Notes: generated by a model from the sequence alone, not told the origin. A DNA stretch of 64,000 bases from an uncultured Eubacteriales bacterium (GCA_949283575.1 CASDSU010000028.1:128849-192848); one strand, 5' to 3'. Positions 1 to 64,000 are shown, numbered from the stretch's first letter. Program-made: numbers and translations.

Positions 1-195
1 GAAACTCAAAACTATTCAATGCCTATCGCTAAAGAAGAAGTTATTGTAGCGAAAGTTGAAACAGTTGCTATTGATGTTCCTAGACTAAAAAAATCATATA
101 TAATCGCAAAAAAAATTAGAATTGGTTTTTATAAAGTTATTACATTCCTTCCAAAATTATTTAGTAGAGATTTAAAAAGAAAAGTAAAAGAATAA
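1..195 (+). CDS. 3' end of a gene truncated by the window edge (65 codons, stop TAA 193-195); product unknown
   Basis: Open frame 1 from position 1 to TAA at 193; followed by a hairpin plus T-run terminator. Confidence 0.3.
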   Translation, partial: ETQNYSMPIAKEEVIVAKVETVAIDVPRLKKSYIIAKKIRIGFYKVITFLPKLFSRDLKRKVKE

Positions 196-214
196 ACAAT
201 TTATAGATTTTAAG

Positions 215-244
215 GACCGCACTTCTAGTGTTGGTCCATTTTTA
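215..244 (+). terminator. rho-independent terminator (ggacc...ggtcc hairpin plus T-run)
   Basis: GGACC(215-219)/GGTCC(233-237) stem followed by ATTTTT. Confidence 0.4.
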
Positions 245-267
245 ATTTAGAAAAGAGGTGATATTAT

Positions 268-987
268 ATGAAAACTGTATTAGTTACTGGTGGAGCAAGA
301 GGTATTGGTAAAGCTATTTCTGAGAAATTTGCGCAAAATGGATACAATGTTATTGTTAATTATTCTAAATCCGAAGAAGCTGCATATACTTTAGCACAAG
401 AATATTCAAATGTTAGAATATTCAAAGCTGACATTTCAAATAAGAAAGATGTAAAAAACATGATTGAATTTGCTCAAAATGAGTTTAAAGGTGTTGATAT
501 TCTAGTTAATAACGCTGGAATATCTTCGAGTGGACTTATTCAAGATTTGTCTGAAGAAGAATTAAATAGAATTTTTGCTGTAAATGTTAATGGTTCTATC
601 TTCTGTGCTCAAGCTGTTTTGCCAGACATGATTTCCAAGAAAAATGGTAAAATTATTAATATTTCTTCTGTATGGGGAATGGTTGGTGCTTCAAATGAAG
701 TTGCTTATTCTGCTTCAAAAGCTGCAATAATCGGATTCACAAAAGCTTTAGCCAAAGAAGTGGGTCCAAGTAATATACATGTAAATTGTGTAGCTCCTGG
801 TATTATAATGACTGATATGGTTAGCGACTACTCTATTGAAGAATTTGATGATATTCGCTCAAATATTCCACTTGATAGAATAGGTTCTACTGAAGATATT
901 GCTAATATCGTATATTTTCTTGCAACTGACGACGCAAGCTACATCACAGGTCAAGTTATTTCACCAAATGGTGGTTGGGTAATTTAA
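268..987 (+). CDS. SDR family oxidoreductase (3-oxoacyl-ACP reductase-like)
   Basis: TGGARGIGKA Rossmann motif, NNAG, catalytic YSASK, PGII.TDM; RBS AAGAGGTG upstream of ATG. Confidence 0.9.
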   Translation: MKTVLVTGGARGIGKAISEKFAQNGYNVIVNYSKSEEAAYTLAQEYSNVRIFKADISNKKDVKNMIEFAQNEFKGVDILVNNAGISSSGLIQDLSEEELNRIFAVNVNGSIFCAQAVLPDMISKKNGKIINISSVWGMVGASNEVAYSASKAAIIGFTKALAKEVGPSNIHVNCVAPGIIMTDMVSDYSIEEFDDIRSNIPLDRIGSTEDIANIVYFLATDDASYITGQVISPNGGWVI

Positions 988-995
988 TTGAAATT

Positions 996-1041
996 TTGGT
1001 ACGATTCATTTTTCCGAAATATGAATCGTACCAATTTTCAA
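996..1041. terminator. bidirectional terminator between convergent genes
   Basis: 14-bp perfect stem TTGGTACGATTCAT/ATGAATCGTACCAA, T-run on + strand and A-run on the other side. Confidence 0.6.
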
Positions 1042-1069
1042 AAATAGATACTCCCGTCCCCTTGTTCAT

Positions 1070-3754
1070 TTATCTATCTCCAAAAGCATCTCCATATGTA
1101 GGCTTAATATCTGCCCTACCTTTTTCTCTAATAAAAGCTTCATATTTATCTTCATATTCAGAAGATATTATAGATGGCATCCTAAGTTGCCATACATTTA
1201 TTTCGTCATTAACTTGATATAAAAAATCTGTATCTATAACAAAATAGTATGGAGAATCACCATCACTAACTCTTATATTATAATTATTATCGTCATGATA
1301 CACCGTAACAAATTCAGATTCGTTAAGCTCATTCTTTAAATCCTTAAATAAACGAACTGAAATATTAGGAGTCTTATCGACATATCCTAAATTTCGTTTA
1401 GCAACATCTCCCCAAAAAATACCGCTATGTCTAAGATCTGAAAACACCTCAAAAGTTTCTGGCTGTCCGTCACCTAAAACACTTCTTTCTTGCAAATCCA
1501 TAAGTTTTACATGAGGTTGCACTTCAATAAAAGAATTAACGTTTCTTCTTAATCCATTACCCATATCTTCACTAGAAGTCACTTCAAATCTAAGAATAGA
1601 TGGTAATATTCTATCATGAACTGGCAATTCTTTTGTCTCTCTATTTAAGCCCAATTTTACAACAAAATCTCCAACCTTAAAAACATCTGAAAAGGCTCCT
1701 GGATTAAGTGTCTTAATATCCCCAATACGAAGTCCTTGCTCATGTAGCAATTCACTCACAATTCTTTCACCATATTTTATTCCCTCATCAGGAATATGAT
1801 GTTCAGCTAAAAAGTTTAATACATAAGATATTCCAAATTTCTCCGAAATTAGACCTTCCTCAACTAGAAGTTCAGCCGTTCTTTTTACACCAGCTTTCGT
1901 CATATCAGTCGCTATATTAGAAAAATCTCTAGCTAAAATCTCATGTGTCTTATCCCATTTATGAAAAAGATCCACAGATTGTTCATTAAGAGCTAAATAC
2001 ATTCCAGGATATTCAAAAGGATCTCTATTATACAAAGTTTCGAATAATCTTTCGCCATAATGTTGCTTTTGCTCCTCGCTAAAATCAGCCTGTTCAAAAG
2101 CCTTGTTAGCCTCAATTAGTGTATGTCCTATTTGCATCGTCGAAAGAGCCAACTCCAAACTAGACCTCACTTTATCTATATTTTCATCTTGATACATCGG
2201 AAAAGCTTGCTCAATCAACTCTTTAGCCAAACAATAATTATGAGCCTGTACAATTTGACCATTTACAGTAAAATATTTAGTAACAGAAGTCAAATCTGCC
2301 AATATATCTAAATCTAAGTCATCATTAACCTCTATATCTTTTACAGAAATAATTACATCAGAATCAGCAAAAGCCTCACTCCACTTACAATATAAATCAT
2401 AAGGAATTCCTTTAAGAATAAGTTCCGGATAATTCATTGATTTCACAAATTCCAACATTTCAATATTCTTAGGATCATCAAAGTCAAAATACCTATCGGC
2501 AGTGATTTTAATACCACTCAAAGCACTGATATCATAATCCATGTTTATATAACCAAGCATTTTAATATTTATAGCATCATCTTTGATTTGAAAATATTCA
2601 GAAATTACCGTCTCAAAGTCAAATAATTTCAGTAATTCCTTTGCTTTATCTTTATCTTTTATAAATTTATGAATCAATGCAATCTTACTTCCATCAATAA
2701 TTGAAGAATACCTAATTATCTCTTCAACAGTTTCTTGCCTACTATCCCTCGGAATATTAGGATCCTTTTCTTTGCTATCTGTTCTAACCCAATAATTCTC
2801 CGTATTATTAAATCTCGCATCAAGATAATCAACCAGCTCTTCATTAGAAAAAATTTCTAATAATCTCTTTTTATACTCATCATTTTTTATTTCAGACATT
2901 AACTTTATTTGAGTATCCAAATCACAATTTCTAAGAATCAAAAATTTAATATTATCTTCAAAGTCACTAAAATTTTGTAACTGTTCCGAAATAGGAAGTG
3001 AGAGTACAAACTCTGGATATTTTCTTTTTTTCACCTCATCCGATCTAATATATTCATTAAATAATCTCTTTTTCAACTCTGGATCTTTCACACCAGTAAT
3101 AACCCTAAACCTTGCTGTATCGCTTGGTATAAGCGAAATTAATTCTTCTTTTTTAGAATCATCTTTGAGACTAAAAATAATATCAGAAATGACAGAAGGA
3201 TGCACATGCCCAGAATAAATATATTCTATTTTCTTTTCATCATCATCTAACGACGCAATAACCTTAGCTTGTTTATGGAAGTCTCTTATTTTAGGCAATA
3301 ACTTAAGTTTATTATCATCACTATTCATTGAACAAATTACGCGCACCTTATCTACTTCTCTTAAAAACCCAGATAAATATTGCATTTTAGTATCATCGTC
3401 AGAAATTGAAATTAGAACATCTGCCTTTTTCGATTGATCGATTACACGTTTCATATATTTTATTCTTAGTTGTTCATCTGGAATTAGTCTAAGCAAACTT
3501 TCACAAGCATTTTTCATCATGAAATTACAGAAAGACTCATATACTTCGGGTCTAACATCATTTTGAAAAACAAATTCCAAATATTTTTCTAAAGCTTCAT
3601 ACAGTGTAGATAAATTAAATTGTCTACGAATTCCGTTAAGCATACTCGTAGACAATCTTGGATATCTAATTATTTCATTATCATCTTGAGCAGAATTTAA
3701 AAGCACAATCTGTTCCCTAAGATCATTGTAATTCACAAACTTTTGACTATTCAT
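1070..3754 (-). CDS. large cytoplasmic protein: N-terminal alpha-helical repeat region plus C-terminal protein-kinase-like domain
   Basis: Start moved to MNSQKF (RBS AGGAGAGG 5 nt upstream). C-terminus has Gly-loop-like GAFSDVFKVG, VVK lysine, catalytic-loop-like GDVAKRNLG (D-x4-N), DFG-like IDTDF. N-terminal half has repeated I.S..DD..K motifs. Confidence 0.6.
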   Translation of the reverse strand: MNSQKFVNYNDLREQIVLLNSAQDDNEIIRYPRLSTSMLNGIRRQFNLSTLYEALEKYLEFVFQNDVRPEVYESFCNFMMKNACESLLRLIPDEQLRIKYMKRVIDQSKKADVLISISDDDTKMQYLSGFLREVDKVRVICSMNSDDNKLKLLPKIRDFHKQAKVIASLDDDEKKIEYIYSGHVHPSVISDIIFSLKDDSKKEELISLIPSDTARFRVITGVKDPELKKRLFNEYIRSDEVKKRKYPEFVLSLPISEQLQNFSDFEDNIKFLILRNCDLDTQIKLMSEIKNDEYKKRLLEIFSNEELVDYLDARFNNTENYWVRTDSKEKDPNIPRDSRQETVEEIIRYSSIIDGSKIALIHKFIKDKDKAKELLKLFDFETVISEYFQIKDDAINIKMLGYINMDYDISALSGIKITADRYFDFDDPKNIEMLEFVKSMNYPELILKGIPYDLYCKWSEAFADSDVIISVKDIEVNDDLDLDILADLTSVTKYFTVNGQIVQAHNYCLAKELIEQAFPMYQDENIDKVRSSLELALSTMQIGHTLIEANKAFEQADFSEEQKQHYGERLFETLYNRDPFEYPGMYLALNEQSVDLFHKWDKTHEILARDFSNIATDMTKAGVKRTAELLVEEGLISEKFGISYVLNFLAEHHIPDEGIKYGERIVSELLHEQGLRIGDIKTLNPGAFSDVFKVGDFVVKLGLNRETKELPVHDRILPSILRFEVTSSEDMGNGLRRNVNSFIEVQPHVKLMDLQERSVLGDGQPETFEVFSDLRHSGIFWGDVAKRNLGYVDKTPNISVRLFKDLKNELNESEFVTVYHDDNNYNIRVSDGDSPYYFVIDTDFLYQVNDEINVWQLRMPSIISSEYEDKYEAFIREKGRADIKPTYGDAFGDR

Positions 3755-4040
3755 AACACCTCTCCTTGTATACACAAAGAAATTTGCATATAAATTTACC
3801 TATTTTCTTTTCTGGCGAAGACAGGTCGACACCCTTTAAAAAAGGAGAAAATTTGGCGCTTTTTTAGCTTTTGTCGACAATTGAAATTTCTCTCAACACT
3901 TATTTTAAACCTGCAAAGTTTAAATATATAAGCTTCTCACACAAAATGGCCACAAATATCTTGCAGTCAAGGACGTCGTCAGAACTATTCAAAGTTCCAA
4001 CCCGTGTGTAGACGTAACTCCCATATTTATTATATCGAAA

Positions 4041-4631
4041 TTATATTTTTTCATCAACTCTGTTTTTTCTGTTTTCAAAAAAATTGTTATTAAAAAATAC
4101 TATCCATCCAGAAACAATAACTTGTACAATTATAAGATAAAATGTAATTTGTTTTAATAACTGATTAGAATATTTCGTAACTTCTTCCGCTTTTGCTGAA
4201 ATTTCTTCAATATTATTAGCCGCATCGCCACTATCAACCATGGTCTCAATAAAACCTTCAAAAAGATAATAAATTTTTTGAATTGAATTATAATCATCGA
4301 CTATTTCTTTTACACAGAATAATGCAATTAATGTAAAAGTTACACACATGATCAAAGTATACTTTATTGCCTTCTTAGAAAGCATTTCATAAGAATCAAC
4401 TTCGTATTTAGTCAAAAACTTAGATATCCCAAATCTATATATAAAAAACACAACTATTACCTGAAAAATCATAAAAATAATTGCAAAAATCAAATTAAAC
4501 TCTGATGTAAAAATTTCGGATAAACTCCCCATATCAACCATTTTAGGTAGCATGAAAACCTTGTTTATAATTGTAAATATCACTCCAATTATTGTCCAAA
4601 CAACAAGGCTTCCACAAACATATATACTCAC
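4041..4631 (-). CDS. hypothetical polytopic membrane protein
   Basis: Several hydrophobic helices; no recognisable motif. Confidence 0.45.
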   Translation of the reverse strand: MSIYVCGSLVVWTIIGVIFTIINKVFMLPKMVDMGSLSEIFTSEFNLIFAIIFMIFQVIVVFFIYRFGISKFLTKYEVDSYEMLSKKAIKYTLIMCVTFTLIALFCVKEIVDDYNSIQKIYYLFEGFIETMVDSGDAANNIEEISAKAEEVTKYSNQLLKQITFYLIIVQVIVSGWIVFFNNNFFENRKNRVDEKI

Positions 4632-4787
4632 AAAATCATTTTTCTGCTTTTTTAATTTTTTTCTTCTTCCATTATAATCCCCTCCTATACAAAATTATAA
4701 CACACATACTAATTACAGTCTTCAATACAAAACAAAAAGGACTGACAACTAATTAAAGTCATCAGTCACTTTTTGTGTCAAAAGCTC

Positions 4788-5585
4788 TTACGAAGCTTTC
4801 AACTCTACCATGTATACACTGTCAAATGACACATAAACAAATCCCGTTTCGACCTGAAACTTAAGCGCGCTAGATACAGACTCCTCTTGAATCCCCGTCA
4901 TTTCCTCTCTATATTTTTGATAAAAGAGAGGCATGACTTGAATCTTTGCAATCGCTTGCTCACGAGAAATCTTATTTGCATCCGCATACCTTCCAACCCA
5001 ATCAATAGGTTCCATCGTAATTTCACCTCTGAGCAGGGCCTGTGCAGCATACTGAGTTGCTCGAGAAGTCACTCGCTGAAAATAGATATCTTGTGTGATA
5101 TTCAGGAACGAAAATGCGCAAGTAACGTACCCCAGCTCACGCAACGTTTTGAGCAACGCACTCCTACTGTTAATGTGAAGCCATCCGCCATCAATCAGAA
5201 GATTTTCACCACTCTCTAGTCTCCTGCCAAACTCTCCAAATCCTAAAGAATTATTTAGAATGTTGGCATCAAAACACCGAATAACATTGGTTGTCAATAG
5301 CTCCTTAGCAGCACACTCATCCAGAGAAAGGAATTCAAACTCCGTATGAGTCTTAAGAAACTCTCTTGCATAAGTACTCTTACCGGTACAAGACTGGCCA
5401 AGAAGCACGATTGCATTCTTCCGTCCCTTGACAGGTTTGTACTCTTTGAGTAGCAACGGTTCCTTGGTTATGCCATCAAAGAAGAGATCGATTCCTTCCA
5501 AAATTGTTATCTGTTTACTCGCTGCCTTATGGTGGTTGGTCATTGCAGTCTCAAAGTTTCGTTCAAACTTGGTCTTCTTGCTCAT
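4788..5585 (-). CDS. P-loop NTPase (kinase-like fold; GQSCTGKST Walker A)
   Basis: Walker A GQSCTGKST. Start placed at MSKKTKFE with RBS GGAGGAG 6 nt upstream. Local GC about 45-48%, clearly above neighbours. Confidence 0.6.
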   Translation of the reverse strand: MSKKTKFERNFETAMTNHHKAASKQITILEGIDLFFDGITKEPLLLKEYKPVKGRKNAIVLLGQSCTGKSTYAREFLKTHTEFEFLSLDECAAKELLTTNVIRCFDANILNNSLGFGEFGRRLESGENLLIDGGWLHINSRSALLKTLRELGYVTCAFSFLNITQDIYFQRVTSRATQYAAQALLRGEITMEPIDWVGRYADANKISREQAIAKIQVMPLFYQKYREEMTGIQEESVSSALKFQVETGFVYVSFDSVYMVELKAS

Positions 5586-5746
5586 GGTTTTCTCCTCCAT
5601 TTTCGAGAGATTATTTGTTGAAAATTCAGACACACTTAATCATTGTATCACGAGTTAACATAAAATTCAATCTTTTTTATCACTTACTCCTAATTAAAGC
5701 CTAAAATTCAAAAGTTTATATTCAATAAAAAAGATTATTTTTCATA

Positions 5747-5775
5747 TTGACTTTTTTAAAAAAATACATTAGAAT
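5747..5775 (+). promoter_or_regulatory. sigma-A type promoter for the tRNA-His/tRNA-Gln operon
   Basis: TTGACT (5747-5752), 17-nt spacer, TAGAAT (5770-5775), about 20 nt before tRNA-His. Confidence 0.5.
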
Positions 5776-5794
5776 GTAACTTGCATTTGAGCAT

Positions 5795-5872
5795 GGTGGA
5801 TGTAGCTCAGTTGGTTAGAGCGCCAGGTTGTGGCCCTGGAGGTCGTGGGTTCGAGTCCCATCTTTCACCCCA
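5795..5872 (+). tRNA. tRNA-His (anticodon GTG) with G-1 and encoded CCA
   Basis: Hand-folded cloverleaf: G-1:C73, D-arm GCTC/GAGC, anticodon stem CCAGG/CCTGG, loop TTGTGGC, T-arm GTGGG-TTCGAGT-CCCAT, CCA at 5870-5872; one U-U mismatch in the acceptor stem. Confidence 0.85.
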
Positions 5873-5908
5873 CTTTTATAACTAACAAAAATGCAATAAA
5901 TTAAATAT

Positions 5909-5984
5909 TGGGCTGTAGCCAAGCGGTAAGGCACCAGACTTTGACTCTGGCATTTCGGCGGTTCGAATCCTCCCAGCCCAGCCA
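5909..5984 (+). tRNA. tRNA-Gln (anticodon TTG)
   Basis: Acceptor TGGGCTG/CAGCCCA, D-loop AGCGGTAA, anticodon stem CCAGA/TCTGG with loop CTTTGAC, T-loop GGTTCGAATCC, CCA encoded. Confidence 0.85.
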
Positions 5985-6042
5985 AATTTCATGATTTTTA
6001 AGAGAATTTTAGAAAACTTGTAAGAAACTTAAAAGTCATCAA

Positions 6043-6080
6043 ACCCAGCATTCGAGCTTATTTGGATGCTGGGTATTTTT
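6043..6080 (+). terminator. rho-independent terminator after the tRNA operon
   Basis: CCCAGCAT...ATGCTGGG stem followed by TATTTTTAT. Confidence 0.6.
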
Positions 6081-6181
6081 ATTCTCAGATTTTTTGAAGT
6101 TCTGAAAAGTATCGATTTCAAGTTACAAATTTAAGTTTCAGAAAAATTAGGTTCCAAAAGACTTTTAGGAAAGGAGAAAAA

Positions 6182-6742
6182 ATGGAAGCTAATTTCTATA
6201 AAATTAACGAATCCTTAGAAAATTCATTTTATCAAATCCCAGAAGAATTATTCAAAAACCCTATATATAAAGAAAAATTAGGCTTAGAAGCTAAAGTTTT
6301 ATATGCCTTTTTACTAAGCAGAATGCGATTATCTGCTCAGAATAATTGGATTGATGATGATGGGTATATCTATCTTATCTACAAACGTGTCGATGTTCAA
6401 AAGAAACTTAATCTATCAGATAAGACAGTTACAAAGGCATTCAAACAACTAAAAGAAGTCAAGTTAATACACGAAATAATCCAAGGAATTAATAAGCCTA
6501 ATATTATCTATTTAGCCAAAATAAAACACATGGATATGCCACAGAACTGGACTCGTAAAAATTACGAGCCCGGACACGGAAAAAATACGACTCCGAAGTC
6601 GGAAAATTTACGACCAATATATATAAATAAAGATAAAGAAAATAGATATAATATGCAAACTTCAAAATTTGACAATAGGTTTAGAGATAACAAAGGACAG
6701 TATGATGATTTAGATAAATATATTGAAAATTTTAAAGATTAA
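6182..6742 (+). CDS. replication initiator protein A, N-terminal domain family (RepA_N)
   Basis: LGLEAKVLYAFLLSRMRLS...W.DDDGYIYL motif typical of Firmicutes plasmid/ICE RepA_N; RBS GGAAAGGAG. Confidence 0.7.
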   Translation: MEANFYKINESLENSFYQIPEELFKNPIYKEKLGLEAKVLYAFLLSRMRLSAQNNWIDDDGYIYLIYKRVDVQKKLNLSDKTVTKAFKQLKEVKLIHEIIQGINKPNIIYLAKIKHMDMPQNWTRKNYEPGHGKNTTPKSENLRPIYINKDKENRYNMQTSKFDNRFRDNKGQYDDLDKYIENFKD

Positions 6743-6766
6743 TAAATAAAAAGGAGATGTCTTAAA

Positions 6767-7120
6767 ATGAAATTAGAATACTTAAAAAACGGAGATTATT
6801 ATATACCGAATATAGAATTAGGTTATGAAAATGTAAAGGTGAATTTAGGCAAATATGGAAGGCTAAGAGAAAAATATTTGAGAGAGCATAAACCTTCTTT
6901 ATTTGAGCATTTAAAGATGAGTGAAAGATTAATTCCTCATCTATCAAGTATAGATAAAGAAGCTAAAGCTTATGAAGCATTATTAATAAAACAATTTACT
7001 GAAAAGGAAAATGTTAATGAGAAATTGAAAGTAACAAATCAACTTGGGTGGGTAAAAAATATGAATTCAATTAAGCAAAGAGCCCAAGAAATTGTGTGCA
7101 ATGAAATGATTTATAATTAA
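6767..7120 (+). CDS. TnpV-like transposon-encoded protein
   Basis: KLEYLKNGDYYIP...G.YG.LR..YL..HKP...HL..ID..A...LKV.NQLGWVKNMN.I..RA.EIV resembles TnpV of Tn4451-type elements. Confidence 0.65.
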   Translation: MKLEYLKNGDYYIPNIELGYENVKVNLGKYGRLREKYLREHKPSLFEHLKMSERLIPHLSSIDKEAKAYEALLIKQFTEKENVNEKLKVTNQLGWVKNMNSIKQRAQEIVCNEMIYN

Positions 7121-7150
7121 AAATTCAACTATAGAAAAGAGGATGATTTT

Positions 7151-7474
7151 ATGCAAGAAAAAGGCTTATATGATTTAAGATTATGTGATTTCAATGAACT
7201 AATAAGTGAGGTAAAAGTAGCACTTAGAAACAAAAATAAAGAATATAAAAAGTTGCAAGACAAGTTAGAAAATATTATGGACAATCATCCAAATTTACAG
7301 ATGATTATGGAAGATGATACCGAGTTTAATTTAACAAAAACAGATTGTAAAATGCTTCAGAAATTATTTGAATTACATATAGAAATTCAAGCTTTGGAAG
7401 AACAAGAAATATTTTTCTTAGGTGGCAGAGAAGCTTACTATTATTTCAAAAATATTGGAATTTTAAAAGAATAA
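7151..7474 (+). CDS. hypothetical small helical protein of the mobilization module
   Basis: ORF with RBS AAGAGGATGA; position conserved between TnpV and MobC. Confidence 0.45.
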   Translation: MQEKGLYDLRLCDFNELISEVKVALRNKNKEYKKLQDKLENIMDNHPNLQMIMEDDTEFNLTKTDCKMLQKLFELHIEIQALEEQEIFFLGGREAYYYFKNIGILKE

Positions 7475-7479
7475 TTTAG

Positions 7480-7600
7480 AAGAAAATGCGGGTAAAAGCA
7501 GTGTTTCAAATGCGTTGAAAAATAAAAAGCAAGCAACGCATTTGTACTCCCGCACAAATACACTTGCATAGCTTTAGAATTAAAGCTATGTGATGGGAGA
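7480..7600 (+). promoter_or_regulatory. candidate origin of transfer (oriT) upstream of mobC
   Basis: Inverted repeats CAAATGCGTTG(7507-7517)/CAACGCATTTG(7534-7544), GCGGG/CCCGC arms, and palindrome TAGCTTTAGAATTAAAGCTA(7570-7589), directly upstream of MobC-relaxase. Confidence 0.4.
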
Positions 7601-7647
7601 ACCCAAGCCCCTTTTAATAAAAATTGTAAATGAAAGGAGTTAAAAAT

Positions 7648-7971
7648 ATGAGAAGAAGATCGATTAAAAAACAACTTTGGCTTAGTCAAACTGAAAATAA
7701 AATTTTGAAAGAAAAATCTAAAGTTACAGGACTAAATGAGTCCGAATTAATTCGTAGTTTTATAAAAGGTTATCGCATAAAAGAACAACCAACTGAAGAA
7801 ATAAAACAATTTCAAAAAGAGCTTTCTGGAATAGCAAATAATATAAATCAAATAGCAAAAATAGCAAACACATATCAGTTTGTAAAGCTAGATGATTTTA
7901 AATATATATCATCAAAACTTGCAGATTTTATTTTAAGATTTGAGAAGAAAATTTATTCAAGAGAGAAGTGA
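7648..7971 (+). CDS. mobC: MobC-family relaxosome accessory protein (ribbon-helix-helix)
   Basis: SELIRSFIKGY and GIANNINQIAK motifs; RBS AAAGGAG before ATG at 7648. Confidence 0.7.
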   Translation: MRRRSIKKQLWLSQTENKILKEKSKVTGLNESELIRSFIKGYRIKEQPTEEIKQFQKELSGIANNINQIAKIANTYQFVKLDDFKYISSKLADFILRFEKKIYSREK

Positions 7972-7977
7972 TTTAAA

Positions 7978-9276
7978 ATGGCTGTTATAAAAATTAAAAC
8001 TATAAAAAATAATTTAGAAGCCGTAGTAAACTATGCTCAAAATGGAGATAAAACCGAGAATGAAATATTAGTAACTGGAGTTAATTGTGTGCCACAAACT
8101 GCATATAGTCAAATGGCACTAACAAAGAAATTTTTTCATAAAGAAAGTGGTAGACAGGGTTATCATATTATTCAATCTTTTAATGGAAAAGAAGTTTCTC
8201 CAAACGAAGCCAATGAGCTTGGAACATTACTTGCAGAAGAATTATTTGGAGATAAATTTCAAGCTATAGTTTGTACTCATATAAACAAAGATAATATACA
8301 TAATCACATCGTTTTGAATTCTGTTTCATTTGTTGATGGAAGTAAACATCATAATTCAAAACTTGACATAGCATTAATAAAAGATAAGTCAGATGAGCTA
8401 TGCAAAGAGTATGAATTATCGGTAATCCAAACCTCAAAAGCAAGCAAAACCAATAAGACATATAAAAAAAGAATTTCAAAATACAATAGAAGTAATTCAA
8501 AGATGCTACAAGTGAAAGCTGACATTGATGATGCAATTGCTCAAAGTAGAAAAATGAGTGAATTTTATGATAATTTAAAAATCAAAGGTTATGAAACTTA
8601 CAAAAGAGGTATGTATCTTTCAGTAAAATTACCTTACTTTGCAAGGAATATTCGACTAGAAAGAGCTTTTGGAGAAGAATACTCACTTCATAACATTCAA
8701 GATAAAATTTATTATAGCGAAAAAACCGAAAATCAGAAAAATGGAATTAATAAGAAATATTATAGGAAAGTATATAAAGGACCTAAAATAGATAGCTTTA
8801 AGCTTAAATTTAGCCCATTTTATAGGTCATATGTTAGATGGCTTTACAAACTTGGAAAGTTACCACCTAAGATAGAATACGAAGAATTAACACCAGAATA
8901 TTTTAAGCAAAAAAGAGAAACACAAAATATTCTTGATGAAATTAGTTTTGTGGCTAGAAATAATATCAATAACATTCAAGATGTTCAAAATTGCGAAGAA
9001 TGGATTTCGGTTAAATTAACTAAAGTTAAAGGAGAGCGAGAAAATTTGTGGAGACAGTATAATAAGGCTAAATTACCAGAGAATAAAATTGAAATAAAAA
9101 TGAAAATTGATAGTAAAACTTGTGAAATTAATGCTTATAGCAATGAGCTAAAGATTTGTAGAAGGTTTATGTGGAGACGAGAAATACTTGGGAAAGAAAT
9201 AAGATTATTAAGAATTGAATTAGCAGAAAGTAAAAGAATAGTAAAAATGAAGAATTTATCACGTGAAAAATATTAA
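7978..9276 (+). CDS. MobA/VirD2-family relaxase (mobilization nuclease)
   Basis: N-terminal relaxase fold with HxxxDxxHxH metal motif (HINKDNIHNHIVLN), conserved Tyr region near the N-terminus, C-terminal coiled-coil. Confidence 0.8.
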   Translation: MAVIKIKTIKNNLEAVVNYAQNGDKTENEILVTGVNCVPQTAYSQMALTKKFFHKESGRQGYHIIQSFNGKEVSPNEANELGTLLAEELFGDKFQAIVCTHINKDNIHNHIVLNSVSFVDGSKHHNSKLDIALIKDKSDELCKEYELSVIQTSKASKTNKTYKKRISKYNRSNSKMLQVKADIDDAIAQSRKMSEFYDNLKIKGYETYKRGMYLSVKLPYFARNIRLERAFGEEYSLHNIQDKIYYSEKTENQKNGINKKYYRKVYKGPKIDSFKLKFSPFYRSYVRWLYKLGKLPPKIEYEELTPEYFKQKRETQNILDEISFVARNNINNIQDVQNCEEWISVKLTKVKGERENLWRQYNKAKLPENKIEIKMKIDSKTCEINAYSNELKICRRFMWRREILGKEIRLLRIELAESKRIVKMKNLSREKY

Positions 9277-9420
9277 ATATACAATTATAAATGAGACAAC
9301 AGAATCACGAAAAGATAGACTCATATTAAAAATATAATTTCAATAATTCTAAATACAGATTTGAAATAAAATGGTATTTATTTTATAATTCTGTTATAGA
9401 TAAATTGAGGAGGAAATATT

Positions 9421-9807
9421 ATGGATGAAAAATTTAATCAAGTGAAAAAATTAAATAAGATATCTAAAATTTTAACATTTATCATTGCAGGAGTATGGAT
9501 AATTGGTGGAATAATTGTATTTCAATTATATACTCTTTCTGATTTACAAATGGCATTTAAGGTTATAATAGATTTAATTATAAATAGTTTTAAAGGAAAA
9601 TTAAGTTTAGACGTCATATTAATTGCTTTAATGATAATAGATTTTATTGTTCTTTGTATTCAAACAAATAAATTAAAAGCTAATTGGAAAAAATTTATGA
9701 TAATTGAGTTGATAGTTAAAACATTAGTCTTATTTTACGTGGTAGGAGGATATATTTTATCTTTTTGGTATATGAATAGTTTTGTATTTGATGCATATGG
9801 AATATAA
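9421..9807 (+). CDS. small membrane protein (3-4 TM)
   Basis: RBS GAGGAGGAAA; hydrophobic helices. Confidence 0.5.
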   Translation: MDEKFNQVKKLNKISKILTFIIAGVWIIGGIIVFQLYTLSDLQMAFKVIIDLIINSFKGKLSLDVILIALMIIDFIVLCIQTNKLKANWKKFMIIELIVKTLVLFYVVGGYILSFWYMNSFVFDAYGI

Positions 9808-9859
9808 AATAAAAGGATACTTTCTTACTTGCACCAATTGTGCGAGTAAGAGTGATAAA

Positions 9860-9882
9860 GGTGCGACAAAAAATGTCGCACC
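9860..9882. repeat. perfect hairpin GGTGCGACA-AAAAA-TGTCGCACC; member of a local repeat family (other copies at about 12680-12705 and 13320-13345)
   Basis: 9-bp stem with A5 loop, preceded by ACCAATTGTGCGAGTA; a similar unit ACCAATGGTGCGAGTA plus GTACGACATTTTTCGTCGCAC lies at 12668-12705. Confidence 0.55.
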
Positions 9883-9927
9883 TTTGTCTTGCATCAACAG
9901 CACACTTTTTACATATTTTTTATCGGT

Positions 9928-10164
9928 TCACTTGTTCGGTTCTAGTATATTCCAATAACCTTTTCTATCAGAACCTATTCTTTCAATAATGTGTGTTTCT
10001 TTAAGTTTGCGTATATGATTTGTTATTGTACTTTTTCTAAATCCTGTTATTTCACATATTTCAACTTGTGTAATTTGAGGATTTTGATTCATTAGCTTAA
10101 TGATTTGAGAATCTATAATTTCTGTCTCTTTCTTCTGTCCATTTCTATTCACTTTCCAACACAT
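9928..10164 (-). pseudogene. orphan C-terminal winged-helix fragment, homologous to the HTH tail of the AlbA_2/HATPase_c_4 regulator at 13408..14871
   Basis: 78-aa ORF aligns to the C-terminus of the 487-aa protein (ILQFLADRDGAKNSEIANFIERSPSTTRKILAELKNKNII vs IIKLMNQNPQITQVEICEITGFRKSTITNHIRKLKETHII). It has no N-terminal domains and abuts the relaxase relic. Confidence 0.5.
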
Positions 10165-10180
10165 CTAAAATAGGTTGAAA

Positions 10181-10245
10181 ATAATGCTTATAGCAATGAG
10201 CTGAATATTTGTAGAAGGTTTATGTGGAGAAGAGAAATACTAAAA
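10181..10245 (+). repeat. relic of a second relaxase gene 3' end (about 63 bp, roughly 93% identical to 9128..9190)
   Basis: AATGCTTATAGCAATGAGCT[G]AA[T]ATTTGTAGAAGGTTTATGTGGAGA[A]GAGAAATACT matches the last codons of the relaxase at 7978..9276. Confidence 0.65.
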
Positions 10246-10396
10246 AAGAAACAAATATATTAAAAACACAAGAAATTTCTAAAGTCATTTTTAAAAGGAA
10301 AAAAGAAAAAGTACGATAATTATAAAAATGGCAAAGAAATTAAATCTCTGCCATTTCTTTATAACGAACTATTTTCACTCCTACTGATAATATTAA

Positions 10397-11533
10397 TTAC
10401 ATATTTTCAAAAAACAATTCATAAGTATTATCTGATTCATTTAAAAATTTTAATTCTACACACGAAAAATCCAACTCTTTTGGTATTTCAAAAACAACAT
10501 AAAATTGAGTAAGGTCTCCTTCGCAGTATTGCTTCTTTATTTCTCTTGGGATTATTGTTGCTCTAGTACTTCCTTCCAAAGCATTTTTTAAATCATAGGC
10601 TGAAACTGTAACTTCTGGTTTTACAGCAGAAAATGTTGATGTTGAATTAAACGGGAAATCTATATCAGTTAAATCTACATCAAATAATGCACAATACAAA
10701 TTTTTATTTTCATTTATTGTGTATTTAGGGAACAAACTTGTACCGCCATATCCTTCTGCAAAAGCTATATTATATTTACCAGCTTTTTCAAAAGCATTAT
10801 TATAATCTTCGATAATTTCAATAGCTGTGTTGCCACTATATATTTCTTTCATTTTTAAATGTAATGAACTCATTGAAATTTTATTATTTCCATTTTCATC
10901 AAGTCCAGTACCTGAGTGAAGATTAACAGTACCAGCTTGTCCTTTTAGGGCTGGTGTATCTGTATGAACCTTTGCTAAGGAAGCAAAACTTTCTTTTGGC
11001 AATTCTGGAATTTGAGTACTTGGTGTTATTCCTCTATACGTATCATCAAGTATTACAGAATTTGTGTTTCCATCCCATTTGATTTCTATATCAAACAAAT
11101 TTGAGATTGCACGTACAGGCAAATATGTAGTTCCTTGATAAGAAAGAGGATATACTACATTTTCGTTTACATCTTTAAAAGTTTGATACATTCCATCGTA
11201 TGAAACTCTTATTTTGTCATTTAATAGAACTTGAATATTTTCTGTAGGTTCAGCAATAAAATTTTCAATTGATTGCGCTGAAATTTTGTCTAATTCGCCT
11301 TCACCTAATTCTACAGCATTCAATTTTTGATTCCAATTAATTCTAATATTAAATATGCTAGAAATTGATCTTATTGGAAGATATGTAGTTCCTTCATAAG
11401 ATATAGGATAAACCTTCTGTCCACTTACATTTTTAAATTCTTGAATTTCATTATTATACAATATTTTCAATCCTTTGTTTAAAACTACATTAACATCTTG
11501 ACTTGCATATACGCAATTAGAGCAGAAAAACAT
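10397..11533 (-). CDS. secreted protein with two copper-amine-oxidase N-terminal-like (stalk) domains; probable true start upstream, disrupted by a T8 homopolymer
   Basis: Two repeats of Y.GTTYLP.R.IS..F...I.W. Removing one T from the run at 11553-11560 gives MKRIFLVISILAMFFCSNCVYA signal peptide in frame. Confidence 0.65.
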   Translation of the reverse strand: MFFCSNCVYASQDVNVVLNKGLKILYNNEIQEFKNVSGQKVYPISYEGTTYLPIRSISSIFNIRINWNQKLNAVELGEGELDKISAQSIENFIAEPTENIQVLLNDKIRVSYDGMYQTFKDVNENVVYPLSYQGTTYLPVRAISNLFDIEIKWDGNTNSVILDDTYRGITPSTQIPELPKESFASLAKVHTDTPALKGQAGTVNLHSGTGLDENGNNKISMSSLHLKMKEIYSGNTAIEIIEDYNNAFEKAGKYNIAFAEGYGGTSLFPKYTINENKNLYCALFDVDLTDIDFPFNSTSTFSAVKPEVTVSAYDLKNALEGSTRATIIPREIKKQYCEGDLTQFYVVFEIPKELDFSCVELKFLNESDNTYELFFENM

Positions 11534-11641
11534 TGCAAGTATCGAAATTACTAAAAAAAATTCTTTTCATATTTCATACCTCTTTTCTTTCGATTTGTTA
11601 ATTATATTATATCATTTTTAACTGTTACATTATAGAAAATT

Positions 11642-12508
11642 TTATTGTTTTAAGAATTCTTTACAAGCTTGATAAGAATATGTTACAAGATTTGCTAAAG
11701 ATTTATAATTCATTTCATAAAATGGTTTAACAAATTCGGTACTAATCTCTTTGCTGTTGTATGTTATAGATAAATGAGAGTATTTCTTAATAATTTTATC
11801 TAATTCTTCTTTTGATTTTAACTCATTTTCGTTAATTATAAATTTGCAATAAATTTTATATGTTGTTACTGGTGTACGTCGTATTTTTTTAGATACAATC
11901 TTAAATTCGAAGTAATTTCCATTACTATCTTTATAACCATTTTTATTTTCTAATTCTGAAATTTGTTTTCTTAAATTTCCAATAGCAAATTCTTCATCTG
12001 GAATAAATTTTTTTGAAGATTTTTTCTGTGTTTTTAATATATCCACTTGATTTTTCAGTTTTTTAATTTCTTCTCTTTTATTAAGACATTCGGTCAACTG
12101 ATATCTTTCAAATAAATATTCATCTAAATTATAATACCAAATACTTTTATAATAATCTGAAATTACAACTGTTGCTATGCCAACTCCGCAAGCAATTGGA
12201 AGTATAACTGCAATAATTATACTTAATACATTATTAATAGTTATTAAATTTATTATAAATGATATTAAAGATATAAATATAATTCCGAATACACCTAAAA
12301 ACACTTTGACTCTAGTTTCTTTTTTATTCTTTTCTTTCAATTTCTTGTATTCTTCATCTGAAATCTGTGTTATTTCCTTTATATCTTTATATCTTTTTCT
12401 GTAATCAATTCTTTTACCTATATCTAATCCTAATCCACTTCTAATCTCACTTGTTATTAATAAACCTATAAATATTATTATTAAATATATTATTGTTTTT
12501 AAGTTCAT
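11642..12508 (-). CDS. membrane protein with coiled-coil region (hypothetical)
   Basis: N-terminal TM, second TM pair, K/E-rich helix; RBS present. Confidence 0.5.
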   Translation of the reverse strand: MNLKTIIYLIIIFIGLLITSEIRSGLGLDIGKRIDYRKRYKDIKEITQISDEEYKKLKEKNKKETRVKVFLGVFGIIFISLISFIINLITINNVLSIIIAVILPIACGVGIATVVISDYYKSIWYYNLDEYLFERYQLTECLNKREEIKKLKNQVDILKTQKKSSKKFIPDEEFAIGNLRKQISELENKNGYKDSNGNYFEFKIVSKKIRRTPVTTYKIYCKFIINENELKSKEELDKIIKKYSHLSITYNSKEISTEFVKPFYEMNYKSLANLVTYSYQACKEFLKQ

Positions 12509-12724
12509 TTTTAAACTCCTTTATTTAAACTTCGTCAATCACTAATATATATTCTAAAATTATGTTATTTTCCATATAGCAACCATCCATTTTCGGCCGA
12601 GGTACATTTTTTAGTAATTATATGAGATATCTTGCAGTACAATTATTTATATATATTTCTCGTACCAATGGTGCGAGTATTGTACGACATTTTTCGTCGC
12701 ACATTTTATGAAATTATCTATGCA

Positions 12725-13333
12725 TTAACTTGATTTTAAACAATCTAATAATTCCATCCAACTTCTTTTGTCACATTCAAAACCATAATCTTCCGCATTT
12801 TCGAGTTCGAATATCATTTTTTCTTTTATCTCATTGGTTATTACCTCAACATTAGCAATAATAAAACTAAGAATTACACCTGTTATATATGTTTTTCTTC
12901 CTAAACCGTATTTTATTGCTTCTAGCATTAATAGTTCCAATTCATTGTTCGTAATGTTGATATCTATAACACCATCAAATTGTTTATCTTCAAATGATTG
13001 TTGCAGAGCTTTTTCTATCTTATTAGCAAAAGTAAGCCACTTCTCTTCATTATCTAAAGGTCCATAGAGTGGACTTGCGTTTCTTTCTTTGATATCTCTA
13101 ATAAAAATCATTTTCATTTTTTCTGACATATAATCAAGATTATCTATAACTATTTTCTGAAAAGTATCTAATTCAATATATTTAGCAGTATCTCTTAATT
13201 CGTTTCTTAATACACTAGCTAAAATTAATTCAAAATATAAATTTTTATTATTTATTTTCATAAAATCACCACTTTCTTGATTTATTATCTGTGAAATTTC
13301 CTGTGAAGTTATCTGTGCAGAATAATGCGACAA
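12725..13333 (-). CDS. hypothetical protein
   Basis: ORF with plausible internal start MKINNKN; no recognisable domain. Confidence 0.45.
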   Translation of the reverse strand: MSHYSAQITSQEISQIINQESGDFMKINNKNLYFELILASVLRNELRDTAKYIELDTFQKIVIDNLDYMSEKMKMIFIRDIKERNASPLYGPLDNEEKWLTFANKIEKALQQSFEDKQFDGVIDINITNNELELLMLEAIKYGLGRKTYITGVILSFIIANVEVITNEIKEKMIFELENAEDYGFECDKRSWMELLDCLKSS

Positions 13334-13344
13334 AAGTGCGACAT

Positions 13345-13413
13345 TACTCGCTCACTACTCGCTTTTACTCGCTCATTACTTGTTTCTACTCGCTCATTAC
13401 TCGCTTATTACAT
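13345..13413. repeat. tandem array of about 6.5 copies of a 10-11 bp unit TACTCGCT(C/T)(A/T)(C/T), helical-phase periodicity
   Basis: tactcgctcac|tactcgcttt|tactcgctcat|tacttgtttc|tactcgctcat|tactcgcttat|tacattc. Unit is the reverse complement of the GTGCGAGTA/GAGCGAGTA motif found at 9848 and 12676. Confidence 0.75.
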
Positions 13414-14871
13414 TCTTATTTTATATTTTCCTTTTGGGTCATTTTGAGATATTCCGTTCCAATAAATTATATTTTTATTTTTTAATTCAGCTAAAATTTT
13501 TCTTGTTGTAGAAGGGCTTCTTTCAATAAAATTTGCGATTTCTGAGTTTTTGGCACCGTCTCTATCTGCTAAAAATTGTAAAATTTTTCTTTCTGTTTCA
13601 TTGAAATTGTTCCAATTATCACTTATTGCACTATTCTTCTTTAAATCATCTTCTTGTCTTGCGTTTCTAGATAAATAATTATTTTTTAAAGTCAAAATAA
13701 ATATATCACTACTTGTTACTTTAAATTCGGGTTCTTCTAAAAAATATTTTTTCATTTCTCTATAAATTCTTGGTATTCCTTCGCTTAGTTCTCTTACAAC
13801 ACCAAATTCAGTTAAAGTTCTGGCTATAACACGATTTCTAGAGTATCTTTCTGTTTGTAAATTCTCTAAAGTTACTAATCCAGCAAGTTTTCCAGGACTT
13901 CTAATTTCCATTCTGTTGTTATAAATAAAAATCTTTATATATTCTCCACCCATTACATAATTTCTATGTGTAACAGCATTTGTAACACCTTCAACATAAG
14001 TGAATTCAGGGTATTCAGGTATAGTTTCAAATTCCCCTTCTGAATTTAAGTGTGTAGAATCTCTTAACTGTGTATGAACAAATTCTGGAACTTCCTTTAT
14101 TGCTTTATATAGTGGCAAGGCAAAAGTTTTATCTTTAATAATATTTAAATCTTTTCCGGGTAACATTTCATTTCCATCAAATTTTACAATTCTAATTCTG
14201 GCTGTAGGCAAATAAATTGATGGATCTTGAGCAAATAATAGTACGCCTGCTTTAGTTAATAATTTTTGTCCATTCACAATACTTTCTCTTAAAAAACCTC
14301 TAGCTCTTAAGACTTCTTCATCAGATTTATCTTCAGCGTCTATTTTTTGTTTATATATGCTTAAAACTTCCTTATCTATTATATCAATTGTAGCATAAGG
14401 AACCAACTCATCTTCAAATGAAACATCGGGTCTATCCATTTTCAATACTTGGATTTGCTCATCTGTTAATTTGATAGTTGAGTCACCTCGTCTTAAATAC
14501 ACTTCATCTTTTTGATTTCTAATTAATTTATTTAAACTAATCGCAATATGAAGTAACAAAACAGTATCATCTTCATTTTTTACATTTACTACGCTTAATT
14601 CTTCATATTTGATTTCTGGTTCTGCATTTAAATATTGAACACTTTTTCTAAATTGATTTAACTTATCTGGACAACTATTAAATCCAACAATCTCTCCATT
14701 GTTAGAAATTCCTACAGCAAGTATTCCTCCATCTGCATTTGCCATACCTGCAATATGATTTGCAAGGTCTAGTTCACTTATACTTGAACTTTTTCTATCA
14801 AAATTTTGATTTTCTCTGTTATTACATAAATATTCTAATGTAATAGCAGGATTTATTTTAGATGAAATCAT
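13408..14871 (-). CDS. AlbA_2 (Schlafen-like) / HATPase_c_4 / winged-helix putative ATP-binding regulator (RecG-C-terminal-like family)
   Basis: Architecture typical of the 'putative DNA-binding / ATP-dependent DNA helicase RecG C-terminal' family; C-terminal wHTH; operonic with the upstream gene (14-nt gap). Confidence 0.6.
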   Translation of the reverse strand: MISSKINPAITLEYLCNNRENQNFDRKSSSISELDLANHIAGMANADGGILAVGISNNGEIVGFNSCPDKLNQFRKSVQYLNAEPEIKYEELSVVNVKNEDDTVLLLHIAISLNKLIRNQKDEVYLRRGDSTIKLTDEQIQVLKMDRPDVSFEDELVPYATIDIIDKEVLSIYKQKIDAEDKSDEEVLRARGFLRESIVNGQKLLTKAGVLLFAQDPSIYLPTARIRIVKFDGNEMLPGKDLNIIKDKTFALPLYKAIKEVPEFVHTQLRDSTHLNSEGEFETIPEYPEFTYVEGVTNAVTHRNYVMGGEYIKIFIYNNRMEIRSPGKLAGLVTLENLQTERYSRNRVIARTLTEFGVVRELSEGIPRIYREMKKYFLEEPEFKVTSSDIFILTLKNNYLSRNARQEDDLKKNSAISDNWNNFNETERKILQFLADRDGAKNSEIANFIERSPSTTRKILAELKNKNIIYWNGISQNDPKGKYKIRM

Positions 14872-14885
14872 AAGTTACCTCCTAA

Positions 14886-15815
14886 TCACTTATTTTTTCT
14901 TTTTCTAGTATTAGCTATATTAGCCTTATTTCTACATGTTGTTGTATCATATTCAGCTTTTAAATTTTCAGCTATAAATGGTTTTCCACAATATTTACAT
15001 AGCCTAACTTCTGTTCTGCCATTTGTTTCGTTTAATAATAACATTGCATTAATTGCAGCTCTCAACGAATGAAAATTCCACTGAAATTTTATTTTTCCAT
15101 TTTCTATACCATATTTAAAATTAATTTTATATACTTCTTGGTTAAGTATCGTTTCGGCATAAAATTCTTTTAAATCAGGTTCTAAGTTACCATATAAATA
15201 AGTACCAATTACTCCTTTAGTGACATATACGCTTTCAGCAAAATCTATAATTTCAGATATTGGCTCTGCATAATTCTTTGAAAAAATAAAATCATTTAAA
15301 CGGTCACCTTCAACTTGTATAAGATTAGCGTCTAAACCAGAATTTCGGTGCAAATCATTAACTGTCATTTTTTTAGACCAATCAATCTTTTTATCAGGCC
15401 AAAAATATCTTTGCTCAAAATCTATTATTGATAATGAACTATCTAATTTTGAAGAATATGAGATTTCATTATCTTTCTCTAAAAAGTCAAAATTTTTAGG
15501 AAAATATCTAAAATTGCCTAACAACCCATATTTTGATACAAAATCTAACACAACTTTTTGAAATTCTTTTGTTTTACTCTTTGCTTCATAAGTTAAATTA
15601 GTATTGGTAAATTTTATAGTTTCATCTCCATTTACCATTTCGCCTATAATCATTAAATCCTTTAAAATATCATTTTTAATTTCAAAAGGGTCATAGGTAA
15701 TAGGCACTGCGTTTTCATCAGGTAAAACATAAAGAATATTATTATTTTTTTCAATTTTATATTTACTATACTTACACCATTTTGACATAAATTCGATTTT
15801 TTCTTCTTTTATCAT
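14886..15815 (-). CDS. hypothetical protein with C-terminal zinc-ribbon-like motif (CKYCGKPF...C) and basic tail
   Basis: ORF with RBS; CxxC...C at C-terminus followed by RKRKNK; no known domain recognised. Confidence 0.5.
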   Translation of the reverse strand: MIKEEKIEFMSKWCKYSKYKIEKNNNILYVLPDENAVPITYDPFEIKNDILKDLMIIGEMVNGDETIKFTNTNLTYEAKSKTKEFQKVVLDFVSKYGLLGNFRYFPKNFDFLEKDNEISYSSKLDSSLSIIDFEQRYFWPDKKIDWSKKMTVNDLHRNSGLDANLIQVEGDRLNDFIFSKNYAEPISEIIDFAESVYVTKGVIGTYLYGNLEPDLKEFYAETILNQEVYKINFKYGIENGKIKFQWNFHSLRAAINAMLLLNETNGRTEVRLCKYCGKPFIAENLKAEYDTTTCRNKANIANTRKRKNK

Positions 15816-16018
15816 TTCATCACCTCAAAAAAATTCATAAAAACACAAGAAAAATCTTGACTTATTTCGAATGATAATATATATTTGAAATAAGTTAGAA
15901 ACTATAATATTTCTAACACATTATAGTTTGTTTCTAAGATATATTTAAATTATATATCAAAAGTATTACAAAGTCAAATATATCTAAAGTAAAAAATGAT
16001 GAAAGGAGGGATGAACAC

Positions 16019-16222
16019 ATGAGAGATAAAGCTTTAGAATCAAAACCAATGCCAGTACTGTACTCAACAGATGATGTATGCAAAATGTTTCATATCAGTA
16101 GGCTTACTTGTCTAAACCTATTTCGCAGAAATGACTTTCCAGCTCAAAAGTTTGGACGAGCCTACAAAGTGGAAGCAAATGCACTAAATGAATATCTTAG
16201 CAAAAGACATATCTTGGCATAA
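16019..16222 (+). CDS. xis: excisionase-family DNA-binding protein (Xis, MerR-like HTH)
   Basis: 67 aa, small basic HTH protein immediately upstream of the integrase; RBS AAAGGAGGGATG. Confidence 0.65.
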   Translation: MRDKALESKPMPVLYSTDDVCKMFHISRLTCLNLFRRNDFPAQKFGRAYKVEANALNEYLSKRHILA

Positions 16223-16362
16223 AAAGAAAGAAGACTTAGAAAATGGCGTTTCTAAATCTTCAACACGAACCAGGGAATGTCCCAAGCTCTAACCTATGAG
16301 AAGATTATAACACAATAAAGTAATAGTTTTCAAGACATTCCCTTAAATTTTAAGAGGGATCT

Positions 16363-17778
16363 ATGAAAAAACTTATCGAAGGACGCGACTATTCAGTCAA
16401 TAAGTTCGTAACAAAAGATAAAAGAATTAGCTCTAATAGAAATATATGTCCTACTTGCAAAGATTGCAGCCATAAAAAACTATGTAGCAACAGAGCAACT
16501 CTATACACAATGAAGAAATGCGATAAATGTAGAGAATGCTTAGATAACGACAATTGTGATAAATATTATATCTATGTTAGATATAAAGCCGAAATCTTGA
16601 ATTTAGGGCATAATGAAATAACAGGAGAGCAAATAAGAAAACAATTCAGTGGAAAAACTAAAGAAGAAGCAGTTCAAAATTTATATAAGGCCTACGATGA
16701 AGTAATCAATAATAAGTCCAAAGAAAAAGAGACAAAAATCATTGAAGTATCAATAGTTAGCATAGCAACATCTCTTGAAGAAAAGAAACTCAAGAAAGGA
16801 CTTATTAAATCAAATGGATACAAAACGAATGCAGACACAATAAATAGAATTGGTAAAAACAAATTTGCAAATATTCCAATTCAAAATGTGACTAAAAAGC
16901 AAATTGAAGATTTCTTAGAAGAAGAAAGAAAAAACTTTAATTCTACTATCGGAAAGGATTTCAGAATTCTTAAAGGTGCATATAAAGAGGCACATAGAAA
17001 AGGTTTAATCAAAGAAAATTACTTTGACTCTGATGATCCAATAGAAAAGCCAAAAAGTCATAAGCAAGAAAAGAAAGTTGTAGCTTTAACAGCAAAAGAA
17101 CAATATCTTTTAGAAAGATATATCAATGAAAATTATTCAAAATATAACAACATCTTATTGCTATGTTTATACACAGGAATGCGAATTGGAGAAGTGTTAT
17201 CTTTAAGTCCTGATGCTATAACTTATGACAGTAAAAATGGCACTATCAATATAACAAGAACTTTAACAAGAGATAAAAATGGCAAAGTTATTATAGGAGA
17301 TGTGCCTAAAACTAAGAATGGTATTAGAAGAGTTGACCTAAGAGAAAATTCTAAAAGAGTTCTAGATAATGCACTTAAAGATATGAAGCCTAATCCTTAC
17401 AATGTAATATTTGCACAAGAAAATGGAGAGCTATACAAAGAAAGTATAATTAACAATGCTTTTAAAAGAATTGCAAAGAACGCAGGAATCAAAGTTATAA
17501 CTACCAAGAAGAAAAAGAAGAATGGAAAAACAGTAAATCTAAAATCTAGCACTGTAAATACACATATGCTTAGGCACACCTTTGCAACAAGATGTATCGA
17601 GGCAGGAGTTCCACTTCATATTCTTCAAAAAGTATTAGGTCATTCAAAATTCAAACAACTATTGATACATACGGAGATATCTACGATTACTTCAGGCAAA
17701 AAGAAATGGAAAAGTATGATGAATATATGGCAGAAATACACAATTCATTTAAGAAAGAATGCAAAAAATAAAATATAA
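16363..17778 (+). CDS. int: tyrosine-type site-specific integrase with Cys-rich N-terminal domain; C-terminus frameshifted at an A4 run (17646-17649) before the catalytic Tyr
   Basis: Conserved HMLRHTFATR and VLGHS motifs. The canonical ending ...IQTTIDTYGDIYDYFRQKEMEKYDEYM... is only in the +1 frame, recovered by inserting one A. Confidence 0.75.
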   Translation: MKKLIEGRDYSVNKFVTKDKRISSNRNICPTCKDCSHKKLCSNRATLYTMKKCDKCRECLDNDNCDKYYIYVRYKAEILNLGHNEITGEQIRKQFSGKTKEEAVQNLYKAYDEVINNKSKEKETKIIEVSIVSIATSLEEKKLKKGLIKSNGYKTNADTINRIGKNKFANIPIQNVTKKQIEDFLEEERKNFNSTIGKDFRILKGAYKEAHRKGLIKENYFDSDDPIEKPKSHKQEKKVVALTAKEQYLLERYINENYSKYNNILLLCLYTGMRIGEVLSLSPDAITYDSKNGTINITRTLTRDKNGKVIIGDVPKTKNGIRRVDLRENSKRVLDNALKDMKPNPYNVIFAQENGELYKESIINNAFKRIAKNAGIKVITTKKKKKNGKTVNLKSSTVNTHMLRHTFATRCIEAGVPLHILQKVLGHSKFKQLLIHTEISTITSGKKKWKSMMNIWQKYTIHLRKNAKNKI

Positions 17779-18381
17779 AAGTCAAACTAAATATTTCTGG
17801 AACTTAAGTTCCAAATAAGCATAAAATGCGAAAGACTTGAAATGATTTACGTGTTTTTACAAAAAAAGATTGGTGGTGAAATCACGTGATTACAATGCGA
17901 AAAAGCATAACAAATTTAAGAGATAGCAAAAAAGAGTTTATTTTAGATTGTAAGATTAGAAATCTAAATGTAGAAACAGACGCATTTACAATTCATCTAT
18001 TGCCTGATGATAAAATGAGACCGTTTTCTAATAAATACTAAATATAAAAAAGGACAAGAGCCCGGAAGAAGACTCATTGTCCTTTGCTATTTCTTAAAAA
18101 TTCTCTTGTGATTATATTGCAATTTTCTTAAATTTAAACCCAATCGCATTTTTTCCTTATTTGTAAGATTAAAAGCGTTGCTAATATATCCTTTTTAATC
18201 TCCACATTATAATCATCTAAATTTCTTGCTTTTTTCATCTATTTCCAAAAATACAAAAAATACATTGTAATAAATAACAAACTATATTTTATTACATTTT
18301 CTAGCATTAACTTTATTTCTTTTTTTAAATATTTTTTAAACTTTCTTTTAAATACGGTGTCATCCTCAATTTAAATCATCT

Positions 18382-18684
18382 CTACATATAATCCTTCGTT
18401 CCTTGTATAACCCTCTTCATAAAATTCATATACAAAACTGCTTCTTCCCTTTTTTCATACCCATCAAAAACATCAATCAAACATTCTTTTATCGAATCCA
18501 TTTCTTCTTTAAAATATTCTAACTCAGGAAGCTCTCTAATCATCTTTTCAAGCGAACTTGCAAACTCCAATTCATTTTCTGTTACCATTAACTCATAAAC
18601 TTCCTTAATAGTCTTCTCAATCATACTAACTTCTGTTTTCATTTTCATTATTTTTGGAACCAGCGTATTCGTATTTAATTTCAT
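18382..18684 (-). CDS. small helical acidic protein, partner of the upstream multi-AAA gene
   Basis: 100 aa; RBS AGGAGGAG; 12-nt gap to upstream gene. Confidence 0.5.
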   Translation of the reverse strand: MKLNTNTLVPKIMKMKTEVSMIEKTIKEVYELMVTENELEFASSLEKMIRELPELEYFKEEMDSIKECLIDVFDGYEKREEAVLYMNFMKRVIQGTKDYM

Positions 18685-18696
18685 AACAAGCTCCTC

Positions 18697-21600
18697 CTAA
18701 TCTAAATCTTCTGGTAATATATTTACAAGTGTATCCTTATCCATTTCTGTCATCATAGAAAGTCTCAACGCCTGATTATTTAACGATCTTTCAAATACAT
18801 TTCTAACATATCTACCATTACCAAATCTCACATCCTGCTTTGCTACTGCAAGTATCATTTTTAACTTTTCTTTCGCTTCTTTTGTCAAATTATATCCATT
18901 TTTTTGATACATTTTATCAGCAATAACCATTAGTTCATCTACTGTATAATCTTCAAATTCTATTACATTTGGGAACCTAGACATAAGTCCCGAATTAACA
19001 TCTAAAAATTCAGTCATCTCTTTACTGTATCCTGCAAGTATTACTACAAGTTTATCACGATTGTCATCCATTAATTTTATTAATGTGTCAATTGCTTCTT
19101 TTCCGAAATCACTATTTCCTCCTTGAGATAACGCATAAGCTTCATCAATAAATAGCACACCATTAAAAGCTTCTTTTACTTTTTCAGTTGTCTTCATAGC
19201 TGTTTGCCCAACGTAGCCAGCAACAAGACCAGCTCTATCTGTTTCAACTAATTTGTCAGTCGAAATAACCCCAAGTTTGTATAGCATATTTGCAACAGCT
19301 CTAGCCATCATGGTTTTTCCTGTACCTGGATTTCCTTTAAAAATCATGTGAAGTGATTGTTCATCATTTACGATTAGTCCCATTTTCTTACGCTCATTCA
19401 TGATTTTTATTCTAGCAGCAAGCATTCTAATGTATTGTTTTACAGATTCTAATCCAATTATGCTATCAAAAATTTGTTCATAATCATATTCACTATTTTC
19501 AGTTTCGTATTTCTTGCCTACATCTTCTGGCAAAATAATATTAATATCATTTAATGCTACATCTTCTAGCATCGCAATTCTTGTACTTTGATTTCTAACA
19601 ATTTCATCAATAAGATTCCTAACCATTCTTCCATTTCCAGAATAAGTAGCTGCTGTTTTCTTCATAAATTCTAATTTTTCAGCGGCAACAGCTCTTGCTT
19701 CATCTGTTATCTGGAACCCTCTCGAGGCAATCATTTTATCAAAAATTTGTGCAAGCTCATCAGCTGTATAATCTGGGAAATCAAGTTTAAGTGGAAATCT
19801 AGATTCTAAACCAGAATTTGCTTTTAAGAAATCACCCATTTCTTTTTCATAGCCTGCAAGTATTACTAAAATTTCTCCTCTATGATCTTCCATAAGTTTT
19901 ATTAATGTGTCAATTGCTTCTCTTCCGAAATCACCATCTCCGCCTTGTGATAACGAATATGCTTCATCAATAAATAATACTCCACCTAGTGCACTATTAA
20001 ACACATCAGTTGTTTTTGGAGCGGTTTGTCCAACATATTCAGCAACTAAATCTGCTCTCGCAACTTCAACAATATGACCTTGTCTTAAAAATCCCATTTC
20101 TTTAAGCATTTGTGAAACAAGCCTTGCTACTGTTGTTTTACCAGTTCCAGGATTTCCTATAAAAATCATATTCAAAGACTGAGTAACATCGGTTGTAACT
20201 CCAAGACTTCTTCTCTTTTCTTGAGCTTTCAAAATATTATATTGATTTCTTAAAAAGTCTTTAACATTATCAAGACCAATTATTTTCGAAAGCGCTTCTT
20301 CTAAATCAAAATTTTCTTTCTTTTCAAGTTCAAAATCTACAAGCTTAATTAATGAATAATCGACTTCATTCTCTTTAACGATTCTAACTGCTTGATTTGC
20401 CATCGCAGATTCCATTACATTTCTAACAAGACGACCGTTTCCATTAGGATTTTTTCCTGTATAAATTTTCGATTCAAAAAATTCTATAAGTGGCTCATAA
20501 CAATTAACATCAATCTTATATTCATTTTGCTTTGCAATATTTTCAGCAATTCGATACATCTCATCAGCGGTATAATCTTTAAAATCAATTATATTTTGAA
20601 ACCTTGATTTAAGTCCGGTTGCTAAGCGAAGCATATCATCCATTTCATCTTTATATCCAGCAAGAATTACAACTAAATTATCTCTATTATCTTCAATCAT
20701 TTTAAGCAAAGTCTCAATTGCTTCTTTTCCATAATCATCCGTTTTTGAATTCAGCAACGAATAAGCTTCGTCAATAAACAGAACTCCTCCAAAAGCTGAT
20801 GCAACGCATTCCCTTGTCATTTGAGCAGTTTCACCAGGATGACTTCCAACTAAATTTGCTCTACTTACTTCTACAAAATGTCCTTTTTCTAGCATCCCAA
20901 GTGCACTCAAATACTCAGCAACAATTCTTGCAATAGTAGTTTTACCTGTACCAGGATTACCTGTAAAAATCATATTAAGCGGAAGTGGCGCAACTCTCAT
21001 TCCCGCACGCTCCCTCATTTTTTGAGCAGTTATATTATCCTCTAAACGATATAAATAATCTTTGACTTCATTAAGTCCAATTATCGAATTAAGTTTAGCT
21101 TTAACAATAGTAAGTCGATTCGAAACCCTCGAATCAGCTGCATTATCTAGCAATAATTTTTCTCCATTAGACTCTATAAAAATTTGCTCATCTTCAACAC
21201 CAATTATATATTGTTGTTTATTACTGATTTTTCCTTTCAATTTATACTCAGAAATTGGTCTAAAAATCCTGTGATCAATTAACAAATTAACACCATTAAT
21301 TCCAGTCGCACTAGAATATGTATTTCTCAAATATTCTTCAAGTGAAAACATATAATCAATATTAATATCTAAATCCTTTTTACATTTTTTCTTAAAATGT
21401 TCTATAAGAGAATTTATCATTTGATTAATTTCTTCTTCAGTAAAATCATTCGCGGTAATAACGTCCTTAATATTTTCTGCAATATCAAGTCCTATTACAT
21501 CTTCAAATTCATGCTCAGGTTTATTTGAAATGAAAACAAAATATTCTCCATTTGTTTTTATCTCAAGAACACCCTTAGGAGTATTAATTTCTATTCTTCC

Positions 21601-22593
21601 ATACTTACACAGGTTCTTAACAAACGTCTTACACGATTCGCTTCCTAGCTCAAAATTCTGAAAAATCATTACTTCTGAACCATCATTAACAGCATCACAA
21701 TATGTATTAACAAAATTTCCAAGAGACTCCTCTTTTTTAAACATTACAAAATCGAAGACTTTTGGCTCACCATTTAAAATCTTTTCCTTTCGCATGTGCA
21801 TAACTAGGTCATCAATTAGATTACTAACAAATACACTTTCATTTGAATAAATTGTAATGATATTTTTCAAGAAATTAGCATCTTGTTGTTTTATGGTATA
21901 TGGTCTTTTAAATGCAAGAACCAAATTACTTACAAAATCTTTTCTCGATATTTTTTCTAAAAGTGATGTCTCTATCTCATCAAAAATTTGATTCAAATCC
22001 TTTTTCTTCTTAGGCTTCTCTTCTTCTTTTTCTGATTCAGGCGAATAGATTGCTTTATACCTTTTTTCATCAATTTTAAAATTAGTTTTGTATAAATCTA
22101 TAAGTTTAACTTGTTCTGCAGTTATTTCTCCACCTTTTTTCATAAAACTAATAATCATTCTAAGTACGCTATCTTCATAAAGCTCTTGCTCTGCAAGCGG
22201 CATGGAAGCGCACGTTTCATCGATAACAGTTTTTAATCTCAAAATATAATTTTTGTTACTTTCATGCCCGCCAAAAGAGAATCCTTTTTTACTTTCTTTT
22301 TTATAAAAATTATATAAATATTCATATTGCTTTTTTGTTAAATTTTGTTTTCTCAAAAAATCATCCAAAAAAGCTACAAACTCTTCTTCTCTTCCCCCCT
22401 CATGAGCACGCGCAATATTGGCAAACAAACCTGTAAAGCAACATGACACCTCAGGTGGCATCTCTTCACTCTTATATAATTTGCCAGCTTGAATACGTAT
22501 TTCATTATTACAAATTGGACAAATCATCGTTGTCTTATTTGAAGAAGTATTTATTTCAGAATTACAGTATGGACATACCGGAATTTTAGCCAT
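18697..22593 (-). CDS. 1298-aa protein: N-terminal zinc ribbon plus three tandem CbxX/SpoVK-type AAA+ ATPase modules
   Basis: CPYCNSEIN...ICPICNNEI zinc ribbon. Three Walker A GNPGTGKT(T/M), three Walker B LFIDEAY(S/A)L, and the VILAGY motif of the CbxX/SpoVK clade repeated three times. Confidence 0.75.
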   Translation of the reverse strand: MAKIPVCPYCNSEINTSSNKTTMICPICNNEIRIQAGKLYKSEEMPPEVSCCFTGLFANIARAHEGGREEEFVAFLDDFLRKQNLTKKQYEYLYNFYKKESKKGFSFGGHESNKNYILRLKTVIDETCASMPLAEQELYEDSVLRMIISFMKKGGEITAEQVKLIDLYKTNFKIDEKRYKAIYSPESEKEEEKPKKKKDLNQIFDEIETSLLEKISRKDFVSNLVLAFKRPYTIKQQDANFLKNIITIYSNESVFVSNLIDDLVMHMRKEKILNGEPKVFDFVMFKKEESLGNFVNTYCDAVNDGSEVMIFQNFELGSESCKTFVKNLCKYGRIEINTPKGVLEIKTNGEYFVFISNKPEHEFEDVIGLDIAENIKDVITANDFTEEEINQMINSLIEHFKKKCKKDLDINIDYMFSLEEYLRNTYSSATGINGVNLLIDHRIFRPISEYKLKGKISNKQQYIIGVEDEQIFIESNGEKLLLDNAADSRVSNRLTIVKAKLNSIIGLNEVKDYLYRLEDNITAQKMRERAGMRVAPLPLNMIFTGNPGTGKTTIARIVAEYLSALGMLEKGHFVEVSRANLVGSHPGETAQMTRECVASAFGGVLFIDEAYSLLNSKTDDYGKEAIETLLKMIEDNRDNLVVILAGYKDEMDDMLRLATGLKSRFQNIIDFKDYTADEMYRIAENIAKQNEYKIDVNCYEPLIEFFESKIYTGKNPNGNGRLVRNVMESAMANQAVRIVKENEVDYSLIKLVDFELEKKENFDLEEALSKIIGLDNVKDFLRNQYNILKAQEKRRSLGVTTDVTQSLNMIFIGNPGTGKTTVARLVSQMLKEMGFLRQGHIVEVARADLVAEYVGQTAPKTTDVFNSALGGVLFIDEAYSLSQGGDGDFGREAIDTLIKLMEDHRGEILVILAGYEKEMGDFLKANSGLESRFPLKLDFPDYTADELAQIFDKMIASRGFQITDEARAVAAEKLEFMKKTAATYSGNGRMVRNLIDEIVRNQSTRIAMLEDVALNDINIILPEDVGKKYETENSEYDYEQIFDSIIGLESVKQYIRMLAARIKIMNERKKMGLIVNDEQSLHMIFKGNPGTGKTMMARAVANMLYKLGVISTDKLVETDRAGLVAGYVGQTAMKTTEKVKEAFNGVLFIDEAYALSQGGNSDFGKEAIDTLIKLMDDNRDKLVVILAGYSKEMTEFLDVNSGLMSRFPNVIEFEDYTVDELMVIADKMYQKNGYNLTKEAKEKLKMILAVAKQDVRFGNGRYVRNVFERSLNNQALRLSMMTEMDKDTLVNILPEDLD

Positions 22594-22735
22594 TTAACAC
22601 ACCATCCTTCTATTTTATATAGTAACATTTTTATAAAAAAGAGTATAGCTATTTTTTAAAAACTATTAAAAAAATGCCATATTTATGATATAATGACCGA
22701 TATTAAAATAATCGTTATTTTTATGGAGATGATTG

Positions 22736-23709
22736 TGAAAAATATGAAACCATTTTTTAGTTTTATTGTTCCTGTTTACAAAGTTGAACAATACTTAAGA
22801 CAATGCGTTGATAGCATACTGTCTCAAGAATATAAAGATTTTGAATTAATATTAGTGGACGATGGTTCACCTGACAATAGTGGCAAAATTTGCGATGAAT
22901 ATGCTAAAAATCATGAAAATGTCTTTGCTTTCCATAAGGAAAATGGAGGACTATCTGACGCTAGAAATTATGGATTAAGTAAGGCTACTGGTGAATATAT
23001 ACTTTTCGTAGATTCTGATGATTTTATTTTTGAAAACTCATTAACTGAAATTGCAAAAATATGTCAAAAATCTAGTGCTGATTTAGTATTTTTAAAAGGT
23101 TTTAAATTTTATGAAAATAATAGCTCTTTAGATGAATTAGACCAAGATATTCATATAGATGATTTTAATAGCAAAGATAAAATATTAAAATATTTAAGTT
23201 CTTTAAATAAGTTTCCCGGAAGTGCTTGTACTAAAGCCATTAAGAGGGAATTTTTAATAAAAAATAATTTAGTCTTTTTAAAAGGTTTACTATCTGAAGA
23301 CATTGATTGGATGATTCGTGTTCTAAAAGAGATTTCATCATGCACTTCTATTAATGTTCCTTACTATTGCTATAGACAAAATAGACTAAATTCAATCTCA
23401 AACTCAATTAGCGCTAAAAATATAAATTCGATTTTAAAAATCATTTCTACTCACGCCATTTTAGATGTTACAAATAAAGAAGATGAATATATTAATAACT
23501 TTTTAGCATATGAATATATGATTCTTATTGCAAATTATGCATCTTTAACCAAAGAAGAAAAAAACAAAGTAGTCTCAGATGTATATGAATATAAATGGTT
23601 ATTAAAATATAAAAACAATTCTAAAGTAAAATTAACATACATAATAAAAAATATTGTAGGAATAAAATTAACTAGTAAACTTCTATACTGCTACTTAAAA
23701 CATAGATAA
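22736..23709 (+). CDS. family 2 glycosyltransferase
   Basis: FSFIVPVYKVEQYL...LILVDDGSPDNS...DSDD motifs (DxD); start either GTG 22736 or ATG 22745. Confidence 0.8.
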
Positions 23710-23748
23710 AACATATTGTCATTCGCAACAAAATAAGGAGAATAAAAT

Positions 23749-24921
23749 ATGAAAAAATTCATCAAAAAAATTATTATAAGATTAAATCTTATTGATATAT
23801 TGGGTATCTTTTTTATAATCTTTAGAGTTTTTCCTATCAAAAACAATAAAATCGTTTTTATTAGTTATTTTGGAAAAGGATATGGCGATAACCCAAAATA
23901 CATTGCTGAAAAACTAATTGATGCAAACAAAAATTATGATTTGGTATGGCTTGTTAATAACACTTCTGATACCGCTTTCCCAGATGAAATAAGAAAAGTT
24001 AAATTACGTAGTCTAAAAGCTTTTTATGAACTTGCAACAGCTAAAGTTTGGGTTAATAACAGTAGATTTCAAACATACATTCTAAAAAGGAAAAAACAAT
24101 ATTACATTCAAACTTGGCATGGTTCTTTAGCTTTGAAAAAGATAGAATATGATGCAGAAGATAAACTTAATGAATATTATAGAAAAGTTATGAAACATGA
24201 TACTAAACAAATTGATTTAATGTTGTCAAATAGTACATTTTGTACAGAAATGTATAAACGAGCTTTTAAATATTCTGGTGAAATTCAAGAATTTGGTTCT
24301 CCTAGAAATGATATTTTAATTCAAGATCATCAAAAATTACGCAATAAAATTATAAACCTTTTCCAAATAAAAGAAGAAAAAATCTTGTTATATGCACCAA
24401 CATTTAGACAAGCATACACAAAAAATCCTTATGATATAGATTTTGAAAATTTGAAAAATGTCTTAGAAAAACAAACTGGTCATACTTGGAAAATAATAAT
24501 TAAGTTACACCCTATAATTGCTACAAAATCTGAATTGATTAACGGTATGGAAAATGTTATTAATGCCTCTAGCTATGGTGATATTCAAGAATTAATATGT
24601 GCATCAGATTTACTAATTACAGATTATTCTTCTACCATGTTTGAAGCAATGATTGCAAATAAACCAGTTGTATTATATGCGAATGATATTGAAAATTATA
24701 ACGAAGAAAGAGGTACATATTTTAATCTACAAGAACTACCTTTCCCGTTATGTGAAAATAATGACGAACTATTTAAGTTATTAAATACTACTAAATTGAA
24801 AGACATTATTAATAGTTATAGCGACTTCAAAAAACAAGTTGGATTAAATGAAACCGGAAAAGCAAGCCAAGAAGTTGCTAATAAAATAATGGAAATAACA
24901 AGTCATGAAAAGAGGAAGTAA
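23749..24921 (+). CDS. CDP-glycerol glycerophosphotransferase (TagB/TagF family)
   Basis: IQTWHGS...LKK signature and C-terminal TagF-like catalytic region; RBS AAGGAGAA. Confidence 0.75.
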   Translation: MKKFIKKIIIRLNLIDILGIFFIIFRVFPIKNNKIVFISYFGKGYGDNPKYIAEKLIDANKNYDLVWLVNNTSDTAFPDEIRKVKLRSLKAFYELATAKVWVNNSRFQTYILKRKKQYYIQTWHGSLALKKIEYDAEDKLNEYYRKVMKHDTKQIDLMLSNSTFCTEMYKRAFKYSGEIQEFGSPRNDILIQDHQKLRNKIINLFQIKEEKILLYAPTFRQAYTKNPYDIDFENLKNVLEKQTGHTWKIIIKLHPIIATKSELINGMENVINASSYGDIQELICASDLLITDYSSTMFEAMIANKPVVLYANDIENYNEERGTYFNLQELPFPLCENNDELFKLLNTTKLKDIINSYSDFKKQVGLNETGKASQEVANKIMEITSHEKRK

Positions 24922-26321
24922 TGAGTAAAAATAGTGAATTAGCTAAAAATACTTTTATAATATTTATTGGAAAATTTTGCACTCAATTCATTTCATTCTT
25001 ATTAATTCCGATATATACAAATCTTTTGCCCACGACAGACTATGGATATATTGATTTAATTCAATCATATATTTCATTATTAGTGCCAATTTTAATATTA
25101 AGACTTGATTCTGGAATTTTTAGATTTTTGATAGATGCAAGAAATAATAATGACGAAAAGAATTCAATTGTAACTAATACTCTTTTCTTCACATTATTGC
25201 AGATAATATTATTTACTGTAATATTTATTGTAATTAATTCGTTCTTTGATATTAAATATGCATTTAATATTGGAATAAATATAATTTTCTTATCTATAGC
25301 CAGTATTTTACTACAACTTACAAGAGGAGTTGGGGATAATATTGGGTACTCTATAGGTAGCATAATATCAGGAGTTTTAACTATTTTGCTTAATATACTT
25401 TTTATAGTAAAATTAGGGAAAGATAGTTCAAGTATTCTTATCGCTTCTGGAATCGCAAATATCATATGTTCATTATTTTTATTTTTTAGAAATAAAGTTT
25501 ATAAAAGTATTAGCATTAAAAATATTAATAAACCTAAACTCAAAAGTATGTTAAATTATTCATTGCCAATGATTCCTGACGGATTATCTTGGTGGATAAT
25601 AAATGTTTCTGACAGAAGCATAATATCTTTTTTTATAAATACAGCAGCTAACGGAATTTATGCTGTATCAAGTAAATTTTCGAATATTTTATCAAGCTTA
25701 TTTCTTATCTTTAACATGTCATGGCAAGAAAGTGCATCTCTACACATAAACGATAAAGATAATGAAGAGTTCTTCGGAAATATTTTTAATACTACCTATA
25801 AAATATTCTTCTCAGCTTGTATTGGTATAATGGTGTTAATGCCTATCGTTTTCGAGTGGCTAATTGGTGATGATTATGTTGAAGCTTATATTTATATTCC
25901 ACTTTTATTATTAGCAAACTTATATAGCGCAGTTGCAAATGTAATCGGTGGTATATACATTGCGAAAAAAAATACTAAATCTGTTGCAAAAACCACCTTA
26001 TTTGCCGCTTTAATTAATCTCGCAATAAATATACTTATGATAAAAAAATTCGGCTTATTTGCCGCAGCTATATCAACTTTATTATCTTATATTGCTTTAG
26101 CAATTTATAGATATATTGATGTTCAAAAATACATAAAATTAAAACTTGATTATCGTATCTTTATTCTAACAATGTTAATCTTTTGTATAAGTGGTGTTTT
26201 ATATTATTTAAATACATTTATATTAAACATTATAAATCTTATATTAACTGTTTCTATTGTTTTAATATTGAATTTAGATATAATAAAAATTTTTATAAAT
26301 AGAGTAAGGAGGAAAATATGA
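24921..26321 (+). CDS. polysaccharide/teichoic-acid flippase (Wzx-like, MOP superfamily)
   Basis: 12-14 predicted TM helices, typical N-terminal region of oligosaccharide flippases; start overlaps upstream stop. Confidence 0.7.
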   Translation: MSKNSELAKNTFIIFIGKFCTQFISFLLIPIYTNLLPTTDYGYIDLIQSYISLLVPILILRLDSGIFRFLIDARNNNDEKNSIVTNTLFFTLLQIILFTVIFIVINSFFDIKYAFNIGINIIFLSIASILLQLTRGVGDNIGYSIGSIISGVLTILLNILFIVKLGKDSSSILIASGIANIICSLFLFFRNKVYKSISIKNINKPKLKSMLNYSLPMIPDGLSWWIINVSDRSIISFFINTAANGIYAVSSKFSNILSSLFLIFNMSWQESASLHINDKDNEEFFGNIFNTTYKIFFSACIGIMVLMPIVFEWLIGDDYVEAYIYIPLLLLANLYSAVANVIGGIYIAKKNTKSVAKTTLFAALINLAINILMIKKFGLFAAAISTLLSYIALAIYRYIDVQKYIKLKLDYRIFILTMLIFCISGVLYYLNTFILNIINLILTVSIVLILNLDIIKIFINRVRRKI

Positions 26322-26755
26322 AAAGAATTCTAACATATGGAACTTTTGACCTACTACATTATGGTCATATAAGATTATTAAAGAGAGCAAAAGAATTAGG
26401 AGATTATTTAATTGTTGCCTTATCAACAGATGAATTTAATGCTATAAAAGGCAAAAAAGCTTATCATGACTACGAAACAAGGAAAAAAATGCTTGAGGCT
26501 ATCAGATATGTTGATTTGATCATTCCAGAAAACAATTGGGAACAAAAAAGAAATGACGTTATAGAATATAAAGTCGATACTGTTGTAATGGGATCTGATT
26601 GGGAAAACAATGAAAATTTTGAATGCTTAAAGGATATTTGCGAAGTTACTTATTTACCTAGAACTGAAGGCGTATCTACTACAAAAATTAAAAAAGATTT
26701 AGGATTACAAGAACAAGAAAATAATGTTAATCAAATTCCTACTCCTTCAAAATAA
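26318..26755 (+). CDS. tagD: glycerol-3-phosphate cytidylyltransferase
   Basis: YGTFDLLHYGHIRLL (HxGH), RYVD, near-colinear with Bacillus TagD; RBS AGGAGGAAAA. Confidence 0.85.
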   Translation: MKRILTYGTFDLLHYGHIRLLKRAKELGDYLIVALSTDEFNAIKGKKAYHDYETRKKMLEAIRYVDLIIPENNWEQKRNDVIEYKVDTVVMGSDWENNENFECLKDICEVTYLPRTEGVSTTKIKKDLGLQEQENNVNQIPTPSK

Positions 26756-26772
26756 TAATTTTTATAAAAAAA

Positions 26773-26812
26773 GAGCGAATATGAGATTCATTCCACATTC
26801 GCTCCTTTTTTT
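26773..26812 (+). terminator. rho-independent terminator after tagD
   Basis: GAGCGAAT...ATTCGCTC stem followed by CTTTTTTTTAT. Confidence 0.5.
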
Positions 26813-26822
26813 ATACATTTGA

Positions 26823-27260
26823 TTATAACTTTTGAATTTTAGTTCTTACCGTCTTTAATTCACGTACTCTATTTTCATATCTTCTACTTAGTGTAGAAAT
26901 TTGCTCTTGATATAATAATTTCAATTCTTCATATTCTTCATTTGTCAGAAGAGTTAAATCATATCCATCTGTTTCATAACGTTTTTGAATTTCAGCAACT
27001 TTTGTTTTTATATCAACATACGTATTTTCAGATGTTTCAACATTTTCTTCTTTATTAATCTCTGCTTGTTTTATTTCCTGTGTTTTATTCTCCACTTCTG
27101 TATTCAAATTCGCTTGCACTAATGCCTCTTCTTTTACCACCGGAATTTCTGTGTTATTAGTCTTCTTCTTTGAAAAAATAGTTTTAAAAAAGTTAGCTAT
27201 TTTAGTAAAAACACTTTCTTTCACAGGTTCTAAATACTTATCTTCTTTTTTGTTATCCAT
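26823..27260 (-). CDS. hypothetical coiled-coil protein
   Basis: RBS AAAAAGGAGAGAGA; K/E-rich. Confidence 0.5.
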   Translation of the reverse strand: MDNKKEDKYLEPVKESVFTKIANFFKTIFSKKKTNNTEIPVVKEEALVQANLNTEVENKTQEIKQAEINKEENVETSENTYVDIKTKVAEIQKRYETDGYDLTLLTNEEYEELKLLYQEQISTLSRRYENRVRELKTVRTKIQKL

Positions 27261-27286
27261 TAGTCTCTCTCCTTTTTCTTTCGTAA

Positions 27287-27460
27287 TTATCTACTTTCGC
27301 TTTTATTTAATCCTAGTTCTTGTTCCATCTGTTTTAAATCTTCTTTCGCCAAAGTAAGTTCACCATCTATCATTTTATTTCTTTCAATCAATTCTGTCTT
27401 TTGAGCATATAAATCAGCAATTTCCTCATTTCTATCTACTACATCCATATTATCATTCAT
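27287..27460 (-). CDS. 57-aa coiled-coil small protein (not in ORF track)
   Basis: ATG at 27460 with RBS AAAAAGGAGAAG; MNDNMDVVDRNEEIADLYAQKTELIERNKMIDGELTLAKEDLKQMEQELGLNKSESR. Confidence 0.4.
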   Translation of the reverse strand: MNDNMDVVDRNEEIADLYAQKTELIERNKMIDGELTLAKEDLKQMEQELGLNKSESR

Positions 27461-27560
27461 AACGCTTCTCCTTTTTATCTTTTTAATCTACTTTTAATTT
27501 ATCATACTATAAAAATGCTTACAAGAAAAATAAAATCAATTATTTTTACTCAATATAAAT

Positions 27561-27764
27561 TTGTGTTATAATATCCTTATTAAAAACATAGGAATAATAT
27601 ATGCAATTCTTTTTGGAATCATGTTATTTGTCGCTATAGATAATAATAAACAGTTAAGAGTTGAAGTTCCTGACTATATCTATTCAACATTGCAAATCAA
27701 CGATGAAGTTACTCTATATGCAGTAAGTTCTGAATATAAATTATTACTTACTAAAAAAGTATAA
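27561..27764 (+). CDS. possible small membrane protein (67 aa)
   Basis: ORF only; weak. Confidence 0.2.
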   Translation: MCYNILIKNIGIIYAILFGIMLFVAIDNNKQLRVEVPDYIYSTLQINDEVTLYAVSSEYKLLLTKKV

Positions 27765-27768
27765 AAGT

Positions 27769-27803
27769 AAAAAACAAGTCCCTAAAAAGGGACTTGTTTC
27801 ATT
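27769..27803. terminator. bidirectional terminator
   Basis: AACAAGTCCC-TAAAAA-GGGACTTGTT perfect 10-bp stem flanked by A/T runs. Confidence 0.6.
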
Positions 27804-28468
27804 TAAAAATATAAAATCATTTGTGGTAATACCGCAATAAAATTATTCAAACTATGCATTGATATAGAAACCCAAATGTTATCTGTTTCATAATAACGAT
27901 AACCATAATAAATCGGTCTCATCATATAAAACCATACGTAATGAAAGGCATTTGGATCATCAATCACATGCATTGCTGCAAACATAGTAGAAGAAAAAAT
28001 AATATATACATATTTATTTTTTATGAATTTCCGAGGCAACAGCCTAAAAATGTATTCTTCAATAATAGGTCCAAAAACAATTATCACCAAAGAATAAAAT
28101 ATTGGTGAACTTCCAAAATCCGAATCAATACTTGCTTGATTTACCGGCGTTCCAACCACAAAAAGCTCAGTAATAAGACAAGTTATTATAAGGATAGGAA
28201 TAAACATTGCAATTTCTTTCACAATCAACTTTATTTTATTTTCCTTCTTTTTAGGACTCAAACTGTCATTCGTTATTTCGTATAAACAAATAACATACCA
28301 TAAAATAACAGCTGTAAATTGTATAATTCCCAAAATCACTTCGGTAACACTTGGCATATCAAACTCTAGAATCCAAAAGATAATTGAGAAATATACCAAA
28401 AATGCCAAAACACTTTTGGTTTTTTCTTTTTTTAAGAACCTCAAAAAACGTTCCATCAAAGATGTCAT
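27803..28468 (-). CDS. CPBP family intramembrane metalloprotease (CAAX/Abi)
   Basis: EExxxR (IIEEYIFRLLPR), FxxxH (FAAMHV), HxxxN (HSLNNF) motifs in TM helices. Confidence 0.75.
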   Translation of the reverse strand: MTSLMERFLRFLKKEKTKSVLAFLVYFSIIFWILEFDMPSVTEVILGIIQFTAVILWYVICLYEITNDSLSPKKKENKIKLIVKEIAMFIPILIITCLITELFVVGTPVNQASIDSDFGSSPIFYSLVIIVFGPIIEEYIFRLLPRKFIKNKYVYIIFSSTMFAAMHVIDDPNAFHYVWFYMMRPIYYGYRYYETDNIWVSISMHSLNNFIAVLPQMILYF

Positions 28469-28550
28469 TCAAATTCCTCCTATTAAATCTTCCAAACTCA
28501 ACCCTTCGCACTTGATCTTTTAGATTCGAACTTTTTATTCTTACCTTACT

Positions 28551-28585
28551 AAAAAAAACATCATCCAGAAGGATGATGTTTTTTG
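28551..28585 (-). terminator. terminator downstream of tRNA-Gln(CTG)
   Basis: AACATCATCC-AGAA-GGATGATGTT stem with flanking A/T runs, immediately 3' of the tRNA. Confidence 0.55.
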
Positions 28586-28661
28586 GTGGCTCGGGTGGTA
28601 GGATTCGAACCCACGTACTGTCAGAGTCAGAGTCTGATGCCTTACCGCTTGGCGACACCCG
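28586..28661 (-). tRNA. tRNA-Gln (anticodon CTG)
   Basis: Reverse complement folds: acceptor TCGGGTG/CACCCGA, D-loop AGCGGTAA, anticodon stem TCAGA/TCTGA with loop CTCTGAC, T-loop TTCGAAT, CCA encoded. Confidence 0.8.
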
Positions 28662-29047
28662 AATTTCTACCACTCAATATTACCAAATTAGTCACTGTCT
28701 TTGCAATACTTTTTCTGCTTTTTCATCCAATATTGTTTTCAAGCAGAAGAATTATATTTGAGGAGTTATCGGCAGATAGAAACCATCACCATCATTTACC
28801 TCGATCAAAAATGTTTTATTTACAAACCAAATCCCATGTTAGATTGAACAATCATATTGTAAAATTCCCTTCCATCGACCACCTTGAGATGAGAGTTCAT
28901 AAAAAGGTATTTGCTCTTGATGTCCACCAAATATCAGAGCATACAACGAGTCACCAGCGTCATCTGCTATCTGTTCCTTGTGCTTTTGCCCTTTTCATGA
29001 TAAAATGATTGCAGAATTATGGTAACTTCTGATTTAAAGGAGGATTT

Positions 29048-31372
29048 ATGAATAAAGGTGTTGAGCTTCTAGCTCCTGCAGGTACATATGAAGCATTTTT
29101 AGCAGCTGTTGAAAACGGTGCAAATGCTGTTTATATGGGCGGAAAACTTTTTAATGCACGTGCTAACGCTTCAAATTTTGATATTGATGAACTAAGAAAA
29201 ATTGTTGAATATGCGCATATTAGAAATGTTAAAATTCATATTACTATGAATACTTTGCTGGATGATACTGAAATTAGTGAGGCTTTGGATTTTGCGTATG
29301 AAATTTATAAGATTGGCGTGGATGCTGTTATTGTTCAAGATATTGGTCTTGCTAAAGTTTTACACAAACATATTCCAAATCTTGAGCTTCATGCAAGCAC
29401 TCAGCTTAGTACTCATACTTTAGAAGGTGTAAACGAACTTGCTAAAATTGGATTTTCTAGAGTCGTTCTTGCCCGAGAACTTTCAATTGACGAGATTAAA
29501 TATATTGTTGAAAATACAAATATTGAAATTGAAATTTTTGCTCATGGTGCACAATGTATTTCATATTCTGGTCAATGCCTTATGAGCAGTATGATTGGAG
29601 ATCGTAGCGGTAATCGCGGAAAATGCGCGCAACCTTGTCGCCTTCCATATAAGCTTATTAAAAACAGAAACGAAATCGGCGCTGGATATCTTTTAAGCCC
29701 AAAAGATTTATCTACTTTGGAAATTTTAAAAGAGATTCCAAATGTTGCTTCACTTAAAATCGAAGGCCGTATGAAATCACCTGAATATGTTGCTACTGTA
29801 ATTGGAACATACAGAAAATATTTAGATAAAGTTGAAGAGTCTAATGAACTTGAAATTTCTGATGAAGATAAACAAGATTTAATTCAAATTTTTAATCGTG
29901 GCGGTTTTTCAAAAGCTTATCTTAAAGGAAAAACCGGACGCGATGTGATGTGCTATGAAAAGCCAAAACATTGGGGTACATACGTTGGAAAAGTTACTGC
30001 ATATGATGGAAAACGTTATATTACCCTAGATGATATTTCAAAAATTAATATTGGAGATGGAATCGAAGTTTGGAACGGTTCAAACAATTCTCCTTCAACT
30101 ATCGTTAGCGAAATTGTTAAAAACAAAATTGGAAGAATCCGTGGAGAAATTCATGTTGGAGATAAAGTTTATAAAACTTCGGATAAGGCTTTGAATCAAA
30201 AAGCAAGAGAAACTTTTTCACGTGGATTCGTTAGAAAAAGTAATGTTTGCATTAGTTTAAAAATTCTAAAGGGTAAAAATATACTTGTTAAAATAAATGA
30301 TTTTGAATTTGTATCTGATGTAATTCCTGAATGTGCACAAAATCAGTCTTTAAGCGAAGAAAAAATCAAAACTCAATTTTGTAAAACTGGAAATACACCT
30401 TTTGAAGTTTCAACAATTGATTTAAGTTTAGATGACGGACTATTTTTACCTATTAGTAAAATTAATGAAATTAGAAGAAATGCATTTGACGAATATGAAA
30501 AATATTTGATTAGTCAGATGTCAAAAAATGTTGATCTTACTGAACTTACAGATATTACGCCTTATCACAAAGAAATAAAAGAGATTTCGGTATTTTTCAA
30601 TATTTTGAAAGAAGAATATTTAAATTTAAAAAACGTAGATAATTATTATTTCGCTTTCAAAGATGTTATAAAAAATATTGATTTGATTCAAAAATTTGAA
30701 GGTAAAAAATTCATTTTACTTCCTTCAATTACAAAAGCAAATTACGCAAAACTTATCAAAAATAATATTAAGGATTTGGCTACAAAAGTGGATGGATTTG
30801 TTTTATCAAACATCGGTCAACTTGAATATTTGAAAGGTATTGATACTATCTTGATTGCTAATTACACTTTCAATACGTTTAATACATATACAATTGATGA
30901 GTTGCAATCGCTTGGATTTGATATGGTTACATTGTCACCTGAGCTTGCAAAACATCAAATAAATTCACTTGGTGGAAATTTAAAACGAGAAATAATTGCA
31001 TATGGAAACACTTGTGTTATGACTTCTGAATACTGCCCTGTCGGTGCAATTGCTGGCAAGTTTACATCTAAAAACAAATGCTCAATGCCTTGCAAAGATT
31101 GTTATGACAATAAACATCCAGACAAATATTTTTTACGTGACCGTATGAATATGGATTTTCGAGTTTTACCAGATAATATAGACTGTCAATCTAGAATATT
31201 CAATGCAAAAATAACATCGATTGAAACTTCTGATTTAAATGTTGACAGTATTCGTTTAGATATAATAGACGAGCCTCTACGCGAAATTCAAAAAATCATT
31301 GATACACATCGTAGCGGCAAAAAAATGTCAGGAGAAAATTATACAAATGGACATTTAAATAGACCTGTTTAA
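29048..31372 (+). CDS. U32 family peptidase (long form with C-terminal extension)
   Basis: LLAPAG, E-x-H.. GAQC, CxxC-rich U32 signature; 774 aa; RBS AAGGAGGA. Confidence 0.85.
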   Translation: MNKGVELLAPAGTYEAFLAAVENGANAVYMGGKLFNARANASNFDIDELRKIVEYAHIRNVKIHITMNTLLDDTEISEALDFAYEIYKIGVDAVIVQDIGLAKVLHKHIPNLELHASTQLSTHTLEGVNELAKIGFSRVVLARELSIDEIKYIVENTNIEIEIFAHGAQCISYSGQCLMSSMIGDRSGNRGKCAQPCRLPYKLIKNRNEIGAGYLLSPKDLSTLEILKEIPNVASLKIEGRMKSPEYVATVIGTYRKYLDKVEESNELEISDEDKQDLIQIFNRGGFSKAYLKGKTGRDVMCYEKPKHWGTYVGKVTAYDGKRYITLDDISKINIGDGIEVWNGSNNSPSTIVSEIVKNKIGRIRGEIHVGDKVYKTSDKALNQKARETFSRGFVRKSNVCISLKILKGKNILVKINDFEFVSDVIPECAQNQSLSEEKIKTQFCKTGNTPFEVSTIDLSLDDGLFLPISKINEIRRNAFDEYEKYLISQMSKNVDLTELTDITPYHKEIKEISVFFNILKEEYLNLKNVDNYYFAFKDVIKNIDLIQKFEGKKFILLPSITKANYAKLIKNNIKDLATKVDGFVLSNIGQLEYLKGIDTILIANYTFNTFNTYTIDELQSLGFDMVTLSPELAKHQINSLGGNLKREIIAYGNTCVMTSEYCPVGAIAGKFTSKNKCSMPCKDCYDNKHPDKYFLRDRMNMDFRVLPDNIDCQSRIFNAKITSIETSDLNVDSIRLDIIDEPLREIQKIIDTHRSGKKMSGENYTNGHLNRPV

Positions 31373-31376
31373 CAAA

Positions 31377-31445
31377 TGGACAAAAGCCCCGTCCCCTTGT
31401 CCACAAAAAAGAAACGACCATCCACAGATAGTCGTTTCTTTTTTG
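31377..31445. terminator. two tandem hairpins between convergent genes
   Basis: TGGACAA-N13-TTGTCCA and GAAACGAC-N12-GTCGTTTC followed by T7. Confidence 0.55.
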
Positions 31446-31478
31446 TGTAATCAAACCTTAAACATACTCTTTCGAGCG

Positions 31479-33134
31479 TCAGCTCTTGAGGTAGTTATAC
31501 AGGTTTACAAAGTACTCTTCAACCATGCGGCCAGTAGAATACTGCTTTGCCGTCATGATAGAGGCATACATCATGTTCATCCAAATCGGCTTGTTCTCGT
31601 AAGTCGGCAGGACTTCGTACTTCAGCACATGCATGAGCGCCTTAGCATCGTTCTCATCCTGGAAGTTGCTTCCGAACTCACCATTGCCGATGTTGAAGCC
31701 ATTGACGCCATGGTATGCAGCTTCACGCCACCAGCCGTCAAGCGTACTGACGTTGAGCGTGCCGTTCATGGCAGCCTTCATGCCGGAAGTACCACATGCC
31801 TCAAGCGGTACACGCGGGTTGTTGAGCCAAACATCGGCACCAGCAACCAGCTTCTGAGCCAGTTCAATGTTGTAACCTTCAAGGAAAACAACATTATTCG
31901 GATACTGCTTAGAGAGATGGTAGATTTCCGAGATGAACCCCTTACCGCTGGTATCATGGCGATGAGCCTTACCAGTAAACACGATCTGCATGTCGTAAGT
32001 CTTGATCAGATACTCAAAGCGAGCCTTTTCGCGGAAAATCAGATTCCAGCGCTTGTACTCAGTTGCACGGCGAGCAAAAGCAATCAAGATGCTTTCCTGC
32101 CTAAACTGAACACCAGTGCGAAGCTTAATTTCTTTGATCAGGTCAGCCTTACAGTGTTCATGAGCACCATAAATCCCCTGAACACTCTTGGCTTCAAAGG
32201 CTTGCTTGATGCTCGGATTCCACCAAGTACCCGGATGTACACCGTTGGTGATAGCGATAAAGTTCGGAGCACCGTCAACCCAGTGCCACATATCCTTCGC
32301 CGCCATAACCTGAAGACGAGACACACCATTGGCCATGGAAGCCAGACGCAGAGACGCAACCGTCATACCGAAAGGATTGCCACCAATACGTTCAAGCTGA
32401 GCATGCGTAAGTCCGGCATTTGCGCCAACCTCCATCAGAAGGTCAACAGAATGAGATTCGTTGCCAGCCGGAACATTCGTATGAGTGGTAAACGCCGTAC
32501 GATCCTTGACATGGCGCCAGGCACGCTGGAAGCGTTCTTCATCAGACATACCAGACTCATGCAAACGATAATGCTCCATGCGCTGAGAAATGAGTTCAAG
32601 ACCAGCAAAAGCCGGATGACCATCGTTGTAATGATAGCCATCAATCTGAAGGCCAAGAGCATCGATTGCGCGCACACCGCCAATACCAAGAACGATTTCC
32701 TGAGCAATACGTTCCTTCTCAGCGTGATCCCAAGCACCACCATAGAGATAATGGGTGATGTTACAGAACTCACCATTCTTCTCCATGTCAGTGTCGAGAT
32801 AGTAAACAGGACCGTTCTTCAGCTTCCAAATCTTAACGGCAACAGGCTTGCCAAAGATGGAAACTTCTACTTCCTTGCCAGTATCTTCGAGATACCTCTC
32901 CCAGGCATTACCCTGAGGTTCACGATCCGTGACTTCACCGCGTTCATTCACGCGCTGCATGCTGTAGCCCTTCTTCCACAGGATATGAAAGAAAGTAATA
33001 GGATAAAGCTTCTGATTATCCATAACCTCCTTGATCATATCGCCAGCGAGGATTTCAAGACCACCGCCGTAGGTCAGCAGATCATTATAGATGCCAGATC
33101 CCATAGAGAAATAGGCAATCCGCTTTTCATACAT
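31479..33134 (-). CDS. alpha-glucan (glycogen/maltodextrin) phosphorylase, GT35
   Basis: PLP-lysine motif EACGTSGMKAAMNG; start set at MYEKR with RBS AAGGAGG; about 50% GC versus about 30% background. Confidence 0.85.
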   Translation of the reverse strand: MYEKRIAYFSMGSGIYNDLLTYGGGLEILAGDMIKEVMDNQKLYPITFFHILWKKGYSMQRVNERGEVTDREPQGNAWERYLEDTGKEVEVSIFGKPVAVKIWKLKNGPVYYLDTDMEKNGEFCNITHYLYGGAWDHAEKERIAQEIVLGIGGVRAIDALGLQIDGYHYNDGHPAFAGLELISQRMEHYRLHESGMSDEERFQRAWRHVKDRTAFTTHTNVPAGNESHSVDLLMEVGANAGLTHAQLERIGGNPFGMTVASLRLASMANGVSRLQVMAAKDMWHWVDGAPNFIAITNGVHPGTWWNPSIKQAFEAKSVQGIYGAHEHCKADLIKEIKLRTGVQFRQESILIAFARRATEYKRWNLIFREKARFEYLIKTYDMQIVFTGKAHRHDTSGKGFISEIYHLSKQYPNNVVFLEGYNIELAQKLVAGADVWLNNPRVPLEACGTSGMKAAMNGTLNVSTLDGWWREAAYHGVNGFNIGNGEFGSNFQDENDAKALMHVLKYEVLPTYENKPIWMNMMYASIMTAKQYSTGRMVEEYFVNLYNYLKS

Positions 33135-33299
33135 GAGAATAACCTCCTTTTTCCGCATTATCTGCGAAACAGTCCAAAAGAAAAATTCCGTCTCTAAGAT
33201 ATTATCCTATTCGCCAAACTTTGACAAGCATAAAATAAAAAGTCCTGAAAATACTTGTTTACAGGGCTTTTATTTAAAGTTTATATGTAAACTGATTGG

Positions 33300-34214
33300 C
33301 TAATTTTCCAAAAATTTTATCAACTTTTCAGTCGAAATTCCTTCATGAATTGTATATCTATGTAACTTGTACAACGAATTTAAATTTCCTTTTTCAATTT
33401 TATTAATGCCATTTGTCGTTGCTAACGTAACCTTAACACCTAACTCTTTAAAGATATTATTAGCAATTTCATCTGATATACCTCTTGGATATGCAACCGC
33501 TATTGTTTCTTTTCCAATATTTTCACGAATTGCTAAAGAAATTTTTTCAAAATCCTCTCTTAAAAATTTTTCATATTCTTCCTCAGTTTCATTTTCTAGT
33601 TTTCCAATCGAAATTCTTACATTATCACCAGATTCCAAATGCTCAGCTTGGTGCATATCATATGTATGACTAATAATTGAAATTAAGCCAGACTTCTCCA
33701 TCTCTCTTGCTTTTTCATAATCAAAATGCGGAATTATCTCTATTCCCGTATTCTTATAAGTTGTAGCTCCAACCGTTGACCCTACAATAGCAATAGTAGC
33801 CTTAACATTGTATTTCTTTAAGATTGGAAATGCAATTTCATAATTACTCAAATATCCATCATCAAATGTTATACAAATAGGTTTATCCGGTAAATCCCCA
33901 CTCCCCTCAACAAAAAAGGCAACCTCTTCAAGAGAGACAGGAACATATCCATTTTCTAAAATTGTTTTCACATGTTCCTCAAAAAGTTCCGGTGTTATTG
34001 TCATTTCATTATCTGCATTATCAACAACATGATGATACATAAGTATCGGAAGATTCACAGCGGTCTTTACTGAAATATCATCGCTATTCATAACTTTTTC
34101 ATTTTCTTCTGGTATAAATTTAGTAGCAGATGCAATCACTACAATTATTGAAATTACTAAAATAAGTGTAACAACAAAAATTCTGTATATTAAATTTTTT
34201 ATTTCAAAATTCAT
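33300..34214 (-). CDS. polysaccharide deacetylase (NodB-homology) with N-terminal TM anchor
   Basis: MYHHV, TFDDGY, Arg/His catalytic motifs of the CE4 family. Confidence 0.8.
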   Translation of the reverse strand: MNFEIKNLIYRIFVVTLILVISIIVVIASATKFIPEENEKVMNSDDISVKTAVNLPILMYHHVVDNADNEMTITPELFEEHVKTILENGYVPVSLEEVAFFVEGSGDLPDKPICITFDDGYLSNYEIAFPILKKYNVKATIAIVGSTVGATTYKNTGIEIIPHFDYEKAREMEKSGLISIISHTYDMHQAEHLESGDNVRISIGKLENETEEEYEKFLREDFEKISLAIRENIGKETIAVAYPRGISDEIANNIFKELGVKVTLATTNGINKIEKGNLNSLYKLHRYTIHEGISTEKLIKFLEN

Positions 34215-34369
34215 ACAAACACCTCACAAATATTTTAGCACATGACAATAGAAATTTGGACGGTTCTTTTTTCCAAATTTATAAAAAAACAAAAAAGTAT
34301 TGTTTTTAAGTCTCAAACAATACTTTTTCATTACTTCCATCAATCTAGTCAAAAGGACTATCCCTCTTT

Positions 34370-35128
34370 CTATCTTACTGGAGCCATTAATATTTTTCCC
34401 GTTCCTCTAAATACATTTACAAGACCTTCTCCTGTAACTGTTGATCCAATTAAAGATTTACTAGATCTTTCTGTTGTTAGTGTTAAAGTATTTGACCATG
34501 CAACAGCAAAGTTTCCGTCAACCTTAATAGTATCATTTTCAAGATTAATTTCGATCAATTCACTTGGTGGAACAGGGCTCTCTAAAAGTGCTAAACCTTT
34601 TCCTTTTAAGCACAAATTAAAAATTCCTTCTCCACTTAAAACAGCAGAACTTAAATTTGTACGTCTTGCTATTTTTTGCTCAACTGTTCCATCACATGCA
34701 AGAAACATGCCGTCATCTACAACAAGTCCGCCTGCCCAATCTTCAACATTTTGAATGAATAAAAATTTATATGTTGGTTCCAATACTACTAATCCTGTAC
34801 CTTTGTATAAAGGTTTAACTGCTCCTTCACTTGTTACAGCGCCTTTAACCATTTTTCCAAATAAATCTCCAACACCTTTAATATCTGTTTGTGCTTCAAT
34901 AGCACCTGCAGTCCATTGCATAGCACCAGAAGATAAAATGCATGATGAACCTTTAAGTTCAATTACAGCTTGTCTTCTTCTAACGCCCATTTGATCGCAA
35001 TAATACAAAAGTGGTGCAACTTGTGGATTCATTGTGTAATCCTTTTGAATTTCAAAAACTCTCATAGAACCTTGTTGATCAATCAATTTAATATTTGGAT
35101 TGTCAAAATAATTTGTTACATTTATCAT
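34370..35128 (-). CDS. AIM24 family protein (DUF124)
   Basis: Length and conserved blocks (GSMRVFEI, GGLVVDDG.F.A) typical of AIM24/TIGR00266. Confidence 0.65.
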   Translation of the reverse strand: MINVTNYFDNPNIKLIDQQGSMRVFEIQKDYTMNPQVAPLLYYCDQMGVRRRQAVIELKGSSCILSSGAMQWTAGAIEAQTDIKGVGDLFGKMVKGAVTSEGAVKPLYKGTGLVVLEPTYKFLFIQNVEDWAGGLVVDDGMFLACDGTVEQKIARRTNLSSAVLSGEGIFNLCLKGKGLALLESPVPPSELIEINLENDTIKVDGNFAVAWSNTLTLTTERSSKSLIGSTVTGEGLVNVFRGTGKILMAPVR

Positions 35129-35232
35129 AAAAGCAACCTCCTTATGGAAGAATTATACATTTACGCAAAATTCATGTCAATAGTAAGAAAAATCGGCCAC
35201 TTGCGAACATCCGCAAATAACCGATTTTTATT

Positions 35233-37200
35233 CTAGTATTTAAATTCGCACAATATTCTTACTGATAAAGCCATTGCTTCCTCGATTGAAGCATTCTCTA
35301 GTGGTGCAAATAAGTTACTTGGAAATCCTTTGATTATTCCACGATTACTCATATATACAATACTTCTTGATGCCCAATCTGCTATATCCTCGTTGTCATT
35401 ATAAATAATATGTATCATAAAGTCATTCTCCGAAATGTATACTCCAGAGGCTTCAATTAAACGCATTAACATGGTTGCAATTTCTTGTCTTGTTATATTA
35501 TCATCTGGCGAAAAAGTATTAGTACTCGTACCATTTGTTATCCCCAACTTATAAGCTTTCAAAACCTCTTTATTATTAGTATCTATAAACGGATTATAAC
35601 TTGGAACCTCAGCAGTTAGACCGTTTAAAGACTCATATAAACTAACCATTGCTGATGCAAATTCTTCTCTTGTTATTTTTTCTGTAAAGTCCCTCTCATC
35701 TAAAATTTTAGGAATCAAACTTTTTTCTTTAGCTGTTGTTAACTCTGTAATCGCCCATTCAGAAGCATTTGACCATGTGTTATCTTGATTATTAATTACC
35801 TCATCATCATAATAATCGTCATAATTCTCTTCATCTTCGTACTCTTCCTCATCTTCTGCTTCATATACTTTTATTTTTACCTTTGCTGATTCACCATCAA
35901 GCATAATTTCTAAATATGTTGTTCCTTCTTTTTTACCAACCAATTTGCCATTTTTGAATGATGCAATTTTTTCATTCGAAATTACTACATTTTCATCAAG
36001 ATTTTTGATTCGAATTTTTTCAATTTTACCAGAATTATAGGTAACATTAAAAGCTATATTAGAAATCTTCTCATCTTGTTCAAGTTCAATAACGTCATCC
36101 ACCGGCTCTATATCAACAACAAAATCTAAAGTAACCAAATAGTCCCACCAGTTATTCGAATATCCATCTTCTGTATAACCTTCAACATGTGGAAATAGTG
36201 AAAACCACCATCTATGATGATCTCTACAAACTGTATTTTTATTACCAGTCGGACACCATGCTTCATAATTTGTCAAAATAGTTTCACCAGTTAAATTAGG
36301 ATAATTCTGTGCCCAATCAATCCAATCACTTTCAACATAATCCTCATTTAACCAATCATAGTCAGCTTCGCTATTAGGTGAAAAATGAATATTTCCAACA
36401 GATGCATATGTTCCTCCAGTAGAATAGGTAGTCAAACAAAATCTTTCCCACAAATTCAAACTTTCCAAATTATCTTTATCATTAATTATCATTGTATCAG
36501 GCTCGTACGAATCATAGCTTCTTCCGAAAACCTTTCTCATTACATTTTCAGCCATATGACCAAAACATTCAAAGTTTGCATCTCTTCTACTAACATAAAG
36601 CGTCATAATAACAAAATTTTCACAATCTTTCTCAATTGCAGGACCATTTACCCAATATGCACTGTCTCCAACCATTACAGTTTCATATGGATTAAGCGGA
36701 TCCACACCAACAAGCCATACTTGGTCAAATTCATCGTTATTCTTTCTTTCTATTAAGTCAAATGAATCTATAAGGTGGTCATAATCATATTGATATTGTC
36801 CAAGTTCTATTACATCCTTGTTAACCCAATAAGTTCTCCAACCATTTTTCATGTAATCAAACCACGTTTCCTCATCTAATGTATACGCTCTTTGTCCATT
36901 AACTAATTCCATTGGAATTTTACTTGTGACAAATTCATCAAAAAGCTCCCAACCAACAATTTCAACATCAACATTTCCGTGAGAACTATATTCAATATCT
37001 TCAATCATTTCATCAACTACTAAGTCAATTTCATCATCTTGTCCTAGTTGCTCAGCAGCAGTTTTACCAACACTTAAAAGCATTGGATTTTGTTCTATAA
37101 CTAAAACCCTAAGTTCCTCTGTATCAACTTTCGCAAACACTATCGAACTTGAGAAAGTCATAATCATCATTAATATAGGTATAATTTTAAATTTCTTCAT
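35233..37200 (-). CDS. secreted S-layer-homology (SLH) domain protein with Ig-like (Big_2) domain and acidic linker
   Basis: Signal peptide MKKFKIIPILMMIMTFSSSIVFA; three C-terminal SLH-type repeats (F.D......W...I); E/D/Y-rich linker. Confidence 0.75.
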   Translation of the reverse strand: MKKFKIIPILMMIMTFSSSIVFAKVDTEELRVLVIEQNPMLLSVGKTAAEQLGQDDEIDLVVDEMIEDIEYSSHGNVDVEIVGWELFDEFVTSKIPMELVNGQRAYTLDEETWFDYMKNGWRTYWVNKDVIELGQYQYDYDHLIDSFDLIERKNNDEFDQVWLVGVDPLNPYETVMVGDSAYWVNGPAIEKDCENFVIMTLYVSRRDANFECFGHMAENVMRKVFGRSYDSYEPDTMIINDKDNLESLNLWERFCLTTYSTGGTYASVGNIHFSPNSEADYDWLNEDYVESDWIDWAQNYPNLTGETILTNYEAWCPTGNKNTVCRDHHRWWFSLFPHVEGYTEDGYSNNWWDYLVTLDFVVDIEPVDDVIELEQDEKISNIAFNVTYNSGKIEKIRIKNLDENVVISNEKIASFKNGKLVGKKEGTTYLEIMLDGESAKVKIKVYEAEDEEEYEDEENYDDYYDDEVINNQDNTWSNASEWAITELTTAKEKSLIPKILDERDFTEKITREEFASAMVSLYESLNGLTAEVPSYNPFIDTNNKEVLKAYKLGITNGTSTNTFSPDDNITRQEIATMLMRLIEASGVYISENDFMIHIIYNDNEDIADWASRSIVYMSNRGIIKGFPSNLFAPLENASIEEAMALSVRILCEFKY

Positions 37201-37274
37201 AATTTACCTCCCAAACCATACATATTTTACCATATTTTAAAACACTTTTCAACATAATTAGTTAACAAAAAAAA

Positions 37275-37312
37275 CAGATAAGACCCACATTTTACTGTGA
37301 GTCTTATCTGTA
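37275..37312 (-). terminator. terminator (10-bp stem CAGATAAGAC/GTCTTATCTG)
   Basis: Perfect stem with A8 run on the + strand (T8 on the - strand). Confidence 0.5.
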
Positions 37313-37412
37313 TTCATTGTTTTTTCGACAAATAGCCGAGTTCAAATGCACTTTCTTGAGATATTCATAAGTGCAGCAAAGTTTTGTTGTTCAAAGCATC
37401 GATTGATTATTA

Positions 37413-38228
37413 TTAAGCTTCCGTGAAAGGCTTCTTGCTCAGCATACGGTTATACTTCGCAAGCTCGTGCACCTCTTCACTTTCAGAGAGCATGATAACG
37501 CCAACATCTTCAGCATTTTGGAGATACAATGCCAGTGCGACATTCAGCTCATCGTCAGTAGTCGGCGTATCAGTCATCCCACTTTCACGTTCACACATGA
37601 GCTGCTCCTTGGGAATGTCCGGAACGAGTCTGGTATATACGCGGACAAAACCGGTATAACCCGGATACGGCGCACCCGGAATATTCTGGCTCGTTTCAGC
37701 CTCCTGAAGCTTATCCAGCTCTCGCTGCGTCGTATAGAAGACCGCATCGCTCTCGAGCTTCATGTACCTCGGATCAAACCGCTGCGACAAGAAACAGCCA
37801 TACAACGAGTTAGCATAGCTCGACATTGCACTACAGTCCATGAAATACACAGCCTTCCTACAAGCATCTGCAAAATCCTCAGGAGACAAGCCATCATCCC
37901 CCTCCATCTTGCAAAGTCTTATCCTTGCTTCCTCTGCTTCCTCTTCAGAAAAGCCATATTCTTGCATCCTCCGATGCTTCCGATAATTCTTGGTCAGATA
38001 AACGATGTCAGAAACCGTCATCAAACAGACTATCATTCCGATAGAGCCGACAGTGAAATAAGCAATCCACTTCAGCACTACTCGTCCAGCCGGAACGGCC
38101 AAAAGCAGAACGCTGGCAATCAGCGTAGCAAGGAACCAACCCAGCTCATGCAAAGTACTACTAACCTGATCATAAACGTGGTTCTCGTTTTTCCAAACCT
38201 TCTTGATATACTTCCACAGATTCATCAT
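37413..38228 (-). CDS. hypothetical membrane-anchored protein (GC-richer island)
   Basis: Start at MMNLW with RBS AAGGAGGG; two TM helices; about 48% GC. Confidence 0.5.
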   Translation of the reverse strand: MMNLWKYIKKVWKNENHVYDQVSSTLHELGWFLATLIASVLLLAVPAGRVVLKWIAYFTVGSIGMIVCLMTVSDIVYLTKNYRKHRRMQEYGFSEEEAEEARIRLCKMEGDDGLSPEDFADACRKAVYFMDCSAMSSYANSLYGCFLSQRFDPRYMKLESDAVFYTTQRELDKLQEAETSQNIPGAPYPGYTGFVRVYTRLVPDIPKEQLMCERESGMTDTPTTDDELNVALALYLQNAEDVGVIMLSESEEVHELAKYNRMLSKKPFTEA

Positions 38229-38273
38229 GATGTCGCCCTCCTTGTGATTCGTGTTCTTCAAACATTCATAACA

Positions 38274-38669
38274 TCAAACGTTCGTTTTATCTTTGACTTC
38301 CAAATAAATCGGAATACCGTCATACGGCTTAAGTCCAATTTCAGCATACGACGACAACTCATACATCGGAAATAGCGTGGCATCAAAACCATGTTTTCTC
38401 ATATGAGTCATAAAATCGCGTACAACTGCCATACTCACGTAAAACTTGAACTTATTGACAGGCTTGTACTTTCGATAATGCAACCTTCCTCCATCAAAGC
38501 ACATGCTCGAATCCAGTTCATGCTGCCTGTACATTCTAAAGAAGTCAAAGAAATGCTTAATATGCATGTTCACAAACTCAACGTACTTCTGATAGTCTTC
38601 ATGAACGCTGCTTCTTGCCATGATGCACAACAATAGAAAAAACAAACACTTCTTGAACTCTAGTGGCAT
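38274..38669 (-). CDS. hypothetical protein
   Basis: RBS GAGGGGGAATG; about 40% GC. Confidence 0.5.
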   Translation of the reverse strand: MPLEFKKCLFFLLLCIMARSSVHEDYQKYVEFVNMHIKHFFDFFRMYRQHELDSSMCFDGGRLHYRKYKPVNKFKFYVSMAVVRDFMTHMRKHGFDATLFPMYELSSYAEIGLKPYDGIPIYLEVKDKTNV

Positions 38670-38675
38670 TCCCCC

Positions 38676-38762
38676 TCAAACAACAGTCTCAACCTTATCT
38701 CGGATCAGTTTTTCGACATGCTGCTTATAATTCTCGATTGTAACTTCCAATTGATTCGGCAT
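38676..38762 (-). CDS. 28-aa small ORF translationally coupled to the downstream gene
   Basis: RBS GGGGGAATAAGAGATG; stop 7 nt before the next start; MPNQLEVTIENYKQHVEKLIRDKVETVV. Confidence 0.3.
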   Translation of the reverse strand: MPNQLEVTIENYKQHVEKLIRDKVETVV

Positions 38763-39026
38763 CTCTTATTCCCCCATCGTTTGGTCACTCTGTTATCGGG
38801 CAAACACTTGAAACTTCGAGTCTAAAACAACATGAGATAATTCACCTCTTTCTTATAGTAATGATGAAATTCGCCTATTCATTATACTATTTTATGTAAA
38901 TTATCGCAAGTGAATTTAGTAATTTTTTACTATTTTCACTTTATCTTTCGCAAAAAATGCGTTTGTATAAAGATAGATTTTATGCTATTATCAAGAAAAC
39001 ATTTCGTAAACAAGGAGATAGAAGAT

Positions 39027-39806
39027 ATGCGTTTCAAAAGAATCTATATAGAAATTACAAATGTGTGCAATTTAAATTGCGATTTTTGCGCTCCACACAA
39101 TCGTGAAAATCGCTTCATGAAGATTGAGGAGTTTGAAGAAATTTTGAACAAAATTTCTACTTATACGTCACATATTTATTTGCATGTAAAAGGAGAACCA
39201 CTCCTTCATCCACAATTTCCTGAATTTGTTAAACTTGCTCATAGCAAAGGATTTCAAATAAATTTAACAACAAACGCTACTTTACTAAAAAATCATTTAG
39301 ATTTAACAAAATATTTGCGACAAATAAATATATCCTTTCATGCTACAAACAATGAAGAAATTTTAAAAACATCAAAAAACATAAAAGATTGTATTGTAAA
39401 TTATAGAATTTGGAATATAAATGAAAATGATAGTGCTCTAGCATTAATAAAAAAAGAATTCAACATTACTGAAGAAATTAATTTTGAAAAATCTCCAAAT
39501 TATACACTTGCTCCAAATATCTATTTATCAACAGCATCCAAATTCAAATGGCCATCACTTAAAGATTCAACATCTTCAAACGGCTATTGCCACGCATTAA
39601 AAGATCAAATCGCTGTTTTAGTCGATGGAACTGTTGTACCATGTTGCCTTGACAATAATGGAGATATAAATTTAGGAAACATTTTCGAAGAATCACTCGA
39701 AGACATTCTACAAAAAGAAAAAACTTTAAAGATTATAGAAAATTTCAAGAACAGAATCGCAACTGAAGAACTATGCAAAAAATGCACATACAAAAACAGA
39801 TTTTAA
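39027..39806 (+). CDS. radical SAM enzyme with C-terminal SPASM/twitch-like Cys cluster (259 aa)
   Basis: CNLNCDFC (Cx3Cx2C) 10 aa from the start at MRFKR (RBS AAGGAGA); C-terminal CHALKDQ...PCCLD..G and CKKC. Confidence 0.8.
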   Translation: MRFKRIYIEITNVCNLNCDFCAPHNRENRFMKIEEFEEILNKISTYTSHIYLHVKGEPLLHPQFPEFVKLAHSKGFQINLTTNATLLKNHLDLTKYLRQINISFHATNNEEILKTSKNIKDCIVNYRIWNINENDSALALIKKEFNITEEINFEKSPNYTLAPNIYLSTASKFKWPSLKDSTSSNGYCHALKDQIAVLVDGTVVPCCLDNNGDINLGNIFEESLEDILQKEKTLKIIENFKNRIATEELCKKCTYKNRF

Positions 39807-39822
39807 AATCAAAATTTGGAAA

Positions 39823-39852
39823 GTGGGACGGTTCTCTCCGTCCCACTTGTCC
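39823..39852. terminator. bidirectional terminator
   Basis: GTGGGACGG-TTCTCT-CCGTCCCAC then TTGTCCATTTTT. Confidence 0.5.
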
Positions 39853-39856
39853 ATTT

Positions 39857-40417
39857 TTAGTTTTTCTTCACCGAAAATCCGAATCGACCTAGGTTTTCAC
39901 CTAAACCGTAGTATTGCCCGTGCGAATAGGTAATTAGTTCGCTTTCTTCCAAGCAAAATCTCCCATTCTCATCCATATATGCTTCATCAACATCTGTACA
40001 TAAAACTTTGGCAACTATCATGTGATGTGAACCTAATTCTTTAATTTCAACTACTTTGCATTCAATGTTTACAGGACTTTCTTTTATTAGTGGACACTCA
40101 ACTTCATTTGCATGTTCTTTAGTTAATTTTAAGACTTCAAATTTGTCAACCTCTTTTCCACTTCTAACACCTGAATAATCCGTTGCATACGCAAGTTTTT
40201 TGGTCGTTAAATTCACAACAAACTCGCCTTTTTCTTTTATCATGTTATATGAGTGACGCTCAGGTCTAACCGAAATGTATAACATTGCAGGATCCGTACA
40301 AATAGTACCAGTCCATGCAACTGTTATTATATTAGCATTATCAAAATCTCCACAAGTAACCATTACAGCTGGTAACGGATATAACATCGTGCCTGGTTTC
40401 CACTTTAATTTTCCCAT
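39857..40417 (-). CDS. flavin reductase-like (FMN-binding split barrel) protein
   Basis: LPAVMVTCGD...NIITVAWTGT signature; RBS AGGAGGAAG. Confidence 0.8.
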   Translation of the reverse strand: MGKLKWKPGTMLYPLPAVMVTCGDFDNANIITVAWTGTICTDPAMLYISVRPERHSYNMIKEKGEFVVNLTTKKLAYATDYSGVRSGKEVDKFEVLKLTKEHANEVECPLIKESPVNIECKVVEIKELGSHHMIVAKVLCTDVDEAYMDENGRFCLEESELITYSHGQYYGLGENLGRFGFSVKKN

Positions 40418-40462
40418 TCAACTTCCTCCTAGATGCACTTTTAATGGACGTCCACAAGGGCA

Positions 40463-40993
40463 TTATTCATAATGAGCTTTAAGCTCCTCATATTGATTTA
40501 CAATTTCTGTTCTTGTCAAATTTTCAAATTCTGAGTTGTCATTTTTTATCATTACTTCAAGTCCATTAACTATAATTTCACCAGAAGATTCATTTTTATA
40601 GTCTTCAACAAAAACATTACGTGCAAGCTCTGAATAAAATGAATATTTCGAATAACTCTCAACAATTTTCTCGCCATCGAATTTATATATAATGTCATAT
40701 AAACCAAACATCGATACCGTCATAGTATCTCCTTCTTCTTTGATATCTACAGGAATTACTTCTTCATTAAGATCTCCTGATGCAATAATTCCACTCTCAT
40801 TACCAATATTTGATTCATTTATATTTGAGCCACCATTATTAACGTCATTTGAACCTTCGTAACCCGTATTTTCCTGGTTTTGAATCACATTTTCATTATA
40901 ATCATTATTAATTACGTTTTTCTCTTTATCTCCGCATCCAACTAAAATTGTGCAAAGTGCTATTACCAAAATTAATATAGATATTCGTTTCAT
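40463..40993 (-). CDS. lipoprotein
   Basis: Lipobox LVGC after signal peptide MKRISILILVIALCTILVGC. Confidence 0.65.
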   Translation of the reverse strand: MKRISILILVIALCTILVGCGDKEKNVINNDYNENVIQNQENTGYEGSNDVNNGGSNINESNIGNESGIIASGDLNEEVIPVDIKEEGDTMTVSMFGLYDIIYKFDGEKIVESYSKYSFYSELARNVFVEDYKNESSGEIIVNGLEVMIKNDNSEFENLTRTEIVNQYEELKAHYE

Positions 40994-41050
40994 CGTTCAT
41001 ACCTCCATTTTTTATTCTACATATATAATATCTTAAAAAATTCTCATTTA

Positions 41051-41722
41051 CTACACATTATTGCGTTTTAATTTTTTCTTAGAAAACATCAATCCAAATC
41101 CAATTCCTAAAACTATAAACACCATCAAAATTACCCAATAAATAATACCAATGCCATTCTCATTTCCAAACCAACCATAAATATCAACATCAATGAACCA
41201 GTATGGATATCTTGATCCTCCAGTTAAAGTTGTATCGCTAATTTCAGCTCTAACAAGACAATATACTAAATAATATACAGGCGGAATTAACGTATATCCA
41301 ACATCTCTCATTTTTAACATTTCTTTATCATTCTCAATTAAAAAATCTATAATCATAAAAATCGGCGTAATAACATGAACTAATATACACGATGGTTCAA
41401 ACAAACTTTCAAGTTCCATGTACGGTGCAAGCATTCCCCAAAAAACAAGAAAAGTAAGGGTTATAGCTGTAGTAGTGACATATTTAAGAATTGCAATAGG
41501 ACGAGAAAATTTACTCGTTTTATTAACATCAGAAAATGAATAAAATAACAAAATAACTTCCGTTATCAAAACCAAAATATTACTTTGAAGAGTATAAAAA
41601 TTTAACGCAGTTCCATTCCCCATAAATGCATCCGAATTTGTCTTCACAATATTGGTGTAAATCCCAATCGCACACACAATTATAAAAAATATTCTCGCTA
41701 TAAATTTCAAATACTTTTTCAC
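41051..41722 (-). CDS. polytopic membrane protein (hypothetical); GTG start
   Basis: Six hydrophobic helices; RBS ACGAGGTGATAG before GTG. Confidence 0.5.
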   Translation of the reverse strand: MKKYLKFIARIFFIIVCAIGIYTNIVKTNSDAFMGNGTALNFYTLQSNILVLITEVILLFYSFSDVNKTSKFSRPIAILKYVTTTAITLTFLVFWGMLAPYMELESLFEPSCILVHVITPIFMIIDFLIENDKEMLKMRDVGYTLIPPVYYLVYCLVRAEISDTTLTGGSRYPYWFIDVDIYGWFGNENGIGIIYWVILMVFIVLGIGFGLMFSKKKLKRNNV

Positions 41723-41726
41723 ACTA

Positions 41727-42761
41727 TCACCTCGTTATAATTTGATTTAATTTTCCTTCTCCATCCGAATATTCAAATTCTGCGAAAGCACCATTTATAA
41801 TAGTCCATTGAGGTGCAACATGGCCAAAATCAACATCATAAATTACTGGTACTTTTAAGTCATCCAAAATATCATGCAATGCATCTTCATATGTAAAATC
41901 ACCAATGTCTGCTCTCGAATTTGTTCTTCCAAAAATAAATCCTTTTGCGTTTTCAAACCAACCAGCCATCTTCATTTGCCATAAAGTTCTCTTTATATCA
42001 GTAATTGGCATCTCACAATTTTCAAGATACCAAACCATACCTTCTTCAAAAGAATTACAGAAATTCTTAGTGTTATCAAATGGTGTTCCAAGAAGTACTT
42101 TCAAAACATCCACACATCCCCCAATAATTCTACCAGAAAAACTAGCATCTCCTTCATACAAATTCTTATACACAACTTTCTCAGTTAAATTGTATGGATT
42201 GCATTCTGCACCAGGACTTCTATCACGTTCTTTTTCAAAAAAATGATAATTATTTTGCATAAAATCTGATGGATTTTGAACAAAATCAACAGGAGTTTTT
42301 AACGATTTATCCCAAGGAATCATAGCAAAACTCGAAAAAGAATTTGCATGAATCGTCGCAATATTATAATTCGTAGTTAAATAAAAATTTAACAAACTAA
42401 CATCTGAAAAACCTTGAATCCATTTCGGTTTTGCATTCAAAATCTTCTCTTTATTTTCATGTAAAAATGGAATTGTTTCCATCAAAAATTCTCCACCACA
42501 AGCGATAATTATGTATGGAATATCTTCTCGCTCTATAAGTTCCAAAAATTGACTCGCTCTATCTAAGGCACTAGAACTAGCTAACTTTTTATCTAATTTT
42601 ACATTGCTAGTTTCTACAATTTGAAAACCTTTGTTAATAAAATTTTTTCTCGCATTTTCTAATTTAATTTTTCCTCTGTCATCACCAAGACCAGAAGACA
42701 TTGCTGTAACACCAATGTTAGCACCTATTTCAACTTTAGCCGGATATATAATTTTAGCCAT
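41727..42761 (-). CDS. LD-carboxypeptidase (peptidase S66, MccF-like)
   Basis: Start at MAKIIY with RBS AAGGAAGGAG; S66 architecture and conserved blocks (GVTAMSSG, ACGGEF, catalytic Ser/His/Glu regions). Confidence 0.7.
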   Translation of the reverse strand: MAKIIYPAKVEIGANIGVTAMSSGLGDDRGKIKLENARKNFINKGFQIVETSNVKLDKKLASSSALDRASQFLELIEREDIPYIIIACGGEFLMETIPFLHENKEKILNAKPKWIQGFSDVSLLNFYLTTNYNIATIHANSFSSFAMIPWDKSLKTPVDFVQNPSDFMQNNYHFFEKERDRSPGAECNPYNLTEKVVYKNLYEGDASFSGRIIGGCVDVLKVLLGTPFDNTKNFCNSFEEGMVWYLENCEMPITDIKRTLWQMKMAGWFENAKGFIFGRTNSRADIGDFTYEDALHDILDDLKVPVIYDVDFGHVAPQWTIINGAFAEFEYSDGEGKLNQIITR

Positions 42762-42840
42762 ATTATTCTCCTTCCTTTTAATCTTCAATATATTATATTT
42801 TTTCCAAACTTTTATAAAAATATATCACAAAAAAGCATAA

Positions 42841-43224
42841 AAAAAAAGCTTGCAAGAACTGCAAGCTTCATCTCCAAATTCCCTTTCGGAATTGCCACGC
42901 GTTAGGCCGCGTGGCCAGCCTCTCGCAACTCCCCTTCTACCAAGGTCCCCCGAAGGGGACCTCGGCAGAAGAGAGAGAAGCAAGAAGCAAATCAAACAAA
43001 TATTATTTTATTTTGTATATACATTTTTTGTTTTCAAACAATATTTGTTTGATTTTTGGAGATTCTTCGTATGCTGATCTGCAGCTCAACATACGAAGAT
43101 TGAATTCAGCGCTGAATTATTTCTTGATCCGACATTACTGTCATTTCAAGAAATGGTCGATTTGGTTAACGTTGTGACTAGCCCTAACTCACATTTCTGT
43201 GAGGATTGACTACCTTACCAGTCG
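42841..43224 (-). other. GC-rich, hairpin-dense 3' region of the acidic-protein gene, ending in a terminator (hairpin 42846-42868 plus U7 on the minus strand)
   Basis: Six stem-loops: AAGCTTGC/GCAAGCTT, CCACGCG/CGCGTGG, GGTCCCC-CGAA-GGGGACC, TCAAACAA/TTGTTTGA, CTTCGTATG/CATACGAAG, AATTCAGC/GCTGAATT. Confidence 0.4.
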
Positions 43225-45330
43225 TTAAGTGGGAGAACCAAGATCGATGACGTCTTCAGTCTCAACAGACGGAGCGCCAAGATCAACGGTCTCTTCAACA
43301 ACAGGAGCAGGCTGCTCTTCTACCACAGGGGCAGAAGCTTCAACCTTTTCCTCAGCAGGAGCACGCTCCTCGCTGTGGTCGGAATCTTCCTGCACAGCAG
43401 GCTGTTCCTCCACAGCGGGCTCTTCGGTAGGAACACGCTCGCCATTATGGGCGGTCTCGTCTTCCACAGGAGCCTGCTCTTCGACGGTTTCCTCAACCAC
43501 GGGAGCGCCAAGGTCAATCACGTCCTCGGTAACAACCTCAGGCTGTTCTTCAGTAACCTCTTCGACCACAGGCTGCTCTTCGACGGTTTCCTCAACCACG
43601 GGAGCGCCAAGGTCAATCACGTCCTCGGTAACAACCTCAGGCTGTTCTTCGGTAACCTCTTCGACCACAGGCTGCTCTTCGACGGTTTCCTCAACCACGG
43701 GAGCGCCAAGGTCAATCACGTCTTCGGTAACAACCTCAGGCTGTTCTTCAGTAACTTCTTCGACCACAGGCTGCTCTTCGACGGTTTCCTCAACCACGGG
43801 AGCGCCAAGGTCAATCACGTCCTCGGTAACAACCTCAGGCTGCTCTTCAACCGGAGGCTGAGCCTCGGTTTCCACTTCGGGAGAACCGAGGTCAACAAGC
43901 TCTTCCTCATCCACGGGAGCCTGTTCTTCAACAGACTCAGGGATGCGCTCTTCGTTGTGCTCGGTATCCGGCTCAACGTCAGGCTGCTCTTCGGGCACGA
44001 TTTCCGGGGATCCAAGATCCACCATGTCGTCACTACCGGGGGCAGGCTGGTCGTCGGGGTTGCCAAGGTCAACGTCGTCGTCTTCCGGAGCGGGAGTACG
44101 CTCCGGATTGTGAGCGGGAGTCTGAGTAGCTTCCGGAGCCTGAGTCACTTCAGGAGTGCGCTCGGGTTCCGGAGTACGCTCGGGATTGTGAGCGGGAGTC
44201 TGAGTAGCTTCCGGAGTCTGAGTCACTTCAGGAGTGCGCTCGGGTTCCGGAGTGCGCACAGGGTTGTGACTGGTCTCAGGATCCGGAGTGCGCACAGGGT
44301 TGTGGCTGGTCTCCGGATCCGGAGTGGGAGTCGGAGTGGGAGTCGGAGTGGGAGTCGGAGTGGGAGTCGGAGTCGGAGTGGGAGTCGGAGTGGGAGTCGG
44401 AGTGGGAGTCGAAGTCGGGTCATCGCCAGAGGGAGGATTAGAAGGAACGTAATGACCACCACACCAGAACAGACCATACACCTTCACTTCTTCTCCATCT
44501 TCCGTCTCCTCCCAATAACAAGCCGCATCATCCAGAGCAGCCCACTCTTCGTCAGTCAGTTCTTCATGAATGATCATGCCGATGGCCTTAGCACCATTCA
44601 GCAGACCACCACACTGGTCACAAGTTTCCACACGAGTTTCCTCGTCAGGAATACGCTCGGTGTAGGGCAGATCCCACTCACCATTATCGTGACCAGGCGT
44701 GAGCGCAGCTTCTTCATCGGTGCAGCAGAAGACAGAAATCTTCTCGCCGTTAACCATGAAGTTGACCGGCTCGTTGGTGTGGTCGTGATTCAGAGTCCCC
44801 TCTTCTTCACAATTATTCATGAAGTTAACCGGGAACACTTCGTCACCCTTGTGAGGCACATTGTAAGCACCGAACTCGTTCACCCGCGCAAGGCGATTGA
44901 ACAGGAATCGGCACATAATCTCAGTGCCATCTTCGCGAACGATGATGTCGTTATCTTCCACAACTTCAGTTGCGTCATCAACGTTCTCTTCGGTCGCGCC
45001 AGAAGTGACGGTCTCTTCCTCATCGGAATCACCAGTCTCTTCGGGGGCAGGAGTTGCCGGAGCGGGAGTAACCGGAACATCCGTCACCTCAGGGGTGGCA
45101 GTAACTTCCGCACTCTGCTCGCCGGCAGTGTTCTTAGCAAACAAGTTGGAGAACCAGTTGGAAACATTGTTCCAGACATTGGTTGCCTTATCGGCCAGAT
45201 CAGTTACAACAGACTCGACGTTGCTCTTCGCAGCGTCATAACCATTGGTTCTGACATCGCCAACAAAACGCGCTCCAACGAGCACGAGGGCGATCACGAG
45301 AACCAGAAGCAGAGACTTCCAAATCTTCAT
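43225..45330 (-). CDS. membrane-anchored hyper-acidic repeat protein (Cys-containing domain, (TP)n linker, 4 x 33-aa E/V/P-rich repeats); 56-58% GC, foreign
   Basis: Start MKIWKSLLLVLVIALVLV with perfect RBS AAAGGAGAA. In-frame 99-bp tandem repeats and 12-nt (GGAGTGGGAGTC)n coding (TP)n. GC about 57% against about 30% background. Confidence 0.7.
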   Translation of the reverse strand: MKIWKSLLLVLVIALVLVGARFVGDVRTNGYDAAKSNVESVVTDLADKATNVWNNVSNWFSNLFAKNTAGEQSAEVTATPEVTDVPVTPAPATPAPEETGDSDEEETVTSGATEENVDDATEVVEDNDIIVREDGTEIMCRFLFNRLARVNEFGAYNVPHKGDEVFPVNFMNNCEEEGTLNHDHTNEPVNFMVNGEKISVFCCTDEEAALTPGHDNGEWDLPYTERIPDEETRVETCDQCGGLLNGAKAIGMIIHEELTDEEWAALDDAACYWEETEDGEEVKVYGLFWCGGHYVPSNPPSGDDPTSTPTPTPTPTPTPTPTPTPTPTPTPTPTPTPDPETSHNPVRTPDPETSHNPVRTPEPERTPEVTQTPEATQTPAHNPERTPEPERTPEVTQAPEATQTPAHNPERTPAPEDDDVDLGNPDDQPAPGSDDMVDLGSPEIVPEEQPDVEPDTEHNEERIPESVEEQAPVDEEELVDLGSPEVETEAQPPVEEQPEVVTEDVIDLGAPVVEETVEEQPVVEEVTEEQPEVVTEDVIDLGAPVVEETVEEQPVVEEVTEEQPEVVTEDVIDLGAPVVEETVEEQPVVEEVTEEQPEVVTEDVIDLGAPVVEETVEEQAPVEDETAHNGERVPTEEPAVEEQPAVQEDSDHSEERAPAEEKVEASAPVVEEQPAPVVEETVDLGAPSVETEDVIDLGSPT
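43483..43860. repeat. about 3.8 tandem copies of a 99-bp coding repeat
   Basis: Unit ACGGTTTCCTCAACCACGGGAGCGCCAAGGTCAATCACGTC.TCGGTAACAACCTCAGGCTGTTCTTC.GTAAC.TCTTCGACCACAGGCTGCTCTTCG recurs at 43483, 43582, 43681, 43780. Confidence 0.85.
44323..44412. repeat. microsatellite (GGAGTGGGAGTC)n encoding (TP)n
   Basis: Direct reading of the sequence. Confidence 0.85.
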
Positions 45331-45750
45331 GTTATTCTTCTCCTTTTCTTCATCTTCATAGGGGACCAGGGACATTGGGTGTCTTGCGACGTTCAACTTT
45401 CAGTGATTTCTCACCTCCTTGTACGTCACGGTCGGTCGTTACGGTGCTCTGCAGTTACTATATGTCAATCGTTATGTCTTCTATCCGTCGATAAAAAACA
45501 AACGAGAATTTTCCAGGGACCATCTCGATGAAACATAAACAGGCATTCAATTACAGATACATTTTACCACAAAACTGTCAATTTTTCAATAGTTTTACAT
45601 AATAAGTAACATAAGCCATACTTATTATCTTTTGTAAAAATATGTAAATTTTTTCTTTTAGATATTCCCCCCATTTTTATCTTCAATATACTTATTTTGT
45701 TTGATTTTTACAGATACTATTTATATAATGTTTCTAGGAGGTTGATTAAC

Positions 45751-46866
45751 ATGATTATTTTGCATTGCACATTACAAACAACATGGGACAAAGAGTCTAG
45801 AACAGATACTTTCGGTGCAACCGATATAGAAAGTACAGGCTCTATCACTTGCATAAGACCAGATAAAGTAAATAGCGAAAACTTTTCTTTTCCAACAACA
45901 ATGAATCATCTTGTTCTTTGCATAAATACAGATGCGCTAGATCAAGATTCATTAAGATACGAAGGAGATTATATATATATTTCAAAGCCAATTGTGCCAA
46001 CCGCAATTGTTGCTACTATTCCATACACTTATGATGCTGACGATAAATTTGCTAAAAGTAGCGAGCTTATTGACATTGAAATTGTGAATGAAGTGCTTGA
46101 AAAACTTAATCTTTCGTTTATAAATTTCAAATATTTTAGAGATGGAACTAGTAGCCGAATTTTCTTATTAAACGGCCAATACGTTGTAAAACAAAACCTT
46201 CAAAGTCTATTAAAAAGTGAAGTTGAGTTTTATGAGATGTATAAGGATGTAAAGAAACTTCAAAAAGTTGTATTATCATCTGATGAAAACAAATATATTG
46301 TTTACGAATTTATTCCAGGCGATGTAATGCATACAGTTGACGACTTTGATGATGTTATGGCTAATATTAAAGAAATTATAAATTCGTATAAGGATTATGA
46401 AAAAGACGAATTTGGATACATTTATAAGCCTTCTACATCTTGGATTGAGTTCTTAAAATCAGAGGTACATGAAGAAAGTTTGAAGTTTTCGGATTCATTC
46501 GACTTTTTGCCTCATGTTTATGAAGCAATAGCTACTCTTGAGAAATTTACTTTCAAAAAGAAGTTGATTCATGGCGATTTTGGAACGCATAATTTTATAA
46601 AAAAAGATAGAAAATTTGTAGCAGCTATAGATCCAATTCCAGTAGCAGGCGATCCGCTTTATGATTTCTTGTATGCTTGCTTAAGTAACCTAGATATCGT
46701 AAAGCATTTATCTGTAGATTACTTAGCTGAGGAAACTGGCGAACCAGAAGAAAAAGTTAAAGCAATGCTTATAATAATGCTATTTTTCAGACTTTCAGTT
46801 TGCTTAAGACATCACAAAGAAGATTTTGATTCTTACGTCGATTTTTGGTATGACATTATAGCTTAA
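45751..46866 (+). CDS. fusion protein: N-terminal DUF952-like domain plus C-terminal aminoglycoside-phosphotransferase-like kinase domain
   Basis: Start MIILHCT with RBS AGGAGGTTGA; C-terminal Brenner motif LIHGDFGTHNF and AAIDPIPVAGDPLYDF. Confidence 0.6.
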   Translation: MIILHCTLQTTWDKESRTDTFGATDIESTGSITCIRPDKVNSENFSFPTTMNHLVLCINTDALDQDSLRYEGDYIYISKPIVPTAIVATIPYTYDADDKFAKSSELIDIEIVNEVLEKLNLSFINFKYFRDGTSSRIFLLNGQYVVKQNLQSLLKSEVEFYEMYKDVKKLQKVVLSSDENKYIVYEFIPGDVMHTVDDFDDVMANIKEIINSYKDYEKDEFGYIYKPSTSWIEFLKSEVHEESLKFSDSFDFLPHVYEAIATLEKFTFKKKLIHGDFGTHNFIKKDRKFVAAIDPIPVAGDPLYDFLYACLSNLDIVKHLSVDYLAEETGEPEEKVKAMLIIMLFFRLSVCLRHHKEDFDSYVDFWYDIIA

Positions 46867-46882
46867 ATTTAGGAGGATTACA

Positions 46883-47425
46883 TTGAAAGAAAAATTTATT
46901 GAATTACTTAGAAGTACTAACAGAGAAGGTATTGAAAATCTTATTAACTTTTTAGAAAAAACAGATTTTTATACAGCGCCAGCTAGCACAAAATTCCACA
47001 ACTCATTCGAGGGCGGACTTTTAGCGCACAGCTTAAATGTGTACACTGCATTAAAACAATTAGTAGGCGACAAATGGTCAGAAGATACAATTATTATTGT
47101 TTCATTACTTCACGACCTTTGCAAAATAAACACATACAAAGTTGAATACAGAAACAAAAAAGACGAAACAGGCACTTGGGTAAAAGAACCATTCTATATA
47201 GTAGACGACCTAATGCCACTAGGCCACGGTGAAAAATCAGTAATGCTTATTTCCGAATTCATCAAGCTTACAAAAGAAGAACTTTACGCAATTCGTTGGC
47301 ATATGGGCGGTTTCGAACCAAAAGAAAATCACAACTACGTATCAAAAGCATACGAAAAATATGAACTTGCCGTATTTGCCCACATGGCAGACATCATGGC
47401 AACATACATACTAGAAGAAAAATAA
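46883..47425 (+). CDS. HD-domain phosphohydrolase
   Basis: H...HD motif (LAHSLNV ... LLHDLCK); TTG start with RBS AGGAGGA. Confidence 0.7.
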   Translation: MKEKFIELLRSTNREGIENLINFLEKTDFYTAPASTKFHNSFEGGLLAHSLNVYTALKQLVGDKWSEDTIIIVSLLHDLCKINTYKVEYRNKKDETGTWVKEPFYIVDDLMPLGHGEKSVMLISEFIKLTKEELYAIRWHMGGFEPKENHNYVSKAYEKYELAVFAHMADIMATYILEEK

Positions 47426-47430
47426 AAAAC

Positions 47431-47467
47431 TTTTTTGGACAAGGGGACGGTTCTCTTGTCCATTTTT
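47431..47467. terminator. bidirectional terminator
   Basis: T6-GGACAAG-GGGACGGTTCT-CTTGTCC-ATTTTTT. Confidence 0.6.
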
Positions 47468-47513
47468 TCAACTCAAACTAGCAAGAGGGACGCCCCTTTT
47501 TGAGAATCTCTTG

Positions 47514-48881
47514 TTAAACAGTCAGCACTCCATTTGGTGTATCCACTATCATATATATTTTTTCTTCTTTGCCTGTTTCTACATTTATATAAACTATGAA
47601 ATCATTTTCTTCTACTTTACCTTTAAATTCGTAAGTTAAAATTTCACTTCTCCAATCTGTTGGAATTAGAGCAAGTCCTTCATAGTATATATCAAGGTTT
47701 GGATTTATTTTCTTTCTTGCTTCCTCCATGCTAACTTTTGGCACAGTGTACGTCCTCTTTGCATGAGATGAATAATAGCTTTGCGCTTCCATTCCCAATA
47801 TTGTTCCATCTTCTAATGAAACTTTAACTTTTATTAAATCTGGATAGCAAATAATGTTTCCATCTGAGTATGCAAAATTTATTGTAGCCATAGCATTTTC
47901 TGAAATATAGTACGTGTCTTGCATGTCAGAAATTCCATGCCCTTCTAAAAAGTTTCTTGCAGCTTCTTTAGCTTCATCAATTGTTATTTTTTCTTCTGTT
48001 ACAGTTTTGTTACTCATACACCATAACACTTCTCCTCCTTGTATTGTTACATCGACATACATTTTAGAATTGTCTTGTAATGTTACTTCAAATGAATATA
48101 CCGGAATTGTTGCCTCTGTTATTTCACTATAAACTATACTTTTAATTGCAGATTTATCAACAAACTCATATATTTTTTCAGTTGCTTGCTCCATCGTATA
48201 TTGCTCATCACTAAGTCCAAGTGGCTCTACACTTGTCATATGCTCTGAAAAAGGTCCATCATAAATTAAACCTTCATAATCTTGCATATTTTCTTCGATC
48301 GAACTAAAACTATCTTGTGACAAATTAGAAACTTCTTGTGCAAAAAATGAGTCTTGCTCTATCCTTGTAAGTTCCTCCCACGAAATACTTCCTGAAGCCA
48401 TATCCGTAATCAACTGATTTAAAGTTTGATTCATATTTTTGCATCTTTCATAATAATCTTTAATATTTCTAAATTCATCATCTGATAATGCTTTTCCATC
48501 AACAAGTCCCTGCGAAAGTGTATACGAATAATCACTAAGCTGATTTAAAAATTGAACGACTTTTTCAAGACTTATATGAGTTATTGGAATTTGCGAAAGA
48601 CTACTTTGCGCCAAATCTGCTTTACGCCATATGTCACCCAATGTTTTTGCTGCATAATCTGAAGAATTAGAAATTTGCACTTTTGCAAGTAAAGTTTCTG
48701 TATCGTCCATATATTCAACTAAATCATAAAACGACCTTGTATATGATGATTCCAACGTTTCTACAACTCTTGTATTTTCAAACTTTAGAAAAACACATAC
48801 TGCCAACAAAACCGCTGCAAGAATAAAGGCAAAAAAAGCAATTCCTCTTCCATCTACTTTTTTACTAAAAAAATTTGACAT
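47514..48881 (-). CDS. ypeB: germination protein YpeB (PepSY domains)
   Basis: N-terminal TM, conserved YpeB N-region (ETLESSYTRSFYDLV...GDIWRKADLAQSSLSQ), C-terminal PepSY repeats. Confidence 0.75.
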   Translation of the reverse strand: MSNFFSKKVDGRGIAFFAFILAAVLLAVCVFLKFENTRVVETLESSYTRSFYDLVEYMDDTETLLAKVQISNSSDYAAKTLGDIWRKADLAQSSLSQIPITHISLEKVVQFLNQLSDYSYTLSQGLVDGKALSDDEFRNIKDYYERCKNMNQTLNQLITDMASGSISWEELTRIEQDSFFAQEVSNLSQDSFSSIEENMQDYEGLIYDGPFSEHMTSVEPLGLSDEQYTMEQATEKIYEFVDKSAIKSIVYSEITEATIPVYSFEVTLQDNSKMYVDVTIQGGEVLWCMSNKTVTEEKITIDEAKEAARNFLEGHGISDMQDTYYISENAMATINFAYSDGNIICYPDLIKVKVSLEDGTILGMEAQSYYSSHAKRTYTVPKVSMEEARKKINPNLDIYYEGLALIPTDWRSEILTYEFKGKVEENDFIVYINVETGKEEKIYMIVDTPNGVLTV

Positions 48882-49036
48882 AATTCCTCCTATTAATTAC
48901 AAATATTCACTAGTATTTTTAACCCGATTTTTGATTAATATACAATTTTTTGGAAATTGAAACGGTTCTAATTCTCAAAAATGTGTTATAATAAGAATGC
49001 AGGGCCACCTGCAGACATCAAACTTATGGAGGTTTT

Positions 49037-50158
49037 ATGAAGAAAGAAAAAATAATTATTTTATATGCATCTGTTGGCGGAGGCCACTTCAAGGCAGCAG
49101 AAGGAATAAAAAATTATATTTTGTCGAACTACAAAAATTACACAATAGAAATGACAGATGCTCTAAAATACACAAATAAAGTAGTAGATAAAATAATAAT
49201 AAAATCATACGTAAATATGGCCAGATATTCACCTAAAATGTGGGGAGAAATTTATAAATTCAGTGAAAAGCAATATTCTGCAGCTAACTTTAGTAATGCC
49301 GTTCAAAAGATTCTTTCCAATAAACTACTTACTTTGTTGGAAGAAAAAAAACCAGATAGCATCATTTCAACACATCCTTTCGTTACTGAAATGGTAGCAT
49401 CCTTAAAAAAACGTTCTAAAATAAATACAGAACTTAACGTTATTATGACAGACTATGCCTCACATAAATTTTGGGAACTTAAACCAGAATACGTAAATCG
49501 TTATTTTGTAGCAAATGAAGAAATGAAAGCCTCTTTAACTTTCAATGGAATTAGTAAGGATAAAATATTTGTAACTGGAATTCCTGTATCACCAGCATTT
49601 TTGCAGAAATATAACAAAGAAGAAGTTTTAAAAGAATTTAACTTAGACAAAAATAAAAAAACAATTTTACTTTTTGGTGGTGGTGAATACGGTCTATCTA
49701 ACGTAAAAGGTTTTTTAGATAGCTTACTTTCATTAAAAGAAGAAATTCAAGTAGTTGCAATTGCAGGAAAAAATGTAAGAACTCAAAAAACATTTAAAAA
49801 AGTAGCCAACGAACACAACAAAAAAGTAATTGTTCTAGGTTACACAACGAAGATACCAGAGCTTATGAGCATCGCTGATTTTGTAATTTCGAAACCAGGC
49901 GGACTTACAACTACTGAAATTTTAGTTAGTAATGTCCCTTTTATAATCATAAATCCAATTCCTGGTCAAGAAGAAGAAAACGCACGATTTCTTCTAAACA
50001 ACGGAGCAGCAATACGTCTATACGACGTAGAAAAAGCAGCACCATTTTTAGAACAATTCTTTAAAGACGAAGAACGCATTTATCATATGAAAGCAATGCA
50101 AAAGAAAATCGCAAAACCAAACTCGACTAAAGAAATCGTAACAAAAATACTTTCATAA
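49037..50158 (+). CDS. ugtP: processive diacylglycerol beta-glucosyltransferase (MGDG-synthase-like / GT28)
   Basis: Colinear similarity to B. subtilis UgtP (ILYASVGGGH vs ILTANYGNGH; KPGG.T..E; P.PGQE.ENA). Confidence 0.8.
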   Translation: MKKEKIIILYASVGGGHFKAAEGIKNYILSNYKNYTIEMTDALKYTNKVVDKIIIKSYVNMARYSPKMWGEIYKFSEKQYSAANFSNAVQKILSNKLLTLLEEKKPDSIISTHPFVTEMVASLKKRSKINTELNVIMTDYASHKFWELKPEYVNRYFVANEEMKASLTFNGISKDKIFVTGIPVSPAFLQKYNKEEVLKEFNLDKNKKTILLFGGGEYGLSNVKGFLDSLLSLKEEIQVVAIAGKNVRTQKTFKKVANEHNKKVIVLGYTTKIPELMSIADFVISKPGGLTTTEILVSNVPFIIINPIPGQEEENARFLLNNGAAIRLYDVEKAAPFLEQFFKDEERIYHMKAMQKKIAKPNSTKEIVTKILS

Positions 50159-50187
50159 ATTATTTGCGCAAGAAAATATGTTTACAC

Positions 50188-50231
50188 AAAAAAACACAAC
50201 TAAAAATATACTTTTTAGTTGTGTTTTTTTT
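50188..50231. terminator. bidirectional terminator
   Basis: AAAAAAACACAACTAAAAA-N5-TTTTTAGTTGTGTTTTTTT. Confidence 0.6.
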
Positions 50232-51279
50232 ATTCCTTAATAACACATTCTAACTTTATATCCACCATGTTTTGAAACATTGTATAGAAGATATCTTTCA
50301 TAATTGCAGTTATCATAGTTATCACACTCGAAAAGCTTTTATATTTGCATGTAACTTGATATAAATTTTCTTCAAGCAAAGTTACTTTAATATTATTGTT
50401 ATAAAGTTCATTCAATATCATAAGTTGCAAATCGTCATTGTATAATTCTCTTATAATATTTTCTGGCTTTCTTCCAAACTTAACCGCAATTCTTCCAAGT
50501 GGCGAAATTAAATATGCACGCTCTTCAAATTTCTTAATATTTTCATCTATTACTTCTTCAATATGTGTATTCAAATCAATATATGAAAAACGAATTTTAC
50601 AAAGACCTGTTTCTTCAAACGAAGTTGCCTCAAAATACGAGTTTTCATTTATCAGCTTACTCACACTAGACAAGTTGAATTTTTCGACAAATTCGGCCAA
50701 ATATATGCCAAATTTAAGTACAAAATTACCAATCAAAATACAATTGTACTCATTATCGTCCTCTAACAATTCTTCATCTGAATACTCTTTTATATATTCA
50801 CTTATAGTTTTAAATGGATCGATATCATTAGTAAGCAATTTTATATAAGTTGGTATATCATAAACGTTTCTTAAATCAATAGATTTAAGATTACACCACC
50901 TTACAAATGAAAAAGAATTAAGCGCATATTTTACAGGGAATTCTTTTGAAATAAACGAACTAATAAGATTTGTATTAACCTTATTTAGTCTTACAGCATA
51001 TGTAACTTTATTCGACGTCGTTACATAAAGCCTAGCAAAAGATTCATTTACATAAATGCTAACCGCATCTTGCTTTTCTAAATCTTCTACCCTACTTATG
51101 AAATCATCATCGTCATTTACATATATAATTTCATTATCTGTACTAAGTGTAAACTTTGCTTTTATAAAAGCTTTTAAAAACATTTCAATTTCATCAGGAT
51201 TAGAAATTTCGTTCAACTCTTTTTCTAATGTTTTTGTTCCACTCAATTTACCAGATAAGAAAGCCTCCTTATTATTCAA
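50230..51279 (-). CDS. hypothetical soluble protein, last gene of the giant-membrane-protein operon
   Basis: RBS AGGAGGC; 44-nt gap to the upstream gene; no TM, no known motif. Confidence 0.5.
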   Translation of the reverse strand: MNNKEAFLSGKLSGTKTLEKELNEISNPDEIEMFLKAFIKAKFTLSTDNEIIYVNDDDDFISRVEDLEKQDAVSIYVNESFARLYVTTSNKVTYAVRLNKVNTNLISSFISKEFPVKYALNSFSFVRWCNLKSIDLRNVYDIPTYIKLLTNDIDPFKTISEYIKEYSDEELLEDDNEYNCILIGNFVLKFGIYLAEFVEKFNLSSVSKLINENSYFEATSFEETGLCKIRFSYIDLNTHIEEVIDENIKKFEERAYLISPLGRIAVKFGRKPENIIRELYNDDLQLMILNELYNNNIKVTLLEENLYQVTCKYKSFSSVITMITAIMKDIFYTMFQNMVDIKLECVIKE

Positions 51280-51323
51280 AAAAACTCACCTCATATAAAA
51301 TATACGCTATATATCTTTATTTA

Positions 51324-54300
51324 TTATTCATCATAATCGCCTGGTTGATCTCCCATAAAGTGTCTTTGATATGTGCTCATTGCATCAGTATATTCACTAG
51401 AGAAATGACCAGAAGATGTTGTCTTTCCAAATCCAGCAAGATTTTTAACCACATTCATTTTTGCATTTCTTCTTTCTTCTAGTATTTGCTCTCTTGTTTG
51501 ACCATTTAGGAATCTTTGTTCACTCATACCACCTTCTGTAATATCAACATGGTTTTGCGCTAATATATCTGCAGCAATATCTCTTACGTATTGTCTTTCA
51601 GTTAGATTTGATTGGCGTCTTGCTTCTGACATGCTATCAATTATCTGTTGTTTTTTCGCTTCACGAGTAGCATCATCATGTTCAAACATTAATGCAACTA
51701 ATTCGTGTCCTGATAGTTCATCATCAAACACACCATCTCTCAAATCTGATTCATATGTACCCAAAATTGTCCTAACTCTATTTCTATTGTAATGACCAGA
51801 ACCTTCTTCTTTTACTTTATGAGCCATCATATGTCTTAACAAATCAGCGTCAACATCAAGTGTTTCTGCCATTTGATGCGCAACCTCGCTAGATCCAGCG
51901 TTTGATTTTATTTTACTTGTAGCATCTAAATAATCTTCTGCAGTAAACAAACCTGAATTTCTATTTGCGATTACAAATAAACTACGTGCAACTTCTTTTT
52001 CTTCCGCAGTTACCTCTTCACCGTCTTCATGAAAACTTGCTGCCCAAGCATCTGCATCAGCACGAATTTGTCTTTTTCTTTCTCTATCAGCATCATCTAA
52101 TGCATCTGTTCTAGATCTATATGTAAAGCTATTCATTACACTTTCAAGTTCTGATAATCCTGCTTCAACTTCATTTCTAGAACTTTCAAGTGGATCATCA
52201 TATCTGCTAGCACCTGTAAATGCCAATCCCGTAAGCAACATGTTTTTATATCTATCTTGCTCTATTTCCGACATTCCTTCTAATGTATATCCAAGTCTCA
52301 TTTGAATATGTCTGTCTATGCTTACTGTATCAAATGTACCATTTGCAACCATATGCGCAACTTCATTTCCAATATTTTGCATATCATTCATCTGATCAGC
52401 TGTTAATTTTAAGTCTTGTAACAATTCATTATTTGGATTTTCAGCTCTTGCTTGATCAACAATTTGTCTTGCTCTTGCAAGTTCTTCTGCACTTCTCGAG
52501 TTTGGATTATTTAAATCTGCAATTGCATTTGCAAGTCGCAAATTACTAGCTTTCATTGCACGTTTTTCTTCATCACTTATACTCATTGCATCAATTGCAT
52601 CCATCGAACTTTGTGCATGATCTAATCTTAATCCTGCATTTGGTGCTTCTACTGGTCTAGCCATTGCATCAAACACTCCCAATTTAGCATCCGCTACCTT
52701 TACATTCGCACTTGCATTTTTTACTTTATTGTATACACTATCTTTACCTACGAATGGCTTAGCAACAGTCTTCACCGCTTTTACTGCAATTGCAGTTTTT
52801 GCGATTTGACCTGCTGTATCTTTAAGTGAACTTGATGCACCTGAAGGTGACTCTTGAGAGAATATCTTCTTAATAATTTCTTCACCAGTAAATAAGAATG
52901 TAACACCGGTAATTACTAAGATATAATCAAATCCTGTTGCTGAGCTATATGTAGAATACACTGTTCCACATACAAAAACATATACTATTGCATGGAATGA
53001 TTGTATCAATACATTAAGCATAAATTCTTTATTCCATTTATTAAACGCTTGAGATTTTCCATCTGCAATACGATCCACCGCATAGAATAAAGTAACTATT
53101 GGGAATATCGCAATTAAAAAACCTACCATAAATAAACGTTTATAATAATGTACTATCAGTGTTATAAGCTGCCATGTAAGTATCAAATAAGCAAGCGCCA
53201 TTGCAAATCTTTTTCCATTTTGTGCATCGTTTGCAATCTGTGACATATAATCACTTCCATCTGAATTAAATGGTTGTGTATCAAAATTAACATCTATTAA
53301 AGATTTTGTTTCATCAGTAATTTCTGTAGGAGGCAATGTTGACGGTGTTATTGAGTATTGATTACCCACTCCCACAAATCTATTAGCCTCAATTACATCA
53401 ACAAATGTATTATTCAAAAGTATTGTATATTTCATAACATATGGATATAAGAATAATATCATTACACCTATAACCCAATACAAAAATAACGTCTTATATT
53501 GTGAAAGACTTTCACCTGTTGAAGCAAGCATTATTCTTATGCCCATATATAGTAGCATAATCATATATCCAACAATCGCAATTTTTTGGAAGAAACTATA
53601 AGTCTTGTTTATTGTCTCTGAAAGACCACCGTTTCCATTTCCACTACTTCCCCATATAAGCTCTGAATAATTATCGCGTTTTAAATCATCAAAGAAGTCT
53701 ACGATTACAGGCGAATAATTATTAAACACTATATCATCAATTGTTACACGATAGCCAACTGCCAGTGCAATTAACTTGTTTATTGCATTCGCTATTGCGT
53801 TTAACAGCATCGCTATCATTTTTTCAAGTGGATCTAACCCCACAGCTTTATCATCGACAGGTTGTGTCGCTGGACGAAGAGCTTGTAACGGTTGATATAA
53901 TGGGGTACCATCTGTTCTAGTTGGTGTCACTAATGTTGGTGCCGTACCAGATTCTCTTTCTCCATCTAATATTTCTTGATCTATGTTTGGTCTGTATTCA
54001 ATTTTATCAGCATATCTAACCGATAAAGAATCATTTCCACTACCCAAGCTTGCCTCAATATCATCTGCTTCACTTCCATTCAAAGTAGGAAATGTGAATG
54101 TATATGAAATACCTTCTCCATCTACACCAGCAGATGTAACTTCTGTAAGTTGGCCTTCATGAAGTACACCATTATAAAGTACCTTATATGTAAGTTCTGT
54201 TGAATACCAATAATCTGCATTACCTGGCATTTGAGTTGCAACCATATTATTACCAATATCCATTTTGGCTTGTGTTGGCATATCGCCTTCTCTATTAATA

Positions 54301-54575
54301 TGAGTAATTGTAATAGCTGCTCCACCGCTCGCTAGGCCAGTAACTCTCGTCTCTATAGAATCATCATATTGACCTTCTGTAGTATTTACCTCTCGCTCTA
54401 AATCAGCTGAATACCACACTGGATTCTGAGCAGGAATGTTGTCAATATTATTTAATAACAAATTTACATTCACAGAAATCGGTTCATTATCAGCTAATAC
54501 AACCTGCGTAGGCAATATGCAATTTAGTAACATCACTACCAATATTAACTTAAACATAAAACGTTTGAATTTCAT
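51324..54575 (-). CDS. giant paralogous membrane protein C (1083 aa): signal peptide, about 330-aa ectodomain, conserved 5-6 TM core, about 500-aa charged tail
   Basis: Signal peptide MKFKRFMFKLILVVMLLNCILPTQVVLA; core motif IVHYYKRLFMVGFLIAIFPIVTLFYAVDRIADGKSQAFNKWNKEFMLNVLIQSFHAIVYV shared with the two upstream genes; RBS GAAGGGAGGTAGG. Confidence 0.7.
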   Translation of the reverse strand: MKFKRFMFKLILVVMLLNCILPTQVVLADNEPISVNVNLLLNNIDNIPAQNPVWYSADLEREVNTTEGQYDDSIETRVTGLASGGAAITITHINREGDMPTQAKMDIGNNMVATQMPGNADYWYSTELTYKVLYNGVLHEGQLTEVTSAGVDGEGISYTFTFPTLNGSEADDIEASLGSGNDSLSVRYADKIEYRPNIDQEILDGERESGTAPTLVTPTRTDGTPLYQPLQALRPATQPVDDKAVGLDPLEKMIAMLLNAIANAINKLIALAVGYRVTIDDIVFNNYSPVIVDFFDDLKRDNYSELIWGSSGNGNGGLSETINKTYSFFQKIAIVGYMIMLLYMGIRIMLASTGESLSQYKTLFLYWVIGVMILFLYPYVMKYTILLNNTFVDVIEANRFVGVGNQYSITPSTLPPTEITDETKSLIDVNFDTQPFNSDGSDYMSQIANDAQNGKRFAMALAYLILTWQLITLIVHYYKRLFMVGFLIAIFPIVTLFYAVDRIADGKSQAFNKWNKEFMLNVLIQSFHAIVYVFVCGTVYSTYSSATGFDYILVITGVTFLFTGEEIIKKIFSQESPSGASSSLKDTAGQIAKTAIAVKAVKTVAKPFVGKDSVYNKVKNASANVKVADAKLGVFDAMARPVEAPNAGLRLDHAQSSMDAIDAMSISDEEKRAMKASNLRLANAIADLNNPNSRSAEELARARQIVDQARAENPNNELLQDLKLTADQMNDMQNIGNEVAHMVANGTFDTVSIDRHIQMRLGYTLEGMSEIEQDRYKNMLLTGLAFTGASRYDDPLESSRNEVEAGLSELESVMNSFTYRSRTDALDDADRERKRQIRADADAWAASFHEDGEEVTAEEKEVARSLFVIANRNSGLFTAEDYLDATSKIKSNAGSSEVAHQMAETLDVDADLLRHMMAHKVKEEGSGHYNRNRVRTILGTYESDLRDGVFDDELSGHELVALMFEHDDATREAKKQQIIDSMSEARRQSNLTERQYVRDIAADILAQNHVDITEGGMSEQRFLNGQTREQILEERRNAKMNVVKNLAGFGKTTSSGHFSSEYTDAMSTYQRHFMGDQPGDYDE

Positions 54576-54596
54576 ATTGCCTACCTCCCTTCTAGT

Positions 54597-57500
54597 TTAA
54601 TTTCCACCATTTATTTTGTTCAACCTTTCACTAAGTGTTTTACCACTTCCGGCACTTGGCACTGAAGTTTTATCTCTTAATGCTGACTTTCTTAAATCTA
54701 TTGCTTGTCCTCTAGTAGATGGGGCAGATGAAGATGAACCAGAACCTTTTCCTGAAGCCGATTGACGTGGTTTTAAAGATTCTGCAAATTTATCTTTTAC
54801 CGTACCCACAGTAGAAGCAACATCGTTTACTCTATTTGTAACAAATTTTGATGTACTACTATATGCTTTATCTGCTAACGAATATCCTCCTAATGCTGCT
54901 GTAGCACTAGATACTGTTAGTAAGTCACCTGTTTTTCCACCGGCAACACCGGCAGCCATCATACCAACTCCAACATCAAGCGGCATTCTTACCGACATAT
55001 CCATAGCTGCTCCACCCAAATTTTTAGCCATTTCAACCAAATCGTCTTTAATAGCTTTTTTGCTTGCTTCATATCCGCTTTTAGCTGCAGCTATTTGTTC
55101 TTCTCTTTGTCTTTGTCTAAACGCAGCTTCAAGTGTACTTTGAAGAGCAGATTCTTCAGAAGCTGTTACAATACCATTCGTAGCCATTTGCTCTACAGTC
55201 TGATATGATCTTGCAGTTCTAGCAATTGGAGTATATCCTTCTTGTAAATCACCTGGCTCATATCTAAGCATACTTAGTAATATATCATCACTTGGAAGAG
55301 ACTTAACATGTCTAATAGATGAATCCATAATTCTACCTTTATTTGGATCACTATCTGCAACCAGTGATGGATCATTCAATACTTGAATTCTAACATTTGA
55401 TTCATAATCATCCAAATTATATTTCAACTGACCAACAATCTTCTCCATGGCTTCATGCGCAGGAGAACCATGTGGTATCATCAACATTATTGCACGGATA
55501 TTATCAATATGCGATACTACATCAGATGCTGTATATTCACCTAAGTGAGACTGATTGATTGCTGTAACAGAATATGCTAATTGCTCTAACTTAATATCAT
55601 CAACTGGACTTATATCATCTTGACGTGTAGCTTTAGCTTGTTCAGCCATTTTTCTAGCTTCACGAACTTCTCTTTCTGTATTTAATGTGATTACATTTGA
55701 TTCAGTTGTTAAAACTCTTTGAGTTGAAGGATTATCTCTTACAAATACTACTGTTTCAACATCCTTACTATGTGTAGAACCAGATGAAACTGGAGTCGGC
55801 GGAACGCTCGTATCCTTCGGTGGCGTATATAATCCATTAATTACGATTTTTTCTTTATCCAAATCTTTATTTCTTGCATATTGCATAATTTCTTCAGGAA
55901 GCGAAATTGTTTTTGTAGGATTGTTTGGATCTTGAACTCTTCCAAACGTGTTCTTCACATTAGTCTTTGCATCACTAATAGCTTCAGAAATTCTAGTTGG
56001 AACATTTCTAATTTCAGTTGGAACCATAGTTGCCATTGAATATGCTTTTGCACCTATTTCAACAATTCCCACACCTGCATCTTTTATAAAGTCTGCCGTT
56101 CTTCCTGGTGCAGAAGCAATTCTACCCAAGCTATCAGAGGTTCTTTCTGCCATTCTTGAAAACATACCCTGATGAGAATGAATTTTTTCATCCCTTAAGA
56201 TGCCTTGCATAATTTCTCTTTCTTTAGCGTAAGAATCTCTTAATTCATTTCTTTCTACAGCCCTTTGTTGTTGCTCTCTAATAACATTTGCCACTCTTGT
56301 ATTAGCAGTAGCCGCATTAGCCTCAGCTTCAGCTCTCTTTCTAGCTTTTTTATCAGCCATTCTTCTAATCTTGTTATCATATTGTGTATCTGAAACCAAG
56401 CTAATAGATGTATCAATTGCAGTCTTCCTTGCATCGTTTCTCTCAAGTCTATCATTTACTCTTTGAGCTCTTCTTTCTGCAACCTTTTCATCTCTTCTAG
56501 CTCTCTCATAACTACTTGAGAAATCTCTACTTATTTCTTTCTCTAATCTTGCATTTCTCATCGTTTGAACAGGAGAAACTATCTTTACACCTTGTCTTCT
56601 CAAATCAGCTCTTGAAGCCTTTATATCCTTATATACAAGTTGCTCACGTTTACGTGCATCTGCAAGCGACTTTATTGCTTTTTCCTCTCTTCTCTTTGCA
56701 CGTTCCATTGCTGCAGCATCGCTACCAGCCCTACTCATTGCAGCTCGTGCACTTCTTAAATCTTCTTCTGCAGATTTGATTTCTTGTTTTATGCCTCGAG
56801 TACCATTATATGTATTACCATATAACGCTTCATGAGCTCTTTTATTTGTAGCTTTTAAATTATCTTTAACTTTCTTTCTAGTCTTTGCTTCACTGCGCCA
56901 TGAATCATATCTATCAATTGTGCTTTCTGCTTTCTTCATAACGCTAGGACCTTTAATTACAGCACCTCTGCTTCTTAAGAAGTCGTTTGCCTTTTGACGT
57001 TCAGCTTTAGCTGTTGAATAATCGCCCTTTGTACCTACAGTTACTCTATCTTTAATCATTTGACTTGCTGTTCTTATTTCAGTACCTATAATTGTGCGAT
57101 AAGCTGCTCTTTCTTCCTTCTTAGCCATACGAACAGTAGGTCTATTATAAAATTTCTCTGCTCTACTAGCTCTTACAAGTTGTACACCATTATCTCTTAA
57201 AGTTTTTCTAATTGCATTTGAATTATCTAAAATTCTTCTTTCTTGTTCAGATAAATTAGCAGGATTCTTTTTTCTTAACTCTTTTAATTTCTTAACCGCA
57301 TATTTTTGAGAACCTTTATCCAATATTTTTTGTGCTCTTGTTTGTTTTCTAGAATGGTTAGGATCATATCCTCTAAATGATGTTTTTCTAGATTTAGCTA
57401 CTTGCTCTTCTAGCGCTTTTGCGCTCTTTTCATACCTTTCAGCTAATGCCCTATCGCCTCTAGCACGAGCATTATCAGCATCTCTTCTCATAACTAAAGC

Positions 57501-60197
57501 GTCTTTTGCAGCTTGAACAGAAATTCTGTTTCTATCTCTATTTAGCATACGTTGAGCTGAAGTCATACGAACTTTCTTAGGTCTTTCTCCAGGACGATTA
57601 CCAAATAGTTTTGAACTAACAGTACTTCTACCATCAATAAAGTTTTCAAGTTGTTTTAATCTTCTTTCTTGTCCTGCACTTAAATAACCTTTCTCTCTAA
57701 GTGCTCTAGCCTCTTTAACAGCTCTTTTAGCTTCTTTATTTTGTTTAAACGTAGCTGTTACATCATGATACGTCATCTTAACTTGATTTGCTTTGCCTTT
57801 TATTTGACCTTTTACATTGTTAATATATGCCATTCTGTTAAGCGTTCTTTGAGTCTTACCAACACCTCTAAAGTAAATTCCTCGTTTAGCATAGTTAGCT
57901 CTTTGTTGTCTTAGTCTGCTTATATTTCCGCCAGCACCTTGCAACTCAGCAATAGTTGCTTGAATGTCTCTATATCTTGCAGAATTTGTTTGTCCATTCT
58001 TTGAAAGTAGTCTCATTTCCTTTTGAAGTCTATTTAAATCGCGTAAATCTCTCATTGCACTCTTTTCATAAGAACGTAACGATTTTCCTGCTTGACGTTT
58101 TTCTTTCATCATTCTGTATTTGCCTTTTATTGTATAACCAGCGCCAACTACTGAAGCACCAGCACCAACCATCTTTTGTCTAAATGTTTTCTTTGGTTGA
58201 GGTGCATTTTTAGCTCGTGCTGCATTCATTCTTGCTACAGATTCTGGAGTTCTAAATGTACCAGAATATCTGTTACCAGATTTCTTAGTTCCATCTACAC
58301 CTCCGGCTTTACCATATGTTTGATTATATCTTCTGCCTTTTAAATTATATATTACTGATGTTGTTTGGTCTGGTTTCTTGAATTTTATAGCCCCAGCCAT
58401 TTTTATCTTATTAAGATTTCTAGGATTATTTAGCACCGCCCTTGCCATTGCGGCTGCCATACCTGTTCCTTTCATTTTTTCTAACAAGATTTCAATTTTC
58501 TCATTAAACTCTATAGGTTGTAATCCACCAACCATCATTGCATTTGCAGCAGCTCTAACTTGCATCATTGCATATAATTCATCTAGTTCTCCTTCATGAC
58601 CCCTAAATTGTTCAGCAAGTGCATTTAAAGCCTGTTCTTCTTCTTCACCTTCTGGCATATTATGTGCAGCAATAAGATTATCTAGCGCCGCATTTCTTTC
58701 CTCTTCACTAGCATTTTGATCAAGCGCCACCATAGCCGAATCATATAATGTTCGTGGTGCATTTAAATCAGCCATTTGATGTTGTGTTTCTTGGGCTTCT
58801 ATAGTTTGATCTAACTGTGCATTTGATTCATCAAGTCTTGACATTTGTGCTTGTCTAAGATGACTTTGTAAATTTCCAGCACCTTGTGCTAAATGTCCAA
58901 CATGACTATCTTGTCCAAACATTTTTCCAACTGTATTTCTAGCACTTCCAGCTAATTTAACAGCCGCATGTGTTTGAAGGGCTGTAGCTGCAACACTTTT
59001 TACAGTATCGCCACCACCACCATTCATATGGAATATAGCTCTAAGCATATCGTCACCTTTAGTTATAAATGTAACAATTATAACAATTAAAAACCAATGC
59101 TTATTTGGATTACCTATATTTAATATTAAAGCCATACATATTACATATACAATTGCATGGAATGATTGTATAAAAATATTTAATAAAAATTCTTTGCACC
59201 AATTTCCAAATGCTTGTGATCTTCCATCAGCTAATTTATCAATTGCATATGAAATCATTACAAGTGGGAATACCGCAATCAAGAAAATTGTCATCAATAA
59301 TCTTTTGAAATAAATGATTAATAAGCTAAGTAGCTGTTTAACCATAATTGTCCAACATATACCGAAAACTAACCAACCTTGTTCTTCTGCCATACGATAC
59401 ATCATAGACATATAGTCTGTACCACTATTTAAAGCTCCTTGTGCAGAATCCATTGCATCTTGCATACGATCCATGCCAAGCCCTTCTTGTGGAAGAACAC
59501 CAGGTTGAGTAAACATGTCTCCATATGCTCCTATTGCATCTTTATTGGTAGCAATAAAATCTACAAATGCATTATTTATAACTATCGTATATTTTATAAC
59601 ATATGGGAAAAAGAATAATATCACAATACCTTGAACCCAATATAAAAGAAAATCTTTATATTTTGCATTCTTCTCTGTACCAGCATTTAATAATATTCTA
59701 ATTCCTATATATACAAGCATCATCATATATGCAACAATTGCGAGCTTTGTAAAGAAACTGAAAAATTCATTTAACCTATCATCAATTCCCATTTCTTGAA
59801 CATATGTATTCATTTTATAAGTTCTTCCTGATGGAACAGGCATATCGCTAAATATGTTTAAACTTGTTTTATTGTACCTATTGAAGAATAGTGATTCTAT
59901 TGTTAATGGGACTGCGTTACCGGCAGCATCCTCAGCGCTTCCCGCAGCCATACCTATAAGACCATACACGCCTAATGTTCCAATAAGTAAAAATGCTGTT
60001 AATGCTTTTTCCCACAAGCTACTAGATTCTTGAGTTAGAATATCATCATCAACATATCCTCCTCCTCCAGTCGCATATACTACATTTTGAGTAGGTAATA
60101 TGTTTACCATCGTTAACGCAAAAACTATTAACATTGCTAAAAATTTTGCATGCCATTTTTTCTTCATATTACCTACCTCCTTTCTACTAATTTTCAT
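54597..60197 (-). CDS. giant paralogous membrane protein B (1866 aa): signal peptide, short ectodomain, conserved TM core, about 1400-aa K/R/E/A/Q-rich predicted coiled-coil tail with Gly-rich C-terminus
   Basis: Core motif IIYFKRLLMTIFLIAVFPLVMISYAIDKLADGRSQAFGNWCKEFLLNIFIQSFHAIVYV; start overlaps the upstream stop (TAATG). Confidence 0.7.
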   Translation of the reverse strand: MKISRKEVGNMKKKWHAKFLAMLIVFALTMVNILPTQNVVYATGGGGYVDDDILTQESSSLWEKALTAFLLIGTLGVYGLIGMAAGSAEDAAGNAVPLTIESLFFNRYNKTSLNIFSDMPVPSGRTYKMNTYVQEMGIDDRLNEFFSFFTKLAIVAYMMMLVYIGIRILLNAGTEKNAKYKDFLLYWVQGIVILFFFPYVIKYTIVINNAFVDFIATNKDAIGAYGDMFTQPGVLPQEGLGMDRMQDAMDSAQGALNSGTDYMSMMYRMAEEQGWLVFGICWTIMVKQLLSLLIIYFKRLLMTIFLIAVFPLVMISYAIDKLADGRSQAFGNWCKEFLLNIFIQSFHAIVYVICMALILNIGNPNKHWFLIVIIVTFITKGDDMLRAIFHMNGGGGDTVKSVAATALQTHAAVKLAGSARNTVGKMFGQDSHVGHLAQGAGNLQSHLRQAQMSRLDESNAQLDQTIEAQETQHQMADLNAPRTLYDSAMVALDQNASEEERNAALDNLIAAHNMPEGEEEEQALNALAEQFRGHEGELDELYAMMQVRAAANAMMVGGLQPIEFNEKIEILLEKMKGTGMAAAMARAVLNNPRNLNKIKMAGAIKFKKPDQTTSVIYNLKGRRYNQTYGKAGGVDGTKKSGNRYSGTFRTPESVARMNAARAKNAPQPKKTFRQKMVGAGASVVGAGYTIKGKYRMMKEKRQAGKSLRSYEKSAMRDLRDLNRLQKEMRLLSKNGQTNSARYRDIQATIAELQGAGGNISRLRQQRANYAKRGIYFRGVGKTQRTLNRMAYINNVKGQIKGKANQVKMTYHDVTATFKQNKEAKRAVKEARALREKGYLSAGQERRLKQLENFIDGRSTVSSKLFGNRPGERPKKVRMTSAQRMLNRDRNRISVQAAKDALVMRRDADNARARGDRALAERYEKSAKALEEQVAKSRKTSFRGYDPNHSRKQTRAQKILDKGSQKYAVKKLKELRKKNPANLSEQERRILDNSNAIRKTLRDNGVQLVRASRAEKFYNRPTVRMAKKEERAAYRTIIGTEIRTASQMIKDRVTVGTKGDYSTAKAERQKANDFLRSRGAVIKGPSVMKKAESTIDRYDSWRSEAKTRKKVKDNLKATNKRAHEALYGNTYNGTRGIKQEIKSAEEDLRSARAAMSRAGSDAAAMERAKRREEKAIKSLADARKREQLVYKDIKASRADLRRQGVKIVSPVQTMRNARLEKEISRDFSSSYERARRDEKVAERRAQRVNDRLERNDARKTAIDTSISLVSDTQYDNKIRRMADKKARKRAEAEANAATANTRVANVIREQQQRAVERNELRDSYAKEREIMQGILRDEKIHSHQGMFSRMAERTSDSLGRIASAPGRTADFIKDAGVGIVEIGAKAYSMATMVPTEIRNVPTRISEAISDAKTNVKNTFGRVQDPNNPTKTISLPEEIMQYARNKDLDKEKIVINGLYTPPKDTSVPPTPVSSGSTHSKDVETVVFVRDNPSTQRVLTTESNVITLNTEREVREARKMAEQAKATRQDDISPVDDIKLEQLAYSVTAINQSHLGEYTASDVVSHIDNIRAIMLMIPHGSPAHEAMEKIVGQLKYNLDDYESNVRIQVLNDPSLVADSDPNKGRIMDSSIRHVKSLPSDDILLSMLRYEPGDLQEGYTPIARTARSYQTVEQMATNGIVTASEESALQSTLEAAFRQRQREEQIAAAKSGYEASKKAIKDDLVEMAKNLGGAAMDMSVRMPLDVGVGMMAAGVAGGKTGDLLTVSSATAALGGYSLADKAYSSTSKFVTNRVNDVASTVGTVKDKFAESLKPRQSASGKGSGSSSSAPSTRGQAIDLRKSALRDKTSVPSAGSGKTLSERLNKINGGN

Positions 60198-63100
60198 TAA
60201 CCTTGATCTTGATTATTATAAAATATATCTTGATTTGCTGTAACTTGTCGTCTACTTTCTAAGTTTTGTCTATATTTATCTTGAAGTCTTGATTCGTTTT
60301 TTCTTGCTCTTGCTTCTGCTCTTGCTTCTCCAGCAGTAGGAGCTACTCTTCCATTTCCATAGTCTGCTGTTTGAGCTTCTTGTCTTGCTTGATCAGCGGC
60401 TCTATTGCTTGAAGTTTGAGCAGAACCTCTATTTTGACCATTATTATTTGCATATCTATTTCTATCTTGTCCTGTAGGAGCTTTTGAACCTGATGAGCTT
60501 GACGCCGCAGAATCCTTTTTTACACCTGTAACTTTTCTGTTCTTACCAGATATGATATTTCCAACTGCCATACCTGCTGCAAAATCTCCAATATCTCCTC
60601 CACCTGCAAGTCCAGTAGTTATTATACTATACACAGCCGCAACATTTCTAAGAGGTTGTACTATTTTTTCAGCCCTTCTTCTTCTATCTCTCGCACGTTG
60701 TGATGCTTCTCTCTTTCTTCTACGTTTTTCTTCCTCTTGCTCATGTTTTTCGCGACTTTGTTGTAAACGAGCTTCAGCATCATCATGATTTCCTCCTCTT
60801 GCCATATCCTTTTTAATTTTATTTTGCTCTTTTTTCCACTTTAAGTCTGACTTTTCATCTTGTTTTTTCTCTTTCTGATGTGCTTTTTCATCTTTAGCAT
60901 CATATTTTGAATCAATTCCTTTTGTACCACTAATAACTTTAGAAGCAGCATATGCTGTAAGTGCATATTTACCACCTTTAACAGCGCTATCTTTTAGATT
61001 TGATACCGTAGTACTTTCTTTCATGCCAATAATAGATTTAACTACACCTTCCATAGGGAATATTGCCATAACCGCAAACAAGAATAATAACCAGTTATCA
61101 GAATCTGCCTCATATATCTTCAAACCAGTTTCAACTAACATTACATATAAGAATGCGTGCACAGATTGAATAAATACATTCACCAAATATTCCTTAATCC
61201 ATGTTTTAAACGTTTGACTTTTCTCAATTCCCATTAATTTTTCAATTGCATACATCATTACAACAAGTGGGAATATCGTTATCAAAACTCCGACTACAAC
61301 TAAACGTTTGTAATATAAGAACAATAACAATACTAATTGATACATCATGATGTACCACACTGCAACAAACACTAATCTATTCGTCGATCCAGCTCTACTT
61401 CTCATTGTTCCTTCAAGGTCTATTCCTCTAGAAGATAAGTCAATGGCTTTTTCCACATCTTCCATAGCACCTTGTAATTCTATGTAATCATAATATGCTA
61501 TCGCATAATCCAATAATTGAGCTTTTACCGTACTATCACGCAAGAAAAGAAATGCAAGTATATTTCCCTCAATCTCAACATTTGTTGCCTGCCTAGCTAC
61601 GATATCTGTAATTTGTTGTTCTGTAAGTGTACCTGACTGTTCTAATTCAATTTCAATTTCTCTTATCGCCATATCCAAAGGTCTTTTATACATGCTACTA
61701 TCTATTACCCAAATCTCATCTACTCCAATAATCCAATATAAAAATGTTCCTTTCTTATTAGCAACTGCTCTCTGAGCCTCTCGCCAAGTTTGCTCTGATT
61801 CTATATATTTATCTTCAATTATGTCTCGCATCTCTATTAACTGATCTTTTATTGATTCTGTTGTTGAGTCTTCACCAAACTGATATATCTGTGGCGAAAT
61901 ACCAAACCTTTCAATGAAATCGGTATTATATACTGAGAAAATAGAATATTCACTGCTATCTCTAAATATTTTTACTAAAATATCATTCATCATAACCGCA
62001 TATTTCATAAAATATGGTCCAAAGAACAACAGTGCAACCGCAAGGACCCATCCAACAAGCATGTTTTGAATTTTATTTTGTTTTGCACCACCACTAAGAA
62101 ACATCGTTTTTATACCCATTGCTATTAAAACAACTACTAATATCATTTGTGTCCATGCGCTAAAAGCTTTATACCAACCATTTACAATTAATTGGAATAA
62201 ATCTACATATGCACCACCATCGCCTGTTTTCCAAAAATCCAAAATGGTATTGGCATATTGGTTGAAAATTAATGAATCTAATGTTAAATTCTTTCCTCCA
62301 ACCATGTTAATTACACCTCTAAATAAGTCTCCAATAGAAAGTGCAACCTCCGCAATAATTTTTTCTATAGTAGTATTTTCATTATTATCTAAAATCTCTG
62401 ATGTAAGTCCTCTAAATTCATAAACAACCTCAGCTCCATTTGATCCAAACGTATAAGAATCTCCACCAGTAGCTTTTGACATCGTTTGAGGTCCTGTAAC
62501 CTGATATCTCAACCATTTAATATCGTCAATAACTTTAAAGTCTATTTTTGCCTTTGAACTTTGTTGAAGAGTTGAAAACGCAATCAACTCATTTTCTTTT
62601 AACCCTGCTGACGCAAAAACATAAACTTGTGGGTGTGATGCAGCATTTGCAGCAACAGTTCCTGTTGAAATAGTCGAGTTACCTAAATCTGATGTAAGCT
62701 GATATTTAAAACCTTCACCCCAGAGATAAACAAGTCCTAGCAAATATGTTCCTCTTTCATATTTAAAATTCATGTAAGAAACAATCTTATACAAAGGAGG
62801 CGTGAACCCCATTGAAGTCGATACATCATTATATATGGCTCCCGGTTGTACATAATTTATTCCTTCACTCTTTTTCGGTCCAGTAACAGAATAGAATCCT
62901 AAAGTATCAGTAGTTGATAATCTCTTGAAAACTACTTTCTTATCTTCCTCAAATATAGTAATCATATATTTTCCGTATTTCTGACTCGCATCAGAATTTT
63001 TAAATGTATAGAAAAAAGAATCTTTAAATTTACCTGCTGTAGCAAAGCTAATAATTATTTCATCATATTTCATATCTAAGAACAAAGGCTTTTCTTTACT

Positions 63101-63271
63101 TCCTTCATATGATGTTGATGTACCGTCAAACAAAAATTTATTTGACGAAGAATTATATGTTATAGTAAGAACTTCTTTGCTAATAGCAGCATTAGAAATC
63201 GATGGTATAAATACAGATACCAGTATTAAAATTATAAAAGAAGATAAAATCTTATTTTTAAGTTTATTCAT
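60197..63271 (-). CDS. giant paralogous membrane protein A (1024 aa): signal peptide, about 340-aa beta-rich ectodomain, conserved TM core, R/K/E-rich plus Gly-rich tail
   Basis: Signal peptide MNKLKNKILSSFIILILVSVFIPSISNA; core motif FLYYKRLVVVGVLITIFPLVVMMYAIEKLMGIEKSQTFKTWIKEYLVNVFIQSVHAFLYV; RBS AGGAAAGGAG. Confidence 0.7.
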   Translation of the reverse strand: MNKLKNKILSSFIILILVSVFIPSISNAAISKEVLTITYNSSSNKFLFDGTSTSYEGSKEKPLFLDMKYDEIIISFATAGKFKDSFFYTFKNSDASQKYGKYMITIFEEDKKVVFKRLSTTDTLGFYSVTGPKKSEGINYVQPGAIYNDVSTSMGFTPPLYKIVSYMNFKYERGTYLLGLVYLWGEGFKYQLTSDLGNSTISTGTVAANAASHPQVYVFASAGLKENELIAFSTLQQSSKAKIDFKVIDDIKWLRYQVTGPQTMSKATGGDSYTFGSNGAEVVYEFRGLTSEILDNNENTTIEKIIAEVALSIGDLFRGVINMVGGKNLTLDSLIFNQYANTILDFWKTGDGGAYVDLFQLIVNGWYKAFSAWTQMILVVVLIAMGIKTMFLSGGAKQNKIQNMLVGWVLAVALLFFGPYFMKYAVMMNDILVKIFRDSSEYSIFSVYNTDFIERFGISPQIYQFGEDSTTESIKDQLIEMRDIIEDKYIESEQTWREAQRAVANKKGTFLYWIIGVDEIWVIDSSMYKRPLDMAIREIEIELEQSGTLTEQQITDIVARQATNVEIEGNILAFLFLRDSTVKAQLLDYAIAYYDYIELQGAMEDVEKAIDLSSRGIDLEGTMRSRAGSTNRLVFVAVWYIMMYQLVLLLFLYYKRLVVVGVLITIFPLVVMMYAIEKLMGIEKSQTFKTWIKEYLVNVFIQSVHAFLYVMLVETGLKIYEADSDNWLLFLFAVMAIFPMEGVVKSIIGMKESTTVSNLKDSAVKGGKYALTAYAASKVISGTKGIDSKYDAKDEKAHQKEKKQDEKSDLKWKKEQNKIKKDMARGGNHDDAEARLQQSREKHEQEEEKRRRKREASQRARDRRRRAEKIVQPLRNVAAVYSIITTGLAGGGDIGDFAAGMAVGNIISGKNRKVTGVKKDSAASSSSGSKAPTGQDRNRYANNNGQNRGSAQTSSNRAADQARQEAQTADYGNGRVAPTAGEARAEARARKNESRLQDKYRQNLESRRQVTANQDIFYNNQDQG

Positions 63272-63305
63272 ACCATCAACTCCTTTCCTAAAAAATATTA
63301 TTATT

Positions 63306-64000
63306 TTAATTTCCTGTATTGTCCATATTCTCCTCTATATAGTTCCAATAAGCAACTTCACCTCTAGCCTTACCTTTTGTAGCAGTAGTTCTAGCCATTT
63401 CTGCAAGTGCTTTTCTATATATTTCTTGCATTGTCTCACCATGTTTACCAACAATTTCGTTCGGATCAACATTTGGCGGCATCATTGCACCAGGAGGTGC
63501 ATTAAGAGTAAGGGCATTATCCATTTCACCTTGCTCAATTCGTTTTGCAAGTTTCTCACCATGTACTTTTTGTTCTACTTTATTAGCTACAGCGGTGACA
63601 GGTGCAGCTACTGTAGATCCAATCATTCCACCAGACACACCATCTGATAAAGCATTCTTAAACATGCTTCCATCTGCAGTGTCGCCTTTAGATAAACCAT
63701 ATGTAATACCTGCGGTTGTACCAAGCGCTTTTCCAGCAAAATTAGCAACTTTGCTTCCAATTCCACGACCAAGTCGTCTCGCCATTGCACTTTGAATTAC
63801 TGTATCTTGTGCAGCACCTTCGTTATAGCCAGCAGGTTCTACTCCTGCAGGATCATTTCCAGTATAATTACCTTGATTTCTTGAAGATGATTCTCCATCA
63901 CTTCCTTGAGCTCCACCTCCTGTTTGCGGTTCTTGTGGAACTGATGAACCATTTCCACCAATACTATTTCTTTGTGCTTGTCTTTCAGAAGCTCCTTTAA
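63306..64000 (-). CDS. C-terminal part of a further upstream gene (open to the window edge) with Gly-rich tail resembling the tails of proteins A and B
   Basis: Reading frame stays open from 63785 to 64000 on the minus strand (…KGASERQAQRNSIGGNGSS…); GxxxG-rich segment GKALGTTAGITYGLSKG…GGMIGSTVAAPV. Confidence 0.55.
   Translation of the reverse strand, partial: KGASERQAQRNSIGGNGSSVPQEPQTGGGAQGSDGESSSRNQGNYTGNDPAGVEPAGYNEGAAQDTVIQSAMARRLGRGIGSKVANFAGKALGTTAGITYGLSKGDTADGSMFKNALSDGVSGGMIGSTVAAPVTAVANKVEQKVHGEKLAKRIEQGEMDNALTLNAPPGAMMPPNVDPNEIVGKHGETMQEIYRKALAEMARTTATKGKARGEVAYWNYIEENMDNTGN

Follow-up and report, generated by a model that had tools for sequence, protein, structure and literature searches.

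Giant paralogous membrane proteins with a VirB6-like core in a Clostridia lineage: candidate 'extended VirB6' subunits of a chromosomal type IV secretion-like machine

The window analysed here is a stretch of 64,000 nucleotides from an uncultured Eubacteriales bacterium (GCA_949283575.1 CASDSU010000028.1:128849-192848), and the presence of ypeB in it points to a spore-forming Clostridia lineage as host. It holds only the last part of a longer operon, namely the end of paralog E, the paralogs A, B and C, and the gene for the soluble protein D349:

63306..64000, minus strand: paralog E, C-terminal 230 codons, open frame to the window edge
60197..63271, minus strand: paralog A, 1024 aa (ORF; core profile 2.9e-114)
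60992..62374, minus strand: VirB6-like core of A, residues ~300-760 (alignment in two parts, A1/A2)
54597..60167, minus strand: paralog B, 1856 aa from an ATG preceded by a ribosome binding site (RBS; core profile 1.1e-138)
58998..60035, minus strand: VirB6-like core of B, residues ~55-400 (alignment, core profile)
56298..58397, minus strand: strongly basic stretch in the tail of B, residues 601-1300 (charge count: net +99)
51324..54575, minus strand: paralog C, 1083 aa (core profile 1.2e-158)
52776..53858, minus strand: VirB6-like core of C, residues 240-600 (part used for the AF2 model)
50230..51279, minus strand: D349, last gene of the operon, soluble protein of 349 aa, not a paralog
50188..50230, no strand assigned: hairpin with a 19-bp stem flanked by T/A runs, predicted terminator

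Paralogs A, B and C and the end of E are co-oriented on the minus strand, and A, B, C and E have in common a signal peptide, an ectodomain of variable size, a core of five to six helices and a long charged tail. The original prediction had described three complete giant genes of 1024, 1866 and 1083 codons with a fourth running off the edge, and these ORFs lie where it had placed them. Its array of four paralogs holds with regard to paralogy and co-orientation, but the number of members is five: full-length E comprises 828 aa (7480-9966 in the metagenome contig L017), and a small fifth member, F, is located upstream of E outside the window, where this genome and near relatives have it as two separate ORFs. 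The portion of E in the window is only its glycine-rich conserved tail end (46-50% identity in orthologs), and the core of full-length E matches the core profile at 1.9e-105.

In A the signal peptide is followed by an ectodomain of ~270 aa, the core, which is interrupted by an insertion of ~190 aa between TM2 and TM3, and a basic tail of ~260 aa; orthologs of A occupy the same position in the loci L003-L015. Paralog C has an ectodomain of ~220 aa and an acidic tail of ~520 aa, and in B a very short ectodomain (~30 residues) precedes the core and a tail of ~1450 aa. As longest ORF B extends over 54597-60197 and encodes 1866 aa; however, the TAATG overlap with A that had been proposed as its start is probably not real. 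A GGAGG RBS precedes an ATG ten codons downstream (60167) and the metagenome gene caller chose the same start, so that this ATG is probably the true start of B, giving 1856 aa.

A three-way alignment of A, B and C confirmed the shared core and the motif blocks on which its recognition had been based, i.e. AIVxYMxMLxYMGIRI, LYWVxG..LF..PYVMKYT and YYKRL...FLIAIFP.V..YA.D...DGKSQAF..W.KEFL.N..IQSFHA.VYV, and with a profile derived from the core the three proteins reach values of 1e-114 to 1e-158, which chance cannot explain. Each of the four, A, B, C and E, starts with a signal-peptide-like segment with an AxA-type site, after which hydropathy reveals five clear TM helices and a weak sixth one, in agreement with the predicted core of five to six helices. 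The long charged tails were likewise confirmed, residues 601-1300 of B being strongly basic and the tail of C acidic. Acidic loops follow the ectodomain and TM2, and the YYKR motif follows TM3. This pattern of charge and hydropathy fits an N-out arrangement with at least five TM helices and a large extracytoplasmic loop after TM2, the weak sixth helix making the side of the C-terminus ambiguous. Agrobacterium VirB6 has an N-out/C-in topology, and this analogy together with the positive-inside rule suggests that the tails are cytoplasmic; if the weak sixth helix spans the membrane, they could be outside the cell. PDB sequence searches with the tails of B and C and with a D349 profile returned nothing, and neither in Pfam nor in the PDB was there a sequence match for the basic segment of B.

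An AF2 model of the C core has VirB6/TrwI of R388 and DotA of the Legionella Dot/Icm system as best and second-best structural matches, and judged by this model the shared core has the VirB6 fold and probably also its topology. At the sequence level the core lies outside curated families, as had been anticipated: no Pfam or NCBIfam model reached its cut-off, the Pfam model for TrbL/VirB6 (PF04610 and relatives) was not returned for A, B, C or E at E<=0.1, and no VirB6/TrbL, PrgH or other curated model matched the core at threshold. Scans of A, B, C, D349 and E with Pfam, NCBIfam and PHROGs gave no family above cut-off and no phage link, and when the core alignment was used as a profile against the PDB, no T4SS protein came up, only a chance match to GlyRS.

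Below threshold, the signals are consistent. Paralog C matches Mbov_0396 (4.5e-8) and T4SS_pilin, and B matches T4SS_pilin, MMCAP2_0566 and Mbov_0396; the MMCAP2_0566 match has an E-value of 1.9e-7, and a T4SS_pilin match of 2.5e-5 falls on TM1-2. The best scores against Mbov_0396/MMCAP2_0566 are 32.9 bits for C, 30.7 for B and 27 for E and do not reach the cut-offs of 70 bits (NCBIfam NF045889, Mbov_0396) and 90 bits (NF045848, MMCAP2_0566), and on sequence grounds the paralogs are distant relatives of these families, not members. Mbov_0396, the CDS16 protein of a Mycoplasma ICE, is regarded as VirB6-like (PMC12857230). The core HMM also weakly matches small pilins; hhalign aligned the core with the local pilins over 60 columns (probability 90.5%, E 1.4e-6), and the Pfam T4SS_pilin scores, 24.7 bits for B and 21.3 for C, narrowly miss the cut-off of 26.6, indicating that the first TM hairpin of the core (TM1-TM2) is homologous to the neighbouring pilins. 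The proposal that the giants are VirB6/TrbL-type channel subunits of a conjugation-like apparatus, with a tandem paralogy like that of the Rickettsiales VirB6 arrays, is supported by sub-threshold family matches and by the T4SS genes directly upstream, and the alternative of a novel family of surface-sensing proteins is not needed.

These upstream genes are found in L017, which is 100% identical to positions 50197-64000 of the window over 13,804 bp and continues past base 64000. The complete operon follows genes for tRNA-Met and tRNA-Gly and consists of four genes for VirB2/TrbC-type pilins, a PrgI/VirB3-like gene, a VirB4 split into an N-terminal part of 437 aa and an ATPase part of 658 aa, the VirB6-like genes F, E, A, B and C, and the gene for D349. 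It had been stated that no ATPase or other secretion component is visible, which holds for the window itself; the VirB4 ATPase lies ~3.3 kb past its end. Extension beyond 64000, which had been proposed as a check, thus uncovered VirB4, but no relaxase, T4CP, integrase or replication functions turned up from the tRNA genes through to ugtP here. Of the four pilins, three match TrbC/T4SS_pilin at or above the Pfam cut-off, and the PrgI match is weak. For VirB4, Pfam-level matches to P-loop_TraG, AAA_10 and DUF87 were obtained; the best curated models, conju_CD1110 (1.9e-60) and VirB4_plasma (7.4e-53), are MPF-FATA-like and score below their cut-offs, the 437-aa protein corresponding to positions 48-233 of VirB4_plasma. 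Directly upstream of the VirB6-like genes, both here and in all related loci examined, lie the pilins, the PrgI-like gene and the split VirB4. In the cluster of this lineage we recognised neither a VirB1-like hydrolase nor a VirB8-like protein, nor a VirB5 partner, and saw no outer-membrane T4SS components; Rfam and tRNA scans of the window gave nothing relevant within the giant-gene region.

D349 has no sequence-level family; its fold resembles that of family-A DNA polymerases, with a 3'-5' exonuclease-like domain and part of a polymerase domain. Judged by its sequence, the hairpin at 50188-50230 is a bidirectional terminator common to the operon and a convergent ugtP-like gene. As it follows D349 and no terminator lies between C and D349 (no minus-strand terminator-like site was found in any gap between operon genes), D349 would be part of the same transcription unit. 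D349 may, however, have a housekeeping role and nothing in common with the operon beyond the terminator.

Most of 15 GTDB species genomes (Clostridia MAGs) preserve the order E-A-B-C-D349-ugtP-ypeB-HD-APH. In at least 14 MAG species of Clostridia the locus occupies the same place among housekeeping genes, with FtsEX-PcsB, radical SAM, YqeY, M16 peptidase and PcrA genes on the upstream flank. Instead of a patchy distribution with variable insertion sites, we found the ugtP-ypeB-HD-APH flank kept in most of the 15 loci, including species whose ugtP and ypeB are down to 57-77% identity. There is no step in GC content at the cluster, and no relaxase, T4CP or integrase gene was detected in the 10 kb to either side of any inspected locus, none being present in the 10 kb upstream in L104, L037, L025 and L022 or adjoining downstream in the window. 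The comparison indicates vertical inheritance of the locus in its housekeeping surroundings. Being chromosomal, syntenic across species and without adjacent relaxase, T4CP or integrase, it does not represent the T4SS of any described ICE family. A prophage or defence island was rejected in view of the lack of PHROG matches and the synteny with housekeeping genes.

The components differ greatly in conservation. Relative to L017, identity falls from 99 to 70% for the VirB4 ATPase, whose conservation exceeds that of the flanking housekeeping genes, from 85 to ~30% for the pilins and from 64 to 26% for the VirB6-like proteins, pilins and VirB6-like proteins together dropping to about 26-45%, pointing to a much stronger constraint on the ATPase than on pilins, ectodomains and tails. 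In the giant proteins identity amounts to 52-62% in the core, 20-31% in the ectodomains and 24-37% in the tails, the ectodomains being the fastest-evolving and most indel-rich parts with up to 46% gaps. In orthologs of A the N-terminal half of the core has 44% and the C-terminal half 62% identity, with 27-31% in ectodomain, insertion and tail; in those of B the core is 52.5% identical and residues 601-1300 are the least conserved part (24% identity, 38% gaps). Proteins at the same position share 37-46% identity and those at different positions 26-34%, indicating that the five paralogs are ancient, distinct orthogroups in fixed order, older than the species. We discarded the idea that the paralogs had recently been duplicated or homogenised by gene conversion, as paralog identity is the same within and between genomes and in both cases below ortholog identity.

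Beyond this lineage, a word-indexed protein search with the C core returned nine fragments without names, and the size of the family became apparent in an exhaustive HMM search, which gave 4208 representatives at 50% identity. At least 566 metagenome stretches are VirB4-positive, most of them from the gut according to their record names, as are most metagenomic clusters of the related clades. These clades have one or three VirB6-like genes, always directly 3' of VirB4 in the loci examined, and the number of divergent pilins ranges from two to seven across loci. The relatives with a single VirB6 carry a lysozyme/NlpC-P60 protein typical of Gram-positive VirB1-like enzymes.

We consider it likely that the giant genes encode subunits of the 'extended VirB6' type in a type IV secretion-like machine fixed in the chromosome. 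On this view it is a vertically inherited, relaxase-less machine for pilus formation or translocation, with the chromosomal T4SS of Patescibacteria and the five RvhB6 paralogs of Rickettsia as closest parallels, whereas its substrate and the role of the tails are inferred. The cluster could instead be the mating-pair-formation module of an integrated conjugative element, either mobile with distant T4CP, relaxase and integrase genes or recently decayed, the giants being VirB6 and adhesin components for ordinary conjugation. All its recognisable parts are of conjugation type, with conju_CD1110 and the Mycoplasma ICE VirB4 as best VirB4 models; the two tRNA genes, frequent targets of ICEs, lie immediately upstream of the first pilin gene, and the VirB1-like protein of the single-VirB6 relatives would fit as well. 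Nevertheless, this explanation appears improbable given the preserved gene order and flanks in diverged species, the missing mobility genes around the loci inspected, the conservation of VirB4 beyond that of the flanks and the even GC content. A tyrosine-recombinase gene does exist elsewhere in the window (16363-17778), but it is 33 kb away past many housekeeping genes, ypeB and ugtP among them, and was rejected as the boundary of an element. Very improbable, in our view, is that the giants are mainly surface adhesins or receptors with functional ectodomains, the core being an anchor with a loose tie to the T4SS genes. The low identity and many gaps of the ectodomains are expected of surfaces facing a host or partner, and Gram-positive T4SSs rely on surface adhesins (PMC12102498), but B has core and longest tail almost without an ectodomain, the most conserved part is the core with its VirB6 fold, and the VirB6-like genes invariably follow VirB4. 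Moreover, a mere anchor would not need five to six conserved helices with invariant polar motifs.

The same machine might also serve contact-dependent exchange of effectors, toxins or nutrients rather than DNA, with the tails as secreted or cleaved cargo. Processed fragments of VirB6 paralogs have reportedly been observed in Ehrlichia by Bao and colleagues in 2009. The divergent pilins resemble arrays that are interpreted as host-range or antigenic variation, and the component set of VirB2 array, PrgI, VirB4 and VirB6, chromosomal and relaxase-less, mirrors the Patescibacteria system (PMC12102498; PMC12857230). We regard this as unlikely, since Pfam, NCBIfam and PHROGs scans revealed no effector-like, toxin or immunity genes in the operon, its only soluble protein has a DNA-polymerase/exonuclease fold, and the +99 segment of B fits nucleic-acid binding better than secretion.

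For the type IV secretion-like machine that we favour, the following mechanism is conceivable. The five paralogs would assemble the central membrane platform, possibly with one copy of each forming a hetero-pentamer, as VirB6 and DotA are pentameric in solved machines; the pentameric VirB6/DotA platform and 'extended VirB6' proteins have been described (PMC12857230). By this analogy a hetero-pentamer may form, but the split of F into two ORFs and the related clades that manage with one or three VirB6-like genes count against it. The embedded pilin-like hairpins could seed polymerisation of the VirB2-like pilins with VirB4 as driver, the variable ectodomains would extend across the thick wall, and the K/R-rich or acidic tails would dock substrates in the cytoplasm. 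The lack of an adjacent T4CP or relaxase, the +99 tail segment of B and the PolA-fold protein at the operon end would favour DNA import or exchange between cells, or another non-plasmid transfer as in the Ced/Ted and Patescibacteria systems, over the classical self-transfer by which a mobile element spreads. Genes for a T4CP or relaxase may nevertheless be present in other parts of the genome. Taken together, this would be a gut-Clostridia clade with a vertically inherited pilus T4SS lacking relaxase and T4CP, the first VirB2-pilin-bearing one described in Bacillota, whose five extended VirB6 proteins with pilin-like hairpins form a hetero-pentameric base seeding a five-start pilus, whose huge cytoplasmic tails and PolA-fold protein handle DNA imported or exchanged between cells, and which is possibly a relative or the source of the essential T4SS of Patescibacteria. 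This combined picture is tentative and rather doubtful in its entirety.

According to recent reviews, Gram-positive T4SSs are devoid of VirB2 pilins, with Patescibacteria as sole exception, and 'extended VirB6' proteins have no established role (PMC12857230; PMC12102498). Contrary to this, the locus appears to represent a widespread pilin-bearing T4SS in genuine Clostridia, and it would be the most extreme VirB6 expansion outside Rickettsiales, chromosomally fixed. It offers a Bacillota counterpart for testing the origin of the Patescibacteria system, the step from one to three to five VirB6 copies is a natural experiment to be set against the pentameric VirB6/DotA platform, and a pilin-like hairpin inside a VirB6-like core, as suggested by sequence, bears on pilus nucleation. 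Common gut bacteria would possess a conserved, probably important cell-surface machine.

Literature searches for this Clostridia system gave only work on Patescibacteria, archaea, Mycoplasma and Rickettsia. With VirB6/TrwI and DotA the paralogs share the polytopic helical core, the predicted large extracytoplasmic loop after TM2 and the operon position next to VirB3/VirB4, and VirB6 has been proposed as platform for VirB2 pilin docking (PMC12857230); they differ in having cleavable signal peptides, ectodomains of up to ~300 aa, tails of 260-1450 aa and a demonstrably pilin-like first TM hairpin, and they lack sequence-level membership. The rvh T4SS of Rickettsia contains five adjacent genes, virB6a-e (RvhB6a-e, 674-1154 aa), and is vertically inherited and chromosomal (PMC2653234). 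There, too, only the VirB6 core is conserved and the flanking hydrophilic regions are divergent (PMC2653234), comparable to the five fixed-order orthogroups here; rvh, however, is an effector translocator of Alphaproteobacteria with an outer-membrane complex and keeps VirD4 and VirB8-11, and the VirB6 array of Clostridia is an expansion independent of Rickettsiales.

The Mycoplasma ICE shows the same adjacency of a pilin-like protein (CDS15, Mbov_0395), a TM protein (CDS16, Mbov_0396) and VirB4 (CDS17, Mbov_0397) and is the only curated group with consistent weak matches to all three component types (NF045849 for the pilins, NF045889/NF045848 for the cores and NF045975 for VirB4). Its proteins of ~300 aa, however, have neither ectodomains nor tails and occur in single copy on mobile ICEs with a T4CP (CDS5), and the scores obtained here are well below the cut-offs of these families (e.g. 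32.9 against 70 bits). The archaeal Ced/Ted systems, which are described as importing DNA between cells (PMC9905601; PMC12102498), likewise combine pilins (CedA1/TedC), a polytopic VirB6-like protein (CedA/TedA) and a VirB4-type ATPase (CedB/TedB) and are chromosomal without relaxase or T4CP, so that the parallel would be a functional one; they differ in domain of life and envelope, and one weak sub-threshold match of VirB4 to NCBIfam CedD (3.8e-5) is the only sign of homology to Ced/Ted obtained. The T4SS of Patescibacteria/CPR is chromosomal and relaxase-less, has two to 11 tandem divergent VirB2-like pilins and is essential in Saccharibacteria (PMC12102498). It shares with the Clostridia locus, besides chromosomal location and lack of a relaxase, a VirB4 of monoderm, MPF-FATA-like type, PrgI/VirB3, VirB6 and pilin arrays. 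In contrast to Patescibacteria, the host is a spore-forming Clostridia lineage rather than an ultrasmall epibiont, VirB4 is split, no second ATPase resembling TrsD was seen, and VirB6 is multiplied and greatly extended.

The end of the window carries a tight series of co-oriented genes that runs on the minus strand from base 64000 down to 50230. It comprises the end of E, the complete genes A, B and C, all giant or extended VirB6-like paralogs, and D349, a non-paralogous gene whose product resembles family-A DNA polymerases in its fold:

63306-64000, minus strand: 3' end of E; the gene continues past the window edge
60197-63271, minus strand: A, 1024 aa
54597-60197, minus strand: B, 1866 aa (longest ORF)
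51324-54575, minus strand: C, 1083 aa
50230-51279, minus strand: D349, 349-aa ORF
50188-50230: 19-bp hairpin that terminates the unit and faces a convergent ugtP-like gene

No terminator-like sites were found in the intergenic gaps of the series, and GGAGG-like ribosome-binding sites precede A, C and D349. For B, a GGAGG site lies 5' of an ATG ten codons within the longest ORF, and the metagenome gene caller picked the same ATG, giving a protein of 1856 aa; as both point to the inner ATG, the 'TAATG' overlap of A and B in the original prediction is probably not the true start of B. The housekeeping genes downstream encode a glycosyltransferase of the MGDG-synthase/UgtP type, YpeB (a germination protein), an HD protein and a kinase-like protein.

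The paralogy of A, B and C claimed in the original prediction is real, its motif blocks being recovered in a three-way alignment and the proteins scoring at 1e-114 to 1e-158 with a core profile (alignment A2) built from the three window segments and eight metagenome homologs. Each begins with a signal-peptide-like segment containing an AxA-type site, continues with an ectodomain and a core of five strongly hydrophobic helices and a weak sixth one, and ends in a long tail. The ectodomains are of very unequal size (A ~270 aa, B ~30 aa, C ~220 aa); the tail is acidic in C and basic in A, and residues 601-1300 of B carry a net charge of +99. We also observed that the signal peptides of B, C and the family members P0001, P0003, P0004 and P0007 share the c-region (I/T)LP(T/A)xxV(x)A just ahead of the predicted cleavage site; this region is conserved in the signal peptides of many family members, which is unusual for a signal peptide.

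By exact-sequence look-up of A we found L017, a 141-kb metagenome contig that is 100% identical to window positions 50197-64000 over 13,804 bp and therefore shows the continuation past base 64000. The original prediction was right in seeing no ATPase in the window itself; the extension revealed a VirB4 ATPase ~3.3 kb past the edge. L017 encodes, in transcription order:

tRNA-Met and tRNA-Gly
after the tRNAs: four small two-helix proteins, three of them at the Pfam cut-off for TrbC/VirB2 or T4SS_pilin
after these pilins: 128-aa two-TM protein with a weak match to PrgI (VirB3-like)
2694-4007: VirB4N, the membrane-anchored N-terminal part of VirB4, 437 aa; matches N-terminal VirB4 only (Mycoplasma model positions 48-233)
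4038-6014: VirB4 ATPase (VirB4C), 658 aa; conju_CD1110 1.9e-60, VirB4_plasma 7.4e-53, TraC-F-type 2e-39
6142-6705 and 6578/6719-7444: F, the small fifth paralog, split into ORFs of 187 and 241 aa
after F: E in full length (828 aa), followed by A, B, C and D349

This is a T4SS-type gene set of pilins, VirB3-like, VirB4 and VirB6-like proteins. The two VirB4 genes lie ~3.3-6.6 kb past window base 64000, and their split is kept in each related locus examined. F is broken by a frameshift at a site without homopolymer, within the loop of the pilin-like hairpin formed by TM1 and TM2 of the core. The two-ORF state of F is seen across three independent assemblies as well as related species (L017, L018, L019, L104, L106), and F is intact, with 434-435 aa, in L015, L001 and L020; the split form may represent a pseudogene, a functional two-gene form or programmed frameshifting. 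As a separate observation, A consists of two ORFs in several MAGs (L001 4561-7444, L007 1292-4229, L008 1251-5016), the break being located in the big TM2-TM3 insertion and separating the pilin-like hairpin from the remaining core.

A Foldseek search with the core model returned five TrwI chains at ranks 1-5, with probabilities of up to 0.96, weak E-values (0.14) and TM-scores of 0.35-0.43; the model, of moderate confidence, shows a VirB6 fold. The profile check of the core proposed in the original prediction yielded weak, sub-threshold matches to Mycoplasma ICE and pilin families, and no curated family passed the threshold for the core proteins. The former matches, with E 4.5e-8 to 1e-3, were to the TM families Mbov_0396 and MMCAP2_0566; these correspond to CDS16, viewed as the Mycoplasma ICE's VirB6-like component (PMC12857230), and the T4SS_pilin/TrbC signal mapped to the first two core helices. 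Sorted by component, weak matches paired the pilins with the pilin-like Mbov_0395, the cores with the TM protein Mbov_0396 and VirB4 with Mbov_0397, and this cross-check with the Mycoplasma trio is consistent with our component assignment at the sequence level. Profile-profile comparison of the core alignment with 17 cluster pilins gave a probability of 90.5% (E 1.4e-6, 60 columns) and aligned TM1-loop-TM2 of the core (YMGIRIMLASTGE..YK) with the pilin hairpin (YIGIKYMMASANEKADLK); a pilin-like module is thus part of the VirB6-like core.

Core identity between genomes is 37-46% when the array position is the same and 26-34% across positions, within or between genomes alike. As identity at the same position exceeds that across positions, the five paralogs are old, separately maintained orthogroups with no concerted evolution. 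In a series of increasingly distant loci with the window genome as reference, identity of the VirB4 ATPase was 99, 88, 84, 80, 75 and 70%, while that of the pilins fell from 85 to ~30% and that of the VirB6-like proteins from 64 to 26%; orthologs of A, B and C are 52-62% identical in the core, 20-31% in the indel-rich ectodomains and 24-37% in the tails. Such a pattern would be expected of a conserved motor driving fast-diversifying parts that are surface-exposed or contact partners.

No sequence-level family was found for D349, which is well conserved (60-91% identity in window-lineage genomes) and whose AF2 model (36-sequence alignment) reached a pLDDT of 88.9 and a pTM of 0.85. In both arrangements seen, its gene follows the VirB6-like array on the distal side. 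It is co-directional in the window lineage and convergent in more distant Clostridia MAGs, where truA, lexA and ribosomal protein genes also neighbour it. That the distal position is kept in two arrangements suggests a functional link between D349 and the machine.

The locus is chromosomal and vertically inherited, and is probably not an ICE. A survey that took one genome from each GTDB species turned up 15 loci; every one belongs to an uncultured Clostridia/Eubacteriales MAG of animal- or human-gut origin. Window-lineage loci retain the order E-A-B-C-D349 / ugtP / ypeB / HD / APH with diverged flanks (73-77% identity for ugtP, 57-72% for ypeB), and the composition profile of the window shows no step at the cluster. 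Housekeeping genes make up the upstream flanks in the related genomes:

L104: FtsE, FtsX, PcsB-like peptidase, methyltransferase, PMT-type glycosyltransferase
L037: radical-SAM activase, YqeY, M16 peptidases
L025 and L022: PcrA/UvrD, sulfatase-family enzyme, GT8 enzymes, acyltransferase

None of these four loci has a relaxase, coupling protein or integrase next to it, and the cluster is chromosomally fixed without an adjacent T4CP or relaxase. A metagenome scan for the VirB4 ATPase confirmed at least 566 stretches, the best 80 of which show 70-88% identity and bear record names mostly from human or animal gut; an exhaustive HMM search with the core family gave 4208 representatives at 50% identity, 2478 of them below 1e-30, and a word-indexed protein search nine unnamed fragments only. 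All loci examined have in common the module pilin array - PrgI - VirB4N - VirB4C - VirB6-like. The pilin genes number two to seven, with seven divergent VirB2-like genes in L054 (2589-5857), and the VirB6-like genes one, three or five. Single-VirB6 clusters carry a Phage_lysozyme2 + NlpC/P60 protein, the VirB1-like hydrolase typical of Gram-positive systems (~912 aa, L074 15627-18365), with similar ORFs of ~959 aa in L042 and L059 and ~1108 aa in L077; in the window lineage's five-paralog cluster we recognised no VirB1-like hydrolase.

Elsewhere in the window, a single gene at 43225-45396 (minus strand) accounts for both a local GC peak of 48% and the long ORFs seen on each strand; its membrane-anchored product combines a (PT)n run with tandem acidic repeats (VEETVEEQPVVEEVTEEQPEVVTEDVIDLGAP) and belongs to no Pfam family. 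The genes at 13408-14871, 16363-17778 and 18697-22593 make up one stretch, coding for a Schlafen/AlbA_2-HATPase_c_4-wHTH protein, a tyrosine recombinase (Phage_integrase) and a 1298-aa product bearing three AAA domains. This stretch is possibly a small mobile or defence island; it lies 30 kb from the T4SS locus, to which it seems unrelated. Two large ORFs, at 1070-3775 (minus strand, 901 aa) and 31443-33197 (plus strand, 584 aa), were Pfam-negative at E<=0.001.

A central pentamer of VirB6/DotA is present in the R388 and Dot/Icm machines whose structures are solved, and is proposed to serve as pilus-assembly platform and protochannel (PMC12857230). Rickettsia possesses five non-redundant paralogs, RvhB6a-e, of 674-1154 aa (PMC2653234). 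As VirB6/DotA is pentameric and five non-redundant paralogs exist, we propose by analogy that the five paralogs may assemble a hetero-pentamer, the five pilin-like hairpins of which would seed the pilus. Conjugative pili are five-start helical assemblies. In the hydropathy/charge profile TM3 is followed by YYKR and the last helix by K-rich sequence, so that the tails are tentatively placed in the cytoplasm by the positive-inside rule and by analogy with Agrobacterium VirB6, whose topology is N-out/C-in; the weak sixth helix could instead put them outside the cell. With the tails in the cytoplasm, the +99 segment of B could bind nucleic acid. Because no coupling protein or relaxase is adjacent, as in the archaeal Ced/Ted DNA importers (PMC9905601) and the Patescibacteria T4SS (PMC12102498), we think it likelier that what is transferred is not a mobile element, with import or exchange of DNA as the leading but unproven candidate. 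The complete picture, in which a hetero-pentameric platform seeds the pilus of a DNA-import-type machine that is perhaps related to the Patescibacteria system, is tentative and, taken as a whole, rather unlikely.

The machine is a T4SS and hence of a known kind. Extended VirB6 arrays have been described in Rickettsiales, and Patescibacteria are known to have relaxase-less T4SSs on the chromosome with VirB2 arrays; their pilin arrays of 2-11 genes (PMC12102498) are paralleled by the 2-7 VirB2-like genes here. No description of this Clostridia system was found in the literature searched. It differs from the systems described there in its host, genuine Clostridia with sporulation and germination genes, in the division of VirB4 between two genes, and in a five-fold VirB6 of up to 1866 aa with signal peptides and ectodomains. 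Moreover, whereas a 2025 review and the Patescibacteria study describe Gram-positive T4SS classes without virB2 homologues (PMC12857230; PMC12102498), VirB2-type pilin arrays are present here.
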